Part shown: one piece after another, positions 1 to 64,000 of the stretch
How the letters are laid out: each line of letters opens with the position of its first letter
Position numbering within the stretch: the first letter of the stretch is position 1
IMG/VR virus record: IMGVR_UViG_3300009163_000019
Origin: a virus
Reading direction: 5' to 3' (one strand)
DNA length: 64,000 nucleotides
Translations under genes and position numbers: made by a program
The notes under the pieces: generated by a model
The model's database searches: none
What the model was told of the DNA's origin: nothing
What the model saw: the letters and a program-made list of their open reading frames with translations, nothing else

Positions 1-102
1 ATTGATGAAGATGGTACAAAAATGTTTGAGTACATGGAACCTAAACAATCTGTACATTTAAAGCCTAAATATTATAAGTACTTTAACCAATATAATGACT
101 AA
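1..102 (+). CDS. 3' end of an upstream ORF (partial), probably part of the DNA-modification locus
   Basis: Frame 1 is open from base 1 (IDEDGTKMFEYMEPKQSVHLKPKYYKYFNQYND*); its TAA overlaps the ATG at 102. Confidence 0.7.
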   Translation: MDEDGTKMFEYMEPKQSVHLKPKYYKYFNQYND

Positions 103-1145
103 TGCAAAAATTTATAATTAACGAAAAACTTCTAGATGCATTAGATGAATATGATAAGCGAAGTCTACTAATGCAACAGCATGGTAGTTTAAAACTTCCG
201 TATCAAGGAGATCTATATAAAGATATAAATGATGATCTAATTTATCACGTACCTATTTATGATACTGCGCATCGTAGATTTGCTGCATTCTGTGCATTTA
301 CTGAAGCTATATGGTATAAAGAAAAAGATATAAGGGGAATGGGTAATCACTTTACCAATCATGATATTAAAGATGATTTTAATTGGTTCATGTTATTTTA
401 TTTATTTAGGTTGTGTGGTTCAGGAATTAATTATGTACCTAGATATAAAACAGATCATATCAAGGACATATTAGGAACGCATGGTTTCGGTAATTTTTGG
501 ATCGTAAATTCTATATTGAAAGAGCATTACACATGGCCAGAATGGAAGCAAGACCTTTATAATAGGATAACTCCATTTACAGATAATAAAGGTTATCTAC
601 TTCCACAATTTACATTTGAAGGTGAAACTAGAGGACACTTAAGAAGATTTATTCTTGATCATGCAGAAGGTTTAGTTAGACACATATATGAAGCTGTTAC
701 TACAAAAAGACTCGACATATATCAAGTAACTGATTTAGGTAATGAATATCTAAACAATATTGGATTTAAAAGACAGAATTTTGTTGTAACTGCATTTGCA
801 GCCGATTTAGCAGAGTATTTTCCACAGTACGTTAATCCTAAAGGTTGGGTATATGCTGGAACAAATGCAGTTCGTTGTATTAAAGCAATATTTCCTAAAG
901 TAAGTCCTAAAATAAAAGAGTTCGAATATATTAATGAAGTACTACAATTCTTATCAAATAGATATAACTTAAATCCTATTGATTGTGAAGATAGTAGAGC
1001 TTGTGACGTAGTAAGATATTTTCAAGAATATCAGTCCGAAGATCATATTATTAAAAACAATGGTAGAAGAATGTATAATAATTCAATTCTCAAACAAACG
1101 TGGGGTCATGATAAATACTATGACTTCGCAACTAAATTAAAATAA
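102..1145 (+). CDS. aGPT-Pplase (amino acid:DNA transferase)-like protein, HhH-glycosylase superfamily
   Basis: FVVTAFAADL...YAGTNAVRCI and C-terminal DCEDSRACDVVRY parallel the F..Y...DL / GPGA.RGL / E..LCE..KY motifs of aGPT-Pplase clade 1; lies next to a PLP enzyme and a TS homologue. Confidence 0.65.
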   Translation: MQKFIINEKLLDALDEYDKRSLLMQQHGSLKLPYQGDLYKDINDDLIYHVPIYDTAHRRFAAFCAFTEAIWYKEKDIRGMGNHFTNHDIKDDFNWFMLFYLFRLCGSGINYVPRYKTDHIKDILGTHGFGNFWIVNSILKEHYTWPEWKQDLYNRITPFTDNKGYLLPQFTFEGETRGHLRRFILDHAEGLVRHIYEAVTTKRLDIYQVTDLGNEYLNNIGFKRQNFVVTAFAADLAEYFPQYVNPKGWVYAGTNAVRCIKAIFPKVSPKIKEFEYINEVLQFLSNRYNLNPIDCEDSRACDVVRYFQEYQSEDHIIKNNGRRMYNNSILKQTWGHDKYYDFATKLK

Positions 1146-1154
1146 AACAAAAAA

Positions 1155-1838
1155 ATGAAAAAAATCACAATCATAGTAGTAGGTCTACTAGTAACATTAT
1201 TCAGTTGTAAAACAAAAAATGAAGACATTAAATTTGATAAAGCTGTAAAAATTCACCAAGGATCTTTTGCATTCTGTGGAGCATCAGCAGCAATTCCTAC
1301 TGGAAAAAAGATTATTGTTCAAGGAGTAGAATATGATGAAGGATGCGCTGTATGTCCTGTATTAACAGGTCCATCTATTTCTAATTTAGTAATGGAAGGT
1401 GTAAGCGGAACTTATGGAAAGTTTAATGTAAATAAAAACTTTCAAACTCCTGATGGAAGTGATACTACAGTATGGTCTTTATTTTGGTATTATGATTCAA
1501 CAACTACTGTACCACAATTTAATCCAGCAACTAAAGAGTGGGAATTTTTACCTCCTATAAATCGTTCGTTTATTGTAAATTTAGATTCTCCAAGTACGAG
1601 TGAAAGTAATATGTTTGCAATGCCAGGAGTTATCTTTGATACAACATCTACTGGTATTATATTAGCAAGAGTATATGGACCACTTAATGAAGCAGCAGTT
1701 CCATTACGTAAAGCAGTTCCTATTACATCTGGAATGAAATCTATTACTGCAGCTAAAGAAGGATTTCCATATCCAGTAGGAACCCCAGTGCCTATTATTG
1801 AATTAAGCAAAGAACTTCAAAAAGAAGAAAAAAAATAA
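1155..1838 (+). CDS. Lipoprotein of unknown function
   Basis: MKK + hydrophobic stretch + LFSC lipobox, followed by a Lys/acidic-rich segment. Confidence 0.6.
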   Translation: MKKITIIVVGLLVTLFSCKTKNEDIKFDKAVKIHQGSFAFCGASAAIPTGKKIIVQGVEYDEGCAVCPVLTGPSISNLVMEGVSGTYGKFNVNKNFQTPDGSDTTVWSLFWYYDSTTTVPQFNPATKEWEFLPPINRSFIVNLDSPSTSESNMFAMPGVIFDTTSTGIILARVYGPLNEAAVPLRKAVPITSGMKSITAAKEGFPYPVGTPVPIIELSKELQKEEKK

Positions 1839-1841
1839 CTA

Positions 1842-2729
1842 ATGTTTTTAAACAAAGCTACAGATCAATCAAATTTAGATATGTCAGATGGTAGAGATTT
1901 AAACTATTATCTTGAAATGACAAAAGACTATAAACATGATTTTCAGTTTGAATTAAAACAAGCAGAAGGTTATACTATAGTAGATGATGGAACATTTCAA
2001 TACGGAAGTAAAGCTAAAATGGCCGACTTCATGATTAGTCAAGTAAAAGAAGATACTTTAATTTATGTAGCGCCAAGAACAGGTTATGCTCCTTATTCAC
2101 TTACTTATCTTGCAAAAAAATATAATAAGAAGTTGATCCTGTTTATGCCAGCATCTAAAGAAGCATCAGAACACCAACTAAGAGTTATTGAAGATGGTGT
2201 GACTCCTATATTTTTAAAAACTCCTGCTATGCCAACTATTAATGGTTGGGCAAAAGATTTTGCAAAAAAAATTGGAGCGAAGTATTTACCATTTGGACTT
2301 AAACATGAACAAGTTGTAGCAGGGGGAGTAAGAATATTTCATGATGCATTTAAAGATAAAATAATTCCAAATATGTGGACTGTATTTTCTACAGGAGTTT
2401 TATCTAGAACATTACAAATCGCTCTACCTAATACAAATTTTAATGCTGTAGCAGTCGCAAGAAATGTGCAACCAGGTGAATTAGGTAGAGCTAAATTTTA
2501 TACACACCACAAAGACTTTCTAAAAAATGCTGAAACAGAAACTCCATTTGATTGTATAAAAACTTATGATGCAAAAGGTTGGGAATACATGAAAAAATAT
2601 GGACACTTAAAAGATTGGTTTTGGAATGTAGCTAGAAATATGCCAAAGCCAACAATTAAGCCAAGTGATATTGATTCTCAACGAGAGTGGGGCGATAAGT
2701 CTGATATTATTAAGTACTTAGGAGAATAG
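1842..2729 (+). CDS. Fold-type II PLP-dependent enzyme of phage DNA-hypermodification loci
   Basis: DDG.FQYGSKAK (PLP Lys), YVAPRTGYA, WTVFSTGVLSR Gly loop, YDAKGW. Confidence 0.75.
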   Translation: MFLNKATDQSNLDMSDGRDLNYYLEMTKDYKHDFQFELKQAEGYTIVDDGTFQYGSKAKMADFMISQVKEDTLIYVAPRTGYAPYSLTYLAKKYNKKLILFMPASKEASEHQLRVIEDGVTPIFLKTPAMPTINGWAKDFAKKIGAKYLPFGLKHEQVVAGGVRIFHDAFKDKIIPNMWTVFSTGVLSRTLQIALPNTNFNAVAVARNVQPGELGRAKFYTHHKDFLKNAETETPFDCIKTYDAKGWEYMKKYGHLKDWFWNVARNMPKPTIKPSDIDSQREWGDKSDIIKYLGE

Positions 2730-2765
2730 TTTTATTAGATTAATAAATTTAATTATATTTACTTT

Positions 2766-3071
2766 ATGAATATATTAGAACAAGCAAATGAGATCATTTA
2801 TAAAAGAAATGAAGAAAAAGCTAGACAGTATGGACCAATGCAAGAAGGCATGCAAGAAGCGGCTAAGATAGCCTCTCTATTGTCTCACAAAGAAATTACT
2901 GCTGTAGATATGTACAATTGTATGATAGCCTTAAAACTATCTAGACAAGCATATAATCATAAAGAAGACAATTTGCTAGATGCAGTTGCATACATGGCAT
3001 CATTAAACGATTATCAAAATAATTTACAAAATGAAAATTCTAAAGACGAGAGACGTAAAGACACCAAGTAG
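2766..3071 (+). CDS. DUF6378-like all-helical protein (possible nucleotide pyrophosphohydrolase)
   Basis: IL.QA..II..R...YG, MIALKLSR...HKEDNLLDAVAY. Confidence 0.6.
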   Translation: MNILEQANEIIYKRNEEKARQYGPMQEGMQEAAKIASLLSHKEITAVDMYNCMIALKLSRQAYNHKEDNLLDAVAYMASLNDYQNNLQNENSKDERRKDTK

Positions 3072-3459
3072 AGGAACATCTGAAAGTGCTGGTATAGATT
3101 TTTATGTGCCTAATGATTTTGAAGATGTAGTATTACAACCAGGAGAATCAGTATTAATTCCATCAGGAATTAAAGCTCAAGTTCCAAGAGGAAATGCATT
3201 AATTGCATTTAATAAATCTGGAGTTGCTACTAAACAAGGTCTTATGGTTGGAGCTTGTGTAGTTGATGAAGACTATGAAGGAATTATACATCTTCATATG
3301 ACAAATACATCAAATAAAGAACAGCTTATAAAATCAGGACAGAAACTAGTACAATTTATTTTACTACCTGTAAACTATTCTGAAGTACAAGAAGTACATG
3401 AATTACAATCTAGAAATACAGAAAGAGGATCCGGAGGATTTGGATCAACAGGACTTTAA
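3031..3459 (+). CDS. dut: Trimeric dUTPase
   Basis: SAGIDF, KSG, VVDEDYEG, QFIL, RGSGGFGSTG motifs. Confidence 0.95.
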   Translation: MKILKTRDVKTPSRGTSESAGIDFYVPNDFEDVVLQPGESVLIPSGIKAQVPRGNALIAFNKSGVATKQGLMVGACVVDEDYEGIIHLHMTNTSNKEQLIKSGQKLVQFILLPVNYSEVQEVHELQSRNTERGSGGFGSTGL

Positions 3460-3473
3460 AATTATAAATCATC

Positions 3474-3686
3474 ATGCTTGAATTCAAACATCCAATACCA
3501 GTAATAGTAGAAGGAGGAAAAGAGGGGTATGCTATTTATGTTGTTAATGGTGGAACATTTGAAAATGATATATGGTGTATTGTATTATGTGAAGGTGGTA
3601 CAGTTAGACATTATAGAAGTGATCAAATTAAAATGCATCATAATTCAACTTTAGATTTATCAAAAGATGAAAAAAATAATAAATAA
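3474..3686 (+). CDS. Hypothetical protein
   Basis: Co-oriented ORF in the operon. Confidence 0.6.
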   Translation: MLEFKHPIPVIVEGGKEGYAIYVVNGGTFENDIWCIVLCEGGTVRHYRSDQIKMHHNSTLDLSKDEKNNK

Positions 3687-3897
3687 ATTTGGTCTAGAAT
3701 TAGAAATTGGAGACAAATTATTAATAATAACAGATAGGATAGACGATAAAATGTTAGCAAATGTTAGCCTAAATGAAATAATAACAATAACTGGATTCTC
3801 TGATAATGAAAAAATAATGTATCATCATAATTCTTTAGCATTACCTGTAGATTGTAATATTTACAAAAAATTAGAGGGTGATAAAAATAATGAATAA
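3667..3897 (+). CDS. Hypothetical protein
   Basis: Overlapping co-oriented ORF. Confidence 0.55.
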   Translation: MKKIINKFGLELEIGDKLLIITDRIDDKMLANVSLNEIITITGFSDNEKIMYHHNSLALPVDCNIYKKLEGDKNNE

Positions 3898-4291
3898 ATT
3901 AGATAAAGTATTTATTAATATAGCAAAGGAAACATCTACTCTGTCACACTGCGTTCGATCTAAGGTCGGCGCAGTTTTAGTTAAAAGTGGAAATATAATT
4001 TCTTTTGGCTATAATGGAACTCCTGCAGGAATGAATAATGAGTGTGAAGAAAATGATGTTACTCTATCTCATGTTATACATGCTGAAGTAAATGCTATTC
4101 TTAAAGCGGCAAAAACAGGAAACTCTGTAGATGGATCTACTTTGTATCTAACTCTTTCACCATGTTTAGACTGCTCTAAACTTATTTTGCAATCAGGAAT
4201 TAAAAAAGTTGTATATTTAACTAACTATCGTAATCTTGAAGGCGTAGATTTTCTTAAACAATTTATAGAAGTAGAACAATATGGAGAATAA
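3878..4291 (+). CDS. dCMP deaminase (probable start 3890)
   Basis: VGAVLV, GYNGTP, HAEVNA, PCLDC zinc motifs. Confidence 0.92.
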   Translation: MIKIMNKLDKVFINIAKETSTLSHCVRSKVGAVLVKSGNIISFGYNGTPAGMNNECEENDVTLSHVIHAEVNAILKAAKTGNSVDGSTLYLTLSPCLDCSKLILQSGIKKVVYLTNYRNLEGVDFLKQFIEVEQYGE

Positions 4292-4925
4292 AATATATAA
4301 AACACCGACTATAGCATTTGAATATCTTTATCATTATATATTAGGTAAAGGTGAAGACTTTGCTGGTACTAAAGCTATATTCAATTCAGTATTTAGTATA
4401 CAAGATCCAACACAAAAAGTAATTGAAACTCCTAAACGTAAGTTTAATAAAGACTATGCTGACTATGAATGGGATTGGTATGTAAAAGGTGATAGAGACG
4501 CAAGTGAAATAGCAGAGAGAGCAAAGATCTGGAAACAAATGATGGTTCCATTTACTACAGAAGTAAATTCCAATTACGGATACTTTTGGAATTATAATGA
4601 TCAGCTTAAAAGAGTTATTGATGAACTAAAAAGAAATAAAGAAACACGTCGTGCAATTGTTGTACATTACATATTACATGAATTAGATAGATATCAATAC
4701 GATACTCCATGTAATGATGTACTTAATTTTTATATTAAAGATAATAAATTACAATTAACAGTATTTGCAAGATCTATAGACTTAGTTTACGGATTTTGTA
4801 ATGATCAATATACCTTTGCAAAGCTAATGGAATTAGTATCAGAAAAAACTGGTTATCCCGTTGGTGAAATGCACTGGATGATAACTAATCTTCATATATA
4901 TCCAAGACATTACGATTTATTATGA
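4281..4925 (+). CDS. Thymidylate synthase-family enzyme, probably a dCMP hydroxymethylase
   Basis: NSNYG, TRRA, DTPC (catalytic Cys), RSIDLVYGFCND, NLHIY; Asp at the E. coli ThyA Asn177-equivalent position. Confidence 0.85.
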   Translation: MENKIYKTPTIAFEYLYHYILGKGEDFAGTKAIFNSVFSIQDPTQKVIETPKRKFNKDYADYEWDWYVKGDRDASEIAERAKIWKQMMVPFTTEVNSNYGYFWNYNDQLKRVIDELKRNKETRRAIVVHYILHELDRYQYDTPCNDVLNFYIKDNKLQLTVFARSIDLVYGFCNDQYTFAKLMELVSEKTGYPVGEMHWMITNLHIYPRHYDLL

Positions 4926-5389
4926 TTATACCAACAAGATTATCAAGAGAAACTTTAGAGGCTAAACTATCTACTTTACCTAATAAAACATATAATAAAT
5001 TTATGTGGTGGAGAAGATATCAATCTAGGCAAACTATGCCTGATAAATCTACATTCTATGATAAGATTGTAAATGGCGATTTTGAAACCTCTGACTATTA
5101 TTATCAAGCAGAATATGAAAATTATCTTTTAGAAGATACTATAAAAGATATGAAGCACTACGAAGATAAAGTTACTCATATAGGTTTATTTAGAGCCAGA
5201 CATAAAAGACTTATGGAAGATTACCAAAAAGAAGAGGCTGAAATTTTACGTAAATTAAAATTAGAATTTAAAAAAGTATTCAAAATATCTAAAGAGGATT
5301 TAGAAAAGATTATGGAAACTTTTGATGGAACAACTTTAGATCTATATATTTATGTTAAAGACTTAGTAAAAAATAATATACCCTCCTAA
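4922..5389 (+). CDS. Hypothetical protein
   Basis: ATGA-coupled to the TS gene. Confidence 0.65.
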   Translation: MIIPTRLSRETLEAKLSTLPNKTYNKFMWWRRYQSRQTMPDKSTFYDKIVNGDFETSDYYYQAEYENYLLEDTIKDMKHYEDKVTHIGLFRARHKRLMEDYQKEEAEILRKLKLEFKKVFKISKEDLEKIMETFDGTTLDLYIYVKDLVKNNIPS

Positions 5390-5408
5390 TTTAAAATAAA
5401 TAAAGTTT

Positions 5409-5981
5409 ATGAATGTACAATTTCAAGATTCTTTTTTTAAATCACTGAAGCGTTTATCTTGGCACGAAAGTAAGCCGTATAAATTTTATAAGCTTTTTTC
5501 TAATGATATTCCATTATTTTTAAAAAATATTTGGGCTTTTCGCCGTGAACTTTGGTCACATAGATGGTGGGATTATCATTTTACTTTAGAAGTATTTCAG
5601 AGATCATTAAAAATTCAAGAACAAGGAATTAGAACTAAGGGCATGGAAATAGATTCCAGTAGACAAAAAAAAGAATATAAAATTAGAAAAGCAATTCAAC
5701 TTCTACAAAATAAATTAGATTCTAATTATATAGATAGAACAGAAGAAAAGTATGGTAAATTAAGTGATAAAGAGTGGAAATTTGAAAAAACAGAAAATGA
5801 CAATTATATTTTAGTAGACGAAGATTCAGAGGAAGAAAAGGCTCATAATAGAATGATCTTTGATAAAGCACATAGATTAGAAGAAAAAGAATGGAAAGAA
5901 TTATGGGAAATCATAGAAGGAAAAAAATATAAAGAATATAAGGATTGGGATGGATCTGATCTTAGAACCTGGTGGGATTAA
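5409..5981 (+). CDS. Hypothetical phage protein (C-terminal WWD)
   Basis: 190-aa ORF with A-rich leader. Confidence 0.65.
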   Translation: MNVQFQDSFFKSLKRLSWHESKPYKFYKLFSNDIPLFLKNIWAFRRELWSHRWWDYHFTLEVFQRSLKIQEQGIRTKGMEIDSSRQKKEYKIRKAIQLLQNKLDSNYIDRTEEKYGKLSDKEWKFEKTENDNYILVDEDSEEEKAHNRMIFDKAHRLEEKEWKELWEIIEGKKYKEYKDWDGSDLRTWWD

Positions 5982-6187
5982 TAATTAAAAAATTTAATAA
6001 TATGATAGGCGTTATCGTTTTAATTTTAGCAATTTCAGGATCCTTAGCTTGGTTATGGGCTGGAGGTATAGAATACATGCGTAAAAATCATCCAGATTAT
6101 AAAGGAAAAGATTTTTTAGATTTTGATCAAGATGAGATAAATAAAAAAGCAGGTAGAGACTCTTGGGATGATCATTTGGAAGATTAA
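5972..6187 (+). CDS. Small membrane protein (probable start 6002)
   Basis: One TM segment. Confidence 0.55.
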   Translation: MGLIIKKFNNMIGVIVLILAISGSLAWLWAGGIEYMRKNHPDYKGKDFLDFDQDEINKKAGRDSWDDHLED

Positions 6188-6199
6188 ATAAAAAAAGTT

Positions 6200-6397
6200 A
6201 TGAGTTGGTCAAGTTATGAACAAAGAAGAGACTTCTTATTAAAAACAATGAAAAAACAAACTGATCATTGGTTAAAGGAAGATCAATACGAAGAATGGCA
6301 GAAAAAAAATAAACCAAAAAAAACGTATACTTTTATTCCAAAAAGAACAATACGAACCCAGGATATTTATAATAAAAAATGTTTAGATTATTATTAA
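6200..6397 (+). CDS. Hypothetical protein
   Basis: AAAAAGTTATG leader. Confidence 0.5.
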   Translation: MSWSSYEQRRDFLLKTMKKQTDHWLKEDQYEEWQKKNKPKKTYTFIPKRTIRTQDIYNKKCLDYY

Positions 6398-7023
6398 TAA
6401 TATCAATAGTTCCTTTTCTTAATGTACCATTAAAGGCACAAGATACAGTGAGATTGGTCCATAAAGAGTACATTACAGTATTTTCAAAATCTTTAAAATA
6501 TCCGGTATTAGTTGAATGGTGGGAAACAAAAGCTAAAGTAACTTGTGTAAATCCAATTCCTAGAAAAGACCAATTTGCGCCTGATCCTCTTTTAGCAAAA
6601 GAAACAGATCTAATGGCTGATTATAAAGGATCAGGAACTGATCGCGGCCATATGGCCCCAGCAGCTGATAATCAATGTTCTGGAGATCAAGCTATGAAAG
6701 AGTCTTTTTATTTTTCAAATATGACTCCACAATATCATAGTCTTAATGCTGGAGATTGGAAAACATTAGAAACACTAACTAGAGATTTAGGAGCAAAAGA
6801 AGATTCAGTTAAAGTGTGGGCGGGATCTATTGGGTCTTCAAAAAAAATAGGATCAATACATGTTCCTACAAAATGTTGGAAAATTTTATATATAAAGAAA
6901 ACAAAGGAATGGATGGCATATATATTCAATAATGATACATCTAAACCTGATGGAATAAATAATAATAAAGTAACAGTAGAAGAAGTAGAAAAATTAACTG
7001 GTTTTAAATTTAAAATAAATTAA
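6379..7023 (+). CDS. Secreted DNA/RNA non-specific endonuclease (NucA/EndA family)
   Basis: Signal peptide; DRGHMAP, FYFSNMTPQ, LNAGDWKTLE, VPTKCWK. Confidence 0.92.
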   Translation: MFRLLLIISIVPFLNVPLKAQDTVRLVHKEYITVFSKSLKYPVLVEWWETKAKVTCVNPIPRKDQFAPDPLLAKETDLMADYKGSGTDRGHMAPAADNQCSGDQAMKESFYFSNMTPQYHSLNAGDWKTLETLTRDLGAKEDSVKVWAGSIGSSKKIGSIHVPTKCWKILYIKKTKEWMAYIFNNDTSKPDGINNNKVTVEEVEKLTGFKFKIN

Positions 7024-7024
7024 T

Positions 7025-7282
7025 ATGAATGTTATGTATTTTAGCGCTGATTGGTGCGCTCCGTGTAAAGTATTTAAACCAATTGTTCAGCAGGTATCTC
7101 AAGAATTAGGAATCGGAGTACAATATATTAATGTAGATTACGATGCTTCTTATGGTGAAAAATATTCTATAACATCAATACCTACAATTATAGTATTAGA
7201 TAATTTTGGAACCGTTGTATATAGAAATTCCGGAGTTGTGTCAAAAGATCAATTAATTAAGGAATTAACTAAATTTAAGTAG
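7025..7282 (+). CDS. trxA: Thioredoxin
   Basis: FSADWCAPC, SIPT cis-Pro motif. Confidence 0.9.
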   Translation: MNVMYFSADWCAPCKVFKPIVQQVSQELGIGVQYINVDYDASYGEKYSITSIPTIIVLDNFGTVVYRNSGVVSKDQLIKELTKFK

Positions 7283-7321
7283 ACTTCGTAGATATTTATT
7301 TCTGAATCAATAGAAGTAAAT

Positions 7322-7921
7322 ATGGACATTAGTAAACTTAAAGGGCATATTCCTGAGACAGTTATAGCTCAAATACCTGATACTGCGGCAAAATTTGAAC
7401 TTAATACACCATTAAGATTAGCTCATTTTCTTGCTCAATGTGGTCATGAGTCTGGTGGATTCAAATTAGTTAAAGAAAACTTAAACTATGGAGCAAAAGG
7501 TCTCCGTGGTATATTTGGAAAATACTTCCCAACAGATGCAAAAGCTTTACAATATGAAAGAAAGCCTGAAAAAATTGCAAATTTGGTTTATGGAAATAGG
7601 ATGGGCAATGGACCAGAATCATCAGGAGATGGTTTTAAATATTGTGGCCGGGGCTTTATTCAATTAACAGGTAAAGATAATTATACATCTTTCGGTAAGG
7701 CTATCAATGAAGATATTGTAGCTAATCCTCAATTAGTTGCAGACAAATATCCTTTATTATCTGCTGCATGGTTTTTTCATAAAAATGGTTTACATAAAAT
7801 TGCAGATAAAGGTGCTACTGATCAAGTAGTTACAGAAGTAACCAAAAGAGTTAACGGAGGTACAATAGGACTCCCAGATCGCATAAAACACTTTAAAGAA
7901 TATTACGAATTGCTAAAGTAA
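7322..7921 (+). CDS. GH19 family endolysin
   Basis: AHFLAQCGHESGGF, ENLNY, GRGFIQLTGKDNY, VNGGTIGLPDR. Confidence 0.92.
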   Translation: MDISKLKGHIPETVIAQIPDTAAKFELNTPLRLAHFLAQCGHESGGFKLVKENLNYGAKGLRGIFGKYFPTDAKALQYERKPEKIANLVYGNRMGNGPESSGDGFKYCGRGFIQLTGKDNYTSFGKAINEDIVANPQLVADKYPLLSAAWFFHKNGLHKIADKGATDQVVTEVTKRVNGGTIGLPDRIKHFKEYYELLK

Positions 7922-7968
7922 TAGGTTTCATAAAGGTTGTATATTTTTTAAAATTAAAAATAGACCTT

Positions 7969-8211
7969 ATGAAAAAGTTTTTTTCTGACTTATTTAATGA
8001 TAATAATTCTATCAATGAAAAAGCCGTTATTGGTTTTTTAGCATTTTGCATGATGTGTATATTTGCAATTGCCGATATAGTAACAGGTACTATGGATAAA
8101 CCATTATTAGTAAATGAGTTTATTTATGATTCATTTAAAATATTAACAATTGCGTGCTTTGGTATAGCTTCTGTAGATAAGTTTATTAACAAAAAGAAAG
8201 ATAATAATTAA
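7969..8211 (+). CDS. Two-TM membrane protein, holin candidate
   Basis: Two hydrophobic helices and a basic C-terminus; directly after the endolysin. Confidence 0.55.
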   Translation: MKKFFSDLFNDNNSINEKAVIGFLAFCMMCIFAIADIVTGTMDKPLLVNEFIYDSFKILTIACFGIASVDKFINKKKDNN

Positions 8212-8222
8212 AAACCAATATT

Positions 8223-8471
8223 ATGGAAAAGATCCCAACAAAAAAAGCAGAATCTCTAATTAGTGCCTTAAAAGGAAAAAAACCAGTTGTTATCATTGCT
8301 TGTGTAGTAATCTTTATTGTAGGTATATTTGCAGTTAAAAAAGGCTACATTGCAGAAGACATGTTAAATGTTGATACTATTGTATCATTTGTTAATGGAG
8401 CTCTTGGAAGTGACTCAACTAAAGCTGCTGTTGATACTGCTGCTCATGTAATTGATAGCTTACCTAAATAA
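8223..8471 (+). CDS. Single-TM membrane protein
   Basis: TM segment VVIIACVVIFIVGIFAV. Confidence 0.55.
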   Translation: MEKIPTKKAESLISALKGKKPVVIIACVVIFIVGIFAVKKGYIAEDMLNVDTIVSFVNGALGSDSTKAAVDTAAHVIDSLPK

Positions 8472-8477
8472 TTAAGT

Positions 8478-8837
8478 ATGAAAAAATTAATTATTTTATT
8501 GTGCTTATGTTTAAGTATTTTTGTGGTTGATGCTCAAACATCAAAATTAAAACCTAAATTAATTGAAGGATCTATTATGGGATTCAGTAATGGTAAAGGT
8601 AAGGTCGGAATTGGAGGAGTATCATCTTCATTTTTAAAAGTAAATATTTCTAAAAAATTATCAATAGGAACTGCATTAGCTCCTATTCTTTGGTTTGACA
8701 CTGAAAAACATAATCACAGTTATGGTACAGCAGGTTTTGCTATAAGAGCAGATTATAAAAAAATTAGCCTAGGTTGTAATTTATTAACAATTGCCGGTGT
8801 TGATACAAAATTTGTAGGCATCGGTGTAAAATTATAA
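8478..8837 (+). CDS. Secreted/outer-membrane beta-rich protein
   Basis: Signal peptide ending DA-Q; amphipathic beta strands; C-terminal GIGVKL. Confidence 0.5.
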   Translation: MKKLIILLCLCLSIFVVDAQTSKLKPKLIEGSIMGFSNGKGKVGIGGVSSSFLKVNISKKLSIGTALAPILWFDTEKHNHSYGTAGFAIRADYKKISLGCNLLTIAGVDTKFVGIGVKL

Positions 8838-8844
8838 TACCCCT

Positions 8845-9249
8845 ATGTCACAGATTTCGCAACAAGAAAAAACAGCTGAATTAGAAAAATCAATAGCCAT
8901 TGATAAAGGTAAATCGGATCTAATAGAAAAATTAGTATTTATTTTATTCCCTATATGTGTATCAGCAATCGGATGGTTACTTACTCAAGTAAATAGTTTG
9001 AGTGATAATATTACAGTCCTTAACAATAAAGTTAATATTGTAGTAAATGCTGAAAATAAAGCAATACCGCCTCAAGGTACTACTATAGAACTTGAACAAT
9101 TAAGAGCTAGTGCTATGCAAGCTAGAGCTGATATGAAAATGGATATAAATGAAAAAATAACTGCTATTCAAATAGGAGCAATGCAAGAAAGAGCCGATAT
9201 TAAAGCTCGTTTAAGTGTAGTTGAATCTAGATTAAATAATCACAAGTAA
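8845..9249 (+). CDS. TM + coiled-coil protein (lysis-module candidate)
   Basis: TM helix followed by heptad-rich region. Confidence 0.5.
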   Translation: MSQISQQEKTAELEKSIAIDKGKSDLIEKLVFILFPICVSAIGWLLTQVNSLSDNITVLNNKVNIVVNAENKAIPPQGTTIELEQLRASAMQARADMKMDINEKITAIQIGAMQERADIKARLSVVESRLNNHK

Positions 9250-9257
9250 TAAAATTA

Positions 9258-9944
9258 ATGAACCAACAATTAAGTATAATTATTCCATGTAAAAATGAAG
9301 GCAAAGGAATAATTGAAGTACTTAAGTTAATTTTATCTCAAATTGATTGTAGAATAATAGTAGTGGACTCCTCAACTGAGGAGTCTTCTATTTTATTATT
9401 AACAGAATATCAATCAATACATAAAAATATAGAAATAATTAAAGGCGGTTTACCTGCTATTGCTCGAAATAATGGAGCTAAATTAGTAACAACTCCATAT
9501 ATTCTATTTTTAGATGCGGATATATATCCATATGAGAATGCAATTAAAAATTGTATTAGAACTGCTGTTAAAGGTAAGTATGATTTAGTTACTTGTAAAT
9601 TTACCACTGATAAAAAATATAACTGGGTTTATAGAATTTTTGATATATTTCAATGGTATAGTTCAAAAACAAAACCTTTTGCTTTAGGTGGCTTTATGCT
9701 ATTTAAAACAGAAACATTTAATAAATTAAAAGGATTTAATGAAGAAGATAAAATTGCCGAGGATTACCATCTCAGTTCCAAAATTAAACCTAATCGTTTT
9801 AAAATCACAAACGATTTCGTTTATACTTCAAGTAGAAGATTTGATAAAAAAGGTATATGGTATATGATTAAATTAGCATGGAAATCCTGGCTAAATAGAA
9901 ATAATGATGAATTTTTTAAAAAAGATTTTAATTACTGGAAATGA
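9258..9944 (+). CDS. GT2 glycosyltransferase
   Basis: SIIIPCKNE, ARNNGA, FLDAD, EDY, TSSRRF. Confidence 0.9.
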   Translation: MNQQLSIIIPCKNEGKGIIEVLKLILSQIDCRIIVVDSSTEESSILLLTEYQSIHKNIEIIKGGLPAIARNNGAKLVTTPYILFLDADIYPYENAIKNCIRTAVKGKYDLVTCKFTTDKKYNWVYRIFDIFQWYSSKTKPFALGGFMLFKTETFNKLKGFNEEDKIAEDYHLSSKIKPNRFKITNDFVYTSSRRFDKKGIWYMIKLAWKSWLNRNNDEFFKKDFNYWK

Positions 9945-10687
9945 AAAATTACAAAGCAATAATAGTTTCTGATTTGCATTTAGGTACTAAGGATTCTAAA
10001 GCTGAAGAATTTTTAGAATTTTTAGAAAATCATCCAACAGATCTACTAATTTTAAATGGTGATATAATTGATGGTTGGGCTTTAAATAGAGGAAGTAAGT
10101 GGAAAAAACAACATACTAAAGTATTAGGTAAAATTTTAAAACTATCTAATAAAATACAAGTAATTTGGATAAGAGGTAATCATGACGAATTTATTCAAGA
10201 ATTTATAGGATCTCATTTTGGAGGTATAGAATTTAGAGAAGACTATAAAATTGAATATGCTGAGCATATAGAATATGATAATTGGGAAAAAAAATGTTTT
10301 TATGTTTTCCATGGCGATGTTATTGATGTGTTTATAACAAAGTATACTTGGTTAGCTAAAATTGGTGCTGTTGGATATGATGTAGCATTAACTTTAAATC
10401 GTTGGTATAACAAATATCGTAAATGGCGTAAACTTCCATATCAATCAATATCTAAAAAAATAAAAAATAGCGTTAAAACAGCAACTAGTTACATTAACGA
10501 TTTTGAAGTAACAGCATTAAAAATGGCAGAAAAGAAAGGCTGTGACGGAGTTATTTGTGGCCATATACACCAACCAGAAGACAGAACTATAAATGGTAAA
10601 AGATATTTAAATTCTGGGGATTGGGTAGAAAATATGAGTGCTATATTAATAGATACTTATGGGCGGGTATATTTATATAAAAATTAG
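9941..10687 (+). CDS. PlcP/LpxH-like metallophosphoesterase (UDP-2,3-diacylglucosamine hydrolase family)
   Basis: SDLHLG, GDIIDGW, GNHDE, HGD..D, CGHIH, NSGDWVE. Confidence 0.88.
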   Translation: MKNYKAIIVSDLHLGTKDSKAEEFLEFLENHPTDLLILNGDIIDGWALNRGSKWKKQHTKVLGKILKLSNKIQVIWIRGNHDEFIQEFIGSHFGGIEFREDYKIEYAEHIEYDNWEKKCFYVFHGDVIDVFITKYTWLAKIGAVGYDVALTLNRWYNKYRKWRKLPYQSISKKIKNSVKTATSYINDFEVTALKMAEKKGCDGVICGHIHQPEDRTINGKRYLNSGDWVENMSAILIDTYGRVYLYKN

Positions 10688-10690
10688 TTT

Positions 10691-10810
10691 ATGATTAAAG
10701 TACTAGACACTTTATTTAATTTTAATAGTGGTAAAAAAGTCAACTTCGAACAAGGATTCTTTCTTGGAATAATAACATTCACACTCTTATTATTTCTTTT
10801 TATGGTATAA
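10691..10810 (+). CDS. 39-aa membrane peptide (not in ORF track)
   Basis: MIKVLDTLFNFNSGKKVNFEQGFFLGIITFTLLLFLFMV*; ATATTTAT motif upstream. Confidence 0.45.
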   Translation: MIKVLDTLFNFNSGKKVNFEQGFFLGIITFTLLLFLFMV

Positions 10811-10842
10811 AATAATTTTGTATATTTATACTATATAAAAAA

Positions 10843-10855
10843 GTTCTTTAACTTA
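10843..10855 (+). promoter_or_regulatory. boxA-like motif upstream of tmRNA
   Basis: GTTCTTTAACTTA resembles rrn boxA and ends 1 nt before the tmRNA 5' end. Confidence 0.5.
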
Positions 10856-10856
10856 T

Positions 10857-11252
10857 GGGGATAACCGGTATCGATCTGAATGATGAGATAATACCACATG
10901 CAGGCGTTTGGTAGAGTCGCCTTAGAAAACTGCAAACAATAACTGACGAAATGTCAACAATGACCTTCGAAGACTTAATGTCTTTCGTAGGCGCTGATTA
11001 CGCTCTAGCAGCCTAGTCCGCATCGGGTGGTAGAGAACCTAGGAACAGAACACAACAGCGAGTCATACGCTAAAGAGATGGCATCCGGACGCATATTGCG
11101 AGCCGTAGTTTTCTTGATAGTCATAAAATCAAGTGGTGGAAACGACCATAAAGGTCAGCCCTTACTGATCAAAAGCAATTTAGATCTAAGCATGTGAGAC
11201 GTTGGTGTTATTATCACTTTTAGAGACGTGGGTTCGAATCCCACTATCTCCA
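10857..11252 (+). ncRNA. ssrA: tmRNA
   Basis: GGGGATA/TATCTCC-A acceptor stem with G3.U Ala determinant; GTGGG-TTCGAAT-CCCAC T-arm; tag ORF 10945-11016 DEMSTMTFEDLMSFVGADYALAA* after the ATAACT resume context. Confidence 0.95.
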
Positions 11253-11321
11253 CTTAAAATATATATTTTTATTATCTTAAATTTATTTGTACATTTAATT
11301 AATAATCAAAACAAATAAAAA

Positions 11322-11504
11322 ATGAAAAAATCAGTTTTCGTAATCATTGCAGGAATTTTTTTAATGTCATGTGGTGGATCTTCAAATTCAACGGTAGCTA
11401 CAGATTCTACAGCAGTAGATAGCACGAAAGTAGCAGACAGCGCAGTAGTAGCTACAGATTCTACAGTAGCACAAATTCCAGCAGATAGCACAAATACTAA
11501 GTAA
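11322..11504 (+). CDS. Small Bacteroidota-type lipoprotein
   Basis: FLMSC lipobox; repeated (T/A)DST(A/V)V low-complexity tail. Confidence 0.75.
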   Translation: MKKSVFVIIAGIFLMSCGGSSNSTVATDSTAVDSTKVADSAVVATDSTVAQIPADSTNTK

Positions 11505-11512
11505 TTAGTGGA

Positions 11513-11607
11513 AACACAGAAACCATAATATAGCGTTAAAATAAGGAGGCGTGGTTGCCGAGTCGCAAGCTATGCGAGCGTATGAGGTTCGATTCCTCTC
11601 TGTGTTC
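11513..11607 (+). ncRNA. tRNA-like RNA (8-bp acceptor stem, 4-bp T-stem, non-canonical arms)
   Basis: AACACAGA/TCTGTGTT; GAGG-TTCGATT-CCTC; internal stems AACCA/TGGTT and TCGCA/TGCGA. Confidence 0.6.
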
Positions 11608-11625
11608 AAAATAAAAAAATAAATT

Positions 11626-11856
11626 ATGATTTGGTACATTTATATTATTAGTATTACATATTGTATTTGGAAAATGTCAAAAGGCTATAAAAGAACTTTT
11701 GGCGAAGGGAATCCTATAGGGCCAACCCCAGGACTAGAAACACTTTTTATAATTCCTTTTGCTCCAGTTTTAGCAGTCCTTGATATTAGTTTAACTTGGA
11801 TTCGTAGATTTCATGAAGTAGAAGAATATAAAATAAGAAACAATAAGATATTTTAA
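11626..11856 (+). CDS. Small membrane protein
   Basis: Two hydrophobic segments. Confidence 0.55.
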   Translation: MIWYIYIISITYCIWKMSKGYKRTFGEGNPIGPTPGLETLFIIPFAPVLAVLDISLTWIRRFHEVEEYKIRNNKIF

Positions 11857-11859
11857 TAT

Positions 11860-12014
11860 TGTCGGGTGGTGAAAAGCGTACGCACGGTAGACACACCCTC
11901 TCGTCTCGAGGGCGCTGAATTTGAAATAGGTAATTGGATATGGGTTGACCACAAAGCCGGCTATTTTGTCCACTACCGAATCACAGCGTGAAGGTTCAAA
12001 TCCTTCCTCGACAG
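11860..12014 (+). tRNA. Atypical tRNA-like RNA with GUC at the anticodon position and a 77-nt variable arm
   Basis: TGTCGGG/CTCGACA acceptor; GTG...GGTAGA-CAC D-arm; CCCTC-TCGTCTC-GAGGG; CGCTG...CAGCG arm; GAAGG-TTCAAAT-CCTTC. Confidence 0.75.
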
Positions 12015-12016
12015 CA

Positions 12017-12337
12017 AGTTATCGTTCTTTGACATATAAGGAGAAATAAAATATGGAAACACTATCATTCGTTTTAGGGATAGCATTCATTGTGGTTATA
12101 GCTTTAGCTATAGTTGCTACTTATGCTTTCGTTAAAGTAATAAAAGTACAAAAAGAAATCAATGATCTAGACAGAAGATTTGCAGACATCTATCAGTGTA
12201 TTGCTGAAGAGAATGCTCAGATTAATCGGAGAGTCGATGATTTTGAAAAAGAGATATTCTCTCAGTTAGATTCAAGATTAGATAAGTTAGAAAATAAATT
12301 AATAATTAAAAAATAAATAAGTTAAAGAACGATAACT
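12017..12337 (+). repeat. 17-bp inverted repeat (boxA-like arm) enclosing ORF 12053-12316
   Basis: AGTTATCGTTCTTTGAC (12017-12033) pairs with GTTAAAGAACGATAACT (12321-12337): 16 WC + 1 G.U. Confidence 0.8.
12053..12316 (+). CDS. N-terminal TM + coiled-coil protein
   Basis: TM helix then heptads; AAGGAG SD upstream. Confidence 0.7.
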   Translation: METLSFVLGIAFIVVIALAIVATYAFVKVIKVQKEINDLDRRFADIYQCIAEENAQINRRVDDFEKEIFSQLDSRLDKLENKLIIKK

Positions 12338-12357
12338 AAATTTTTAAAAATAAGACT

Positions 12358-12606
12358 ATGAATAATCCAATTGAACTTTGTGTAATATGCGGTAAAGAAA
12401 CTCCTTATAGATTCAATGATCATATTGATCTTAGAATAGGATATGTAGAAGGATCAGGACAGGGTTGTTATAATCCATCATTATGTAATAATGAAAGAAG
12501 TAGAAAACTAATTACTATTAGTGAGCAAACTATATATGATACACCTAATGATCAACAATTAGGAGAAATAGTAAGAGCCTTATATTTTAAAAATAAAAAT
12601 AAATAA
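12358..12606 (+). CDS. Small zinc-finger protein
   Basis: CVICGKE...C....C. Confidence 0.55.
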   Translation: MNNPIELCVICGKETPYRFNDHIDLRIGYVEGSGQGCYNPSLCNNERSRKLITISEQTIYDTPNDQQLGEIVRALYFKNKNK

Positions 12607-12607
12607 T

Positions 12608-12841
12608 ATGAATCAGCAAAACATGAAATTAAATATTTCATTAGATAAAACTACTGGAGTATCATGTGATAGTTGTGAAAATACAACTTTTCAAGAAGCA
12701 TTAATTTTAAGAAAAGCTTCTAAGTTTTTAACTGGAACAGAACAAGACGGAATAATTCCTATTCCTACATTTGTTTGTTCTAAATGCGGACATGTTAATG
12801 ATGATTTTTACCCTAAAGAATTAAGTCGTGACCAAAAATAG
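12608..12841 (+). CDS. Zinc-ribbon protein
   Basis: CDSC...CSKCGHVN. Confidence 0.65.
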   Translation: MNQQNMKLNISLDKTTGVSCDSCENTTFQEALILRKASKFLTGTEQDGIIPIPTFVCSKCGHVNDDFYPKELSRDQK

Positions 12842-13094
12842 TGACATGTACGGAAAAATAACCGAGTATACTTCTGAAAATAGTAGAACTATTTTAAAAG
12901 CTGATTCTATTGTTGATTCTATAATAGATCAATTTATTGATAGAGCTAAAATAGGAAAAAGAAAATATGGTACTGATCTAGATAGGGAAGATCTATCTTT
13001 AGAACAGTGGTTAAATCATGCTATAGAAGAACACCTCGATGCTATTTTATATCTTCAGAAAATTAAGACTATTGTAACCGGTAAACAAAAATAA
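12828..13094 (+). CDS. MazG-like all-alpha NTP pyrophosphohydrolase-type protein
   Basis: RAKIGKRKYGTDLDR...WLNHAIEEHLDAILY. Confidence 0.6.
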   Translation: MTKNSDMYGKITEYTSENSRTILKADSIVDSIIDQFIDRAKIGKRKYGTDLDREDLSLEQWLNHAIEEHLDAILYLQKIKTIVTGKQK

Positions 13095-13999
13095 TGCCCA
13101 AACCAAAAATTGATATTAACTGGGCTTATCAAAAAGCAGTTTCTTATTCTCAGTATTCTATATATTCTCAATGTCCATATCAATGGTATCTATCTTATAT
13201 TAAGAAGGAGTCAAGTTTTAAACCTTCTATATATTTGATCTATGGTACTTCAATACACGAAGTAATTCAAGAGTATCTAAAGACTATGTATGAAAAATCT
13301 GGTAAAGCTGCTGACGAATTAGATCTAGATAAACTATTAGAAGATAGATTAGTATTTAATTATAAGGAAAGTCTTGCAGATAATAAAGGAGAGCATTTTA
13401 GTTCTAAAGAAGAATTAAAAGAATTTTTAGCAGACGGCCAAGCCTCTCTTAGTTGGTTTAAAAAAAATAGAGGCAAGTACTTTTCTAAAAAGAATACTGA
13501 GTTATTAGGAATAGAAATTCCTATTTTACAACCTGTTTTAGAAGATATACCAAATGTTTTTATTAATGGATCTATTGACTTTATTATCTATGAAAAGATT
13601 ACAGATACATATACTATTTATGATATAAAAACTTCTACTAAAGGTTGGTCTGATTATGAAAAGAAAGATCAAACTAAAATAAATCAGATTCTACTCTATA
13701 AAAGATTTTATTCTAAAGTTATGAATATCTCTGAGGATAAGGTAGATGTTAAGTTCTTTATTATTAAAAGAAAAGTATTTAATAGCCCAGATTATCCAAC
13801 ATATAGAGTGCAAGAATTTATTCCCGCAAATGGTAAAAAGAAAGTACAAGATGCTGTAGATAGTTTATCTAAGTTTATAAGAGAATGTTTTACCCCAGAA
13901 TCAAAATATAACACAGATAGAGTCTATACCAAAAATATAAATAGTTGTAAATTTTGTCCATATAATGACAAACCTGACTTATGTAATAAAAGTATATAA
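13094..13999 (+). CDS. PD-(D/E)XK exonuclease, Cas4/AddB-like, with Fe-S cysteines
   Basis: SYSQ...CP, GTSIHE, GSID, DIKT, QILLY, CKFC......C. Confidence 0.88.
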   Translation: MPKPKIDINWAYQKAVSYSQYSIYSQCPYQWYLSYIKKESSFKPSIYLIYGTSIHEVIQEYLKTMYEKSGKAADELDLDKLLEDRLVFNYKESLADNKGEHFSSKEELKEFLADGQASLSWFKKNRGKYFSKKNTELLGIEIPILQPVLEDIPNVFINGSIDFIIYEKITDTYTIYDIKTSTKGWSDYEKKDQTKINQILLYKRFYSKVMNISEDKVDVKFFIIKRKVFNSPDYPTYRVQEFIPANGKKKVQDAVDSLSKFIRECFTPESKYNTDRVYTKNINSCKFCPYNDKPDLCNKSI

Positions 14000-14058
14000 A
14001 TATATTTTACTTATTTACGTATTTATTTTGTATTTCCATATATTTATTATAAAACAAT

Positions 14059-14277
14059 ATGATTGCAAAAACAAAGAGAGTTATTACGTCGGTAAAAATA
14101 CCGGAAACTCTATATGATGATTTTAAAATAACATCCATTAAAAGTAAAATGAATCTTCAAGATATTGTTGAAAGATCTATCTTTATGTATCTAACAGATT
14201 CAAAATTTAGACAGACTATTCACGAACAGTACAATACCTACTATACAGGATCAAGTTTAATTGAAGCAATAAAATAA
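14059..14277 (+). CDS. Ribbon-helix-helix-like DNA-binding protein
   Basis: ITSVKIPETLYDDFK...LQDIVERSI pattern. Confidence 0.55.
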   Translation: MIAKTKRVITSVKIPETLYDDFKITSIKSKMNLQDIVERSIFMYLTDSKFRQTIHEQYNTYYTGSSLIEAIK

Positions 14278-14282
14278 GTTAT

Positions 14283-15725
14283 ATGATTAATGGTTATATT
14301 CCTCAAGCACAAAGAAAAAAAATACTTCTTTTGTGCGATGATATTAGAATGACAAGTGGTATTTCTACCATGGCTAGAGAGATAGTAATAGGAACATCTC
14401 ACGTATTTAATTGGGTAAATTTAGGAGGCGCAATAAATCATCCAGATCAAGGAAAGCGTCTAGATATTTCTCAGGATACTAATAAAATTATGGGTCTAAA
14501 TGACACTAGTGTTTTTATATATCCTACTAATGGTTATGGATCTCAAGAATTAATTAGGCAACTAATCAGTTTAGAAAATCCAGATGCTATAATGTTTTTT
14601 ACTGATCCTAGATATTGGATTTGGTTATTTCAAATGGAGAATGAAATTAGAAAAAAAATCCCAATGATTTATTTAAATATATGGGATGATCTACCTGCTC
14701 CATTATATAATAAGCCCTATTATGAATCATGTGATACTTTAATGGCAATATCTAAACAAACCCTAAATATTAATAAAATGGTTTTAGGAGATAAGGCTAA
14801 AGGTAAAATATTAAAGTATATTCCTCATGGAATTAATGAAAATATCTTTTTTCCTATTACAGAATTTAATAAGCCTTATCAAGAAGCTTTAGAAAAAAAG
14901 AAAGAACAAATATTTGGAAATTTTAAACCTGGATTTGTAGCTTTTTATAATGCTAGAAATATTAGACGTAAATGTACATCTGATCTAATTGCAGCATGGG
15001 CTGTATTTTGTGATAGTATAGGAAAAGAAAAAGCTAGTACATGTGCCTTATTATTACATACACAAAGAGTAGACGAAAACGGGACAGACCTAAATTCAGT
15101 AGTTGATCTGCTATGCGATCCTGAATATCAAAAGGTATATTTTTCAGATGCTAGATTAAATGCAGAGGAAGTTAATCTATTATATAATATGTCTGATGTT
15201 ACATGCCTGGTTAGCTCTAATGAAGGCTGGGGATTATCTCTAACAGAATCTATGATGGCTGGAAGAATGATTATTGCAAATGTTACAGGAGGAATGCAAG
15301 ATCAAATGAGATTCGAAGACGAAAATGGAAATTGGATCAACTTCAATGATAAATTCTGTTCTAATCATTTTGGAAAATACAAAAAACATGGCGAGTGGGC
15401 AATTCCAGTATTTCCAACTAATATGAGTATTGTCGGATCTATTCCAACTCCATATATTTTTGATGATCGTTGTGATTTTAGAGACGCGGCAAAAGCTTTA
15501 GAAGAAGTTTATAACACGCCTTTAGAAGAAAGATCTAAAAAAGGTTTATTAGCTAGAGATTGGGTTTTATCAAATGAATCTATGATGAGTGCTAAACATA
15601 TGTGTGATAATGTTATATGGACTATAAATGAAAGTATAACAACATTTAAACCTAGAAAGAAATTTGAATTAATTAAAACAGAAAAATTAGCAAAGAAAAA
15701 AATTGTACACCCTTTAGTTTATTAA
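14283..15725 (+). CDS. GT4 (GT-B) glycosyltransferase
   Basis: IPHGI, NARNIRRK, NEGWGLSLTESM. Confidence 0.9.
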   Translation: MINGYIPQAQRKKILLLCDDIRMTSGISTMAREIVIGTSHVFNWVNLGGAINHPDQGKRLDISQDTNKIMGLNDTSVFIYPTNGYGSQELIRQLISLENPDAIMFFTDPRYWIWLFQMENEIRKKIPMIYLNIWDDLPAPLYNKPYYESCDTLMAISKQTLNINKMVLGDKAKGKILKYIPHGINENIFFPITEFNKPYQEALEKKKEQIFGNFKPGFVAFYNARNIRRKCTSDLIAAWAVFCDSIGKEKASTCALLLHTQRVDENGTDLNSVVDLLCDPEYQKVYFSDARLNAEEVNLLYNMSDVTCLVSSNEGWGLSLTESMMAGRMIIANVTGGMQDQMRFEDENGNWINFNDKFCSNHFGKYKKHGEWAIPVFPTNMSIVGSIPTPYIFDDRCDFRDAAKALEEVYNTPLEERSKKGLLARDWVLSNESMMSAKHMCDNVIWTINESITTFKPRKKFELIKTEKLAKKKIVHPLVY

Positions 15726-15726
15726 T

Positions 15727-17034
15727 ATGAAACAGTTTTGTGTAATATCATGTCCAATAGATACCTATTCAGGTTATGGCGCTAGAAGTAGAGATTTTGT
15801 AAAAGCAATATATGAACTTAAAAAAGATGAATATGAGTTCTGTATCGTTAGTCAAAGATGGGGACAAACTCCATGGGGATATATAAAAGATAACATAGAA
15901 GAGTGGGATTGGGTTTCCCCTTTAATTAGTAAAGATGGGCAACTTAACAGGCAACCTGAAATATGGATACAAATTACTGTTCCTAATGAATTTCAACCAA
16001 TAGCTACTAAATGTAATATTGGAGTTACAGCAGGTATAGAAACAACTCTTTGTGACGCTAGTTGGATTCAAGGTGTTAATAGAATGGATATTACATTAGT
16101 ATCATCTGAACATGCTAAAAAAGTATTTCAACAATCAACATTTGAAAAAAGAGATGATAAAAATAATGTTATAGAAAGAATTAAATTAGAAAAACCTGTA
16201 GAGGTTTTATTTGAGGGATTGGATCTAAATAAATACTTCTATATTCCTGATGAAGAGTTAGAGGAGACGGATTTAGTTTTAGAATTAGATGAAATAAAAG
16301 AAGATTTTTGTTTTCTATTTGTAGGACACTGGATGCAAGGTGAAATTGGAGAAGATAGAAAAAATGTAGGTCTGATGATTAAAACTTTTTTTGAAACTTT
16401 TAAAGACAAGAAAAATAAACCAGGACTAATATTAAAAACTTCTTCTTTTGGATCTAGTATTATGGATAGAGAAGAAATATTAAATAGAATTAATATTGTA
16501 AGATCTACTGTAGATGGAAAACACCTTCCAAATGTATATTTGCTACATGGTGAATTAGATGACAAAGATATAAACGATCTATACAATCATAATAAAGTAA
16601 AAGCCATGATTAATATAACAAAAGGAGAAGGTTTTGGTAGGCCTCTATTAGAATTCACAACTTCAAAGAAACCCATTATAACATCAGGTTGGTCAGGACA
16701 AATTGATTTTTTAAATCCAGAATTTTCATTATTACTTTCTGGAGAATTAAAGCCAGTGCATCCTTCCGCACAAGTACCTAATATGATTTTAGGAGATTCT
16801 CAATGGTTTAGTCCAAATATTTCTGAAGTAACCCACTATTTAAAAGAGGTATTTGAAAAATATGAGAAATTTGAAGAAGGCGCAAAAAGGCAAGCTCAAA
16901 TATCTAAGACTAAATTTAGTTTTGAAGAAATGAAAAAAGTATTACTTACTTATTTAGATAAAATACCTAAAAATATACCTTTAAAACTTCCTCAATTAAA
17001 AAAAATAGAATTACCAAAATTAAGTAAGGCATGA
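15727..17034 (+). CDS. GT4 (GT-B) glycosyltransferase
   Basis: SGYG, FLFVGHW, RKNV, GEGFGRPLLEF. Confidence 0.9.
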   Translation: MKQFCVISCPIDTYSGYGARSRDFVKAIYELKKDEYEFCIVSQRWGQTPWGYIKDNIEEWDWVSPLISKDGQLNRQPEIWIQITVPNEFQPIATKCNIGVTAGIETTLCDASWIQGVNRMDITLVSSEHAKKVFQQSTFEKRDDKNNVIERIKLEKPVEVLFEGLDLNKYFYIPDEELEETDLVLELDEIKEDFCFLFVGHWMQGEIGEDRKNVGLMIKTFFETFKDKKNKPGLILKTSSFGSSIMDREEILNRINIVRSTVDGKHLPNVYLLHGELDDKDINDLYNHNKVKAMINITKGEGFGRPLLEFTTSKKPIITSGWSGQIDFLNPEFSLLLSGELKPVHPSAQVPNMILGDSQWFSPNISEVTHYLKEVFEKYEKFEEGAKRQAQISKTKFSFEEMKKVLLTYLDKIPKNIPLKLPQLKKIELPKLSKA

Positions 17035-17387
17035 CAAGTTCAGAATTTGTTTATTGGGTAAAAGGATACCTAGCAGCTCAGACGGATAGTCAATTTAAAA
17101 TAGATATTGAAAAGGCATTAGATCAAGTAAAAGATTATGATGATAATCCTGATATTTGGGAAACAGAAGACTGGAATGATTGGTATAATAATGAAACACC
17201 ATTAACAGGAACAATATCAGGTTCAGGAACAATAGGATGTACTACTAACGATTCAAGTAGATATACTACCACTGTATGGAATGATAAAATGGGTTGTTGG
17301 CACTATACAAATTATCCTGAAGGATTTGGGTATTACGTAAATAGCACAGCAGAAAATAAAAAAGAAAAACAACAATTAAATGATTGA
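17031..17387 (+). CDS. Hypothetical phage protein
   Basis: MTSSEFVYWVKGY N-terminus. Confidence 0.6.
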   Translation: MTSSEFVYWVKGYLAAQTDSQFKIDIEKALDQVKDYDDNPDIWETEDWNDWYNNETPLTGTISGSGTIGCTTNDSSRYTTTVWNDKMGCWHYTNYPEGFGYYVNSTAENKKEKQQLND

Positions 17388-17823
17388 CAAGTTAATAACA
17401 TGTGATAAATGTAAAGCAGAAGTTTCTTGCTACGCAACTCCGATTAATGAATTTCATAATTCATATACATGTTTAAATTGTGGTTTTCATACCAATGATT
17501 TAATGGTAGAAGGAGAATTTAATTTTGAAGAATATGAAGCAGAACTTCCAGAACTCTATAAAGATATAAAATATAAAGATGAAAAAAATAGAGTGTGGTA
17601 TCCTCAAGTAATTAATGTAGAAGGTAAAGGAACAGTGTTTGTTAACGGAACATCAAAAGATGATTGGAAATGGAGTGGAATTAAAAGTGTGTCATTAACA
17701 CAAGAAGAAAAACAAAGCGGAAGATTCAAAGATAAAGAGTATAAATCAGATTCAAAAACTTTAGAAAATTTTGGAGACAATTATTATGATGCCTGCGACT
17801 ATGTAGGATTTTTTGATATATAA
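17380..17823 (+). CDS. Zinc-ribbon-containing hypothetical protein
   Basis: CDKC...CLNCG. Confidence 0.6.
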   Translation: MIDKLITCDKCKAEVSCYATPINEFHNSYTCLNCGFHTNDLMVEGEFNFEEYEAELPELYKDIKYKDEKNRVWYPQVINVEGKGTVFVNGTSKDDWKWSGIKSVSLTQEEKQSGRFKDKEYKSDSKTLENFGDNYYDACDYVGFFDI

Positions 17824-17832
17824 AATAGAGTT

Positions 17833-18450
17833 ATGACAATAAGTTATGCAATACCAGTTTGTAATGAACATGAAGAATTAGATAGACTATTAAATCTTTT
17901 AATAAAAAATAAAAGACCAGAAGATGAAATAGTAGTTCAAGCAGATTTAGGAAATGCGACAAAAGAAGTCTATAGTGTAATAGATAAATTTATACAAAGT
18001 ATTAAATTAGTAGAGTTTCCATTAAAAGCAGATTTTGCTACATTTAAAAACAATCTAAAAAAGAATTGCTCAGGAGACTGGATATTTCAAATCGATGCAG
18101 ATGAATACTTAAGTTATCAATTAATACATGACTTGCATTTAATACTGCAACAAAATCCTGAAATTGATGTATTTTTATTAGCTAGGATAAATACTGTTGA
18201 AGGATTAACTCAACAACATGTAAATACTTGGAGATGGAATGTAAATGAAAAAGGCCGGGTAAATTTCCCAGATTTTCAAACAAGAATATTACAGAATTCT
18301 CCTAAAATAAACTGGGTTAATAAAGTTCATGAAGTATTAACTGGACATAATTCATATTCTTTTTTCCCATTAGAAGATGAATATTGTTTGATTCATCCAA
18401 AAACAATAGAGAGACAAGAAAAACAAAATACATTTTATAATTTAATTTAG
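17833..18450 (+). CDS. GT2 glycosyltransferase
   Basis: ISYAIPVCNE, IDADE, PDFQTR, KVHE. Confidence 0.9.
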   Translation: MTISYAIPVCNEHEELDRLLNLLIKNKRPEDEIVVQADLGNATKEVYSVIDKFIQSIKLVEFPLKADFATFKNNLKKNCSGDWIFQIDADEYLSYQLIHDLHLILQQNPEIDVFLLARINTVEGLTQQHVNTWRWNVNEKGRVNFPDFQTRILQNSPKINWVNKVHEVLTGHNSYSFFPLEDEYCLIHPKTIERQEKQNTFYNLI

Positions 18451-18452
18451 TT

Positions 18453-19817
18453 ATGAAAGAAGCATATCAAGATTTAGAAGGTTATAAAAATAGTTTAGTT
18501 ACCGAGAAACAAATTTTAGAATTAGTAGATAAATTTATAAAGCAAAAGCATAGTAGAAAATCTTGGGAAGCTGGTAAAGATTGGGTACAATATGCTGGCC
18601 CTTATTTTTCCTCAGATGAGTATGTAGCTGCTGTTAAAAGTTTATTAACTGAGTGGTTAGTATTAGGAGCAGAAGCAAATAAATTTGAAACTAAATTTCC
18701 TAAAAAGTTTGGTAAAACTTTTGGTCTATTAGCAAATTCTGGATCTAGTGCTAATTTACTTATGATGTTAGCATTAACATCTAAAAGAGGGCATAATCTT
18801 CCTAAAGGAACAAAAGTAATTACTCCTATTGCAGGATTTCCAACAACAATTAATCCTATATTGCAAGTAGGATTTACTCCGGTATTTGTAGATATAGAAC
18901 TTAAAACTCTTAATCTAGATTTAGATCAAGTAGAAAAAGTTTGTATTGATAATCCTGATGCTAAGATTATTACCTTTGCTCATGTACTTGGAAATCCTCC
19001 TAATATGAATAGATTAATGGAGATAGTTGAAAAGTATAAATTAATATTATTAGAAGATTGTTGCGATGCCTTAGGATCTACGTATGAAGGGAAACCTTTA
19101 GGATCTTACGGAGAATTAGCAAGTTGCTCATTTTATCCAGCGCATCATATGACTATGGCAGAAGGAGGATTTGTTGCTTGTAAAGATGAAAATACAGAAA
19201 AGATTATTAGAAGTTTTAGAGAGTGGGGTCGTGGTTGTTATTGCATTGGTAAACAAAACTTATTAGAAAAAGGATCATGCGGTTGTAGATTCAATACATG
19301 GCTACCATCACTACCTAATGATTTGTTCGACCATAAATATGTCTATGAAGAGATTGGCTATAATTTGAAACCCATTGAGCTTCAGGCAGCAATTGGATTA
19401 GTACAAATGGAAAAACTTGATGAGATTGGTAGACTTCGTAAAGAAAATTATAAAAATCTATTTAGTGCATTTAAAAAGTACGAACAATACTTTCATTTAC
19501 ATGAAGCACAACCAGGAGCAGATGTAGATTGGTTCGCATTTCCTGTAACACTTAAAGATGATGCACCTTTTAAGAGATCTGATATTTGTCAATTTTTTGA
19601 AGCAAATAAAATACAAACAAGACCATATTTTGCAGGAAATATTATGCTACAACCAGCGTATGAAGGTTTAATGGATCCAGTAGAAGTTGTTACTAAATTT
19701 CCAATTGCAAGGAAAGTAACCACAGATACATTTTTTCTAGGAACATCACCAGTAATTAATAAACAAAAAACAGATTATATAGAATCAATTTTAGACAATT
19801 ATATAAATACACTATGA
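18453..19817 (+). CDS. rfbH: NDP-4-keto-6-deoxyglucose 3-dehydratase E1 (RfbH/DdhC)
   Basis: NSGSSANLL, EDCCDALG, SFYPAHHMT (His instead of Lys), GRGCYC...CGCRF Fe-S motif, DHKY, GYNLK. Confidence 0.9.
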   Translation: MKEAYQDLEGYKNSLVTEKQILELVDKFIKQKHSRKSWEAGKDWVQYAGPYFSSDEYVAAVKSLLTEWLVLGAEANKFETKFPKKFGKTFGLLANSGSSANLLMMLALTSKRGHNLPKGTKVITPIAGFPTTINPILQVGFTPVFVDIELKTLNLDLDQVEKVCIDNPDAKIITFAHVLGNPPNMNRLMEIVEKYKLILLEDCCDALGSTYEGKPLGSYGELASCSFYPAHHMTMAEGGFVACKDENTEKIIRSFREWGRGCYCIGKQNLLEKGSCGCRFNTWLPSLPNDLFDHKYVYEEIGYNLKPIELQAAIGLVQMEKLDEIGRLRKENYKNLFSAFKKYEQYFHLHEAQPGADVDWFAFPVTLKDDAPFKRSDICQFFEANKIQTRPYFAGNIMLQPAYEGLMDPVEVVTKFPIARKVTTDTFFLGTSPVINKQKTDYIESILDNYINTL

Positions 19818-20791
19818 GTAAAAAAAGAGCATTAATAACAGGAATCAATGGAATGGATGGTTCACATCTAGCAGACTTTTTATTAGCAAGAGGAGACTAT
19901 GAAGTATTTGGTCTTGAAAGAAGGAAAGCAACGTACTATTCACCAAATATTTCACATTTAGCCGGTAAAATCACGCTCTTAAAAGGAGATCTTTCTGATC
20001 AAAATTCTTTATTAAGAGCAATAAAAGAATGTGAACCTCATGAAGTTTATAATTTAGGAGCTCAATCATTTGTTGGAGAAAGCTGGGCAATGCCAGAACA
20101 AACATCTGATATTACTGGTTTAGGTGCATTAAGAGTACTTGAGGCAATTCGAGAGAATGGTAATAAAGAGATTAAATTTTATCAAGCATCATCTTCTGAG
20201 ATGTTAGGTAAAAAAGGTGGAGTTGCAAATGAAGAAACTACATTTTATCCGTGCTCTCCTTATGGAGTATCTAAACTATATGCTCATTGGATTACTAAAA
20301 ATTATAGGGAGTCTCATGGCATGTTTGCCGTAAGTGGTATATTATTTAATCACGAATCAGAAAGAAGAGGACATGAATTTGTTACTCGTAAAATTTCTGA
20401 TGGTGTAGCTAAAATTCATTTAGGTTTAGCAGACTATATTTCATTAGGTAATTTAGATGCTTCTAGAGATTGGGGATATGCGCCTGATTATGTAGAAGGG
20501 ATGTGGATGATGATGCAACAAGAAAAATCAGATGACTATGTTTTAGCAACAGGAGAAACACATTCAATTAGAGATTTTTTAGATAATGCATTTAATTATG
20601 TAGGTATACAAGACTGGTCTAAATATATTAAAACAGATCCTAAATTCCTTAGACCAGTAGAAGTAAGTTATCTTTTAGGAGACGCAAGTAAAGCTAAAAA
20701 TGTTTTAGGTTGGAAACCAAAAACACCTTTTAAAGATCTAGTAAATATTATGGTAAAAAACGATATTAAATTATTAACTCAAAATAAATAA
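19814..20791 (+). CDS. gmd: GDP-mannose 4,6-dehydratase
   Basis: ALITGINGMDGSHL, AQSFV, SPYGVSK, FNHES, FVTRKI, RDWG. Confidence 0.92.
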   Translation: MSKKRALITGINGMDGSHLADFLLARGDYEVFGLERRKATYYSPNISHLAGKITLLKGDLSDQNSLLRAIKECEPHEVYNLGAQSFVGESWAMPEQTSDITGLGALRVLEAIRENGNKEIKFYQASSSEMLGKKGGVANEETTFYPCSPYGVSKLYAHWITKNYRESHGMFAVSGILFNHESERRGHEFVTRKISDGVAKIHLGLADYISLGNLDASRDWGYAPDYVEGMWMMMQQEKSDDYVLATGETHSIRDFLDNAFNYVGIQDWSKYIKTDPKFLRPVEVSYLLGDASKAKNVLGWKPKTPFKDLVNIMVKNDIKLLTQNK

Positions 20792-20797
20792 ATCAAA

Positions 20798-22021
20798 ATG
20801 AAAGTTGTAACATTAGGAGATCACTATGTATCCGATTTTATTAAATCAGAATCTGATTATCAAGGAAGAAAAAAGTATAGTTTAGATTTAGTATTAAATG
20901 AAGAAATAGGTGCGCCGCATCTTACTGAAATACCACCTTCAGAAACAATGTGGGGACAATATTGGTATCGTTCTGGAATTAATGCTACAATGACTAAAGA
21001 ACTTGGAAACATTGTTGAAGAAATTAAATCAAGAATTAAATATAAAGAAGGTGATGTTTGGTTAGATATTGCATGCAATGATGGAACTTTACTTAAACAA
21101 GTACCTAATGAGTTTATCAAATTAGGTATAGATCCAGCAGACGATACATTTGTTGCAGAATCATCTAAAGTAGCTAACTCTATTATACAAGATTACTTTA
21201 GTTACGACGCGTATAAAAAAACAGGATGTGGAGATAAAAAAGCAAAAGTAATAACTACAATTGCTATGTTCTACGATTTATTAGATCCTAATCCATTTAT
21301 TAAAGATGTTATTAAAGTATTAGACGATAACGGAATATGGGTATTGCAATTGTCTTATACTCCCTTAATGATTAAACAATTAGCGTTTGATAATATTTGT
21401 CACGAGCACGCTTACTATCATTCAATGGAATCATTTAAAAAATTATTTCAACAACATGATCTAAAAATTGTAGATTGTAGTTTGAATGATGTAAATGGTG
21501 GTAGTTTTAGAGTTTATGTCCAAAAGAATATAGCAGATGTAACTTCATTTGGAACTAGTCCATTAAGAGACGTTTGTAATTTTAGAGTTCAATCACTACT
21601 TGATTACGAGAATGCTCATTTTAATATGAACGACATTAAGGTTTGGGAAAAATTCCAATCTGATATTGAAGAATTAAGAGAAAAAACTGTTGCCTTTATT
21701 AAGGAAGAAAAAGCCAAAGGTAAAGTTATTTGCGGATATGGTGCTTCAACCAAAGGAAATACTCTATTACAATGGTTTGGTTTAGATCATACTTTGATTG
21801 ATGCTATTGCTGAACGTTCTCCTTATAAATTCGGTTTAAAAACAATTGGAACTAACATTCCTATTATCTCAGAAGAAGAAATGAGAAAATTAAATCCTGA
21901 TTATATGTTAGTATTACCTTGGCATTTCATAGCTGAATTTATTCAAAGAGAAGACGAATATCTAAGTAATGGAGGAAAGTTTATTGTACCATGTCCTAAA
22001 TTTGAAATAATAGGAAAATAA
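20798..22021 (+). CDS. NDP-sugar C-methyltransferase
   Basis: YWYRSG, LDIACNDG, ICHEH, GYGASTKGN, LPWHF. Confidence 0.85.
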   Translation: MKVVTLGDHYVSDFIKSESDYQGRKKYSLDLVLNEEIGAPHLTEIPPSETMWGQYWYRSGINATMTKELGNIVEEIKSRIKYKEGDVWLDIACNDGTLLKQVPNEFIKLGIDPADDTFVAESSKVANSIIQDYFSYDAYKKTGCGDKKAKVITTIAMFYDLLDPNPFIKDVIKVLDDNGIWVLQLSYTPLMIKQLAFDNICHEHAYYHSMESFKKLFQQHDLKIVDCSLNDVNGGSFRVYVQKNIADVTSFGTSPLRDVCNFRVQSLLDYENAHFNMNDIKVWEKFQSDIEELREKTVAFIKEEKAKGKVICGYGASTKGNTLLQWFGLDHTLIDAIAERSPYKFGLKTIGTNIPIISEEEMRKLNPDYMLVLPWHFIAEFIQREDEYLSNGGKFIVPCPKFEIIGK

Positions 22022-23550
22022 TGAAGATATATTTTATTAATAGCAAGAAAAAAAATTGCGGAGTATATCAGTATGGTCTTAGAATATGGGACTCTGTAAA
22101 AGATTCTAATTTAGATATTGAATATTTTGAAATAGAAAATATTGAAGAATTTAATAAATTAGATTTCAATGGAGTAGATATTATATTTTTTAATTGGATA
22201 GAAGGTGGATCTACAGGACCATTTGGATGGTACAATTATGTTGTAGCATTAGAATTAAAAGCTAAATATAATATAACTACAGTAACAGTAATGCACACTC
22301 CTGATTTTAGTAGTACTGTTTTTGACTATTATATAGATCAAAATACTGTTAATAGTGGTTTTATTAGGCCTCTATATAATTATGATATTTCAAAACCTAA
22401 ACTTAAAAATGATATTGTTAATATAGGATCTTTTGGATTTGCAGGAGATCACAAAGGTTTTGATGATATAGTGGCAATGGTTAATGAACAATACGATCAA
22501 GCACAAATTAATTTACATATAACTAATGCACATTACGGTGACGCAGAAGGTATACATCAACATAGAATAATAGATAAAATACAGGCTATAGAAAGAAAAC
22601 CTGAAATTAAATTAAATATTACTAGTGAATTTCTTACTAATGAACAAATATTAGATTTTGTTTATAAAAATGATATCATCATACTAGGATATAAAGGAAC
22701 TAGAGATATATCAGGAGTTCCAGACTATGCCATATCTGCAAATACACCAATTGGAGTTACTAGCGTAGGAAGTTTTAATCATGTATATAAAGAAGATATA
22801 GATATCTCTTTGCATACAATACCAGAAATATTAGAGTATAATCTAAAAAACAATTATCCAGAGGTTTTAAGAAAAGAATGGTCTAGAGAAAATATGATTT
22901 CTTGTTTTGAAAATCTTATGAAACTAATATATGAAAATATGGAATTAAAATCTTATTCTCAAGTTTGTCAAGATCAATTTGCTCTAAAATTAATTGGCAA
23001 GAATGGATATTTTTTAGATCTAGGAGCTGGATGGGATCCTTCATTAGTAAATAGTAATACTTTACTATTAGAAGAAAATGGTTGGAATGGAGTGTGTATA
23101 GAAGGAAATCCACAGTCTGCTGAAAGACGTAGAGAAGCTGCTATAAGAGCAGAAGTACTTTGCGTATATGTTCCTCAAACAACAATATCAGAAATATTAA
23201 AATCTGTAAATGCACCTAAAGTTATAGATTATGTTTCTTTAGATATAGAACCTATGACAATAATAGGATTAGAAAATTTTCCTTTTGATGAATATGAATT
23301 TAAAGTATTAACTTTTGAACACGATTTTTATGTTCATGGACCTAAACAAAAAGATGATGCTCATGAAATATTAACTAAACAAGGATACATTAGATTATGT
23401 AATAATGTAAATATTCCTGAAGAGGGTGGATTAGGTTTATATTTTGAGGATTGGTATATTAATCCAAAATATTTTTCTAAAGAATTCATTGAGCAAAATA
23501 CATTCAGTGAAATTTTAGGTCCTAGTGTTATAAAAAAATTAAAAAAATGA
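22021..23550 (+). CDS. GT-B-like domain fused to an FkbM-type methyltransferase
   Basis: CGVYQYG, GSFGF..HKG; C-terminal SQVCQD, FLDLGA, SNT.LLE, IDYVSLDIE. Confidence 0.75.
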   Translation: MKIYFINSKKKNCGVYQYGLRIWDSVKDSNLDIEYFEIENIEEFNKLDFNGVDIIFFNWIEGGSTGPFGWYNYVVALELKAKYNITTVTVMHTPDFSSTVFDYYIDQNTVNSGFIRPLYNYDISKPKLKNDIVNIGSFGFAGDHKGFDDIVAMVNEQYDQAQINLHITNAHYGDAEGIHQHRIIDKIQAIERKPEIKLNITSEFLTNEQILDFVYKNDIIILGYKGTRDISGVPDYAISANTPIGVTSVGSFNHVYKEDIDISLHTIPEILEYNLKNNYPEVLRKEWSRENMISCFENLMKLIYENMELKSYSQVCQDQFALKLIGKNGYFLDLGAGWDPSLVNSNTLLLEENGWNGVCIEGNPQSAERRREAAIRAEVLCVYVPQTTISEILKSVNAPKVIDYVSLDIEPMTIIGLENFPFDEYEFKVLTFEHDFYVHGPKQKDDAHEILTKQGYIRLCNNVNIPEEGGLGLYFEDWYINPKYFSKEFIEQNTFSEILGPSVIKKLKK

Positions 23551-24206
23551 TACATTCAAATTCAGAAGCAGATACTCCTAATTTAGCATTTGATGCATTA
23601 TACGAAAATTTTTTAAAAAAAATAGATGAAAATATTTCTTCACATGAATTAGTAGTTGTTGATGTTGGTGCTGGACCTCCTTTTGATTATTCAAATATGA
23701 AAATTTTTAGAGAAATGGGAGCTAAAGTAGTTTGTATAGATCCTATGCCTAGTCATATAAAAATGTTTGAAAGTGTAGGACTCCCTATTTTACAATATGC
23801 AGTAATAGAAGACGATTCATTATCAGAAGTTTTATTTAGAGAATTTCCTAACTCAGGACATCGTGGATTAGCTGGATCTACAATAGCTTCTGTATCAGAT
23901 TCACTTAAAGGATGCGAGCCACATTTAGGAGATCCGGTTCATTACATGGTCCCAGCTAAATCTTTAACCTCTATACTAAAACAACATCACCCAGAAATTA
24001 CTGACATAGACGTATTAGATATAGATACTGAAGGAAATGAAATTGGGATATTAAAAGGATTGGATTTAAATTATTATAAACCAAAAGTATTAATAATTGA
24101 AAACATATATGTAGAAACTAGTGGTTATGATGATTATTATAAATCAATAGGATACACTAAATATGCTAGATGTACACATAATGATATTGTTATAAGAAAT
24201 ATATAA
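23547..24206 (+). CDS. FkbM family methyltransferase
   Basis: VVDVGAG, IDVLDIDTEGNE, PKVLIIE. Confidence 0.85.
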   Translation: MIHSNSEADTPNLAFDALYENFLKKIDENISSHELVVVDVGAGPPFDYSNMKIFREMGAKVVCIDPMPSHIKMFESVGLPILQYAVIEDDSLSEVLFREFPNSGHRGLAGSTIASVSDSLKGCEPHLGDPVHYMVPAKSLTSILKQHHPEITDIDVLDIDTEGNEIGILKGLDLNYYKPKVLIIENIYVETSGYDDYYKSIGYTKYARCTHNDIVIRNI

Positions 24207-24207
24207 T

Positions 24208-24459
24208 ATGGAAACTATAGGTAACTTAATTGATAAATTGACAATTGCTAATATTCGTATTTGGATGGCAGAAGATATTAAAAGAGATAAGAATGCCACT
24301 GATAAACAAATAGCTGATGCTACTAAAATTACTAATACAGCAAATTCGTATAGGACAGATCTAATACAGGAAATAGATGAGACTATAAATGAAATGATTA
24401 GCACAGGAAAATTACAAAAATTATATAAACAAGGATCAAGTAAGATGTATGGTAAATAA
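24208..24459 (+). CDS. DUF4254-like helical protein
   Basis: TIGNLIDKLTI...IWMAED...RTDLIQEID. Confidence 0.6.
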   Translation: METIGNLIDKLTIANIRIWMAEDIKRDKNATDKQIADATKITNTANSYRTDLIQEIDETINEMISTGKLQKLYKQGSSKMYGK

Positions 24460-25249
24460 TTTTTTAATGGGAGGTAAGTTAGGGGATTTTTTACATGCAA
24501 TGTTTGCAGTAAAGCATATCTGTAAAGAACAGAATATAAAAGCTAACATCTATATGTATGATATAGGTTGGGAATTTGGTATAAATAACACCTACTCAGA
24601 ACTTAAAACTATAATGTTAAATCAAGATTATGTAAATTCATTTAATATATTAGAAAATTACGAATTAGATCAAGAACAAACATCAGAAAAAAATAGTCCT
24701 ATAAAAATATTTAATCCTGTTTTATTATCTGAGGGATATATTGATTTAGGGTCATATATAAGGTCTCCTTGGTTATATAAAACTTGCTGGTCAGAATTAT
24801 ATAGTAAAACATTTAATTTTTCTATTGGTAAAGATTACTCTTGGATAAAATATAATACTATAGATGAAAAATTTATAGGAAAAGTATTAATTCATAGGAG
24901 AAATAATCCTATTAGAATGAATAATAATTTTCCATATTTAGAAATATTAGAAAGATATAAAGACAATATTTTATTTATATCTTCAAGTGATAAAGACTAT
25001 GAAGTATTTCCATATAAAGAAAATATACCGTTTTTAAAAGTTAATACACTAGATCAATGGTTTACTGCAATTAATTCATGTTCTTTAATAATATCCAATT
25101 TATCTTCCCCAGCAGTTATGGCACATGCAATAGATAAATTAAGAATAATAGAACTTCCAAATGTTATAGATATAATTCATACTGTTGGAGAAGAGAAATA
25201 TTCTAAAAATATACACTGGTATTTAGATAATGATCATCATAATTTATAA
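24449..25249 (+). CDS. GT9-like glycosyltransferase
   Basis: GKLGDFL; AINSCSLIISNLSSPAVMAHA. Confidence 0.6.
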   Translation: MVNNFLMGGKLGDFLHAMFAVKHICKEQNIKANIYMYDIGWEFGINNTYSELKTIMLNQDYVNSFNILENYELDQEQTSEKNSPIKIFNPVLLSEGYIDLGSYIRSPWLYKTCWSELYSKTFNFSIGKDYSWIKYNTIDEKFIGKVLIHRRNNPIRMNNNFPYLEILERYKDNILFISSSDKDYEVFPYKENIPFLKVNTLDQWFTAINSCSLIISNLSSPAVMAHAIDKLRIIELPNVIDIIHTVGEEKYSKNIHWYLDNDHHNL

Positions 25250-25251
25250 AA

Positions 25252-26094
25252 ATGAAAAAATTTTTAATTAGTACGCATGGATTTAATATGGGAATTGGGG
25301 GTTTAAAAGTACTGCATAAACTATGCCATCTCTTAAATGAAAAAGGATACGATGCTTATTTAATACCATTAAATTTTAATGAACCTTTTGGCATTTATGA
25401 AAATTATAATGTTAAAATGGTTACCCAAGAAGTATTAGACAATTTAGAAAATGTAGTTGTCATATATCCTGAGAGTTGGTATGGAAATTATTTAAATGCA
25501 CCAAATGTTGTTAGGTGGATGATAGGACCTCCTAGCGAAGTCCATATAAATACCTGGTCAGATAAAGATTTATGGTTTTGGTATATTCCATATTATATTA
25601 CAGAAAAATATAATAAAAATAAAAATAATGTATTGTATATAGGAGAACAACATAGAGATATATTTTATGATCAAAAATTATATAGATCAGGATCTTGTTG
25701 GTCTTTACGTAAAGCACAAAATATAGTAAAGCCAGAAGATTATATACATCCACAAGATAGTACTTTTATACCGTATAATGCAGCAGGTGATTTAATAGGT
25801 CTATCAGATTTATTTAACTCAAAAGATACTTTTTATTGTTATGACAATTATACTTATATTAGCATACAGAGTTTAATGTGTAATACAGATACTGTTATAA
25901 TCCCCTCTAAAAAGACTAAACAAGAATTTCAAAATGGATATGAACTAAATAAATATTTAGCTTATGGTATAGATGATTTACCAAGAGCTAAAAGTATTAG
26001 AAATGAATTCTTTGATCATTTAAATAGGATAGAAGAAAATACAGAAAAACAATTAGATAAGTTTATAGAAATATGTTATGACTACTTTAAATGA
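25252..26094 (+). CDS. WavQ-like glycosyltransferase-associated protein
   Basis: GGLKVLHKLCHLLN, VVIYPE, NYLNAPNVVRW. Confidence 0.65.
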   Translation: MKKFLISTHGFNMGIGGLKVLHKLCHLLNEKGYDAYLIPLNFNEPFGIYENYNVKMVTQEVLDNLENVVVIYPESWYGNYLNAPNVVRWMIGPPSEVHINTWSDKDLWFWYIPYYITEKYNKNKNNVLYIGEQHRDIFYDQKLYRSGSCWSLRKAQNIVKPEDYIHPQDSTFIPYNAAGDLIGLSDLFNSKDTFYCYDNYTYISIQSLMCNTDTVIIPSKKTKQEFQNGYELNKYLAYGIDDLPRAKSIRNEFFDHLNRIEENTEKQLDKFIEICYDYFK

Positions 26095-27097
26095 TTTTAG
26101 TTTTTTAATAGTTACATTAGCAAAAGATGTAGAGAGGCTTCATCTAGCGTATGAATCAATAAGATCCGCATATCCAGATAATGAGATCGTTATTGTTTAT
26201 GATAATATAAATGATATACAACTTAATAAAGAAGATAAAAATCTTATAGAAATATATACTGATAAGAGAGTCTATGTTAGTGGTGGTTATAATCTAGCGC
26301 TTAAACATAGTACTAAAAAATGTTTTGTATTATTCCACGATGATACTTTTTTAGCTAAAGGGTTTTTAGAAAATATAATACCGTATATATCAGAAAAAAC
26401 TTTTTGTAATTTTAGTACAGTAGAACCTCCAATATACAATGATCCTAATACATTTCAAAAACCAATAAAAGATTTTGGGAGGGATCCAAAGACATTTGAT
26501 CTCTATAAATTTAATGAGTTTTGTGAAGAGCATATAAAAAAATTACCTGCCCAAACTGCAGAGTCTCCATTTGGAGGTTTCTTTATGGCCGGATATAAAA
26601 GTTCTATGGAAAGTGTTGGAGGTTTTGATGAGTATTTTCAACCTTATTTTTATGAGGATTCTGATTTAATGATAAGACTTCATGAAGCAGGATATAATTT
26701 TATCCACGTATTTGGAAGTCTGGTATATCACATGGGTAGTTTAACTTCTAGAGCCGGCCAAGAAGGTATAGATGCATCAATAATAACTAGAAATTTATTT
26801 ATAAAAAAATGGAAAACTCCTTTTGAGTATATTAAACATTATACACTATCAAATGGAATACCATATAAAAAAATACCTGTACAAATTATATGTGAAAATT
26901 GTAAACCTGAATTATCAGAATATATAAGTTTAATAAGTGAATCAGGAAGTGATATTAAAATATTCTTTGATCAAAATAAATTAACTCAACAAGATTTTGA
27001 ATATTTGCAAGCACTTCCGTATATATTACAATCTATAGAAGAACCAGGTGATTATGAAATTGGATGTTTAAAAGTAAAATATAAAGTAAATGAATAA
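26078..27097 (+). CDS. GT2 glycosyltransferase
   Basis: FHDD, GGFDEYF, YEDSDL, VYH. Confidence 0.85.
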   Translation: MTTLNDFSFLIVTLAKDVERLHLAYESIRSAYPDNEIVIVYDNINDIQLNKEDKNLIEIYTDKRVYVSGGYNLALKHSTKKCFVLFHDDTFLAKGFLENIIPYISEKTFCNFSTVEPPIYNDPNTFQKPIKDFGRDPKTFDLYKFNEFCEEHIKKLPAQTAESPFGGFFMAGYKSSMESVGGFDEYFQPYFYEDSDLMIRLHEAGYNFIHVFGSLVYHMGSLTSRAGQEGIDASIITRNLFIKKWKTPFEYIKHYTLSNGIPYKKIPVQIICENCKPELSEYISLISESGSDIKIFFDQNKLTQQDFEYLQALPYILQSIEEPGDYEIGCLKVKYKVNE

Positions 27098-28058
27098 AAT
27101 AGTAGTATCTAATTTAATGAGGGCAAAAAATAAACAATCTTTTTTTGCACTACATCAACTACAGTCTAAAATAAGAAGCGTCTATCCAGATGTGCAAATA
27201 GATTTTCACATTCTGTGGGATAATGAAAACGAATTAAATCTTAAAGATGAAGAATATTGGAGTAATTTAATTGATAATAAAATAGAAAATTTATATTCCT
27301 ATAATAAAACTTTCTTTGATAACTATGTAGAAGAATATTATGGTTTAGACTATAAAGATAAATTTAAATTATGGAAACCAATATATTTCATATTAATGGC
27401 CCACTATTTAAGAAGAGTTAAGTTAGAGCATTACTATTTAATATATGATGATGATGTTTTAATTAATGATGATTTTAAACATATAACAGATTTATTAATA
27501 GAAAGAATACCTTTCGGTATAACAGAACCTGTAAATCCCGGATGTGATAAGGTATTATTTAAAAAATTACTAGATTTATATGGAATAGATTTTCAAAACA
27601 TATACCTTACTAGAAATCCAAAAGCTTTGGGATTTAATGCAGGATTTCAGGGTATGGATTTAAGTATATATGATAATTTTTTATCTACTGATAGATTTGA
27701 ATTATTACTAAATATATTTGAATATCAATCAATATATGATGAAAATGGAAATGAGATATGGGATAATAGAAGATTTTTTATAGATACCCAACAACAATCT
27801 TTTATGGGATTAATGAATACAGCAATATCTAAAAAAGATATTCATATATTAGATCCTGAAAAATATTTTGTTGTACCTAATTTTGGGCCACATCCAAAAT
27901 ACGGGCAATTAGATCCTGATGACGAACCAGATGGCGGTTGGAGATGGGGATTAGATTCTAAAATAACACACTTTATAGGACACACAAGAGGTAAAGGAAA
28001 GCCAAAACAATTTTTAGATAGGGTAGATCAATATTTAATAGAGAATAAATTTATGTAG
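27090..28058 (+). CDS. GT-A fold (GT8-like) glycosyltransferase
   Basis: YDDDVL, FNAGF, QQS, ITHFIG. Confidence 0.6.
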   Translation: MNKIVVSNLMRAKNKQSFFALHQLQSKIRSVYPDVQIDFHILWDNENELNLKDEEYWSNLIDNKIENLYSYNKTFFDNYVEEYYGLDYKDKFKLWKPIYFILMAHYLRRVKLEHYYLIYDDDVLINDDFKHITDLLIERIPFGITEPVNPGCDKVLFKKLLDLYGIDFQNIYLTRNPKALGFNAGFQGMDLSIYDNFLSTDRFELLLNIFEYQSIYDENGNEIWDNRRFFIDTQQQSFMGLMNTAISKKDIHILDPEKYFVVPNFGPHPKYGQLDPDDEPDGGWRWGLDSKITHFIGHTRGKGKPKQFLDRVDQYLIENKFM

Positions 28059-28059
28059 T

Positions 28060-29016
28060 ATGAAAAAAGTAGTTTATGTAACAGGTTGTTTAGGTCTTAT
28101 AGGAAGTCATATAACAAGAGCTTGTTTAAATAAAGGTTGGTATGTTAAAGGAGTTGATTCAATTACTTATGCCGCAAATGAAGATTTACTCATTGAATTT
28201 ATTTCTAATCCTAAATTTTCTTTTGTACACGCTGATATAAATGATCTTAAATTTTTATATGAATGTGATTACATTATTAATACTGCAGCAGAAACTCATG
28301 TAGGTAATTCAATTGCTAATTCAGATAAGTTCATAACTTCCAATATTAATGGAGTTCATAATTTGTTAGAGCTATTAAGAAATTATAGACAAGAGACAAC
28401 TAAAGTTCCTGTATTTTTACATTTTTCTACAGATGAAGTATATGGTGATATTGAAGAAGGAGCACACACAGAAAGTGACCTTCTTAAACCATCTAATCCA
28501 TATTCAGCTACTAAAGCTGCGGCAGATCAATTAATATTAGCTTGGAGCCGAACATATAAAATTCCTTATGTTATAGTAAGACCAACAAATAATTATGGTG
28601 TGGGTCAATATGTAGAAAAACTTATTCCTAAAGCTTGTAAGTACTTAACATTAGATAGAAAAATACCTCTTCATAATGGTGGATCACCAGTACGTAATTG
28701 GTTACATGCTGGAGATACTGCAGAAGCAATAATTAAAATAATAGAATCTAAAGTTAAAAATGAAATATTCAATATTGCAGGAGGATATGAGCAAACAAAT
28801 TTAGATACTATAAAGAAAGTTATTCATAATTATACAGGATTAAGTACATTTAATGTAGATAATTATATTGATACAGACTATTCTAGACCGGGACAAGACG
28901 TGAGGTACGCATTAGATGATAGTAAACTTAGAAATCTTGGATGGAAACCTGAAAAAAAGTTTGATATAGAAATTCATGAAATAGTTAGATACTATAAATC
29001 AAAATTTATATGGTAA
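28060..29016 (+). CDS. rfbB: dTDP-glucose 4,6-dehydratase-like enzyme
   Basis: TG..GLIG, AAETHV, STDEVYG, PYSATKA, NNYG, EKLIP, RPGQDVRY. Confidence 0.88.
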   Translation: MKKVVYVTGCLGLIGSHITRACLNKGWYVKGVDSITYAANEDLLIEFISNPKFSFVHADINDLKFLYECDYIINTAAETHVGNSIANSDKFITSNINGVHNLLELLRNYRQETTKVPVFLHFSTDEVYGDIEEGAHTESDLLKPSNPYSATKAAADQLILAWSRTYKIPYVIVRPTNNYGVGQYVEKLIPKACKYLTLDRKIPLHNGGSPVRNWLHAGDTAEAIIKIIESKVKNEIFNIAGGYEQTNLDTIKKVIHNYTGLSTFNVDNYIDTDYSRPGQDVRYALDDSKLRNLGWKPEKKFDIEIHEIVRYYKSKFIW

Positions 29017-29846
29017 AAATCAGTAAAGAATTAGCAGAGCAAATGTATCAATTTAATGTTGTTCATGGACAATACTTAGTTGGAGAATCAATAAATCATT
29101 TAGATGTATTTTCAAAAAGCATAGAAATCTCAGATGATTTACAAATAGTTTGTGTTACAGAAAAAAACTCTCCTAGTTTTTTAAAAGGAAAAAAAATAAT
29201 AGGAAGACCAATTTATTGGCAAAGTAATTATGAAACTTATACTAGATGGAGTACAAAAATTATAGGATTATATGATTATTTTAAAGATAATTATAATACA
29301 TTACCAAAATATATAATGTATTTAGATTCTTATGATACTATGCTTATTAAAGATATTTTGAATCCTAAAGAAATGCTAGACTATTATGGATGTAAAGTAC
29401 TTTTTAATTCTGAAAATAAGTTTTCAGGGCTTGGATATCCAAACCCAGACGGATATTCAAACTACTGGCAATCAATGCAACATCATTTTGACTCCTACAA
29501 AGAACTAACTGAAAAAAAATATGGAAATCCAGGACCTGAACCAGGTCTTAATGCCGGTGTTTTTTTAGGAGAAAAAGAATTTATGATTGAGATGATTACA
29601 ACTATGTATGAATATCTTATTGGAAGCCCTGCAAATGGATTTCCATATGGTACAGGTGCAGATCAGGAAGTATTTAAATATTTTCAAATGCAAAATTTTG
29701 ATAGTGTAGGTTTAGACATATTTAATAAGTATTTTTATTGGGGATGCGCTGGGTATTTAAATCCTGGTCCTGATGACGATTTTGGAATAGATTATTTTAG
29801 AATCAAATATAAAAATCATTACGAATCTAAAATAAATAATAATTAA
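29010..29846 (+). CDS. PLOD/procollagen-glycosyltransferase-like GT-A protein
   Basis: MYLDSYD, KVLFNSE, LNAGVFLG, DQ. Confidence 0.6.
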   Translation: MVKISKELAEQMYQFNVVHGQYLVGESINHLDVFSKSIEISDDLQIVCVTEKNSPSFLKGKKIIGRPIYWQSNYETYTRWSTKIIGLYDYFKDNYNTLPKYIMYLDSYDTMLIKDILNPKEMLDYYGCKVLFNSENKFSGLGYPNPDGYSNYWQSMQHHFDSYKELTEKKYGNPGPEPGLNAGVFLGEKEFMIEMITTMYEYLIGSPANGFPYGTGADQEVFKYFQMQNFDSVGLDIFNKYFYWGCAGYLNPGPDDDFGIDYFRIKYKNHYESKINNN

Positions 29847-29886
29847 TTTAATAATAAATAATATTTTATTATTTAAAAAAAAAGTT

Positions 29887-31674
29887 ATGCTTAAAAAAGT
29901 AAGTGATCTTATTGCTGAGTTTTTAAAAGAAAAAGAAATTGATGTTGTATTTGGTATTATAGGATCTGCCAATTCACATATATTTGATTCAATTAATAAA
30001 TTAGGATACACTAAAATTATTAATACTCATCATGAACAAGCAGCAGTGCTTGCAATGGGAGCTTACTATAGAGCATCTGGAAAATTATCTGCTGCAATAG
30101 TAACTGCCGGCGGTGGTGTAACAAATGCTGTTACAGGCGTTGTAAGTAATTGGGCTGATTCTATTCCTGGAATTATTATATCTGGACAAGAAAATTATAA
30201 CTATGTTAGTACACAAGAAAACCTACGAATGTATGGTACTCAAGGATTAAATATAACTAAGATGGTTAAAGATGTTACTAAATTGGCTATACCTTTTGAT
30301 GATAATTCTGATATACAAACTACACTAGAAATACTTGATAAAGTAACAATCGAGGGTAGACCCGGTCCAGTATGGTTAGATATTCCAATGAATTTACAGG
30401 CAAAAATGGTTCAAGAAAGAAATTGGAAATTTAATGTGCCAAAGAAAAAATACTTTAATGCTGAAGATATTATAGATGAAATTAATTTATCAAAAAGACC
30501 GGTAGTAATAGGAGGGAATGGAATTAGATTATCAAAATCTAAAAAAATTTTCCAAAAATTTATAGATATATCGAGAATTCCAACCCTGTTATCATGGTCA
30601 GGTATAGATCTGCTAGATGATAATAATGAAAACTTTTTTGGAAGATTTGGTTTATATGGACAAAGAGCCGCAAACTTTATTGTACAAAATGCAGATCTAG
30701 TTATTGTATTAGGAAGTAGATTATCTCTACCACAAGTTGGATATGATTTTAGTCAGTTTGCAAGAGGCGCGAAGATAATAATAGTCGACATAGATGAACT
30801 AGAAGGGGCTAAATATCAAGTATATAAACATATAAAAGAAGATTGCTTTAATGTAATATCAGGCATTATAGAAAAATCTTATATGATGTGGGGATATAAA
30901 CAAGAATGGGTATCATATTGTCAAGTTATAAAAAATAAATATCCTCTGATAGAAAACTATCACAAAGATAATGAATATCTGAACTCATATAGATTTATAA
31001 CTAAGATGTCCGATTATTTAAAAGATGATCATATAATAGTAACTGATATGGGAACGGCTTTACTCAGTGGACATCAGAATATAAAAATAAAACAAGATCA
31101 AGTAATGTTTACATCTCAAGGTCTTGGTGAGATGGGTTATGGTCTTCCTGGTGCATTAGGAGCTGCTCTTGCATGCCCAAACAAGCCTGTGCTATGTATG
31201 AATTGTGATGGTGGTATTATGATGAATTTACAAGAGTTACATACTATAATTGAAAATGAATTACATAATATAAAAATCATTATATTCAATAATGATGGTT
31301 ATTTAATGATCAAGCATACACAAAAAATGCTATTCAAAGGAGACTATGTTAGTGTAAATAAAAAAACAGGAATTGGATTGCCTAATTTTAGTAAGCTATT
31401 ACCTGCATTCGGATATGATTATTATGAATTAAAAGATTGGGATAGTTTAGATTCTACAATGAATAATTTTTTAAATAATTCTAAAGCTGCTGTATTAGAA
31501 GTATTCATGGATCCTGAGCAAGACTTTATTCCTAAAGTAAAAGGAGTTCTAAAAGAAGATCTAACTATATTAGCTCCACCAATTGAAGAGATGTCTCCAC
31601 TACTTTCATTAGATGAAGTTAGAAGTAATATGATAATAGACATTAGTGAAAAAAGTAAAATAATAAAGAGATGA
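29887..31674 (+). CDS. ThDP-dependent acetolactate-synthase-like enzyme (YerE-type sugar C-branching enzyme)
   Basis: HHEQAA, GRPGPVWLDIP, GEMGYGLPGA, CDGG...NN; located in an NDP-sugar cluster. Confidence 0.85.
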   Translation: MLKKVSDLIAEFLKEKEIDVVFGIIGSANSHIFDSINKLGYTKIINTHHEQAAVLAMGAYYRASGKLSAAIVTAGGGVTNAVTGVVSNWADSIPGIIISGQENYNYVSTQENLRMYGTQGLNITKMVKDVTKLAIPFDDNSDIQTTLEILDKVTIEGRPGPVWLDIPMNLQAKMVQERNWKFNVPKKKYFNAEDIIDEINLSKRPVVIGGNGIRLSKSKKIFQKFIDISRIPTLLSWSGIDLLDDNNENFFGRFGLYGQRAANFIVQNADLVIVLGSRLSLPQVGYDFSQFARGAKIIIVDIDELEGAKYQVYKHIKEDCFNVISGIIEKSYMMWGYKQEWVSYCQVIKNKYPLIENYHKDNEYLNSYRFITKMSDYLKDDHIIVTDMGTALLSGHQNIKIKQDQVMFTSQGLGEMGYGLPGALGAALACPNKPVLCMNCDGGIMMNLQELHTIIENELHNIKIIIFNNDGYLMIKHTQKMLFKGDYVSVNKKTGIGLPNFSKLLPAFGYDYYELKDWDSLDSTMNNFLNNSKAAVLEVFMDPEQDFIPKVKGVLKEDLTILAPPIEEMSPLLSLDEVRSNMIIDISEKSKIIKR

Positions 31675-32522
31675 TAATTAAAGCTGGAATTATAGGAACA
31701 GGAAATATTGGAACAGATTTATTATTAAAAATATTAAAGACAAAGGAAATCTATCCAGTAATATTTGCAGGTCGTAGAATGGATTCAGATGGAATTAAAA
31801 TTGCAGAAAGTAAAAGAGTCCCAGTAACTGATCAAGGTATTAATTATTTTATAAAAAATCCTAAGTGCTGTGATGTAGTTTACGATTGTACAAGTGCGGC
31901 GGATGCTATTGAGCATGCTAAAATATTTAAAGATCAAGGAATTAAAGTAATAGATCTAACACCAGCAAAAGTTGGACCTTTATGTGTTCCTAGTATAAAT
32001 CCATCTATAATATTAGAAGAGTCTAATGTCAATATGATTACGTGCGGAGGACAAGCCTCTATTCCTATGCTTAATTTAATATCTAAATATTGTGATAATT
32101 TAGAATATATAGAAGTTGTTTCACAAATTGCCTCTAAGAGTGCAGGCATGGCAACTAGAATTAATGTAGATTCTTATATTCATACAACAGAAAGAGCAAT
32201 TAGACAATTTACTGGTTGCGATAATTGTAAAGTTATACTTAATTTAAATCCTGCAGAGCCATGTGTTGATATGCAGACAACAATGTTTATTAAATTTAAA
32301 ACAATTGATTTTAATGGTTTAGTTAAAGAGATTTATAAAAAAGTAGAAGAGTTACAAAAGTATATTCCATATTACGAATTAGTCCTTCCACCAGTTATTA
32401 ATGATGATGTATTAGTTTTAAGTATTAAAGTGAAAGGATCTGGGGATTATCTTCCTGAATATGCAGGTAATTTAGATATAATTAATTGTGCTGCTATAGA
32501 AATAACTAAAAATTTATTTTAA
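31671..32522 (+). CDS. mhpF: Acetaldehyde dehydrogenase (acylating), DmpF/MhpF family
   Basis: GTGNIGTDL, IDLTPA, NMITCGGQA, YAGNLDI. Confidence 0.93.
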   Translation: MIIKAGIIGTGNIGTDLLLKILKTKEIYPVIFAGRRMDSDGIKIAESKRVPVTDQGINYFIKNPKCCDVVYDCTSAADAIEHAKIFKDQGIKVIDLTPAKVGPLCVPSINPSIILEESNVNMITCGGQASIPMLNLISKYCDNLEYIEVVSQIASKSAGMATRINVDSYIHTTERAIRQFTGCDNCKVILNLNPAEPCVDMQTTMFIKFKTIDFNGLVKEIYKKVEELQKYIPYYELVLPPVINDDVLVLSIKVKGSGDYLPEYAGNLDIINCAAIEITKNLF

Positions 32523-33520
32523 TGGGTAAAATAATAATAACAGATTCATCTTTAAGAGATGGCAATCATGCAGTAAAACATACTATAAGTTTAGATAGTA
32601 TTAAAAGATATTGCCAATTTGCAGATAGTGCAGAAATTCCAATTGTAGAAGTTGGGCACGGAAATGGATTAGGAGCTTCATCTTTATTAATTGGTCTATC
32701 ACCATATACTGATAAACAAATATTAACTACGGCAAGAGAGAACTTAAAAACAAGTAAATTAGGAATACATATTATCCCAGGAATTGCTACTATTAAAAAA
32801 GATATAGATCAAGCAATTGATTTAGGTGTAGATGTATTTAGAATTGCTACCCATTGTACTGAAGCAACACTATCCAAATCTCATATTGAATATTTAAGAA
32901 ATAAAGATAAAACTGTATTCGGAGTGCTGATGATGAGTGCTTTAGCTGATGTAGAGACGTTGGCTAAAAATGCTAAGATCATGGAAGAGTACGGCGCAGA
33001 TGCCGTTATTATAATGGATTCTACAGGAACATATTTACCTTCTGATGTTAAGGAAAGAATGGATGAATTAAGTTACACTTTAGATATTGATTTTGGTTTT
33101 CATGCACATGATAATTTAGGTTTGGCAACGGCTAATTCATTAGTAGCTGCTCAATGTGGAGCAAAATATATAGACGCTTGTATTAGAGGATTTGGAGCCG
33201 GAGCCGGCAATGCTCATTTAGAAATGTTAATTCCTGTTTTAGAAAAAGCAGATTTTGATATTGATATAGATTTCAAAAAAGTTATTATAGAAGCAGATAG
33301 TGTTATGGATTACTTAGTACCTAGTGCACCAATATCTACACCAGTAAATATATTAACAGGACTAAATAGATTATTTTCAGGATTTGAAAAACCTATTATC
33401 AAAGCGTCTAAATTATTTGGTATTGAATATTCATCTTTAATATTTGAACTTGGAAATAGAAAGTTAGTTGCTGGCCAAGAAGATCTTATATTGGAGGTAG
33501 CACAAAAATTAAAGAAGTGA
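32522..33520 (+). CDS. dmpG: 4-hydroxy-2-oxovalerate aldolase, DmpG/MhpE family
   Basis: DSSLRDGNH, EVGHGNGLG, ATHCTEA, HAHDNLG, GAGAGN, VAGQED. Confidence 0.93.
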   Translation: MGKIIITDSSLRDGNHAVKHTISLDSIKRYCQFADSAEIPIVEVGHGNGLGASSLLIGLSPYTDKQILTTARENLKTSKLGIHIIPGIATIKKDIDQAIDLGVDVFRIATHCTEATLSKSHIEYLRNKDKTVFGVLMMSALADVETLAKNAKIMEEYGADAVIIMDSTGTYLPSDVKERMDELSYTLDIDFGFHAHDNLGLATANSLVAAQCGAKYIDACIRGFGAGAGNAHLEMLIPVLEKADFDIDIDFKKVIIEADSVMDYLVPSAPISTPVNILTGLNRLFSGFEKPIIKASKLFGIEYSSLIFELGNRKLVAGQEDLILEVAQKLKK

Positions 33521-34335
33521 AAATACTAGTTACAGGAGCTAATGGCTTTATAGCAAAGAATTTAATCCCTGGTTTAAAAGATCACAATGTGATAGAAATT
33601 TCCAGGCAAAATTTAGATTTAAATAATAGAATTGAAGTAGATAGATTTTTTAAATACACTTCATTTGATATAGTAATGCACTGTGCTATATCTGGAGGTA
33701 AAAGAGATATAGTAGATGGTCCTGAAGTTTTATGGGAAAATTTAAGTATGTTTTATAATTTATTAAATAACAAAAGTAAATTTAAAAAACTGATTAACTT
33801 TGCATCAGGAGCAGAACTTGATCGATCACAATCAATTGATCTAGTTTATCCAGATTTTAGAGATAGATATCCTTTAGATTATTATGGTATGTCCAAGAAT
33901 ATTATTTCTAGAATAGTAGACTCAGAAAAAAATATGCACAACATTAGAATATTTAATGTTTTTGGGGATAATGAAAATGATCATAGACTAATTAAATCTA
34001 GTATTAAAAAATATATTAATAAAAAAGATATCATTATACACCAAGATAAATTAATGGATTTTTTTTATATAGAAGATCTAATATCTCTAATTAATTATTA
34101 CATTGATAATAACTCTTTTCCTAAAGATATTAATGCAGTATATAAAACAAAATATTATTTGTCAGAAATAGCAGGAATAATAAATAATTTATCAGACTAT
34201 AAAGTAAATATTAAAATAGAACAGCCAGGTTTTTCTAGTTCATATATAGGAAAGGGAATAATAACAGAAATATTACCTATAAAATTTAAAGGTTTAGAAA
34301 CAGGAATTACAGAAATATATAATAAATTAAAATGA
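33517..34335 (+). CDS. NAD-dependent epimerase/reductase (extended SDR)
   Basis: ILVTGANGFIA, SGAE, YGMSK. Confidence 0.85.
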   Translation: MKILVTGANGFIAKNLIPGLKDHNVIEISRQNLDLNNRIEVDRFFKYTSFDIVMHCAISGGKRDIVDGPEVLWENLSMFYNLLNNKSKFKKLINFASGAELDRSQSIDLVYPDFRDRYPLDYYGMSKNIISRIVDSEKNMHNIRIFNVFGDNENDHRLIKSSIKKYINKKDIIIHQDKLMDFFYIEDLISLINYYIDNNSFPKDINAVYKTKYYLSEIAGIINNLSDYKVNIKIEQPGFSSSYIGKGIITEILPIKFKGLETGITEIYNKLK

Positions 34336-35615
34336 AAAAAATAAGTTTTATAATCAATGCTTCTAATAATACTTTAGATCATATAAAGTTATTACTTAAA
34401 TCTTTAAAACAAAATCTACACAATAAAGAGCACGAAATCTTAATATTTGTAGATTCAGATAATGAAGGATTGACAGACTATTTAAGAAGTCAAAAATTAA
34501 ATTTTCATGATCTTAAAATAATAACACATAAAATAAAACCTTGTATAGGATACTCTAGGAATAGTAACCTATTAGTTGAACTAGCTAAACACGACATAGT
34601 AAGTTATCTTCAAAGTGATATGGTTATATCTACTAACTATGATCAAGATCTATTATCAGAGATAGAAGATAATTGTATCCTCAGCGCCACCAGAGTCGAA
34701 CCACCATTACATGGTTATTCAGACAAGGTAATTACAATGGATTTCGGAACCGATCCAAATTCATTTAATATGGATTCCTGGAATAGTTATGCAAATAAAA
34801 ATAAAGAGAATAAATCTATAGAATACTTTTTTGCTCCATTTACTTTTTATAAAAAAGTTTGGCTAAGCATAGGAGGATATGATACTCTATTTAGAAGATC
34901 TAGAGAGGATTCAGACTTACTTCAAAGATTTATACAATCTGGTATTAAAATTAAACAAACGTTTAAAGCTAATGTATATCATTTTAGTTGCGTAAGTTCT
35001 AGAGGAAAAAATTGGTTTGATCAGAATAATGAAATAGCAAAAAAAAGAACCGAGCTACAACAGATTGCAGATGGTATTGAGCTAAGAAGATTTATAAAAA
35101 AGTGGGGAGGTTTTAATCACGGAGAAAGCACACTATTAAAATTAGATATGGATCTAGTTATCAAAGATGATCGTGAATTAAATCCAATGTTTTTAGCGCA
35201 AGTAGAAGTTTATTTTTCAAGGGTTTGGCTAAAGACAGAAGAGCATAGAGAAAAGTGCATCAATCTATTTTCAAGAGAACATGATCCTGCAAATGAATTA
35301 TTAGGTTTTACAAATCAAGATTGGGAGGAGTCAAAGAAATTTTATAACCAAACAAATTTTGCTAAAATTTATAATGTAGGTACACCTGAGGATTATAATA
35401 TTAAAGTTGAAGTTGATTTTACTAATGTAGATCCAAAAACAGATGTGTTTATACAAAATGTAACGCGCCTGGGTCAAATTATAGAACCTTATGAACCAGG
35501 AATATATGAACTAGGATCAGCTAAAATAGAGGTCAGGACTGTGGTAAACTTAGCTCAGGATCAAATCGTTATAAATAATCCTCCATTTGATTATTCACTA
35601 TTATCAATAGAATAA
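34332..35615 (+). CDS. GT2 glycosyltransferase (paralogue of 26078)
   Basis: QSD, RVEPP, GGYD..F, REDSD, VYHF. Confidence 0.85.
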   Translation: MKKISFIINASNNTLDHIKLLLKSLKQNLHNKEHEILIFVDSDNEGLTDYLRSQKLNFHDLKIITHKIKPCIGYSRNSNLLVELAKHDIVSYLQSDMVISTNYDQDLLSEIEDNCILSATRVEPPLHGYSDKVITMDFGTDPNSFNMDSWNSYANKNKENKSIEYFFAPFTFYKKVWLSIGGYDTLFRRSREDSDLLQRFIQSGIKIKQTFKANVYHFSCVSSRGKNWFDQNNEIAKKRTELQQIADGIELRRFIKKWGGFNHGESTLLKLDMDLVIKDDRELNPMFLAQVEVYFSRVWLKTEEHREKCINLFSREHDPANELLGFTNQDWEESKKFYNQTNFAKIYNVGTPEDYNIKVEVDFTNVDPKTDVFIQNVTRLGQIIEPYEPGIYELGSAKIEVRTVVNLAQDQIVINNPPFDYSLLSIE

Positions 35616-35632
35616 GATATTTATATAAAAGA
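35614..35632 (+). promoter_or_regulatory. Putative late promoter motif (G)ATATTTAT
   Basis: Identical 19-mer AAGATATTTATATAAAAGA also at 53182 and 54756; core recurs just upstream of many starts. Confidence 0.6.
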
Positions 35633-35639
35633 TATAATA

Positions 35640-35951
35640 ATGGAAGCTGTAAATCCTAGATTCAATATAACTGTAGCCGGTAAGAAATACGGTTTACAAT
35701 TTGATGTTAACTCCAATCCCACAAAAAAGGGAGTTAAAATGCAGTTCATCCTTGATCAAGAATTTGAAGATCCTAGAGATAAACAAATGCTTGCCAATGA
35801 AATTAGTGTAGCACTACAAAAAAAGTACGGTGCTGCTGGAATTATGATAGACTACGATGACCGCAACCCATTTCGAAATGTTATAGGGTTTATTGTGCCT
35901 TTAAATTCCGTTGCTATGATGCTTATAAAAGCAATGAAAGGCGGAAGTTAA
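35640..35951 (+). CDS. Hypothetical protein
   Basis: ORF downstream of late-type motif. Confidence 0.65.
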   Translation: MEAVNPRFNITVAGKKYGLQFDVNSNPTKKGVKMQFILDQEFEDPRDKQMLANEISVALQKKYGAAGIMIDYDDRNPFRNVIGFIVPLNSVAMMLIKAMKGGS

Positions 35952-35970
35952 AAAATTAATTAATATAGTT

Positions 35971-36321
35971 ATGAAGAGACCTGTAAGAGCTCTATTTGAA
36001 AATCCACAAGATCTCAGAGCAGAAGATGTGTCAAAATCTGAAATACTAAAAGATCTTTTAAAGAATCATGTACCATTAGCTATTGAGAATGCGATAGTTA
36101 AGAAGAAGATCTATGCTTCTGTATTTGAGATCAATGATTCAAAACAGTTTGTAGAAATTCATAAAAATAATTGGGTACAAGCTTTAGAAACCTGTTTAGT
36201 CTGGTATGTAGAAGACGAAGATTACGAAATGTGTAACCACATAAAAAATCTTATCTTTACTATACAAGATAAAAAAAAATTAAGTAAGATTTCTATACAA
36301 CAAAATAAAAGTAATGGATAG
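35971..36321 (+). CDS. Hypothetical protein with UVR-like helical motif
   Basis: YVEDEDYEMCNHIK. Confidence 0.55.
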   Translation: MKRPVRALFENPQDLRAEDVSKSEILKDLLKNHVPLAIENAIVKKKIYASVFEINDSKQFVEIHKNNWVQALETCLVWYVEDEDYEMCNHIKNLIFTIQDKKKLSKISIQQNKSNG

Positions 36322-36721
36322 TGAATATAAGCAAATACAATTAGGTATAGATTCTATTTTAAATACCAAGACATTTATAAGAAGAAAGAAGAAAACTCAG
36401 TCTGATAAAAAGAGAGAGTTATTTCACCAAGTTATTAATGGAATAGATGAACTAAATAATAGGCAGACTATAATGTATGCTGATCTAGATTTAGATTTTT
36501 CTAATTATGATGAAAAGTATTTTGCAATAATAGATTCTCTATTGTATATAAATTTTGGAAAAGAGTGTATGGATTTAATAGGTTTTTATCTTTATGATAG
36601 AGTCAATATAGATGGAACGATTAATCCTCTAATTGTAAATGATTCAGAAGAATTGATATTAAATAATCCATATGAGTTATGGAATATACTATGTCAAATA
36701 AATCCCAAACTAAGTGAGTAA
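36314..36721 (+). CDS. Hypothetical protein
   Basis: Co-oriented overlapping ORF. Confidence 0.6.
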   Translation: MDSEYKQIQLGIDSILNTKTFIRRKKKTQSDKKRELFHQVINGIDELNNRQTIMYADLDLDFSNYDEKYFAIIDSLLYINFGKECMDLIGFYLYDRVNIDGTINPLIVNDSEELILNNPYELWNILCQINPKLSE

Positions 36722-37463
36722 GACTTATAATTTTACTAAAGAGAATATGCAGAAAGGAGTCCGACCAGAAGAATGGTGGCATAAAGGACTTCAATTATCA
36801 GAACAACAAGTAAGGGAAGCTATGGCTAATAGTCGTAGTAATAAAGAAGCTGCTAGATGGTTAGGTATAACTGATATAACATATAAAAAATATGCAAATA
36901 GTTATATTGATGAAACTACAGGAAAAACCCTATTCCAATTACACATGAATCAGTCAGGTAAAGGTATGCCAAAAAATTGGGTAGGAGGTAAATGGAAAAA
37001 AAGTTTAGATGAGATGTTAGTAGAGAATCAACCTATTAATTCTAAAAGAATAGGAAGATTAAAAGAGCTACTAATGATAGATGGCAGACTTGGATATCAA
37101 TGCTCAGCATGTAAATATGCAGAGAAGAGATTAACTGATATGAAAGTTCCTCTATTACTTAATTTTAAAAATAATATAAAGAGTGATTGGAGAATAGAAA
37201 ATCTTCAATGGCTTTGTTATAACTGTCATTTTCTTTTTGTAGGAGATATCTTTAGTAATAAGATGCTACAAAAAGTTGAAGCACTTCCATTACACACAGA
37301 AGGAATGAAAGAAGAAGTTCAAGAAGTTTATCAACTTGATGACTTTTACTATGAACATTTAAAGAAATTAGGCCTAGATAATCAAGGCGATATTTTATTT
37401 AAAGATCCTGATATTGTTGACTTTGAAGATGACAGAGACGAGTTTATTGATATCCGCACATAA
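36714..37463 (+). CDS. HTH + degenerate HNH domain protein
   Basis: SNKEAARWLGITDITYKKY HTH; CSAC...ENLQWLCYNCH. Confidence 0.7.
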   Translation: MSKTYNFTKENMQKGVRPEEWWHKGLQLSEQQVREAMANSRSNKEAARWLGITDITYKKYANSYIDETTGKTLFQLHMNQSGKGMPKNWVGGKWKKSLDEMLVENQPINSKRIGRLKELLMIDGRLGYQCSACKYAEKRLTDMKVPLLLNFKNNIKSDWRIENLQWLCYNCHFLFVGDIFSNKMLQKVEALPLHTEGMKEEVQEVYQLDDFYYEHLKKLGLDNQGDILFKDPDIVDFEDDRDEFIDIRT

Positions 37464-37611
37464 CTTATTGATAATCAATCACTTGCAACTGATTGATTTC
37501 CAACCACTTATAACTAATTGATTTTCAATCGACAATTTTTGTAAAAGGCTAAAATAAATTTTTTTGTTTCAGCAGAATGGTATAATTTTACCATATAACA
37601 AATCAATCAAG
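37461..37611 (+). promoter_or_regulatory. Early-promoter cassette copy 1 (three 25-bp boxes + A/T tracts + TAATTTTA core)
   Basis: Boxes at 37461, 37486, 37511; core at 37583; shared AACAAATCAAT leader. Confidence 0.75.
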
Positions 37612-38472
37612 ATGAAAACATTAGTAACAAAACAAAAGTATCTTAATCCAGAAACAGGCAAATTAGTAGGTTATGTTAGAGCTAAGACTTTAGGTCTTAT
37701 TCCTGGATCTATTCCAAAAGAAACAGTAATAGAGTCTAATGAAGACTTTCAAGTTGAGACTGTTCGTATAACAGATCTTGAATTCAATGACAAATTATTT
37801 GTTCCTGTTTCCACTGGAAATAATAACCTAAATAAATTTATCTCTTCAGACGGAGGTTTCATGCCTGCTACAAATATTATCTTAATCGGTACTCCAGGTA
37901 TCGGTAAGTCTACTGTAGGCATGGATATGATCGTTCGTGCTAAACGTCAAGGTAAAAAAGTTTTGTTTATCTCTGGCGAGATGAATAGAATAGACATGTT
38001 TAGATATTGCAGACGCTTTCCTTCTTTTGGTGAACTAGATATTCTTTTTGTATCTGACTACATTAAGTCAAATCCTGTAAAAGCAATAGAGAAAGTTCTT
38101 CAGAATGGTTATGATCTAGTCCTAGTAGATTCTTGGGCTGAAGTATGCAGAACTGTAAAAGACTTTTCTGGAATGAGTACTACTAAAGCCGAGAGTTGGA
38201 TTTTAGATCTTATGGAAAATCATAATGAAGCTAGAAACAATGCAAATCTTCACACATGTTTCTTAATCATTCAACAAGTTACCAAGTCAGGAGAATTTGT
38301 TGGATCTAACAGACTTAAGCACATGACATCCGCTATGCTTGAAATGTATCGTGATCGTGCCGAGGATAAAAATGTTATGGAGTTTAGTAAGAATCGTGTA
38401 GGTAGTGCTGGTGACGGTATCTCCTTCAAAATATCTAAAGACAAAGTAACCTATTCAAAAATTGTAAGATAA
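37612..38472 (+). CDS. RadA/Sms-like RecA-family ATPase (start corrected to ATG 37612)
   Basis: GTPGIGKS Walker A, LFISGE, VLVDS, VTKSGEFVG...LKH, KNR. Confidence 0.8.
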   Translation: MKTLVTKQKYLNPETGKLVGYVRAKTLGLIPGSIPKETVIESNEDFQVETVRITDLEFNDKLFVPVSTGNNNLNKFISSDGGFMPATNIILIGTPGIGKSTVGMDMIVRAKRQGKKVLFISGEMNRIDMFRYCRRFPSFGELDILFVSDYIKSNPVKAIEKVLQNGYDLVLVDSWAEVCRTVKDFSGMSTTKAESWILDLMENHNEARNNANLHTCFLIIQQVTKSGEFVGSNRLKHMTSAMLEMYRDRAEDKNVMEFSKNRVGSAGDGISFKISKDKVTYSKIVR

Positions 38473-38483
38473 AAATAAAAGTT

Positions 38484-38978
38484 ATGAATAACATAATCAA
38501 AGAAAAAAAATCAATTACTGATCAAGTAATCAATCAGGGTTCTGCGATCAAATTAAATGGAGATCATAATAACTGTACAGTGTTATCTCTTGCAGCGGCA
38601 ACTAACATGTCTTATGATCGAGCTTACATTGTAGCCGAAAAAATATGGTCTAGAAAAATAAAAAAAGGAGTTAAGACTAAAGAGATATCAAATTTTTTTA
38701 ATACAAATAGCGTTCTAGTAAATGATATTGATCAAAAATTTATTGGTAAAAAAGTCGAAGTTAAAAGTGCCTATCTTTATAAGAAAACCGGTAAAGTAAA
38801 TTTTTGCCAAATGAGTTTAAGTACATTTGCTAAACAATACTCTAAAGGAGTTTATTATATTCTTGTTAGATCTCATGCATTAGTAATAAAAGACGGTGAT
38901 ATTGTAGATCATAAATCTCTTATATTAAAAAATAAGCGTAGAGTTTTAAATGCTTGGAAAATTGAAGAAATAAAATAA
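38484..38978 (+). CDS. Hypothetical phage protein
   Basis: NNCTVLSLA...SYD.A, HAL...DG pattern; consensus leader. Confidence 0.65.
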   Translation: MNNIIKEKKSITDQVINQGSAIKLNGDHNNCTVLSLAAATNMSYDRAYIVAEKIWSRKIKKGVKTKEISNFFNTNSVLVNDIDQKFIGKKVEVKSAYLYKKTGKVNFCQMSLSTFAKQYSKGVYYILVRSHALVIKDGDIVDHKSLILKNKRRVLNAWKIEEIK

Positions 38979-38984
38979 AAAGTT

Positions 38985-39251
38985 ATGACAAAAAAAGAAA
39001 TGCACAAAGAAATTAATCAAAGGTTTTATGACTATCTTAATGAGAATTTTACTGAATACGCAATTGATAGTAGCGAAGGATACGGTAGGATCTATTTAAT
39101 TCCTAAATCTGGAAACATAAATAATGCGATCGAGTATCATCAATCAAGACACGATCTATGCTGCGTCAATTGGTCAGAAGAGAAAACAAAAAAAGATGTA
39201 GAGACTATGGAATTATTTCTTAATTATATTTTAAAACAATATAGTATATGA
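38985..39251 (+). CDS. Hypothetical protein
   Basis: ATAAAAGTTATG leader. Confidence 0.65.
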   Translation: MTKKEMHKEINQRFYDYLNENFTEYAIDSSEGYGRIYLIPKSGNINNAIEYHQSRHDLCCVNWSEEKTKKDVETMELFLNYILKQYSI

Positions 39252-39499
39252 CACAAATCAAATGGTTCGAGCCACAAGCTTACATGAGTATTAGTAATTC
39301 ACACGGTATGGAAATTATGATCGATGATTCTGCAGAAGAGGTATCTTATAGATATAGTAATGAAGAACCTAACGCAGAAGTATATACTTCAGAAATACAG
39401 TATGATCAAGAAGGAGACGCTTACTTTATGGAATATATGGGCGATCGACATAGCCGAGTAGCTAGATACTTAAGTGATTTTTTAAAAATACAAAAATAA
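39248..39499 (+). CDS. Hypothetical protein
   Basis: Overlapping co-oriented ORF. Confidence 0.6.
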   Translation: MTQIKWFEPQAYMSISNSHGMEIMIDDSAEEVSYRYSNEEPNAEVYTSEIQYDQEGDAYFMEYMGDRHSRVARYLSDFLKIQK

Positions 39500-39504
39500 A
39501 AGTT

Positions 39505-39834
39505 ATGACACAAACAGAAATTCAAAAATTAGCAACAGAAATTGTTGGAGACGGACAGCAACCTAATAAGTTTTTTGTATCAATCAATCCTTATTTTGCC
39601 GATGTAAAAAATGAAGGATTTACTCCCCTTGAAGGATTCGGAGATAAAGATTCTAGCATTTATGTATTTGATACTTTAGAAGAAGCTCAAGCTTGTTATG
39701 ACGATAATGAATTAGATCAAGAATACGGAGTTGGCACAGTTACTATAGAAGACAGATTGGTTGGTACACTTAAAGAAAAACAATTAGAACTTTACATGAA
39801 ACCAACATGGATAAATAGAGAATATAATTTTTAA
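39505..39834 (+). CDS. Hypothetical protein
   Basis: ATAAAAGTTATG leader. Confidence 0.65.
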   Translation: MTQTEIQKLATEIVGDGQQPNKFFVSINPYFADVKNEGFTPLEGFGDKDSSIYVFDTLEEAQACYDDNELDQEYGVGTVTIEDRLVGTLKEKQLELYMKPTWINREYNF

Positions 39835-39848
39835 TAAAAAAATAAGTT

Positions 39849-40058
39849 ATGAGAATACAAAAAAGCTATTTCCCAGATGAAGTATTAAGTGAGTATGAAT
39901 GGTGTGAAACTTTTAAAGTTGGTAGTAGAAGACAAAAATATGATAAAGAAGATAAATCCCATGAGATGAATTCACAATTTGATTTTTCTAAATATTATTC
40001 TACTGAAGAATCTTATCTTTCTAAGATCTTAAAATATATTAACTTTATTAATATATGA
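39849..40058 (+). CDS. Hypothetical protein
   Basis: ATAAGTTATG leader. Confidence 0.55.
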   Translation: MRIQKSYFPDEVLSEYEWCETFKVGSRRQKYDKEDKSHEMNSQFDFSKYYSTEESYLSKILKYINFINI

Positions 40059-40375
40059 TAATTGTTCACACATATCAAGTTCCTTTTTTCTGGGTGGACG
40101 ATAAATGTCCTTACGTTATTGAAGACGGAATCAGAAGAGATCTTCCAAGTGGAACTACTAGAAAGGATATCAAGTGGTTCAGAAGACCATATCCAGGAGG
40201 TAAAAATGAAGCATTTAAAATCCAAGTGGATTGGAATGTAGAAGGGGATAAAGATAAGAAATACAAAGTAGCCTTAGATCATAAGACATGGTCCTGCGAT
40301 TGCCACTCTTTCAAATTTAGTGGAAACAAAAGAACTTGTAAGCATATAGATAAGATCAAAGAGGAATATTTATAA
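40055..40375 (+). CDS. SWIM zinc-finger protein
   Basis: YKV....WSCDC.......CKHI. Confidence 0.8.
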   Translation: MIIVHTYQVPFFWVDDKCPYVIEDGIRRDLPSGTTRKDIKWFRRPYPGGKNEAFKIQVDWNVEGDKDKKYKVALDHKTWSCDCHSFKFSGNKRTCKHIDKIKEEYL

Positions 40376-40404
40376 CAGAACCGTGTAGCTTTAAAACCTT
40401 TACT

Positions 40405-40998
40405 ATGAATAAAAATGCAAAAGACTTTATTAAATTTGTGAAGTCAGAATGTAAAAGTAATGGAATAAAGTGTGATCTTAGAAATACAAAGTATGTTAAA
40501 TTGTCAGGAAATATAAAGTGCTCAGGATACTTTGACGAAGAAGGTCCTGCACTTGTATGTTCAATGAATAGACCGGACTCACTAGAAATTTTAGCTCACG
40601 AGTTCGGTCACTTTACCCAGTGGATAGAGCAAATAGATCTTTGGAAAGCCGTGAATACTTCCATGCCTCTAGTGGATGGTTGGTTAAGTGGTGAGGAAGT
40701 TCCTAATATAAAAAAGCATTTGGCAGTTTGTAGGGATCTGGAATTGGATAATGAAAAGAGGGCTGTTAAAATTATAAAAAAGTTTGATCTAGATATAGAC
40801 ATAGATCGGTATATCAAAAAGGCTAATGCGTACATATTTTTTTATACTAGATTATTAGCTACTAGAAAGTGGTGTACTCCAAAGAATAGTCCATATAGTA
40901 ATAATAAAATAATAGAAGTTATGCCTACATATTTTAGGCGTGATTACTCTATAATTCCAAAAAAAATAGAAACAATTTTTATTGAGCAAGGAACCTAG
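40405..40998 (+). CDS. Zincin-like (HExxH) protein
   Basis: LAHEFGH...ELDNE. Confidence 0.65.
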   Translation: MNKNAKDFIKFVKSECKSNGIKCDLRNTKYVKLSGNIKCSGYFDEEGPALVCSMNRPDSLEILAHEFGHFTQWIEQIDLWKAVNTSMPLVDGWLSGEEVPNIKKHLAVCRDLELDNEKRAVKIIKKFDLDIDIDRYIKKANAYIFFYTRLLATRKWCTPKNSPYSNNKIIEVMPTYFRRDYSIIPKKIETIFIEQGT

Positions 40999-41000
40999 TT

Positions 41001-41390
41001 ATGAATGAAGTAATAAAACCAACTAGAAAACACGTAAATCAAATATTTGCTTGGTGTATAAAGACTTATGGTAAATCTAAATTTAATAAAGAATTACCTA
41101 TAGTAGAGTTTAGAAAACAGGACTACTATACAGAAGAATGCATGGCATTCTATGATGAAATAGAATCAGTTATATTTGTAAATAAAGATCAGAATGATAA
41201 TATTAATGAACTGGCTAATAGTATCATACATGAGTATGTACACTATAAACAGAATATGAAACACTATCAGATACTAAGTCTGTATCTTCCTGATCATAAA
41301 AATCCTATGGAAATAGAGGCTAATAAAATAGCTAATAGAGATACAAAAAAATGTCTTAAAGAACTATATAATATTCAAAGTATCAAGTAA
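41001..41390 (+). CDS. Zincin-like (HExxH) protein
   Basis: IIHEYVH...PMEIEA. Confidence 0.7.
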   Translation: MNEVIKPTRKHVNQIFAWCIKTYGKSKFNKELPIVEFRKQDYYTEECMAFYDEIESVIFVNKDQNDNINELANSIIHEYVHYKQNMKHYQILSLYLPDHKNPMEIEANKIANRDTKKCLKELYNIQSIK

Positions 41391-41407
41391 TTTAGATATT
41401 TATTGAT

Positions 41408-41623
41408 ATGTTATATTATGACGTCCTGGATGAGATAGCAGGTTCATCAGAAATACCAGATGAAATACATCCCCTATTCCATGTTAATCCTAGAGAGGTG
41501 TGGATAGAAATGATGGTTCAGCTTATAGAAAGAGGTGTTGTAAAAAACAGTTATAGTAATTTGCAAAGCTACTCTACTATTTGGGAGGGTATGTTATATA
41601 CTAAATTTAGTACCGTAAATTAA
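41408..41623 (+). CDS. Hypothetical protein
   Basis: GATATTTAT motif at 41395. Confidence 0.5.
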   Translation: MLYYDVLDEIAGSSEIPDEIHPLFHVNPREVWIEMMVQLIERGVVKNSYSNLQSYSTIWEGMLYTKFSTVN

Positions 41624-41628
41624 ATTAA

Positions 41629-41919
41629 ATGCTTTTACAACAACAGATTAATGATAGTTTCGTTCAGAGTCATTTGATGGAATATGGAATATTAGGATTC
41701 GTAGCTTTTATTTTAGGATATTTTGCTTGGATTCAATATAAAAGGCTTGTTAAAAAGAATGACGATTTAGAAGTTAAAATAGATAGACTACAAATTGAAA
41801 TGATGGGACTTTTAGTTGATGAAAGAGATCGTCTAGCCCAATTAATAAGAGATAATACGGCGGCTCTTCAAGAACTGCAGAAAACTATATTTAAATACAT
41901 GGTTAAAAAAGGAGAGTGA
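41629..41919 (+). CDS. Single-TM coiled-coil protein (holin-like)
   Basis: EYGILGFVAFILGYFAW TM followed by coiled coil. Confidence 0.55.
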   Translation: MLLQQQINDSFVQSHLMEYGILGFVAFILGYFAWIQYKRLVKKNDDLEVKIDRLQIEMMGLLVDERDRLAQLIRDNTAALQELQKTIFKYMVKKGE

Positions 41920-42227
41920 TGGATTTCAAAACACGTTCTTTAATTAAAATGGCAGATAAGTTAATTAAATCCCATGATGCTAAAGAACATTTTGATAAAT
42001 CTCAAAAAGAAAAAGACTATATTAAAAAAGTAAGTATACTTAAAGAAATCCTAACTACAGAATATAAATTTGCTAATCAACATAAAGTACTCCATCCAGA
42101 ATATCGGATAAAATTAGAAGTCATTAATAAGCATATAGACTATATAAAGAAGATCCAGAATAATAAAACACTAGATACTTCGGATAAGCAGATCATAGAT
42201 CAATTAATGAACAAGTACAGTGGTTAA
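41916..42227 (+). CDS. Hypothetical protein
   Basis: Coupled to the previous ORF. Confidence 0.55.
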   Translation: MMDFKTRSLIKMADKLIKSHDAKEHFDKSQKEKDYIKKVSILKEILTTEYKFANQHKVLHPEYRIKLEVINKHIDYIKKIQNNKTLDTSDKQIIDQLMNKYSG

Positions 42228-42398
42228 CTAACTACAAAGAATAATTTTTTTATTGGAATTAAATAGCTTAATTTTATTTTGAAATAAAAATAATATTATG
42301 AGCACTATTGACATAGTTGCAATTGTAACTATACTAGTTAATTCAGTAATAGTTATAGGAGTTCTTGCATCTAAAAATGATAAAAAAAAGTAAACATT

Positions 42399-42701
42399 AT
42401 GAAAGATATTTTTTACGACATTAGTGATTTTATATGGTCCAAAGAAAATAATTCATTTTATGCAGAAGCACCTTATCTTTATCCATTGGGAGATTATCAT
42501 TCTGCTTTTCCAAACGGTAAAAGTAAATTCTATATAAAGAATTTTAAGACTAATGACTTTCGTTCATTTATTTTTCAAGAAGAAAATATTGCTTACTATA
42601 TTTTAGATCAAGAAGAAGACTACACTATAGAAGAAACTATCTGGACATACAAAAGTGAGGACGGTATTCTCTGTCAAATATCCATTCCAACCGCTCCGTA
42701 G
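42399..42701 (+). CDS. Hypothetical protein
   Basis: ORF downstream of a TAATTTTA core. Confidence 0.6.
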   Translation: MKDIFYDISDFIWSKENNSFYAEAPYLYPLGDYHSAFPNGKSKFYIKNFKTNDFRSFIFQEENIAYYILDQEEDYTIEETIWTYKSEDGILCQISIPTAP

Positions 42702-42703
42702 CA

Positions 42704-42854
42704 TAACTGATTGATTTTCAACACTTTATAACTAATTGACTATCAACAAGTTATAACTAGTTGATTACCAATAAAAACTTTTAGAAAAGACTAAAATAAA
42801 TTTTTTTATTTGAAAAATTTGTTATAATTTTACTATATAACAAATCAATCAAGT
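42704..42854 (+). promoter_or_regulatory. Early-promoter cassette copy 2
   Basis: Boxes at 42704, 42729, 42754; core TAATTTTA at 42825. Confidence 0.75.
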
Positions 42855-43199
42855 ATGACTATTAAGATCTTCGTTTTTAACTACCTTACGCATGAGACAA
42901 TTATTGACAACACTATTGAAGTAAATGGTGACTATGCCGTAGCAGAAGCCAATCATAAGGCTTTTAGCAAAATGTATCCAGATTGTCAAGTTAACTTTGT
43001 TATTGACAAAGACAATTTCATATTCGCTCCTCCGTATAATATGACACAGGACGAGATCGCTTACGATGAAGGTCGCATGACTTGGAACGAGTACGTAGGT
43101 AAGTGATATAACGGTGCTTTAGAAAGCGATAACGATATGAGAGACACTACCAACTATGAAGACATGGCACACACTGCATTTTATTCACAAAATCTATAA
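42855..43199 (+). pseudogene. Paralogue of 44272 interrupted by an in-frame TGA at a Trp position (nonsense allele or readthrough)
   Basis: GK*YNG aligns with KKWYGK of 44272; frame stays open 30 codons to TAA 43197-43199. Confidence 0.6.
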
Positions 43200-43210
43200 A
43201 AATAAAAGTT

Positions 43211-43438
43211 ATGAAAATCAATTTATCTAAAATCAAAATCGGAAAGCGCTATGTCTTCAATGTATATTATGATTATGGAGCTGGCAGCGGTTCTCAAGGT
43301 AGTTATAATATTATTGGTGAAGTTAAAGAGATCAATGCTGAGTTCATTAGAGTTATACCTATGGAGAATATAGAAGAAGGAAATAGAAGGTCTGTTAAAT
43401 TAAGAGGCGGATCTATAACTGAAGTAAAAACCTGCTAA
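43211..43438 (+). CDS. Hypothetical protein
   Basis: Consensus leader. Confidence 0.6.
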   Translation: MKINLSKIKIGKRYVFNVYYDYGAGSGSQGSYNIIGEVKEINAEFIRVIPMENIEEGNRRSVKLRGGSITEVKTC

Positions 43439-43450
43439 AAAATAAAAGTT

Positions 43451-43642
43451 ATGTTATACACAAAAAGAGACTTACAAAATTTAGACACGATCGAACAAGC
43501 TTGGGACGGAGACGAACTTAAGATAGAAGAGCAAGGATATAGAGTATGGCTTACGCATCCTGAAAATAGACAGTGGAATGGCGACTACACTGTAGAGACT
43601 TTAGTAAACGGTAAATGGGAACAGACAAATTATTCATTCTAA
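43451..43642 (+). CDS. Hypothetical protein
   Basis: Consensus leader. Confidence 0.6.
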   Translation: MLYTKRDLQNLDTIEQAWDGDELKIEEQGYRVWLTHPENRQWNGDYTVETLVNGKWEQTNYSF

Positions 43643-43655
43643 AAAAATAAAGGTT

Positions 43656-43955
43656 ATGAAGTTTAAACAAAATTCAATCGCGTCAGCAGGTACTTCTTTT
43701 TTCGGTACCACTTTAAATGCTTCAGTTAATGAATTAATACAGATCTTTGGCAAGCCTACTATTGAAGATAATACAGGAGAAGACAAAGTAAATTTTGAGT
43801 GGGATATTGAATGCCAGGATGGAACTGTGTTTACTGTATATGATTGGAAAGAATACAGATCTATCGGTCTAGATGAACAAATAGAGTGGCATATAGGTGG
43901 AATGAGTGAAGCAGATACAGAAAAAGCAAAAAGAGAGATTAATAATTTAAAATAA
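43656..43955 (+). CDS. Hypothetical phage protein
   Basis: FGKP...DKVNFEW...TVYDWK...WHIGG. Confidence 0.7.
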   Translation: MKFKQNSIASAGTSFFGTTLNASVNELIQIFGKPTIEDNTGEDKVNFEWDIECQDGTVFTVYDWKEYRSIGLDEQIEWHIGGMSEADTEKAKREINNLK

Positions 43956-43960
43956 AAGTT

Positions 43961-44176
43961 ATGATTAAGAAAAAGAAACAAAATTCAAAAATAGAAATCG
44001 ATTTAACAGGGCCAGATGGCAACGCATTTGTATTAATTGGTAAAGCCAGTAATTTAGCTAAACAGTTAGGACTGGATCAGAAAGCAATTCAAGCTGAGAT
44101 GATGAGCGGTGACTATGAAAATTTAGTCAAAGTATTTGATAATCATTTTGGATCGTTTGTAACATTGTATAGATAA
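43961..44176 (+). CDS. Hypothetical phage protein
   Basis: IDLTGPDGNAF...MMSGDYENL. Confidence 0.7.
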   Translation: MIKKKKQNSKIEIDLTGPDGNAFVLIGKASNLAKQLGLDQKAIQAEMMSGDYENLVKVFDNHFGSFVTLYR

Positions 44177-44192
44177 TAAAAAAATAAAAGTT

Positions 44193-44267
44193 ATGCAGGT
44201 TACAACAATTCCAATTATAGTTTATCCAAATTTTCCTAAAGAAATTAATACAATACATTTAAATTAA
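44193..44267 (+). CDS. 24-aa ORF (not in ORF track)
   Basis: Perfect AAATAAAAGTTATG leader; MQVTTIPIIVYPNFPKEINTIHLN*. Confidence 0.4.
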   Translation: MQVTTIPIIVYPNFPKEINTIHLN

Positions 44268-44271
44268 AGTT

Positions 44272-44664
44272 ATGACTAAAAATTTTACAATAGCTAAACA
44301 AACTCAAGACACTTCTAAATTAACGCTTTGCACTTTAACAATCAAAGATTGGTACACAGCTAAAACTAAAATGAAAAAGATTATGCCTAAAGATCCTGAA
44401 AAGGCATTAATTATTCATAGTAAGCTAAATCCAGATTCTATAGTTACCATAACTTGGGATAGTAAAGGTAAGCCAATGAGTAAGACATTAGTTCCAGATA
44501 ATATGAGACGTGATCAGGATCTCGTGGATGAGCTAGAAATGGAGGTTGAATACTTCACAAAGAAGTGGTATGGTAAGATCAGTAAGGCTAAAATGGCTCA
44601 AATTCAAGCAGAAATTGAATCAGAAACACAACTTATTGATAATGAATCAGTTGTAATGGGTTGA
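44272..44664 (+). CDS. Hypothetical protein, paralogue of 42855
   Basis: SK..PD..V and NM..D....DE..M........KWY motifs. Confidence 0.65.
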   Translation: MTKNFTIAKQTQDTSKLTLCTLTIKDWYTAKTKMKKIMPKDPEKALIIHSKLNPDSIVTITWDSKGKPMSKTLVPDNMRRDQDLVDELEMEVEYFTKKWYGKISKAKMAQIQAEIESETQLIDNESVVMG

Positions 44665-44781
44665 TTTTCAATCAGATATAACTAGTTGATTACCAATAAA
44701 AACTTTTGGAAAAGACTAAAATAAATTTTTTTATCTCGTAGAATTGTCATAATTTTACTATGAAACAAAACAATAAAGGTT
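44629..44781 (+). promoter_or_regulatory. Early-promoter cassette copy 3
   Basis: Boxes at 44629, 44654, 44679 (overlapping the upstream ORF end); core at 44750. Confidence 0.75.
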
Positions 44782-45663
44782 ATGAATAATCAAATTATCC
44801 TCTCTGCTCTAGAATCTCAATTAGCTTCTAAACAATCTGAATTAGAATCACACGCAACATTAATATCAGAGCCCGCTTCAAAAGCACTTACTCAAAATGT
44901 TTTACAGTCTCTTCGTGAAAATGTATCTACTCTTATTCCTAATATTAAGATTAGCACAAGTCGTCTAGAGATCATGAGATTTTCAGAGCCAAATTCCTAC
45001 AGGTCTTCTGTTACAGTTTATTTAGAAAGCAGTTGGAGATCTGAATACAAGACTCTAGATATTGAAATGAATTGGTATGGATCAAGAGCGAATTTGAAAG
45101 ACGAGAATACACTTAATGATGTTCAAGTTTTTGGTGCAGTTGCGGCTAAGCTTGCATGGATCGAATATGAATTCATAAATAATTGGAGACCTGCTATCAT
45201 GGAAATTGATAAAATACCACAAAATATAGAAAATGAAATTCGCCAAATTAATTACAGTATTCAATCAGTAAAAAATCAAATGAGAAATGACGGAATTGAT
45301 AGCTATAAAAAAGAGGGATTTGTTTGTACTCTTACTACAACTTTGAATATATCAAGAGATTGGGAAGCGGAAGGAAATCCATACCAATTACAATCAAGTA
45401 TTCCTAATATAAAGCTATCAACAGGTCGAGGTAAGTGGGACTACGTTTACGCTAAGTCTTTCAAAGTTTTAAAAACTAATAAGTACAAGACTACTTTAGA
45501 AATAACTCAGAGCGATGATAGAGTTATAGAGCGCACAATTACGGCTAGATCTTTCGATCAATTCATTTCTGAAGTTTACGATTGGCAGACAGATAAAGCT
45601 AAAGTGCACAATGATAAAATTACAGAAAGATTCAATACTCAATATGCTAAACAATCTGCATAA
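44782..45663 (+). CDS. Hypothetical early protein
   Basis: 293-aa ORF, first gene after the cassette. Confidence 0.7.
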   Translation: MNNQIILSALESQLASKQSELESHATLISEPASKALTQNVLQSLRENVSTLIPNIKISTSRLEIMRFSEPNSYRSSVTVYLESSWRSEYKTLDIEMNWYGSRANLKDENTLNDVQVFGAVAAKLAWIEYEFINNWRPAIMEIDKIPQNIENEIRQINYSIQSVKNQMRNDGIDSYKKEGFVCTLTTTLNISRDWEAEGNPYQLQSSIPNIKLSTGRGKWDYVYAKSFKVLKTNKYKTTLEITQSDDRVIERTITARSFDQFISEVYDWQTDKAKVHNDKITERFNTQYAKQSA

Positions 45664-45683
45664 TTAATTATAAAATAAAAGTT

Positions 45684-46070
45684 ATGAAAAAAATAAGTAG
45701 GAAGAAGTCCTTAGTGGACTACATGATAGAGAATGGAAACAATTTTAGGTATACCGACATGATAAAATATCTTGTTAAAATATGCAGAAAAAAAGAATAT
45801 GAGTGGCAATACGATAGAGGATTTTATGCAGCAAACTTTGGTTTTAGTGGATATATTACTCGAGGTTGTGGAACTTGCGGCGTCTATAAAAATCCTACAG
45901 GTAAGTGGAGTGCTAAGTATTATACAGAAGAAGAAATTACTTTGTATAAAATTAAAAGGCTTGTAACCCCGGCATTCAGTAAAGTATTAAATAGTTTTTC
46001 AGATAGACAAAAAAGAGATAGCGTAAGATTAGATCTTATTAAAAAATTAGCTAAACTAGTTAAAAAATAA
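45684..46070 (+). CDS. Hypothetical basic protein
   Basis: Consensus leader. Confidence 0.6.
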   Translation: MKKISRKKSLVDYMIENGNNFRYTDMIKYLVKICRKKEYEWQYDRGFYAANFGFSGYITRGCGTCGVYKNPTGKWSAKYYTEEEITLYKIKRLVTPAFSKVLNSFSDRQKRDSVRLDLIKKLAKLVKK

Positions 46071-46073
46071 ATT

Positions 46074-46280
46074 ATGAATACTAAATATTGTAAAGTTTGT
46101 CAAAAAGAAATCCACCCTAAACGTGTAGCATTAGGATATGGAACTACATGCGTAGATCATAGTAGTGCAGAAAGATATACAGGTATTGTAGCTGCAGGAT
46201 CTAAGAATGACTTTGAAGTTCAGATCGTTAAAGATCCAGAGATCGGTAGGCAACTTGTTCAATTATCAAATATTTATTAA
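46074..46280 (+). CDS. DksA/TraR-type zinc-finger-like protein
   Basis: YCKVCQKEIHPKRVALGYGTTCVDH. Confidence 0.55.
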   Translation: MNTKYCKVCQKEIHPKRVALGYGTTCVDHSSAERYTGIVAAGSKNDFEVQIVKDPEIGRQLVQLSNIY

Positions 46281-46289
46281 AAAAGTAAA

Positions 46290-46565
46290 ATGAATTATTT
46301 AAGCCCAGTAGAATATAGTAAAAAAATGAAAGCCTTAATGGAAGACGAGTCTACTCCTATGGAAGAGACAATTCCTGTAAAAGGAGAGAAGACTATGAAA
46401 GAAAGACTTTCAGAACTTTCTCCTGATGAGACAACTAAACTTCAAGAATATATTGCTAGTATCAAAGAGATCAAGAAAGCTATTCACGAATTAATAAATA
46501 AAGAATCTGTAGAAGAGAGCGGAGGCAATATGTCTTCAGGATTAGTACTTCCTGAAGAAGAATAA
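46290..46565 (+). CDS. Acidic hypothetical protein (late-type motif upstream)
   Basis: ATATTTAT at 46270. Confidence 0.6.
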   Translation: MNYLSPVEYSKKMKALMEDESTPMEETIPVKGEKTMKERLSELSPDETTKLQEYIASIKEIKKAIHELINKESVEESGGNMSSGLVLPEEE

Positions 46566-46575
46566 AAATAAAATA

Positions 46576-46923
46576 ATGGTTATGCAAAATTTAGTTTCAG
46601 GAATATTTTTTGGAGTCATAGGACAAGTACTCTCTTTTTTTCAATTACAAGCAGGAATAAGATTCGGTTGGACTGAGAAATGGAGTTGGGCTCTAATGCT
46701 ACTTGGTTTTCCAATTAGCTGGTCTTTCATGAAAAGTGTACAATACTTCATCAATGCATTCGATGGAGAGATCTATCCAAGTAGGATATTAGGATTTGCT
46801 GTAGGTATCATTGTCTTTAGTATTATGGGATGGTTTCTATTTAGAGAAGGAATCACACCTAAAACAGGAGTGTGCTTACTATTAAGTTTGTGCATTATTC
46901 TTATTCAAATACTTTGGAAATAG
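46576..46923 (+). CDS. Four-TM membrane protein, DMT/SMR-like
   Basis: Four TM helices; LFREGITPK. Confidence 0.6.
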   Translation: MVMQNLVSGIFFGVIGQVLSFFQLQAGIRFGWTEKWSWALMLLGFPISWSFMKSVQYFINAFDGEIYPSRILGFAVGIIVFSIMGWFLFREGITPKTGVCLLLSLCIILIQILWK

Positions 46924-46971
46924 ATTATTTTTTACCACAATTATTATTTAATTTTATATAAATAAGTTATT

Positions 46972-47709
46972 TTGAAAACTGTAGTTTTTGGAGATATACA
47001 TGGTAGATCAAATTGGAAATTAGCGGTTCATAAAGAGAATCCTGATAGAGTTATTTTTATAGGTGACTACTTTGATTCATTTGAATTTTCCGGAGTAGAA
47101 CAAATTGATAATTTCAAACAAATTATTCAGTATAAAACAGATAATCCACAAGTTGAAGTTGTGATGTTGATTGGTAATCACGATCATCATTACTTTCCTG
47201 AAATTGGTTATACTGGGACTAGTGGTTATCAAGCAGGAGTTGGTCATTCAATTACTCAAGTTATAGATGAAAATAGACACCACCTACAAATGGCTTATGG
47301 TTTTGGAGATTATCTATTCACTCATGCTGGAGTTAGTCCTGTGTTCATGGATCAAGTATTTGGTTCTGATGATTGGAGTAAGGAGAGTATTGTAGTTGAT
47401 TTGAATGAATTATTTAGGTACAAACCTAAAGCATTTCTATTTAATGGTTTTGAGTCAAGTGGAGATAGTCCATCACAAACACCAATTTGGATTAGACCTA
47501 GATCATTAATGTCTTCAAATAAAAAACACCCTAAAGGATTAAAGAAAGATTATATTCAAATTGTAGGTCATACTCAAATGAATAAACTTGATTTAATTGG
47601 AAGTGATAAATTTACAGGTGGTAGATATTATTTCATTGACACAATGGATACATCAGGAGAATATTTGGTTATTCAAGATAACAATCTTATCGTTAACTCA
47701 GTAAAATAA
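46972..47709 (+). CDS. Calcineurin-like metallophosphoesterase
   Basis: GDIHG, GDYFD, GNHD, THAG, VGHT. Confidence 0.9.
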   Translation: MKTVVFGDIHGRSNWKLAVHKENPDRVIFIGDYFDSFEFSGVEQIDNFKQIIQYKTDNPQVEVVMLIGNHDHHYFPEIGYTGTSGYQAGVGHSITQVIDENRHHLQMAYGFGDYLFTHAGVSPVFMDQVFGSDDWSKESIVVDLNELFRYKPKAFLFNGFESSGDSPSQTPIWIRPRSLMSSNKKHPKGLKKDYIQIVGHTQMNKLDLIGSDKFTGGRYYFIDTMDTSGEYLVIQDNNLIVNSVK

Positions 47710-47714
47710 AAGTT

Positions 47715-48137
47715 ATGTATTTTATATTATTAATGCTAATAAATTTTAGTGTAGAGACAAAGTCATTAGATCTTAATAAAGAAAATTTATGGATCGCAAT
47801 AAAAAATTCTAACATAGATCATCCAGATATTGCTTATGCACAAGCTATACTTGAATCAGGTAATCTAAAAAGTAGATTAGTTAAAACTAATAACAATCTA
47901 TTTGGAATGAAAAAACCTAGCATTAGAAAAACTACTGCTATTGGAACAAAATATAAGTACGCTAAATATAGTAGTTGGATATCTTCTGTAGAAGACTATA
48001 AACTTTGGCAAGATCATTTGTTTAGAAAAAAAATAATGAGTAGAAAAGAATATATGAAGTACTTACAAATTAGATATTCTGAAACCCCAACATATATTAA
48101 TAGGGTTATGAAAATAGTTAATCAAAATAAAATATAA
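47715..48137 (+). CDS. GH73 glucosaminidase (peptidoglycan hydrolase)
   Basis: AQAILESG, NNLFGMK, YSETPTY. Confidence 0.85.
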   Translation: MYFILLMLINFSVETKSLDLNKENLWIAIKNSNIDHPDIAYAQAILESGNLKSRLVKTNNNLFGMKKPSIRKTTAIGTKYKYAKYSSWISSVEDYKLWQDHLFRKKIMSRKEYMKYLQIRYSETPTYINRVMKIVNQNKI

Positions 48138-48141
48138 GGTT

Positions 48142-48351
48142 ATGGATAGAATTGAAATGTTATATGACAATATGGATAGCTTCGATAAACAGCAGATGTC
48201 TGAGTATCTAATGAAAGACGGATATCCAGAACCATATACACATACAGCAGAATTTAAATATCAAAATGAAATTTTAAAGTTGTATGATAAATGGAATATG
48301 CTTACTCAAGAAGAAGAGGAAACGATTTTAAAAATAGCAAATAAATTTTAA
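48142..48351 (+). CDS. Hypothetical protein
   Basis: Leader variant ATAAGGTTATG. Confidence 0.55.
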   Translation: MDRIEMLYDNMDSFDKQQMSEYLMKDGYPEPYTHTAEFKYQNEILKLYDKWNMLTQEEEETILKIANKF

Positions 48352-48353
48352 TA

Positions 48354-48515
48354 ATGTTAGTTGTAGATCTTGTAGAAAGTGTAGAAAGTTTATATTCTAA
48401 TATGCCTGATAAAAGAAAAAGAAAAGAGTATCAAGATTGGAAGGTTCAAATAAATAAAATTATAGACGATATAAATAAGTTATGTAAATTTAAAATGTAT
48501 AATCAAATAAAATAA
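48354..48515 (+). CDS. 53-aa hypothetical protein (not in ORF track)
   Basis: Fills the gap between neighbours; MLVVDLVESVESLYSNMPDKRK... Confidence 0.5.
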   Translation: MLVVDLVESVESLYSNMPDKRKRKEYQDWKVQINKIIDDINKLCKFKMYNQIK

Positions 48516-48520
48516 AAATC

Positions 48521-48751
48521 ATGGCAGTTAGTAAAAAACCAAGAAAAAAAGCAGCTCAACAAGAAGTACTTACAGTAAAACCAATTCAGCAGGCATTATG
48601 GTATCCTATTGATTGGGATAAAGTAAAGACCTTAACAGATTTAAAATTTATAATTAAGAATATGGGTTTAGGTTGCGCTGATGATTCTCCAAATTATGCC
48701 GAATTAAAAAAGTATTTATCCGATTCTCCATTAGCGCGTAATAATGGTTAA
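48521..48751 (+). CDS. Hypothetical protein
   Basis: Co-oriented ORF. Confidence 0.6.
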   Translation: MAVSKKPRKKAAQQEVLTVKPIQQALWYPIDWDKVKTLTDLKFIIKNMGLGCADDSPNYAELKKYLSDSPLARNNG

Positions 48752-49052
48752 TACCTTAATAAATAAAATAAAAATTAGTATGGCAGATTTTTCTAAACAA
48801 TACTGTGAAATATATGATCATGGATTTTCATGGGATTTTGATATTGAAGAAATAGCAGATGAATTGGATCCCGGTTATATGAACAATGTTATTTGTGAAG
48901 GCTTTGGTTTCGACGCAATAGGTAAAGAGAAATCAGGAGAGATTGTACTTCACTTTAGAGATTGGGAAACAGGAAAAAAATCTTGGGTTAGCTATAAAGA
49001 TTTTATAAATAAACAAAAATTAAGTATTAATGAACAGTTGGGTAGATCCTAG
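48744..49052 (+). CDS. Hypothetical phage protein (probable start 48780, MADFSKQYC)
   Basis: ICEGFG motif. Confidence 0.6.
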   Translation: MVNTLINKIKISMADFSKQYCEIYDHGFSWDFDIEEIADELDPGYMNNVICEGFGFDAIGKEKSGEIVLHFRDWETGKKSWVSYKDFINKQKLSINEQLGRS

Positions 49053-49209
49053 AATTAGTAGGATAATAGAATTAGAGTTAGAAATAACAGACGCAGTATC
49101 TAAAGGACATAAAGCTGCAGATAGCGATAAGTTTAAAGAGCATAGAGAAGAGCTAAAGCGTTTAAGAGAGGAACTAAAGTCGGAGCGGCGCGCGCAAGGG
49201 CGGCGGTAA
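49030..49209 (+). CDS. 59-aa hypothetical protein (not in ORF track)
   Basis: MNSWVDPRISRIIELE...ERRAQGRR*. Confidence 0.5.
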   Translation: MNSWVDPRISRIIELELEITDAVSKGHKAADSDKFKEHREELKRLREELKSERRAQGRR

Positions 49210-49261
49210 AATTTCGCGAGGGCCTCAAAAGTCATAAATACAAATATACAATATACAAACT

Positions 49262-49603
49262 ATGAAATGGGAATCCTTTGAAAAAATAATGTTAACCTAT
49301 AAGCGTGCCTTATCGGATATGGATGCACTTTATAAGATTGGTTTAGACCTATCCGAAGGCCCGTACGACCTCATGAGCCACATGTACGTCTTGTTTAATG
49401 AATCTATGGGGATCCAATATAACCCTCATGGCGTGGACTGGATTGATTGGTACATATTCGAAACCGACTGGCAAAAGAAAGGGAATTACGAAGCCTATAA
49501 TGAGAAGAAAGAACTCATTGCCCAAGACTTAAAAGGCCTGTGGGAACTACTTGAATCAGATTATCGGAATGATCAAAAACCAGAAATGCCACTAGACTTA
49601 TGA
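49262..49603 (+). CDS. Hypothetical protein
   Basis: DWIDWYIFE motif. Confidence 0.6.
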   Translation: MKWESFEKIMLTYKRALSDMDALYKIGLDLSEGPYDLMSHMYVLFNESMGIQYNPHGVDWIDWYIFETDWQKKGNYEAYNEKKELIAQDLKGLWELLESDYRNDQKPEMPLDL

Positions 49604-49845
49604 AAAACAAAAAGCCACAAGACTACATAATCAGATACAGAGATGTCGACCCTTACACTATGCATATCGATGGCGAGGGTGAAACATGCAGGACCGATAG
49701 CCGTGTCGGAGCGGAAAGGATTATTGAAGCCTTAACAGAGTTTAATACAAAGTCTAAACACGGCAGGCCAAATAGAGAGTACTACATAGAGGTTAAGGAA
49801 AGCCGTGGACCAATAGAAAAGCCCAATCCCTGGTGGACTTGGTAA
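49600..49845 (+). CDS. Hypothetical protein
   Basis: ATGA-coupled. Confidence 0.55.
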   Translation: MKNKKPQDYIIRYRDVDPYTMHIDGEGETCRTDSRVGAERIIEALTEFNTKSKHGRPNREYYIEVKESRGPIEKPNPWWTW

Positions 49846-49943
49846 TTAAATAACCTGGTCTACCGACGTATAGTAAAAAGGAATATTACTATACAGTTTG
49901 TCGGGCGAAATAAAGATTATATATTCATTGCAAATAAAAAATT

Positions 49944-50162
49944 ATGATTGAATATCAAGAAATAATCGAAGGTAATTTAAAAGCAGTTAAAGACACAAGC
50001 GATTTTGGAAGTCCTAATAAATGGAACCTACACGTTAAAACCGTCAATGGATGGTATGATTCAGTTCAATGGATGAGTGTATGGCGCATTCAAGAATTCT
50101 TTAAAACAAAACTACCCGTTTACAAAGAGGTAGAGAAGCAAGTTGACTATGAATTAGAATAA
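49944..50162 (+). CDS. Hypothetical protein
   Basis: Co-oriented ORF. Confidence 0.55.
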   Translation: MIEYQEIIEGNLKAVKDTSDFGSPNKWNLHVKTVNGWYDSVQWMSVWRIQEFFKTKLPVYKEVEKQVDYELE

Positions 50163-50172
50163 ATTAAAAAAT

Positions 50173-50418
50173 ATGACACCACAAGAAAAAGCATTAGAAC
50201 TATACAACAAGTATCTTCCATACGCTGATGAATATATCTACCCAGAACAAGCAGCAAAGGAGTTATGTATGATAACAGTGGATGAAATAATTGAAAGTAG
50301 AAAAGATGATAGCATGTTTGGTGATACATTGTTATCTACAAGCAGTGAGTATTATACACCACACCCAATGTACATAACTTATTGGTTACAAGTAAAACAA
50401 GAAATAGAAAAGCTATGA
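50173..50418 (+). CDS. Hypothetical phage protein (MTP.EKA.EL...YW..VK family)
   Basis: Same module occurs in the C-terminus of 52749. Confidence 0.65.
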   Translation: MTPQEKALELYNKYLPYADEYIYPEQAAKELCMITVDEIIESRKDDSMFGDTLLSTSSEYYTPHPMYITYWLQVKQEIEKL

Positions 50419-50576
50419 AGCTATACAAAGAATACAACAACTTTTTTATCACACCTTGTATAAAGATCTACTACGATACATACTTTGAAGGTGGGTTAAT
50501 ATGTTTAGATTTGGAATTTACATGGTTAATGTGGACAGTTAGCTTTAGTATTATAAAAGAAAGTATATAAGATCAA

Positions 50577-50801
50577 ATGACAGTAAAAGAACTAATAGAG
50601 AACCTACAAACTCTAGATCCAGAACTCAGAGTCTTTGTTGAAGGGTATGAGGGTGGCTACAATGATGTTAGCTTTAATCCAAACATAAGTAAGTTTGTAC
50701 TTGATTACCACTCAGATTGGTATTATGGAGTACATGAGATCATTGATGCGTGTTCCCAAGAAGAAGGAGAGTATCATACTGTGGACGGAATAGTGTTATA
50801 A
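50577..50801 (+). CDS. Hypothetical phage protein
   Basis: MTVKELIE.L...DP...V..GYEGG. Confidence 0.65.
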   Translation: MTVKELIENLQTLDPELRVFVEGYEGGYNDVSFNPNISKFVLDYHSDWYYGVHEIIDACSQEEGEYHTVDGIVL

Positions 50802-50915
50802 AAATATATACTATAGATGAAAATAATTTTGGCTTGTTTATTATTAAATTGTATTTTTATGTCATATTTGCTTGCTAGAACACACAACGGTGATGATATA
50901 ATGTAAAGTAATAAT

Positions 50916-51000
50916 AGTCAGGTAGCGGAAATGGTAGACGCATGCATCCCGTAAGATTTGCATTCCACTGAGATTACTGGTTCGACTCCAGTCCTGACTA
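50916..51000 (+). tRNA. Atypical tRNA / tRNA-like RNA (GTA in a distorted anticodon arm)
   Basis: AGTCAGG/CCTGACT-A acceptor; GCG-GAAATGGTAGA-CGC D-arm; ACTGG-TTCGACT-CCAGT T-arm. Confidence 0.75.
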
Positions 51001-51063
51001 CTCTGGATTTAAATAGCTTCCATCTCATGGGGATTTAGTATATTTAATAAATAAATAAAGGTT

Positions 51064-51957
51064 ATGAATCTAGGATACGCTTGCATAAACATGACGCTAG
51101 GCAAAGCTGTGACTACGAATCGTGGTATGGTTAAAAAAACATTTCTCGCCAAGGGCCCGGACTGGGTATCTGAGTTGGCACTCGCCAATTCTCGGGACAT
51201 CATCAAAATTCTAGAGTGGAATAGACTTAGAGGTATAAAACTATTTCGCTTGACATCTGCCCTTATCCCTTGGGGAGATAGTCTAGATCTTACACAATTA
51301 AAAGACTACGAAGAGATCCGGTCTGAACTTAAAAAGGCAGGTGACTTTGCAAGAGAACACGGTATCCGGATCACTACGCATCCTGGTCCATTCAATGTAC
51401 TTCTTTCACCAAATGAAGCTGTAGTTGAAAAGACTATTCAAGATCTGGAAATGCATGGCAAGATATTTGATATGATAGGACTTGATAAGTCACCATATAA
51501 CAAGATCAATATACATTGTAATGGTGTTTATGGAGATAAGCCGGCAGCCATGGATAGATTTTGCCTAAATTTTTCTCGTCTATCCGAATCAGTTAGATCA
51601 AGGCTTACTGTAGAGAACGATGATAAGGCAAGTATGTATTCTGTTATAGACCTTATGTACATACACAAAAAGATTGGAACACCTATTGTATTTGATTATC
51701 ACCACCATGGTTTTTGTACTGGTGATCTTACTGAGGAGGAGGCTTTAAAGTTGGCAGCTGAGACTTGGCCTGAAGGGATTAAGCAGCTTGTTCACTATTC
51801 AGAATCAAAAGCTCTACATGAAGGGAATACCAAACTTAAACCTCAAGCACATTCAGACTATATTAATTCACTTCCGAATACCTATGGTCTAGATCTAGAT
51901 ATTATGATTGAGGCAAAAGCAAAAGAGTTAGCAATCTTACCATTCATTAAAAAATAA
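51064..51957 (+). CDS. uvsE: UV damage endonuclease UvsE/UVDE
   Basis: LGYACIN, FRLTS, HPGPF, NIH, LTVENDD, FDYHHH, HYSES, AHSD, MIEAKAKE. Confidence 0.95.
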   Translation: MNLGYACINMTLGKAVTTNRGMVKKTFLAKGPDWVSELALANSRDIIKILEWNRLRGIKLFRLTSALIPWGDSLDLTQLKDYEEIRSELKKAGDFAREHGIRITTHPGPFNVLLSPNEAVVEKTIQDLEMHGKIFDMIGLDKSPYNKINIHCNGVYGDKPAAMDRFCLNFSRLSESVRSRLTVENDDKASMYSVIDLMYIHKKIGTPIVFDYHHHGFCTGDLTEEEALKLAAETWPEGIKQLVHYSESKALHEGNTKLKPQAHSDYINSLPNTYGLDLDIMIEAKAKELAILPFIKK

Positions 51958-52128
51958 AACAATCCGTATGAAAAAGAAAAATTTAAGTTTTTTAGTTATA
52001 GTAATAATATTATTTAGTAGTTGTTACACATCAGTGTCTACTGTGGGTAATTGTAAATATTATTATCGTAGACCAATAGGTAGTTTACATAGGATAAATG
52101 CACCTCGATTCTAAACAAATAATAAACT

Positions 52129-52464
52129 ATGAACAAAGAAGAACAAAAAAAAATTATTATAGAAGTTATGGATGCGGATGCTAAAGATGGATTGTACGAA
52201 AAAGAAGATAAAACATTTAAACAAAAAAGTAAATGGACCAAAGTGAATAACAAACAACAAACAGCAGTAGAATGGTTATTCACTCAATTATATGAAAAGT
52301 TTGAAATGAAAGGTGATGGAGAAAAGATGAATAAAATACTTAACAAAGCTAAAGAAATGGAGAAAGAGCAGATAGTAAATGCTTATGAATGTGGTTGGAT
52401 TAATGGTGATTTGAAGAAAGCTCCGCGTTTTGGTAAGGATTATTATAATACTTTAAATAAATAA
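52129..52464 (+). CDS. Hypothetical phage protein (TAVEWL...EKEQI family)
   Basis: QTAVEWL, AKEMEKEQIVNAY. Confidence 0.65.
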   Translation: MNKEEQKKIIIEVMDADAKDGLYEKEDKTFKQKSKWTKVNNKQQTAVEWLFTQLYEKFEMKGDGEKMNKILNKAKEMEKEQIVNAYECGWINGDLKKAPRFGKDYYNTLNK

Positions 52465-52518
52465 TATGAACTACTGGTTAATACAAGCAATTGTTAAACA
52501 AATTAAAGCTGAGAAGAA

Positions 52519-52722
52519 ATGAAAACGGCAATGAAAGAATTAATTGAGTATCTTGATCCTATACACAGTGGAATAAAAGATAAGGCAACTGAATTACTTG
52601 AAAAAGAAAAGAAACAGATGCTAGATGCTATGCGCTATGCTCTTGATGAGGATGGGCATAATGGATCATGGATTTTTAATTTTATAGAATCATATTATAA
52701 AAAAATGTACGAAAATGAGTAA
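52519..52722 (+). CDS. Hypothetical phage protein (EK.Q..DA family)
   Basis: KTAMKELIE, LLEKEKKQMLDA. Confidence 0.6.
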   Translation: MKTAMKELIEYLDPIHSGIKDKATELLEKEKKQMLDAMRYALDEDGHNGSWIFNFIESYYKKMYENE

Positions 52723-52748
52723 ACTGTGATTGATATTTATAGTAAAAG

Positions 52749-53171
52749 TTGAATAAATCCGCTCTTCACAAATTACAAGACTTAGTTAAGGAAGAGTATA
52801 AGAAATCCTCAAGAATATTAGCTCCTTGGCTATTAACAGTAATAACTACACTAAAAACAGAAGAGCGAAATCAAATAATAGAAGCCTTTGAATCCGGGCA
52901 ATTTGATCAAGAAAAAACAGGTGAAAATTATTGGGAATCTAAGTATAATCCAATATCATTATCACCAGCAGAAATGGCAGACTCTATAATAAAGTTATAT
53001 AATCAAAATCCAGAAGATCCATATATAGATTACGATCCACTTGCAAGATCGTACGCTAAAATAGCAGTGGGTAGTATAATAGAAGCCATAAACGAGTTAC
53101 CTATTCATGATGAGTCTATCCAAATAAATGAAAGAATAGAATATTGGACTCAAGTAAAAGATTTTATATAA
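52749..53171 (+). CDS. Hypothetical two-module protein
   Basis: EERNQIIEAF module + SP.EMA...YWTQVK module. Confidence 0.55.
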   Translation: MNKSALHKLQDLVKEEYKKSSRILAPWLLTVITTLKTEERNQIIEAFESGQFDQEKTGENYWESKYNPISLSPAEMADSIIKLYNQNPEDPYIDYDPLARSYAKIAVGSIIEAINELPIHDESIQINERIEYWTQVKDFI

Positions 53172-53206
53172 TAAATTATTAAAGATATTTATATAAAAGA
53201 TAATTT

Positions 53207-53323
53207 ATGGCAAGATCAAAGAAAACCTGGAGACCAATGAAATCTAGAAAAAATGGTCTCAAGCATCGAGACAGGATAAATGAGAATAATAAGATACTAA
53301 AAAGATTAAAAGAGATCCACTAA
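53207..53323 (+). CDS. 38-aa basic peptide (not in ORF track)
   Basis: MARSKKTWRPMKSRKNGLKHRDRINENNKILKRLKEIH*; late motif upstream, terminator downstream. Confidence 0.6.
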   Translation: MARSKKTWRPMKSRKNGLKHRDRINENNKILKRLKEIH

Positions 53324-53339
53324 AAACGGATCTTTTTTT
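53308..53339 (+). terminator. Intrinsic terminator
   Basis: AAAAGAGATCC-loop-GGATCTTTTTTT. Confidence 0.65.
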
Positions 53340-53361
53340 ATTTAAATGAATTGTCTTATTT

Positions 53362-53844
53362 TTGATTATGAGCAAATTAAAATATACATTAGAACAATTT
53401 AGATGGATTAAAGTGCTATTTAGTCCGTTTAAACCATTTACTGTTAAATGGTATATAGGTAAAACACAAATAGGTACTCCATATTTCTTACCTAGAAAAT
53501 GGGTTAATCGTAAACCAGTACCACTTAAAATTGGATTCAGTTACTGTGGTTTAGGGTGGAAAACAAAATGGACATCTACTGATTTTAGATATGAATGGGG
53601 TCCTGTATTTTCATTTGTATTCTTTGGTTATCAAGTAGCGTTAATGATAGGTCACAAGAATGTTAGTCATTATTGGGAAGCCTGGTTATATTACGAATAT
53701 GCTACAGATAAAACAAAATCAAAACGTGAACGAATAGAACAATGTAGGAAAGAATTTTCACAAATATGGACAACACATAAGCATGATGAAGAGCCAAAAA
53801 CAATAGACTATTATACTAAAATACTTAAATCAAAATATCTATGA
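53362..53844 (+). CDS. Hypothetical phage protein
   Basis: GTPYFLPRKW, LGWKTKW, YWEAWL. Confidence 0.65.
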   Translation: MIMSKLKYTLEQFRWIKVLFSPFKPFTVKWYIGKTQIGTPYFLPRKWVNRKPVPLKIGFSYCGLGWKTKWTSTDFRYEWGPVFSFVFFGYQVALMIGHKNVSHYWEAWLYYEYATDKTKSKRERIEQCRKEFSQIWTTHKHDEEPKTIDYYTKILKSKYL

Positions 53845-54140
53845 CACGAGTAGAACAAAAAGGAAATAAGGAGAGACTTATACTAAAGGAATTAATTGAT
53901 AAAATGTTTGAAATAGCAGGCCATCCTCTAAAGTTTGAAGATGTAGAAGGTAGAACTGATAATTGGTTTCAACAATACACTATGACTGAAGCTCAAAATG
54001 AGGAGTGGCGAAATTGGGGTACTAAATTTCTAAGTAAGAAACGTCGTTTTGGTATGAAGTTAGCGGATCGTGAAATGAGAATGTTAGATTTGTATTGTGG
54101 ATTGAGTATATCGGATAGTAGATTTGCAAAAGAATTATGA
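53841..54140 (+). CDS. Hypothetical protein
   Basis: ATGA-coupled. Confidence 0.6.
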   Translation: MTRVEQKGNKERLILKELIDKMFEIAGHPLKFEDVEGRTDNWFQQYTMTEAQNEEWRNWGTKFLSKKRRFGMKLADREMRMLDLYCGLSISDSRFAKEL

Positions 54141-54754
54141 TAATACACACAATGTGGATAGGATCCGAGATCCCTATTAAATATCATAGTAACTTAGATA
54201 AATTCAGGATGTTAAATCCCGGCTTTCAACACATGCATTGGGGAGAGAATGATATAATCAGTATTTTTAAATATTTTAATCTAATAGAATTATATAATTC
54301 AATGCCTAGTTTTATAACTAAATTCAATTTGGCAAAGTATGCAATACTAGATAAATTCGGTGGGATATTCACAGACTTAGATATACAGTGGAAAAAATCA
54401 TTTATTGAAATTATGAATGATCAGGAGTTTAATGATATAGATATATTATTAACACATCCAGTAGATACAGCACATTATTATATAAATGATCAAGCCGTTA
54501 ATCTTTTAGATGATCCATTTATTATAGCCAGACCAAACCTACTTAGCCAATGTCTTGACTTTAGATTTAAAAGAGAGTTAAGAATAGATCCCGAAACAAA
54601 AGCCGTCCATAAAGCAGAACCTATAGGTCCTTTCTTATTAACAGAGTGGATTTATGCTAATCAAATAAAGCATAGAGCATTTAGCCAAACTGCATTTTTA
54701 AGTCTAAATGGTTTTTACGGATACCACGAACAATTAGATCTATGGAATAAATAA
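54137..54754 (+). CDS. GT32/OCH1-like DXD glycosyltransferase
   Basis: IIHTMWIG, FGGIFTDLD, IGPFLL. Confidence 0.8.
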   Translation: MIIHTMWIGSEIPIKYHSNLDKFRMLNPGFQHMHWGENDIISIFKYFNLIELYNSMPSFITKFNLAKYAILDKFGGIFTDLDIQWKKSFIEIMNDQEFNDIDILLTHPVDTAHYYINDQAVNLLDDPFIIARPNLLSQCLDFRFKRELRIDPETKAVHKAEPIGPFLLTEWIYANQIKHRAFSQTAFLSLNGFYGYHEQLDLWNK

Positions 54755-54780
54755 AAAGATATTTATATAAAAGAATCTCA

Positions 54781-55473
54781 ATGAAACTCAGTAAGATACT
54801 AGAAGGAGAATATGGAAATATATTATTTGGAGATAAAGATGATCCTGCAAAATTTGCTAAAATGCAAGGCGTGAAACCTGGCTCAGAACCAGATTTACCG
54901 GAAGAAAAAAAACTATTACTTCTATTAAAAAAATGGACAGTAAATCCTGCACATTCTATACAAGATCTTTATAAAATTAGAGGGAAGCTAAAATCATTAG
55001 CAAACGAATATCCAAAAATATTAAAACCTAGTACTCCAAATGGTACTATAATTTATAGAGGATTAACAAGTACAAATCCCCAAATAGAATCTCAAGTAAA
55101 AGCTTCAAATCCAGAAGATTGGATAAAAGCAGGTCGTTTATATATTTTAAAAACTCCCATAAAATATATTCCAAGAAGCGATATTCAGTCTTGGTCAACA
55201 AGGATGGAAACAGGCATGTACTCCTTTGGGCAAGGAGGAATGTTAATATCTAAGCAAAACGAAGAATACATGATGAATCAAGAAGCGCTATCTATACTAT
55301 ATCCATTGAGTGAAGACGAGATACTTCACTTTGGAAAAAACTATGATCAAAATGTATATTTTGCAGGTATTGACATATCAAATACAATAAGAAAATATAG
55401 TAAAAAATTAGCAAATGTAAAATCTGTATCTGACAGAAGTAAAGATTTGGATATGAAATCTATAATTAAATAA
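54781..55473 (+). CDS. MKL-leader protein with R-S-E ADP-ribosyltransferase-like domain
   Basis: IYRGL, QSWST, EDEIL. Confidence 0.6.
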   Translation: MKLSKILEGEYGNILFGDKDDPAKFAKMQGVKPGSEPDLPEEKKLLLLLKKWTVNPAHSIQDLYKIRGKLKSLANEYPKILKPSTPNGTIIYRGLTSTNPQIESQVKASNPEDWIKAGRLYILKTPIKYIPRSDIQSWSTRMETGMYSFGQGGMLISKQNEEYMMNQEALSILYPLSEDEILHFGKNYDQNVYFAGIDISNTIRKYSKKLANVKSVSDRSKDLDMKSIIK

Positions 55474-55483
55474 AATAATCTCA

Positions 55484-56647
55484 ATGAAACTCAGTAAAAT
55501 ATTAGAATCTATCCTAGATGAATTAAACGTCCCAAAACCTGAGGATGCATATAAATTCTATAAAATAACAAAAAAGGATCTAGGATATGGTACCATGCAC
55601 ACTTATGTGTATGAAAATGTAAATGGAGATCTAATGGAAATCTCTAACATGGTAACAAAACATCCAAAAGAACCTGGTAAATCAATATACTTGGCTTTTA
55701 AGAAATATGAAGGACCTGGATCTGATGAGGAAGAATACGATAATGAAGAAGAAGAGGAAAGGAAATATTCTGAGAAGACAGGAGCCGGTGACCTGATTAA
55801 GGTATTGGCAACTGTGGTACAGTCTGTAAAGAATACCATGAATAAAGAGGGTGGTGAAAATAAGATATATGCCATAAAGTTTAGCCCATCAGATAATAAA
55901 AGGGCTAACATATATCTACACTATATAAAAACCCTGTTCCCTGACTTCAAAGAAGAGAAAGGAGTGGAGGCTAAATTTACAACCTTTGTTAATAAGAATT
56001 TTAAGCCAAAGGTAATCTCAGAAATAGGAGATGCATCAGCTGAAGGATATAGTCTGTCAAAACCAAATATCAAAGGACCAATAAATAAGGCATTAGACAA
56101 GATAAACAGTAGCGAAAGCAAAAGAAAATACGGAGGAGAGGAACCATTCAAAGTAAGATACACTGCCTCTGTAGGAACCAATAAATACCTTATAGACATA
56201 TCAGGAATGGTAAGTAATGTAACTCCAGGCACTGTCCCAAGATTTACTTATCTGTTTAATCCAGATGGAACTAGAAAACCAGGAAAGCTAGATATAAGAG
56301 TAGACTTTGATATGAAAAGGGATTCTAAAAAAGATGCCTTTACTTCAACAGAACTAAACGAACAGTACAAAGTATTATCCGCAGTATTTAATTCTGTTAT
56401 TGACTTTGTAAACCAAACAGAAGCCACTACACCAGTAGATCAGATACTTATGTATCCATCAAACGATAAAGGAACAGATACTGCAAGCAATTCTAAGAGA
56501 GGAAGATTCTATATGGTTTATATACAAAAGAATATCTCTAAACTTCCCGATCCAAGCATGTGGGACGTAAACCTTAACATGAGTGATAACTACATAGACT
56601 TAAGTAGAATCCCTCCAATGCCAACAAAGAAAACAAAGAAGAAATAA
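55484..56647 (+). CDS. MKL-leader protein with two copies of a shared domain
   Basis: MKLSKILE; TGAGDLIKVLATV and TELNEQYKVLSAV. Confidence 0.7.
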   Translation: MKLSKILESILDELNVPKPEDAYKFYKITKKDLGYGTMHTYVYENVNGDLMEISNMVTKHPKEPGKSIYLAFKKYEGPGSDEEEYDNEEEEERKYSEKTGAGDLIKVLATVVQSVKNTMNKEGGENKIYAIKFSPSDNKRANIYLHYIKTLFPDFKEEKGVEAKFTTFVNKNFKPKVISEIGDASAEGYSLSKPNIKGPINKALDKINSSESKRKYGGEEPFKVRYTASVGTNKYLIDISGMVSNVTPGTVPRFTYLFNPDGTRKPGKLDIRVDFDMKRDSKKDAFTSTELNEQYKVLSAVFNSVIDFVNQTEATTPVDQILMYPSNDKGTDTASNSKRGRFYMVYIQKNISKLPDPSMWDVNLNMSDNYIDLSRIPPMPTKKTKKK

Positions 56648-57130
56648 ATGAAACTAACCAAGATACTAAAGGAAGTAATATCAGAGATAGGAGACGCATC
56701 TAAAGAACCATACCCATTTAAAAAAGATATGGATGATATGGATGAAAGAAAATACACATTTTTTACAGACTCTGGATTTGAATATGAAGTTAGGGTAGAA
56801 ACTATAGGAGGAAGTCCTATGGAACCTGTAATAGCAAGGGTAGGATTTGGTGTAATAGATGGGACTGATGATATATCTTATGTGAAACAGACAGGAGAGA
56901 ATGATGTATATAAAATAATGGCAACAGTAACTGCAATAGTAAAGCAGGATCTTAAATCTAATGATGCTGATGTTATAGAGTTTTCTTCAAGTAAAAGAAG
57001 GAATAAGGGTGTGGATGAAGATCCAATGTCTAATGTAAGAACACAACTCTACTCAAGATATATTAAAGGCCAATTCCCTAATGCTGAGGTTCAATTTGAT
57101 GATTATGGAGATGTAAGGGTAAGATTATAA
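56648..57130 (+). CDS. MKL-leader protein with one copy of the shared domain
   Basis: MKLTKILKEVISEIGDAS; TGENDVYKIMATV. Confidence 0.7.
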   Translation: MKLTKILKEVISEIGDASKEPYPFKKDMDDMDERKYTFFTDSGFEYEVRVETIGGSPMEPVIARVGFGVIDGTDDISYVKQTGENDVYKIMATVTAIVKQDLKSNDADVIEFSSSKRRNKGVDEDPMSNVRTQLYSRYIKGQFPNAEVQFDDYGDVRVRL

Positions 57131-57139
57131 TAAATAATA

Positions 57140-57715
57140 ATGAAACTAACTAAGATATTAGAAGGAATACTAAAAGAGAATCTACTCCAGTTTTATCATG
57201 GATCTACAGATAAGAATCTAGCAGGTAAGAATGGAATACATGTAGGATCTAAACTTGCAGCAACTCAAGCACTCCAAGCAAGAATAGGAGTTCCTGCTGA
57301 AGGTGAATGGGATGGTACAAGAGAATACGGTAAGACTAAACTAGCAGGAAAGAAAACCTTAGATAGAAGAGAAAAGGAATTAGGATATTTCTTAAAAACA
57401 GGATATAATACTCAATCTGAAGTACCTGAAGTACCTGAAGAAGATTATTACCCTGAAGACAGAGGTAAATTGCCAACTTATTCGGATGGTACACATATAA
57501 GTTTAGACTCTAAACCTATAATATTTCCTGTGAAGATCAAAGGACCGATGAATAATACCGTAAGAAACCCGAAGACAGATATGGCAGCAAACTCACTCAT
57601 GATGAGAGGACTAAGGAAAGGAAATGCCCGAAACGGATTCTATTATATAAATGATGGAGAAGATGAAGGATCAATATCTGCTGTAGTACCAAATAAAGAT
57701 TGGTTAAGTTATTAA
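57140..57715 (+). CDS. MKL-leader protein with H-type ART-like domain
   Basis: FYHGS...GIHVGS..AA...YINDGED. Confidence 0.55.
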   Translation: MKLTKILEGILKENLLQFYHGSTDKNLAGKNGIHVGSKLAATQALQARIGVPAEGEWDGTREYGKTKLAGKKTLDRREKELGYFLKTGYNTQSEVPEVPEEDYYPEDRGKLPTYSDGTHISLDSKPIIFPVKIKGPMNNTVRNPKTDMAANSLMMRGLRKGNARNGFYYINDGEDEGSISAVVPNKDWLSY

Positions 57716-57957
57716 AACGACTGGCTCAAGAAATAATAAAGGATATAATAAACACCAGAATGATAGATAAGAATATGGGTAATAAGAAAACCTCAACCCC
57801 TAATACTAATATAGAAAGTAAACCATTAACCCCAAAGGATAGAGAAGCCATAAGCCTGTGGATACTAAAGGCCAAACAAGACAAGGCACAAAGCTGGCTC
57901 GGTAAATGGTATTGGCAAATACGAATAGATAAGGAAAAGAATAAGAAGCAGGGCTAG
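57700..57957 (+). CDS. Hypothetical basic protein (start uncertain)
   Basis: ORF ending at a hairpin. Confidence 0.45.
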   Translation: MVKLLKRLAQEIIKDIINTRMIDKNMGNKKTSTPNTNIESKPLTPKDREAISLWILKAKQDKAQSWLGKWYWQIRIDKEKNKKQG

Positions 57958-57980
57958 AAGGATCTAGCCTTTCTCATTTT
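57952..57980 (+). terminator. Terminator-like hairpin
   Basis: GGCTAGA-AGGA-TCTAGCC then TTTCTCATTTT. Confidence 0.55.
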
Positions 57981-58040
57981 ATGTGAATCTGGATATAAGA
58001 GAATAAAGATATACTAAGAAAAAAAGAGTAGCCATAAAAT

Positions 58041-58090
58041 ATAAAGTGTAGAAGGGTGTTAGAATGTGTCAATTTGTGTTAGAAAGTGTA
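58041..58090. repeat. Five 10-bp-phased GTGT repeats
   Basis: GTGT at 58046, 58056, 58066, 58076, 58086. Confidence 0.75.
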
Positions 58091-58135
58091 GAAACTAGAA
58101 TCTATAGGAAGTAGCCGTATCCTGCCCGCGTCACC

Positions 58136-58281
58136 TAAGTGATTGATTATCAACGGGTTAGGAATTATAAATAAAGATATACATAACTGATTGGTTACCA
58201 ATAAAAACTTTCAAAAATAGTTACTCTAAAATTTTTTTATCTGACGGATTTGTCTTAATTTTACTATGTAACAAATCAATA
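58136..58281 (+). promoter_or_regulatory. Early-promoter cassette copy 4 (two boxes)
   Basis: Boxes at 58136 and 58184; core at 58256. Confidence 0.7.
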
Positions 58282-58590
58282 ATGACTATGGACAGAATGA
58301 CTATCCGCCTTACCTCCTCTAGATCTTATGCAAGACTTGCTAAAGCAGTAATTGACATGAATAAGAATATCTATGGCAATGAGATCTTTGCCGAAGACAG
58401 GATCGAATTTAAAGATGCTTATGATGCTGATGGGAACCTAACCCACTTTGAGATCACGGGAACAGCATTAGATATGTTCCAGATCGGCCTAAGATATGGA
58501 CACATGGAAGAAAGGGAACACCTATCACCTTATTTAAGAGATATCTACAAAGACATCTTTACTCCTACACCAGAAACCATTGCACAGTAA
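58282..58590 (+). CDS. Hypothetical early protein
   Basis: First gene after the cassette. Confidence 0.65.
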   Translation: MTMDRMTIRLTSSRSYARLAKAVIDMNKNIYGNEIFAEDRIEFKDAYDADGNLTHFEITGTALDMFQIGLRYGHMEEREHLSPYLRDIYKDIFTPTPETIAQ

Positions 58591-58612
58591 TTAAAAAATA
58601 AAAATATATAAT

Positions 58613-58825
58613 ATGAAGATGAATGAATTAAAGAGGCTAGCGACAATGACTAGCACACAGTATCAGACAGAGAATCCTAATTATGAACCAATGTTCCCTG
58701 CCGGTTGGGAAGCCGATAAGAATTGGCCAGACCTATCAGTGAATAACTATGACAGCTTCAGATCTACCCAGATCCAGATCGATGACTATCAAGAACGTAT
58801 GGCTGGCTGCTACGATACAGAATAA
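58613..58825 (+). CDS. Hypothetical protein
   Basis: Co-oriented ORF. Confidence 0.55.
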   Translation: MKMNELKRLATMTSTQYQTENPNYEPMFPAGWEADKNWPDLSVNNYDSFRSTQIQIDDYQERMAGCYDTE

Positions 58826-58917
58826 AAGTGTGGCACTTAGAAGATCGGCAATAACAGGTTCAAAAGATTGTCTTATATTTACTATATAACAATTAGCAAT
58901 AAACAAAACAAACAGTT

Positions 58918-59163
58918 ATGCAAAATTCAAACAGGCCTTCGAGCTACCAAAAGTTGACTTACATCCAAAAGGTAAGTCGTATTAATCGCAAGCTCCGTAC
59001 TGGAGACATCACAACCGTAGCTGAGACTACCGGTTTTTCTACTACTCACGTATCTGACGTGATCTCTGGTAAGTACTTCAACGACAAGATCGTTAATGAA
59101 GCTTACGACATGACGCGTGGTCGTCTGTCAAATGCTGTTAAGCTTACTAGCTTAGAGGCATAG
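58918..59163 (+). CDS. HTH DNA-binding protein
   Basis: DITTVAETTGFSTTHVSDVISG; own promoter core TATATTTACTATA and terminator. Confidence 0.7.
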   Translation: MQNSNRPSSYQKLTYIQKVSRINRKLRTGDITTVAETTGFSTTHVSDVISGKYFNDKIVNEAYDMTRGRLSNAVKLTSLEA

Positions 59164-59188
59164 TCTATTCACTTTTATGATTTGTTAC

Positions 59189-59219
59189 CGGCCTGGGGTT
59201 TCTACCCTGGGCCTTTTTT
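59189..59219 (+). terminator. Intrinsic terminator
   Basis: GGCCTGGGGT-TTCT-ACCCTGGGCC-TTTTTT. Confidence 0.85.
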
Positions 59220-59220
59220 A

Positions 59221-59372
59221 TAACCCATTGATACTCAATACTTTATAACCCATTGATTTCCAATGCTTTATAACTAGTTGATTGCCAATAAAAACTTTTG
59301 GAAAACACTAAAATAAATTTTTTTATGTCACCGGAATGGCTTAATTTTACTATATAACAAATCAATAACAGT
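59221..59372 (+). promoter_or_regulatory. Early-promoter cassette copy 5
   Basis: Boxes at 59221, 59246, 59271; core at 59342. Confidence 0.75.
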
Positions 59373-59795
59373 ATGACACAGATTATCAACACAACAAACA
59401 TTCAAGAAATTGACTTTATCACAGGTAGAACAGGAGAGTACAGAGCTATATCAAAGGTTAGAGCCGGGTTCATGGTAGTGGTTGAAGATCTAGGGATCCA
59501 AAATAAATGGTCTACAGGAGCCGAGTGGAAGAAGGCTATCGATGTTTTCAGAAGCTTTAAGAAAGGTGCACTCCAAACAATCCAATTCCGTGCAGAAGGT
59601 ACAGATCATTGGTTGACTGTATTCGCCAAAGCAGGTACTAAGATTAAGATCATGGATGCTCAGATGTTCAGAGATATGGAAGTTGGAGACATCAATCAAA
59701 ATTGGAGTAACACTAATCTCTGTGATCAGAAACAATATGCCATGGTAAATGCCAAGACTTGGGCAAGTAAAGCATTTGTTAAGAATGCTGCCTAA
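59373..59795 (+). CDS. Hypothetical early protein
   Basis: First gene after the cassette. Confidence 0.7.
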   Translation: MTQIINTTNIQEIDFITGRTGEYRAISKVRAGFMVVVEDLGIQNKWSTGAEWKKAIDVFRSFKKGALQTIQFRAEGTDHWLTVFAKAGTKIKIMDAQMFRDMEVGDINQNWSNTNLCDQKQYAMVNAKTWASKAFVKNAA

Positions 59796-59862
59796 CTCTA
59801 AAGATAAATTTTTTACTCTCAAAATAAAGTCTTATATTACATTATAAATTAAAATAAAGGTT

Positions 59863-60666
59863 ATGTCAAAATTATCAATGTCAGCTATCAGTCCTATCAG
59901 TTTAGAAACAGCAAGAGAACAAGCACCAGCTATCTTCGCAACCTCACCGGCTCCTACAATCAAGAGTCCTAAGTATCAGTTCACACCTACCTTCGAGGTT
60001 ATTGACCACATGAAAAACATGGGGTACGAGTTAACAGCTGCTAAGCAGTCTAGATCTGGAGTAGACCTTCGTAAGAATTGGGGTATCCACATCACTGAGT
60101 TCCAACATCCTGATCTCTACATCAAGGATCCTCAAGGTGATATCGAGGCACGTCCAACAGTTGTACTAATCAACTCTCACGATGGTACACGCCCACTTCA
60201 ATTTGAGATGGGTCTCTTCCGTCTTGTATGTTCTAATGGTCTGATCATCAAAGACAAAGACTTGGGATCATTCCGTGAAAGGCACACTAAGTACAACTTC
60301 CAAGAGGTTAAGGACCTGATCGATTCAAAGGTGTCTGGACTTCAAGATGTTGTGGGTAAGATAAGCCAATGGAATATGGTAGAGATGACAGACAAACAAA
60401 GGTATCAGTTTGCTGTAGAAGCCTTGGCCTTAAGATTGAATACCGATCGTCAGCCTGAACAGTACGAGGTACTAGATATCCTTAACGCTAAACGTAAGGT
60501 AGATGCCCAACCTACACTATGGCACACCTACAATACCGTACAGGAGAACCTGATCAAAGGCGGCTTCCAATTGAACAACCGTCAGGCTAGGGCTATCAAA
60601 AACCCTGTAGAGGATCTAGTTCTTAACCAAGGCCTATGGCAGTTGGCTGATGCTTACGCTAACTAA
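59863..60666 (+). CDS. DUF932/DUF945 family protein
   Basis: LINSHDG, GLFRLVCSNGL, LW..YN.VQENLIKGG, LN..LW. Confidence 0.88.
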   Translation: MSKLSMSAISPISLETAREQAPAIFATSPAPTIKSPKYQFTPTFEVIDHMKNMGYELTAAKQSRSGVDLRKNWGIHITEFQHPDLYIKDPQGDIEARPTVVLINSHDGTRPLQFEMGLFRLVCSNGLIIKDKDLGSFRERHTKYNFQEVKDLIDSKVSGLQDVVGKISQWNMVEMTDKQRYQFAVEALALRLNTDRQPEQYEVLDILNAKRKVDAQPTLWHTYNTVQENLIKGGFQLNNRQARAIKNPVEDLVLNQGLWQLADAYAN

Positions 60667-60669
60667 TCT

Positions 60670-60830
60670 GGTTAGAGTGGCGAGGTGCTAGTGCCTTACT
60701 AGTGCCTTGCTCTCGACCTTTAGCATCGAGCTAGCATGATGGCAAAGGGATAGTTCTTGTAGATAGGGGCTTGCTGGCAGGGGGCCCCGCGTTGACCCAT
60801 CCTGCACACCGGGGAAATTCCCAAAACCCC
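60670..60830 (+). ncRNA. GC-rich structured intergenic element (candidate ncRNA)
   Basis: 13-bp stem 60680-60692/60698-60710 with three G.U pairs, plus further hairpins. Confidence 0.45.
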
Positions 60831-60854
60831 ATAAAATATAAATATAAATTTACA

Positions 60855-61067
60855 ATGGATAATAATATAATAGACTCACTAAAGCGCTTAAGAGAAAACA
60901 CGACCTTCATAGAGTTTGATGATATCCTTAATAATATAAAAAGAGCAAATGATCTTGGTGATCTAGATCGATACCTAGATTCAGTAGAATTTCTAATAGA
61001 TGCTAAAAATTGTGATCTAGCCGAAGCCTTTGAAAAAGCAATTGTTGATCTCATTTCAGAACCGTAA
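60855..61067 (+). CDS. Hypothetical protein (start corrected to ATG 60855)
   Basis: A-rich leader before MDNNIIDS. Confidence 0.55.
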   Translation: MDNNIIDSLKRLRENTTFIEFDDILNNIKRANDLGDLDRYLDSVEFLIDAKNCDLAEAFEKAIVDLISEP

Positions 61068-61098
61068 GCGATTTTTAAATATATAAAAAATAAAAGTT

Positions 61099-61392
61099 AT
61101 GTCAAAGAAACTATTTGAAAAGGTCTATCCGTTTGGATTCGAAGTTAATAAGTTTGAAGGAGATCGGAACTACACTATTACCGGAAATCTTAGAAGAGAG
61201 TATTGCTTTAAGGAATACGGTAGTAACTATGATGTTGAGGAACATATACAGGAGCATATAAATTGTGAAGGGATCGGTTTTGATTCAGAGTTCAGCCAGT
61301 TTTTCGCTTATGCGGATACAGAAGAGAGAGCCATACAGTTTTGTGAAGATATCCAGGCTTGGTTTGGGAATATAAAAGAGTTAGTAGGTTAA
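61099..61392 (+). CDS. Hypothetical protein
   Basis: Consensus leader. Confidence 0.65.
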   Translation: MSKKLFEKVYPFGFEVNKFEGDRNYTITGNLRREYCFKEYGSNYDVEEHIQEHINCEGIGFDSEFSQFFAYADTEERAIQFCEDIQAWFGNIKELVG

Positions 61393-61421
61393 TAATTAAA
61401 TAAAAACAAAAACAGAATAAC

Positions 61422-61565
61422 ATGAGCGAATTCAGAGTCATTTCAACAGTCAGTCTTGAGAATTTTTCAGAAGTAGTAACAAAGTATCTACAACAGGGTT
61501 TTGAGCTTTGGGGAGATCCATTCTTTGCTAATGGTAATTTTTGCCAGGCTATAACTAAAAAGTAA
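61422..61565 (+). CDS. DUF1737-like small protein (not in ORF track)
   Basis: FRVIS...VTKYLQQGFELWGDP...FCQAITK. Confidence 0.6.
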   Translation: MSEFRVISTVSLENFSEVVTKYLQQGFELWGDPFFANGNFCQAITKK

Positions 61566-61568
61566 TAT

Positions 61569-61730
61569 ATGTCAAAATTACTTATAACAATCTTGGTTAT
61601 TTGCCTAATCAGTACGATTGCTATATTTGCCTTTGTTAGATCCGGTGAATGGTTAGTGGAAAAGTTCCCCCATTCCGGGTTTAGCAGATGGTGGAGAAGA
61701 AACGTAGTAGATAGAGATCCTTGGGAATAA
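61569..61730 (+). CDS. 53-aa membrane protein (not in ORF track)
   Basis: N-terminal TM; FSRWWRRNVVD. Confidence 0.55.
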   Translation: MSKLLITILVICLISTIAIFAFVRSGEWLVEKFPHSGFSRWWRRNVVDRDPWE

Positions 61731-61753
61731 TAAAATAATAAAAAATAAAAGTT

Positions 61754-61996
61754 ATGGAAGTTTTAGAATTGATAAAGCAATTGAGTAAGGAAGAGATCCG
61801 TGAGTTATTAGGCTACCTAGAGCAACTCAATGAAGCAGGCCTTATAGAAGAATTTATCTACAAAGTGGATCCGGAAAGGGTAGCCGAGACTATGTATTAT
61901 GCCTATTATGATCTCATGATCGATTCCGAAACCGGGAAATGGAAGCCCGAATTCCAAAAGCTATTCCCAAGCCCGGGGAAAGATCCAATCTATTAA
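61754..61996 (+). CDS. Hypothetical protein
   Basis: Consensus leader. Confidence 0.6.
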   Translation: MEVLELIKQLSKEEIRELLGYLEQLNEAGLIEEFIYKVDPERVAETMYYAYYDLMIDSETGKWKPEFQKLFPSPGKDPIY

Positions 61997-62094
61997 AAAG
62001 AATAAATATGAATTTATGGTTCAATTTGTGATCATTTGGTATCTAGTATTCGCAGGCACACTATTTGTACTAGAATGTTACCGATTCTTTAAAG

Positions 62095-62379
62095 ATGGCT
62101 ATAATGAAGAAAACTAAACACTATTTTTTAAAAAGCTTTAAATCCGAATTTATGAAAAAAGAGAAGATTGACTACACACCTCATTTCTTGACACATGTTC
62201 CAGGAGGCCGGAGGTTAGATATCGTATACCAATCAGGTAAAACCTTTAGACAGAATAACTGCCACTATCCAGAAAGGTACGTTAGGACTTTAATAGATAA
62301 ACCTGAATTGGAACCAGTTCGTGAGGCATACTATAATGGAAAACCTTTTTACTTCAATGGTAAATTCAATTTCTCATGA
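62095..62379 (+). CDS. Hypothetical protein
   Basis: Co-oriented ORF. Confidence 0.55.
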   Translation: MAIMKKTKHYFLKSFKSEFMKKEKIDYTPHFLTHVPGGRRLDIVYQSGKTFRQNNCHYPERYVRTLIDKPELEPVREAYYNGKPFYFNGKFNFS

Positions 62380-62548
62380 AGAGGCGAGATCGATTAAATA
62401 GGCTAGAGGATCTAGGGTTTTATATAGCCATGATGTTTACCTCTATAATAATAGGTTTCTTTATACTAGGTGCCATTGGAAAGATAGCCTCACTTTTTTG
62501 GTAATTGATAAATTTGTATATATGATATTTTAGGGCCCCTTCAAAAAC

Positions 62549-62845
62549 GTGCTTTTTATGACATTCATAATTGTTTTACTTGCTGCAAGTATTATTATTG
62601 GTATAGCTTATTGTCTTAGAAAATTTCTATGGTATATAACTTGGTTTCTATTTAGTCTAGCTATGCTAGGGCTTCCTGCCATGTTCATAGATCTTGAGAT
62701 TGGCTTATCAATGATAATCTATGGCTTAGTTATATTGCTAGGAACCTGGCTACTCATATACGCGTCTGCGGCTATTGTTGCCTTTGTTGCTATACCTATC
62801 GCTATTCTTGTAGCTTTTTTTAAAAGCATTTTTAAAATACGCTAA
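62549..62845 (+). CDS. Multi-TM membrane protein
   Basis: Almost entirely hydrophobic. Confidence 0.6.
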   Translation: MLFMTFIIVLLAASIIIGIAYCLRKFLWYITWFLFSLAMLGLPAMFIDLEIGLSMIIYGLVILLGTWLLIYASAAIVAFVAIPIAILVAFFKSIFKIR

Positions 62846-62871
62846 TATTTATTAATAATAAAAATAATATA

Positions 62872-63123
62872 ATGAGTAAGAAATTTAACTATGAAGTATA
62901 CCTGAGAAACAATCCTCTACTTTCAGAAGCTTCGGGAGAAGACGAAACAAGCTCCGAGTGGCAAGAGGGCAGGATGATGATGATAGGTGGAGATAAAATA
63001 GGCAGCGCAGTAGAAGATCTATTACAAAATAAGTACGCTCCTGAAGACATTTTAAAACTGTGTCAAAAGATCGTAGATCAAAAACAGAAGCGCATGCAAG
63101 ATTATCAAAACAAATTAAAGTAG
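62872..63123 (+). CDS. Late-type protein with F....YL.NN.LLSE leader
   Basis: ATATTTAT at 62845; MSKKFNYEVYLRNNPLLSE. Confidence 0.65.
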   Translation: MSKKFNYEVYLRNNPLLSEASGEDETSSEWQEGRMMMIGGDKIGSAVEDLLQNKYAPEDILKLCQKIVDQKQKRMQDYQNKLK

Positions 63124-63174
63124 AAAAATTCCGAGTTTTTTACTAAAAAGAATTGACTATATAAAAATAATATA

Positions 63175-64000
63175 ATGGCAGAAAATTTTGATATTGCAAA
63201 ATTCCTTAAAGAGAACGCTTTGGGTTCTTATGGAATCTTAGGTAATTATGTAGACCTTAAACCTCTTAAAGAAGATGATGGATCAGGTTTTTCTGGAAAG
63301 ATCAGTTTAGATTATTATGATCATCCAAGTATCACTAACTCATTTCAAAAAAGAGCAGTTAAAGCATTTCAGAAGTACATAGCATCTGAATTTAATGGCA
63401 CTGCTACTGTATTAAAAGATTCTTTTGATGAGATCATTTTCCAATTATCAGGTCTTCAAGGAGTTTCTTCTATCGAAGATGTTATAAGCGCATACAAAAA
63501 AATGAGAGCCGACGAAATGAATAAAGATTTTCTAGATTCAGGTGGTCCTTTTTCAATTCTAGCCTCTTGGATGGTATCTAAACCAGAAAAATATGTTACT
63601 GATGATTCTGATGATGATAAAGGTTGGGGTAATGATGACGATTCTGAGAACAAGAGTTCTTATGTCACTGATTGGTCTGACGACGAAAAAGGTTGGGGCG
63701 ATGATGAATTTATAGTAGAAAAAAAAAGTGAAAGCAAGGATAAAAAAGTAGATGTTTATAATGCTGATGAGATTATTTACATGGGAGAAGAACCACTAAT
63801 GGTGGATAAAAAAACTACTATCAAAAAAGGAGACGCCTTAGATTCAGATAAGTTAGTAGATGATGACACTAAATATAGAAGAGCCATACTCAGTGTCGAT
63901 GGTCCACAGTTTAAATACAAAAATCAAATGTATATTTTATATGATATAGATCCAGAAGATGATCGTTATGGTTTTGATGACGATGATGATTATGAATCAG
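63175..64000 (+). CDS. Acidic protein, 3'-truncated by the window (not in ORF track)
   Basis: Open from ATG 63175 to the window end; MAENFDIAKFLKEN...; internal repeat YVTDDSDDDKGWGNDD / YVTDWSDDEKGWGDDE. Confidence 0.8.
   Translation, partial: MAENFDIAKFLKENALGSYGILGNYVDLKPLKEDDGSGFSGKISLDYYDHPSITNSFQKRAVKAFQKYIASEFNGTATVLKDSFDEIIFQLSGLQGVSSIEDVISAYKKMRADEMNKDFLDSGGPFSILASWMVSKPEKYVTDDSDDDKGWGNDDDSENKSSYVTDWSDDEKGWGDDEFIVEKKSESKDKKVDVYNADEIIYMGEEPLMVDKKTTIKKGDALDSDKLVDDDTKYRRAILSVDGPQFKYKNQMYILYDIDPEDDRYGFDDDDDYES

Follow-up and report, generated by a model that had tools for sequence, protein, structure and literature searches.

The staphylococcal non-proteinogenic tRNA-Gly is a tRNA of normal size that serves chemistry away from the ribosome; its T stem binds EF-Tu weakly and it donates its amino acid, unchanged, to the cell wall. 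In the chemistry of aspartate and asparagine, the strong aspartate determinants of tRNA are G34, U35, C36, C38 and G73, and for amidation GatCAB requires U1-A72 (PMC9976931), a pair also reported as a GatCAB determinant in PMC1635274. An engineered tRNA combining the aspartate anticodon (GUC) with U1-A72 was amidated nearly like tRNA-Asn if it lacked base 20a, a GatCAB antideterminant of class I tRNAs with a cost of about 7-fold in tRNA-Asn (PMC1635274). Genomes that hold AsnRS, GlnRS and GatCAB without an asparagine synthetase have been flagged as a puzzle of the Bacteroidetes, for which a single relaxed AspRS that charges tRNA-Asn, an arrangement tested in Bdellovibrio and Legionella, was predicted (PMC4206432). 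Lastly, the allo-tRNAs and selC* tRNAs of bacteria and phages are non-canonical and long-armed, with an 8/4 or 9/3 division of acceptor and T stems and frequently a GUC anticodon (PMC5389517, PMC7609411); the allo-tRNA paper PMC5389517 does not mention Bacteroidota.

Here we describe a 155-nt tRNA-like RNA gene at positions 11860-12014 of a 64,000-nt window, the whole stretch of DNA that was analysed (the gene, its parts and the other tRNA-type modules below lie on the + strand). The window is part of a single 136-kb virus contig of low GC, with nearly all genes on the same strand and T4-like portal, capsid, sheath and baseplate genes. The gene scored 70.4 bits (E 1.3e-16) on the family model R1 and was measured up to its discriminator, G73 at 12014; CCA is not encoded, as C74 is present and followed by AA. 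The acceptor stem (11860-11866/12007-12013) includes U1-A72, G2-C71 and U3-A70, and its 3′ strand with G73 and C74 spans 12007-12015. The D arm (11869-11894) is of class II (Leu-type), with a 3-bp stem and a loop enlarged to 20 nt that contains the self-complementary insert GCGTACGC at 11876-11883. The anticodon arm (11896-11912; stem 11896-11900/11908-11912) carries the loop U32 C33 G34 U35 C36 U37 C38 at 11901-11907, in which the AspRS identity bases are retained and the decoding context is lost. The T arm (11990-12006) is normal and has an A51-U63 pair, the T-stem type with weak EF-Tu binding. All of the features named in an initial annotation of this DNA were found where it had placed them, among them C33 and U37 replacing U33 and purine 37, the D loop enlarged by GCGTACGC, and intact acceptor, anticodon and T stems, the last confirmed both by their coordinates and by conserved cloverleaf pairing.

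The variable arm fills 11913-11989 and has the 77 nt first given for it. It had been described as an irregular hairpin, a description that we revise, for covariation among 42 long-arm members resolves an ordered domain of stacked helices, a bulge, an internal loop and an apex motif. A 4-bp basal helix, P1 (11914-11917/11984-11987), is followed by a 4-nt bulge, the 3-bp P2 (11922-11924/11981-11983), an A-rich internal loop (11925-11928/11978-11980), which we liken to the UAA/GAN motif, and the 11-bp helix P3 (11929-11940/11967-11977). Above these lie a near-invariant apex motif, GG-RUWGA-CC-AC (11942-11952), shared with cellular long-arm copies and present in 78 viral and 23 cellular members, and a self-complementary octamer (11955-11962) that is a candidate dimerisation site. 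The proposed closing helix CGCTG/CAGCG holds for four of its five pairs, which are conserved, and its outer C-G is often open in relatives. The possibility that the anticodon pairs with the apex GAC or with the D loop was considered and rejected, there being no covariation support (the bases are invariant).

A T-arm scan of the whole 136-kb contig found four tRNA-type modules, namely a tmRNA, a 95-nt element, the 155-nt RNA and an odd 86-nt tRNA, and no canonical tRNA. The tmRNA (10857-11253) encodes a long tag of 23-24 residues ending in YALAA and has near kin in four lake metatranscriptomes. The 95-nt element (11513-11607) has a 7-bp acceptor and a T arm without a normal D or anticodon arm; neither ARAGORN nor Rfam called it and it had no close homologue in the loci examined. 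The 86-nt gene (50916-51001) combines A1-U72 with a class II D arm, and its anticodon arm is unreadable. BoxA-like motifs lie on both sides of the RNA cluster (10843-10855 and 12024-12035). The second sits just 3′ of the RNA and is likely transcriptional context, outside the RNA itself; 12/121 viral loci have such a motif no more than 40 nt away from the RNA. A sigma-70 scan performed no better than chance. A structured non-coding stretch starting GAACACAG recurs just 3′ of the RNA in other phage loci (L017, L027, L036, L037, L046, L048 and L052). Elsewhere in the window, a large sugar-nucleotide and glycosyltransferase cluster (14283-37460 and 102-4925) is accompanied by thymidylate synthase, dCMP deaminase and dUTPase genes. 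A tblastn search of the phage contig, which may be incomplete, found no homologue of AspRS, AsnC or mini-AsnRS, and no Gat or synthetase family was among its top 25 Pfam families (one 1456-aa ORF lay outside the scan). The host of the phage probably belongs to the Bacteroidota, judging by the cellular relatives of the RNA and by the tag end YALAA, which we take to point to that phylum.

The family to which the RNA belongs comprises at least 120 viral and at least 89 bacterial loci. Pattern scans recovered the exact apex 20-mer in 51 viral contigs and the body pattern in at least 118 viral and at least 120 bacterial stretches; parsing of the listed matches yielded 121 viral and 122 cellular distinct members (243). 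The first exact pattern overlooked most cellular members (3/301), and a covariance model and a T-arm pattern were then used. A whole-genome model search scored 26 candidates per genome and overlooked long-arm copies, and absences therefore rest on the pattern. Moreover, since the anticodon loop was fixed in the first patterns, the search was repeated without the loop, yielding 31 cellular members. No Rfam covariance model, RF00005 included, matched the RNA even at E 10, and a blastn search with the 155-mer found nothing among cultured phage genomes. We found no description of the family in the literature searched, which lay outside subscription papers. The RNA is one of a real, conserved and apparently undescribed family of tRNA-like RNAs. 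We place it outside tRNA-Asp, the allo-tRNAs and every Rfam family, because the defining features of these are missing from it.

The folding energy of the RNA is not above chance (z -1.31). Conservation of pairing is nevertheless extensive across members: cloverleaf pairs form in 99.1% of alignment cells with double changes at 20/24 pairs, and long-arm pairs in 95.6% with double changes at 14/20, the covariation that had been proposed as a check on the arm. For both cloverleaf and long arm, 0/500 shuffles matched the paired fraction or the covariation score and slid controls collapsed, though both kinds of control leave relatedness among members in place. The arm, conserved and covarying, thus looks like the displayed RNA domain that had been suggested. 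Throughout the family its length ranges from 6 to >100 nt above one conserved basal helix. This speaks, in line with the early reading, for a variable arm and against an intron, and it makes the giant arm an accessory rather than the part that defines the family. In some members (L524:1501-1577, L294, L296 and L373) the variable arm is all but lost (6-7 nt) and the loop reads AUC or GUU. A further short-arm member (L220, locus 2615-2709, -) comes from a GC-rich, non-Bacteroidota-looking genome with gatB and no adjoining asnC.

As to identity bases, the initial annotation had overlooked that the GUC loop is more than ornament: with G73 and U1-A72 it forms the identity set that the family conserves best. 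Among the distinct members, found with a query that specified neither, G73 and C74 occur in 243/243 and U1-A72 in 239/243. Pair 51-63 is either A-U or U-A in 236/243, and G-C does not occur there. Among the 31 cellular members from the loop-free search, U35, C36 and C38 are invariant (31/31), G34 is found in 26/31 and U37 in 28/31, and at position 33 U, G and C all occur. With bacterial tRNA-Asp the RNA shares G34, U35, C36, C38, G73, G10 and G2-C71. Unlike it, the RNA has U1-A72 in place of G1-C72, a class II D arm and a long arm, and it lacks U33, purine 37 and G51-C63. A decoding tRNA-Asp is thus matched in GUC, C38 and G73, and U33, purine 37, G1-C72 and the class I variable loop are all missing, which supports the early view that this is probably not one. 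The tRNA-Asn of the indirect pathway (PMC1635274, PMC4206432) resembles the RNA in U1-A72, G73 and a weak 51-63 pair, and the hosts of the RNA have gatB and mostly no true AsnA or AsnB; the RNA differs from it in having GUC and not GUU, a class II body, a long arm and a non-decoding loop, and in being a separate gene, placed in an AsnC slot, whose product would be barred from the ribosome. From class II tRNAs for Leu, Ser and Tyr (RF00005) it takes the 3-bp D stem, the D-loop pattern, a stemmed variable arm and the 7/5 branch, but it combines G73 with an Asp loop and has an arm up to ten times longer. The resemblance to allo-tRNAs and selC* tRNAs extends to the long arm, non-canonical character, frequent GUC and occurrence in bacteria and phages; however, the branch is 7/5 and not 8/4 or 9/3. 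Because the bases for AspRS and GatCAB are retained whilst U33 and purine 37 are lost, the family keeps the features that enzymes read and drops those that the ribosome needs. The class II D loop of the family does include A20a, whereas a GatCAB substrate would be expected to have no extra base at that position.

The initial annotation had also overlooked that the phage RNA is a copy of a family that is cellular in Bacteroidota and linked there with AsnC and GatCAB. A divergent AsnC-type (Lrp-family) gene faces the RNA in 72/80 informative cellular loci, in several orders. Its best matches are to E. coli AsnC (PDB 2CG4, E 8.5e-38; 180 bits on the NCBIfam AsnC model vs 48 for Lrp), its score falls short of the NCBIfam AsnC equivalog cut-off (227), and its ligand-pocket residues were compared by alignment only. 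E. coli AsnC activates the divergent asnA gene (see the works cited in PMC2504300). Across 150 phylum-wide genomes, 16 have the AsnC type and 15 of these have the RNA, which was found in none of the other 134; the exception (G021) has the AsnC type, a true AsnB and no gatB. In another genome (G490) the RNA was not found, and opposite the regulator (69.6% identical), 150 nt away, lies a true asnB; this swap is one case among the 20 asnA/asnB regions read. In a third (G111), a more distant AsnC-like gene lies in the equivalent place beside an asnA/asnB region. The RNA thus sits in a bacterial slot otherwise held by an asparagine-making enzyme and therefore probably helps to make asparagine; its exchange with asnB in that slot suggests a biosynthetic output.

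Moreover, among 226 Bacteroidia genomes gatB is present in 41/41 carriers of the RNA and 0/58 gatB-negative genomes carry it (Fisher 1.8e-6, without correction for phylogeny, so that shared descent confounds presence and absence). Here 15 new class-level loci were confirmed with the family model and most other carriers were called from a matched 23-mer alone; one non-carrier in the gatB count (G427) is an unpublished genome on which no conclusion rests. True AsnB was found in 1/41 carriers vs 31/185 non-carriers, using NF006949 and gene context because PF00733 cannot separate AsnB from sugar amidotransferases. AsnB-like (PF00733) genes were present in 37/50 carriers and absent from 13/50; the three scanned all pass TIGR01536, and in the 18 regions read such genes lie mostly among glycosyltransferases, epimerases and polysaccharide export genes. 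Counter-examples are an AsnB-like gene beside amt and glnII (G003) and a true AsnB (G537). In small samples, carriers have AsnRS (5/5) and GlnRS (4/6), and gatB-positive non-carriers lack GlnRS (4/4). In the four carriers with both synthetases GatCAB would thus have no translational job, whereas the missing GlnRS gives the GatCAB of non-carriers another job. The RNA is not needed universally, for it went undetected in about 127 gatB-positive Bacteroidia whose gene sets are of the AsnRS type; in five of these that were checked the AspRS signature is the same as in carriers. The His/Gly AspRS signature marks non-discriminating enzymes. As a marker it was discarded, being missing in carriers and also in Bacteroidia non-carriers. 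One carrier MAG (G002) has a 1076-aa open frame that matches GatB and AspRS, an apparent fusion or possible contamination (G002:C6:552447-555711), as well as stand-alone GatB and AspRS copies.

A second association comes from marine phages. The annotated tRNA-Asn of Prochlorococcus phage P-SSM2 (GU071092.1) is a relative of the family (74.9 bits on the family model). It is alike in U1-A72, G73, class II body and U37, and unlike in its GUU loop, its short arm and the preceding AsnRS-like gene without an anticodon domain. Such an AsnRS/AspRS-like catalytic core has a relative of the RNA directly behind it in 71/71 informative marine-phage loci (65 parsed and 6 read by eye), examples being L580:193-1028, L344:3172-4039, L088:11600-12558 and L120:1700-2713. 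Two GUC members also lie behind an AsnRS-like core gene. The core has >8000 homologues and its fold is closest to AsnRS and AspRS. Through this module the wider family is connected with Asx chemistry by a route that does not involve AsnC.

Taken together, some link of the RNA to Asp/Asn metabolism is likely. More specifically, on sequence grounds we hypothesise, with a probability of roughly 0.5, that the RNA is the phage copy of a Bacteroidota non-decoding, off-ribosome carrier that turns aspartate into asparagine. Under this hypothesis the host would make the RNA under AsnC control at low asparagine. After trimming and CCA completion, an ordinary AspRS would charge it with aspartate through GUC, C38 and G73, and GatCAB, reading U1-A72, would amidate that aspartate. 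The abnormal anticodon loop, the weak T stem and the bulk of the arm would keep the RNA off the ribosome, so that no Asp-to-Asn mistranslation would follow, and asparagine would be released for AsnRS. Unlike the staphylococcal tRNA-Gly, which hands on its amino acid unchanged, the RNA would convert the one that it bears. A phage copy would draw on the host's enzymes to raise the supply of asparagine, perhaps in dimeric form, bound to both sites of the dimeric AspRS. More tentative is the full reading, which we hold at somewhat less than even odds, of a dedicated RNA cofactor that replaces asparagine synthetase, yielding free asparagine away from the ribosome via a discriminating AspRS and GatCAB, is controlled by AsnC as asnA is, and was captured by phages as a self-dimerising auxiliary metabolic RNA. 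Base 20a and the position of the phage insert, at the elbow, a presumed contact of GatB, count against a carrier, as does the fact that G34 is not invariant (26/31). A relaxed AspRS that charges tRNA-Asn stands as an objection to an asparagine carrier, but does not explain why the RNA lies beside asnC and tracks gatB.

The same identity bases and the same link to AsnC would be expected of an RNA that binds AspRS, or AspRS and GatCAB, without turnover, acting as a decoy that tunes Asp/Asn flux or as a scaffold that holds a transamidosome. Base 20a, the D-loop insert and palindromes restricted to phages, and the multiple tandem copies in some cells all fit such a role, and the phage copy, with two extra self-complementary loops, might be a multivalent sponge. 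However, the intact acceptor end (U1-A72, G73, C74) is conserved as tightly as the loop, and the exchange with asnB beside AsnC points to an output in biosynthesis; we regard this explanation as the main rival of a carrier, and as less likely overall. It is more plausible for the phage than for the cellular copy, and may hold for the former even with a carrier in cells. A decoy of another kind, a nuclease-resistant or sacrificial mimic of tRNA-Asp directed against host anticodon nucleases, would account for the altered anticodon loop and for the frequency of the RNA in phage tRNA clusters, and phage tRNAs that evade nucleases have precedent. It is improbable, given that the family is chromosomal in hosts and, in the loci read, associated with AsnC and gatB rather than with defence genes, and it leaves U1-A72 unexplained.

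The remaining explanations return the RNA to translation. Were SerRS to read the long arm and G73, and the ribosome GUC, the RNA would be a serine-charged missense adaptor like an allo-tRNA; the long arm, G73, G2-C71 and R4-Y69 are Ser determinants. Yet the single unpaired base 3′ of the arm gives the Leu-type orientation, C38 is needless for SerRS and U33 is lost. GUC is common among allo-tRNAs (PMC5389517), but the branch is 7/5, not 8/4 or 9/3, and base 72 is A and not C, so that we find such an adaptor very improbable. An unusual but working tRNA-Asp, which GUC, C38 and G73 might suggest and to which ARAGORN assigns 11 short viral members, is more doubtful still: the RNA has C33 and U37, U37 recurs in 120/126 unbiased members, position 34 varies, G1-C72 is absent and U1-A72 would risk Asn at Asp codons. 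Moreover, a canonical tRNA-Asp is present alongside in nine viral loci of the family, so the RNA is not its substitute. Least credible is an intron in the variable region that is spliced out to leave a normal tRNA. ARAGORN made no call for the 155-nt RNA by default, and only a relaxed run of this proposed check returned a call, by forcing an intron model. Against an intron, arm lengths are continuous from 6 to >100 nt on one conserved basal helix and the anticodon loop would still be abnormal after excision. Metatranscriptome contigs mostly represent the tmRNA; for the RNA gene there is one 32-nt match from a relative (depth 3.6), and the RNA contigs, which barely cover the gene, include no spliced joint. 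A relative is represented in a lake RNA library by one contig that keeps the arm joined to both flanking arms, a weak sign read from contigs.

Returning to the phage copies, the D-loop insert occurs in viral copies only (0/122 cellular members). A palindrome of at least 6 is present in 30/50 distinct inserts, a count made without a shuffle control and to which hairpins contribute. For the insert studied here, the duplex is predicted to be by far the more stable form (-16.2 kcal/mol vs -0.8 for the hairpin), and likewise for the apex octamer (-16.9 vs 0 kcal/mol). Viral arm tails have palindromes of at least 6 in 24/27 distinct cases vs 4.5 in shuffles (max 12), and cellular tails in 5/9 vs 3.9. 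The two palindromes, in D loop and arm apex, do not match one another in cis. The simplest reading is a homodimer formed through the palindromic phage loops, analogous to retroviral dimerisation sites; the palindromes may also have a DNA-level cause.

Even if the mechanism differs from that proposed here, these RNAs form a large uncatalogued tRNA-like family, found in ~18% of sampled Bacteroidia genomes and overlooked or mislabelled by annotation tools. That their variable arm tolerates structured inserts of 100 nt is relevant to tRNA engineering. If the carrier hypothesis is true, an RNA gene would stand in place of a metabolic enzyme gene, providing a third route to asparagine in bacteria with AsnRS, GlnRS and GatCAB and no true asparagine synthetase, and the phage copy would be an auxiliary metabolic gene made of RNA.

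Follow-up and report, generated by a model that had tools for sequence, protein, structure and literature searches.

The results showed that four overlapping genes, which span 29887-34335 on the plus strand of a 64,000-nucleotide stretch of viral DNA (the window, from IMG/VR record IMGVR_UViG_3300009163_000019), encode a ThDP carboligase, a DmpF-type enzyme, a DmpG-type enzyme and an SDR, are followed by a GT2 glycosyltransferase gene, and are likely to be a viral version of the module for branching of the erwiniose type. What is new is the presence of the enzyme set for this rare sugar type in a virus, the frequency of related copies among phages and algal giant viruses, and the reliance of the set on precursors that the host would supply; since the scheme itself was published in 2022 (Steitz et al., PMC9306805), the novelty lies in the viral setting and not in the chemistry. 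In the plant pathogen Pectobacterium atrosepticum SCRI1043, the erwiniose module consists of contiguous genes for ErwE (ThDP), ErwF (reductase), ErwI (BphI-like) and ErwJ (BphJ-like), and the donor of ErwE is (4R)-4-hydroxy-2-oxopentanoate rather than pyruvate (PMC9306805). Judged by this published description, the phage set has the same four contiguous enzyme types in association with an E1 3-dehydratase and a glycosyltransferase, and would share an aldolase-made 4-hydroxy-2-oxopentanoate donor, a 4-keto-3,6-dideoxy acceptor and a subsequent ketoreduction, while it differs in being viral, in having a 4,6-dehydratase of the dTDP (RmlB) type instead of the CDP type, and in that no cytidylyltransferase, E3 or membrane export machinery was detected in the phage.

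The element which hosts the cassette is a real phage, an uncultured, contractile-tailed myovirus with a major head protein, tail sheath, RNR, DNA polymerase and GroEL, of which 136 kb of sequence was covered (CheckV completeness of the record, 82%). It carries a 21-kb glycan island (14283..35615, plus strand) of 22 same-strand, mostly overlapping genes, identified by ORF list and Pfam, whose products include two GT1 and four GT2 glycosyltransferases, sugar-nucleotide enzymes, methyltransferases and several unknowns. As the first-pass annotation had described, the ThDP, DmpF, DmpG and SDR genes overlap inside this island, and the junctions through the cassette to the GT2 gene are ATGA, TAATG, GTGA and ATGA (four overlaps in four junctions). 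A simple hydropathy scan gave a TM-like segment in none of the 22 island proteins, and a search of the 136 kb (record rated 82% complete) for nucleotidyltransferases (PF00483), FNR-type reductases (PF00175), Fer2 ferredoxins and flavodoxins gave no match.

Upstream of the cassette, the enzymes expected for the acceptor sugar were identified on the same strand. The gene at 18453..19817, previously called an RfbH E1, encodes an E1/RfbH-type PMP-dependent NDP-4-keto-6-deoxyhexose 3-dehydratase with a [2Fe-2S] Cys motif; it passes the RfbH equivalog model NF011936 (457.5 bits in comparison to a cut-off of 423), matches the E1 structure 3BCX in the PDB with 335 bits, and retains both SFYPAHH, in which His replaces Lys, and the CC...CYC...C motif. 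Among the DegT-family neighbours in related loci, 24 of 62 are of the E1 type and have the Cys motif, the other 38 are of the ColD type, and the position of E1 His220 is His in all 62 and Lys in none, so that a 3-deoxygenated 4-keto acceptor looks general. The 4,6-dehydratase that had been proposed at 28060 was confirmed as RmlB-type NDP-glucose 4,6-dehydratase (28060..29016), with STDEVYG and YSATK motifs, a TIGR01181 score of 287.7 bits (below the cut-off of 365) in comparison to 68 bits for the CDP-type model, and dTDP-glucose 4,6-dehydratases as the best PDB matches (2HUN, 227 bits); in most related loci its gene immediately precedes the ThDP gene, and the enzyme probably catalyses the first committed step. 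The overlap partner of E1 in the window is, however, not RmlB but a GDP-mannose 4,6-dehydratase (Gmd, 19814..20791; PF16363, 402 bits; TIGR01472, 397 bits, just below the cut-off of 415; SSSEMLG and YGVSK motifs), whose start overlaps the E1 stop (ATGA), and this was counted against the main reading as regards the nucleotide and the sugar configuration.

The first cassette gene (29887..31674, plus strand) encodes a YerE-like ThDP carboligase of the JanthE type with the CDG motif, 595 aa long with Pfam TPP N, M and C domains, which is equivalent to ErwE. Among solved structures, the closest to it is JanthE of Janthinobacterium sp. HH01 (8RPH, 544.6 bits; further structures 8RPI and 8RPJ), in comparison to 242.8 bits for PpYerE (5AHK) and 225.9 bits for E. 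coli AHAS I. The alignment to JanthE runs end to end, and the two enzymes have CDG, Y268, P293, Y297 and K567 in common, while V121 of JanthE is Thr in the phage enzyme and a clear sugar-pathway context belongs to the phage enzyme. The NCDGG motif containing the rare CDG is shared with JanthE, and CDG was found in all of 78 homologues, viral and Flavobacterial, in comparison to GDG in E. coli IlvB and IlvI. JanthE accepts 4-hydroxy-2-oxovalerate, but also pyruvate and other 2-oxoacids (PMC12188165), and the donor is thus unreadable from the ThDP enzyme alone.

The second and third genes encode an aldolase-dehydrogenase pair. The acylating acetaldehyde dehydrogenase of the DmpF/BphJ/ErwJ type (31671..32522, plus strand; 283 aa; TIGR03215, 321.6 bits in comparison to a cut-off of 282) retains the NAD motif GTGNIGTDL and, within ITCGGQA, the catalytic Cys. 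The 4-hydroxy-2-oxovalerate (class II pyruvate) aldolase of the DmpG/BphI/ErwI type (32522..33520, plus strand; 332 aa; TIGR03217, 324.5 bits in comparison to 286) belongs to a His87/Phe290 subfamily and contains HMGL-like and DmpG_comm (communication) domains, Arg12, Asp13, His16 and both metal-binding His. The pair resembles BphI/BphJ and DmpG/DmpF of aromatic meta-cleavage in fold, communication domain, catalytic Arg/His, metal ligands and catalytic Cys, and in having adjacent, overlapping genes. It differs from BphI/BphJ in its stereo-control residues, BphI Leu87 and Tyr290 being replaced by His83 and Phe285, and in that no ring-cleavage genes accompany it, and it probably runs in the synthetic direction. 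Across the 71 cassette aldolases, the residue at BphI Leu87 is always His and that at Tyr290 is Phe, His or Met, in contrast to Leu (Ile in one case) and Tyr in 20 canonical aldolases. BphI is strictly 4S, whereas its L87N/Y290F variant is 4R-specific (PMC3962088); the residues of the phage aldolase thus resemble those of the engineered 4R-specific variants and would fit the 4R donor of ErwE. His87 aldolases also occur outside sugar clusters (three of the five proteobacterial members that were sampled, including one next to an aminotransferase).

The fourth gene (33517..34335, plus strand) encodes a short extended SDR (272 aa; PF01370, 85 bits; TGANGFIA and YGMSK), for which no close solved relative was found in the PDB and which is a putative side-chain ketoreductase equivalent to YerF/ErwF. 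Its stop overlaps (ATGA) the GT2 gene (34332..35615, plus strand; PF00535), which is kept after the SDR in many loci with 40-68% identity, and whose product is a candidate transferase for the branched sugar.

The gene order of the cassette recurs in most of 77 IMG/VR loci and is therefore not due to chance. Most phage-type loci have the order RmlB-ThDP-DmpF-DmpG-SDR, the SDR gene comes after the module in most loci, and of 81 related loci, 72 have DmpF or DmpG adjoining the ThDP gene. The ThDP copies lacking DmpFG (five viral, one from a Flavobacterium MAG) form one clade with an SH-aLRT of 94, just below 95 in a quick tree, and in its viral members the SDR gene directly follows the ThDP gene. 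These phage loci look like true analogues of the yersiniose type and like a natural control. In Yersinia pseudotuberculosis, yersiniose A is likewise formed when YerE, with ThDP, transfers an acyl group to C4 of a 4-keto-3,6-dideoxyhexose and YerF carries out the reduction, but the acyl group comes from pyruvate, giving a C2 branch, and YerE works without an aldolase or dehydrogenase partner. Such a C2 branch, with DmpF and DmpG doing another job (acetaldehyde supply or removal, or another metabolite), is improbable for the window: although JanthE, the closest characterised relative, accepts pyruvate and related phages have ThDP-SDR pairs alone, DmpF and DmpG here share overlaps with the ThDP and SDR genes, their association with ThDP holds across the loci as counted above, the DmpFG-free enzymes stand apart with their own conserved residues (e.g., Tyr418 to Val), and ErwE, with the same gene arrangement, rejects pyruvate (PMC9306805). 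An order in which an acetyl branch from pyruvate is first attached by the ThDP enzyme and is then extended on the sugar by the aldolase, with acetaldehyde, is chemically conceivable and was raised by Steitz et al., but is very unlikely, being rejected for ErwE because pyruvate was not accepted (PMC9306805), and the phage aldolase still has the Arg, Asp and His with which aldolases of free pyruvate bind this substrate, along with their metal ligands.

A further ThDP clade of 31 rows, all with DmpF or DmpG, shows 51-54% identity to the window enzyme, the order DmpF-ThDP, DmpG on the opposite strand and a ColD-type dehydratase; three tested records each contain several NCLDV capsid genes, and the clade probably corresponds to the prasinovirus 'acetolactate synthase', 'acetaldehyde dehydrogenase' and 'oxovalerate aldolase' genes (OtV, MpV-1), which have long been known and were interpreted as serving amino-acid synthesis and the detoxification of aldehydes (PMC5371798). 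The suggestion that the pathway is new to viruses has to be qualified accordingly. Auxiliary branched-chain amino-acid synthesis combined with aldehyde detoxification or aromatic catabolism, which agrees with that literature, with the JGI name 'acetolactate synthase' for the homologues and with AHAS being the best-scoring NCBIfam models, is scarcely credible for the window, since all AHAS equivalog cut-offs are missed widely (e.g., 315 in comparison to 738 bits), a very long branch separates the ThDP family from E. coli IlvB/IlvI, and the gene is embedded among sugar genes next to DmpF, in an island whose genes include neither a regulatory subunit, IlvC or IlvD nor, as noted earlier, ring-cleavage enzymes.

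From gene identities, catalytic motifs, synteny and co-occurrence, we infer the following route for the erwiniose-type module. A host NDP-hexose would be converted to NDP-4-keto-3,6-dideoxyhexose by the RmlB-type 4,6-dehydratase together with the Fe-S E1 3-dehydratase, and electron carriers of the host would re-reduce E1. The DmpF-type enzyme would form acetaldehyde from acetyl-CoA, and the aldolase would join it to pyruvate to give 4-hydroxy-2-oxopentanoate, probably 4R. The ThDP carboligase would decarboxylate this donor and transfer a 3-hydroxybutyryl unit to C4 of the acceptor, and the SDR would reduce the new side-chain ketone, so that the predicted product is NDP-4-C-(1,3-dihydroxybutyl)-3,6-dideoxyhexose, with the constitution of erwiniose and its four-carbon side branch. 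The first-pass annotation had proposed this donor, transfer and reduction route, and JanthE closeness, synteny, the His-type 3-dehydratases and the 4R-type residues support it at the sequence level; as it is identical to the published ErwJ/ErwI/ErwE/ErwF scheme, the route appears sound and its chemistry not new. In agreement with the same annotation, neither cytidylyltransferase nor E3 was found in the 136 kb; because these and a CDP-type dehydratase were not found, the acceptor may differ or depend on the host. The GT2 and the other soluble island glycosyltransferases would build a cytoplasmic glycan, most likely on phage proteins, and LPS is probably not the target because membrane export machinery is absent.

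Three further genes of the island, all on the plus strand, were annotated. Two proteins had no Pfam match and are leads only: that of 27090..28058, whose gene is kept beside RmlB in many related loci, has a GT8-like glycosyltransferase fold (ESM Atlas structure rows of GT8 families, TM 0.59-0.63), and that of 29010..29846 is PLOD-GT-like (GT_PLOD clusters, score 0.97; structure TM 0.65-0.69). The gene at 20798..22021 encodes an NDP-hexose C-methyltransferase of the TylC3 type (PF08484, 154.5 bits, and PF13489), which probably serves a second, methyl-branched sugar.

The four genes of the cassette were recovered as plus-strand open reading frames with defined family assignments. The ThDP enzyme (29887-31674, 595 aa) carries PF02776, PF00205 and PF02775 as N-terminal, central and C-terminal domains, all above their cut-offs, and is followed by an acylating acetaldehyde dehydrogenase of DmpF type (31671-32522, 283 aa; TIGR03215, 321.6 bits against a cut-off of 282) which retains the NAD motif and the catalytic Cys (ITCGGQA), a 4-hydroxy-2-oxovalerate aldolase of DmpG type (32522-33520, 332 aa; TIGR03217, 324.5 bits against 286) which has the PF07836 communication domain and retains the Arg/Asp/His triad and two metal-binding His residues (pattern RDH..HH), and an extended SDR (33517-34335, 272 aa) with TGxxGxxG and YxxxK motifs. 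The junctions of the cassette overlap (ATGA, TAATG, GTGA, ATGA), and the downstream GT2 gene is joined by an ATGA overlap. The first-pass annotation had described a coupled ThDP-DmpF-DmpG-SDR set within a glycan island, and the open reading frames, family scores and overlapping junctions all agree with this. The RfbH-type E1 that it placed at 18453 (18453-19817) scored above the cut-off of the RfbH equivalog model NF011936 and aligned over its full length with the structure of the Yersinia E1, and the 4,6-dehydratase that it placed at 28060 has the expected Asp-Glu pair and Tyr-Lys.

The window corresponds to positions 58951-122950 of one 136,126-bp IMG/VR virus record with about 30% G+C, a completeness of 82% (CheckV) and nearly all genes on the same strand. 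A major head protein, a tail sheath, a ribonucleotide reductase, a DNA polymerase and GroEL are encoded outside the window, and the record is therefore that of a contractile-tailed phage. The island (14283-35615) consists of 22 densely packed plus-strand genes, among which Pfam identified at least six glycosyltransferases (two GT1 and four GT2), together with the E1/RfbH 3-dehydratase, a GDP-mannose 4,6-dehydratase (Gmd, 19814-20791), a TylC3-type C-methyltransferase (20798-22021), an FkbM methyltransferase and the RmlB-type 4,6-dehydratase (28060-29016).

A comparison with PDB showed that the best solved relative of the ThDP enzyme by far is JanthE (8RPH, 544.6 bits), followed by PpYerE (5AHK, 242.8 bits) and E. 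coli AHAS I (225.9 bits). JanthE belongs to the YerE-like enzymes, has the unusual CDG in place of the GDG motif, and accepts several 2-oxoacids as donors, including 4-hydroxy-2-oxovalerate, while its physiological substrates are not established (PMC12188165). The NCDGG motif is common to JanthE and the window enzyme, in which JanthE residues Y268, P293, Y297 and K567 are also conserved; CDG was present in all 78 aligned viral and flavobacterial homologues, and GDG in E. coli IlvB and IlvI. The reading of the gene as an AHAS, and hence as an auxiliary gene of amino acid synthesis, was rejected, as every AHAS equivalog model was missed widely (the highest score was 315 bits, and the cut-offs range from 538 to 1084). 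A phylogeny against AHAS had been suggested earlier, and in a quick IQ-TREE analysis with E. coli IlvB and IlvI as the outgroup the family of the 29887 enzyme was separated from both by a long branch with a support of 100, JanthE and PpYerE being compared through their PDB scores.

The closest described counterpart of the cassette is found in Pectobacterium atrosepticum, the erwiniose producer, where ErwE (ThDP enzyme) and ErwF (reductase) adjoin ErwI (BphI-like aldolase) and ErwJ (BphJ-like dehydrogenase) (Steitz et al. 2022; PMC9306805). For ErwE, coupling of 4-hydroxy-2-oxopentanoate to a ketone was shown; the enzyme refuses pyruvate and accepts the 4R enantiomer only, from which Steitz et al. 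deduced the order aldolase, ThDP-dependent branching and reduction (PMC9306805). The phage likewise clusters a ThDP enzyme, a BphI-like aldolase, a BphJ-like dehydrogenase and a reductase, the likeness being one of enzyme type and clustering. The proposed route from DmpFG through the ThDP enzyme to the SDR is supported, as a predicted route, by the sequence and comparative evidence, and equals the published ErwE/F/I/J scheme. The branching chemistry is already known, and novelty lies in its occurrence in a virus, in the probable reliance on host precursors and in the residue signature of the aldolase. An extension by the aldolase after the branching step was rejected because ErwE refuses pyruvate (PMC9306805), and a role in aromatic catabolism was dismissed since no ring-cleavage gene is present among the island genes.

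The aldolase carries residues that may be informative about the stereochemistry of its product. BphI is strictly 4S, and Y290F abolishes its stereo-control while L87N/Y290F makes it 4R-specific (PMC3962088). In the window aldolase, the positions of BphI Leu87 and Tyr290 are occupied by His83 and Phe285. The same His was found in 71 cassette aldolases, with Phe, His or Met, and never Tyr, at the second position, and E. coli MhpE, one homologue from Salmonella and 18 canonical aldolases drawn from a sample of 301 Pseudomonadota genomes carry Leu (one Ile) and Tyr. Five proteobacterial aldolases with 46-53% identity to the window protein have His together with Phe or Cys: two of these adjoin an E1-like gene, one of the two with a YerE-like gene nearby, another lies beside a class I/II aminotransferase, and for two no sugar or ThDP gene was identified within about 10 kb. 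The His87-type signature thus also occurs outside sugar clusters, and is hence not confined to them. The residue pattern across these sets marks a distinct and probably biosynthetic aldolase subfamily, and the His/Phe signature fits a predicted 4R product, which is the donor form that ErwE needs. In one proteobacterial genome (L121, about 8997-12165), DmpF, a His87-type aldolase and a class I/II aminotransferase are consecutive with no sugar genes nearby, a trio which may be a route to an amino acid of 4-hydroxy-norvaline type.

The supply of the acceptor sugar differs from that of Pectobacterium. The 4,6-dehydratase of Pectobacterium is of CDP type, whereas the product of 28060-29016 is of RmlB type and fits the dTDP-glucose dehydratases far above the CDP-glucose ones (68 bits for the CDP model). 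Of the Pectobacterium CDP supply set (cytidylyltransferase, CDP-glucose 4,6-dehydratase, E1 and E3), the phage has E1 only. A cytidylyltransferase and an E3 had been reported as missing, and this was borne out: no match to nucleotidyltransferases (PF00483), FNR-type reductases (PF00175), Fer2 ferredoxins or flavodoxins, and thus no dedicated E3 (AscD) partner for E1, was found in the 136 kb of the 82% complete record. Five island open reading frames have no Pfam match (22021-23550, 24449-25249, 25252-26094, 27090-28058 and 29010-29846), and none of them resembles a nucleotidyltransferase or a reductase. With these supply and reductase genes absent, both the NDP-hexose and the reducing power for E1 are probably drawn from the host. 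A precedent is SpnQ of spinosyn biosynthesis, an E1 homologue which works with general cellular reductases.

The E1 itself carries SFYPAHH, in which His stands where the Schiff-base Lys would be, and retains the [2Fe-2S] Cys ligands (CC...CYC...C), the last spacing being four residues longer. Among the 62 DegT-family genes beside a ThDP gene, all have His and none has Lys at the position of E1 His220; the Cys motif is present in 24, which are of E1 type, and absent from the other 38, which are of ColD type. A 3-dehydratase is thus the constant partner of the ThDP gene, and this supports a 4-keto-3,6-dideoxy acceptor. In most loci the ThDP gene is accompanied by RmlB, a His-type DegT dehydratase and an SDR, that is, by 4,6-dehydratase, 3-dehydratase and ketoreductase functions. 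For the window E1, which overlaps Gmd, there are two candidate 4,6-dehydratases, Gmd and the RmlB-type enzyme.

A pattern scan of IMG/VR yielded 77 loci that encode a relative with 49-80% identity, and the species-genome collection yielded only four, in three flavobacterial MAGs and one betaproteobacterial MAG. When all island proteins were compared with these loci by tblastn, the order RmlB-ThDP-DmpF-DmpG-SDR was found in most phage-type loci, often with GT2 next, and E1 lies directly upstream in several (L027, L056, L063, L018, L021, L078 and L080). DmpF or DmpG stands beside the ThDP gene in 72 of the 81 related loci. Seven loci with sufficient flank lack both. Six of these, from five viral contigs and a Flavobacterium MAG, group as a single clade in a quick tree (SH-aLRT 94), sister to the window clade, and in its five viral members the SDR comes directly after the ThDP gene. 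Searches of the rest of the Flavobacterium MAG and of three of the five viral records gave no DmpG-family gene, and this ThDP lineage has fixed residues of its own, such as Tyr418 to Val. This ThDP-SDR clade looks like a natural yersiniose-type control. In related phages of this kind (IMG/VR loci L014, L015, L016, L025 and L026), whose ThDP enzymes form a separate clade, the ThDP gene is followed directly by an SDR without DmpF or DmpG and a ColD-type dehydratase is present; their product is probably a yersiniose-type C2 branch. The Flavobacteriaceae MAG locus L078 has a nucleotidyltransferase, a dehydratase, E1, ThDP, DmpF and DmpG consecutively, beside an ABC transporter, whereas no nucleotidyltransferase was found in the 136 kb of the phage record. 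After DmpG in L078 (13632-16546), a GNAT acetyltransferase and two aminotransferases replace the SDR, and the branch ketone may there be aminated and acetylated.

With respect to the target of the glycan, a simple hydropathy scan detected no hydrophobic segment in any of the 22 island proteins, and therefore no Wzx, Wzy or polyprenyl-phosphate transferase was found in the island. A protein of 1130 aa, 51% of which is Thr/Pro/Ser with PSITPS-type repeats, is encoded on the minus strand at genome positions 132398-135790, about 9.4 kb past the window end, and is a mucin-like candidate target of the island glycosyltransferases. Taken together with the membrane-segment-free island, these observations favour a putative cytoplasmic glycosylation of phage proteins as the most likely use of the module. 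The products of 27090-28058 and 29010-29846, which flank RmlB, resemble GT8- and collagen PLOD-type glycosyltransferases in the ESM Atlas, matches which serve as leads only; PLOD-type enzymes glycosylate proteins.

Close homologues are very numerous in metagenomes, and the best 120 matches all have 71-99% identity. Among 301 sampled Flavobacteriaceae genomes, a close homologue was found in one, which is the query centre itself. The INPHARED phage collection gave no DNA match, and its protein matches were bacterial AHAS or MhpE only, in contaminated or unannotated records, so that no isolated phage there has the cassette. A 31-member ThDP clade, with DmpF or DmpG in all, includes GVMAG contigs, and each of three records tested from this clade gave three to six NCLDV capsid matches. 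In the giant-virus contigs L028-L057, L061, L072 and L074 (IMG/VR, some named GVMAG), DmpG lies on the strand opposite to a DmpF-ThDP pair, and very large multi-domain glycosyltransferases, FkbM and a dehydratase of ColD type are also encoded. Prasinovirus genes have been listed as 'acetolactate synthase' or 'thiamine pyrophosphate enzyme', with 'acetaldehyde dehydrogenase' and 'oxovalerate aldolase' in MpV-1 as well, and were interpreted as serving amino acid synthesis or aldehyde detoxification (PMC5371798, PMC12906663). This prasinovirus set is probably the same cassette as that of the giant-virus contigs. A literature search for the cassette in phages found no paper, and a 2025 review of YerE-like enzymes termed viruses unexplored (PMC12247030).

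Tentatively, and as a serious possibility rather than an expectation, these results can be joined in one reading: JanthE-type (CDG) cassettes would be mainly viral, tailed phages and giant viruses of prasinovirus type would decorate their own virion proteins (here, as the candidate, a mucin-like fibre carrying Thr/Pro/Ser repeats) with a ten-carbon branched sugar of erwiniose type, and the cassette aldolase (His87, Phe290) would represent a natural 4R-selective subfamily of class II pyruvate aldolases. If true, this would be the first acyl-branched sugar of any virus. The supported reading of the cassette as an erwiniose-type module places a rare bacterial surface-sugar pathway in viruses. It predicts a ten-carbon branched deoxysugar, so far not sought, in phage glycans and probably in prasinovirus ones, and suggests that the viral 'acetolactate synthase', 'acetaldehyde dehydrogenase' and 'oxovalerate aldolase' labels, counted as amino acid or detoxification genes (PMC5371798), are misread. 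JanthE, an enzyme of biocatalytic interest, would gain a likely physiological context, and a natural aldolase subfamily is indicated with the residues that engineers put in to invert the stereochemistry of BphI. Standard expression and assays suffice for a test, and glycans could be analysed directly in cultured prasinoviruses.

Some further features of the island were observed. The gene group at 18453-22021 makes a second island product possible, and a methyl-branched 6-deoxyhexose may therefore be made in addition. An 83-aa open reading frame (24208-24459), considered as a ferredoxin and rejected as such, encodes a DUF4254 protein with 85-87% identity across related phage loci, a conservation above that of its neighbours, and its gene always lies directly after the C-methyltransferase gene. 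The ThDP gene is preceded by a 40-bp spacer of almost pure A/T (29847-29886), which could be an internal promoter; no other gene junction between RmlB and the last GT2 has a gap of this size.
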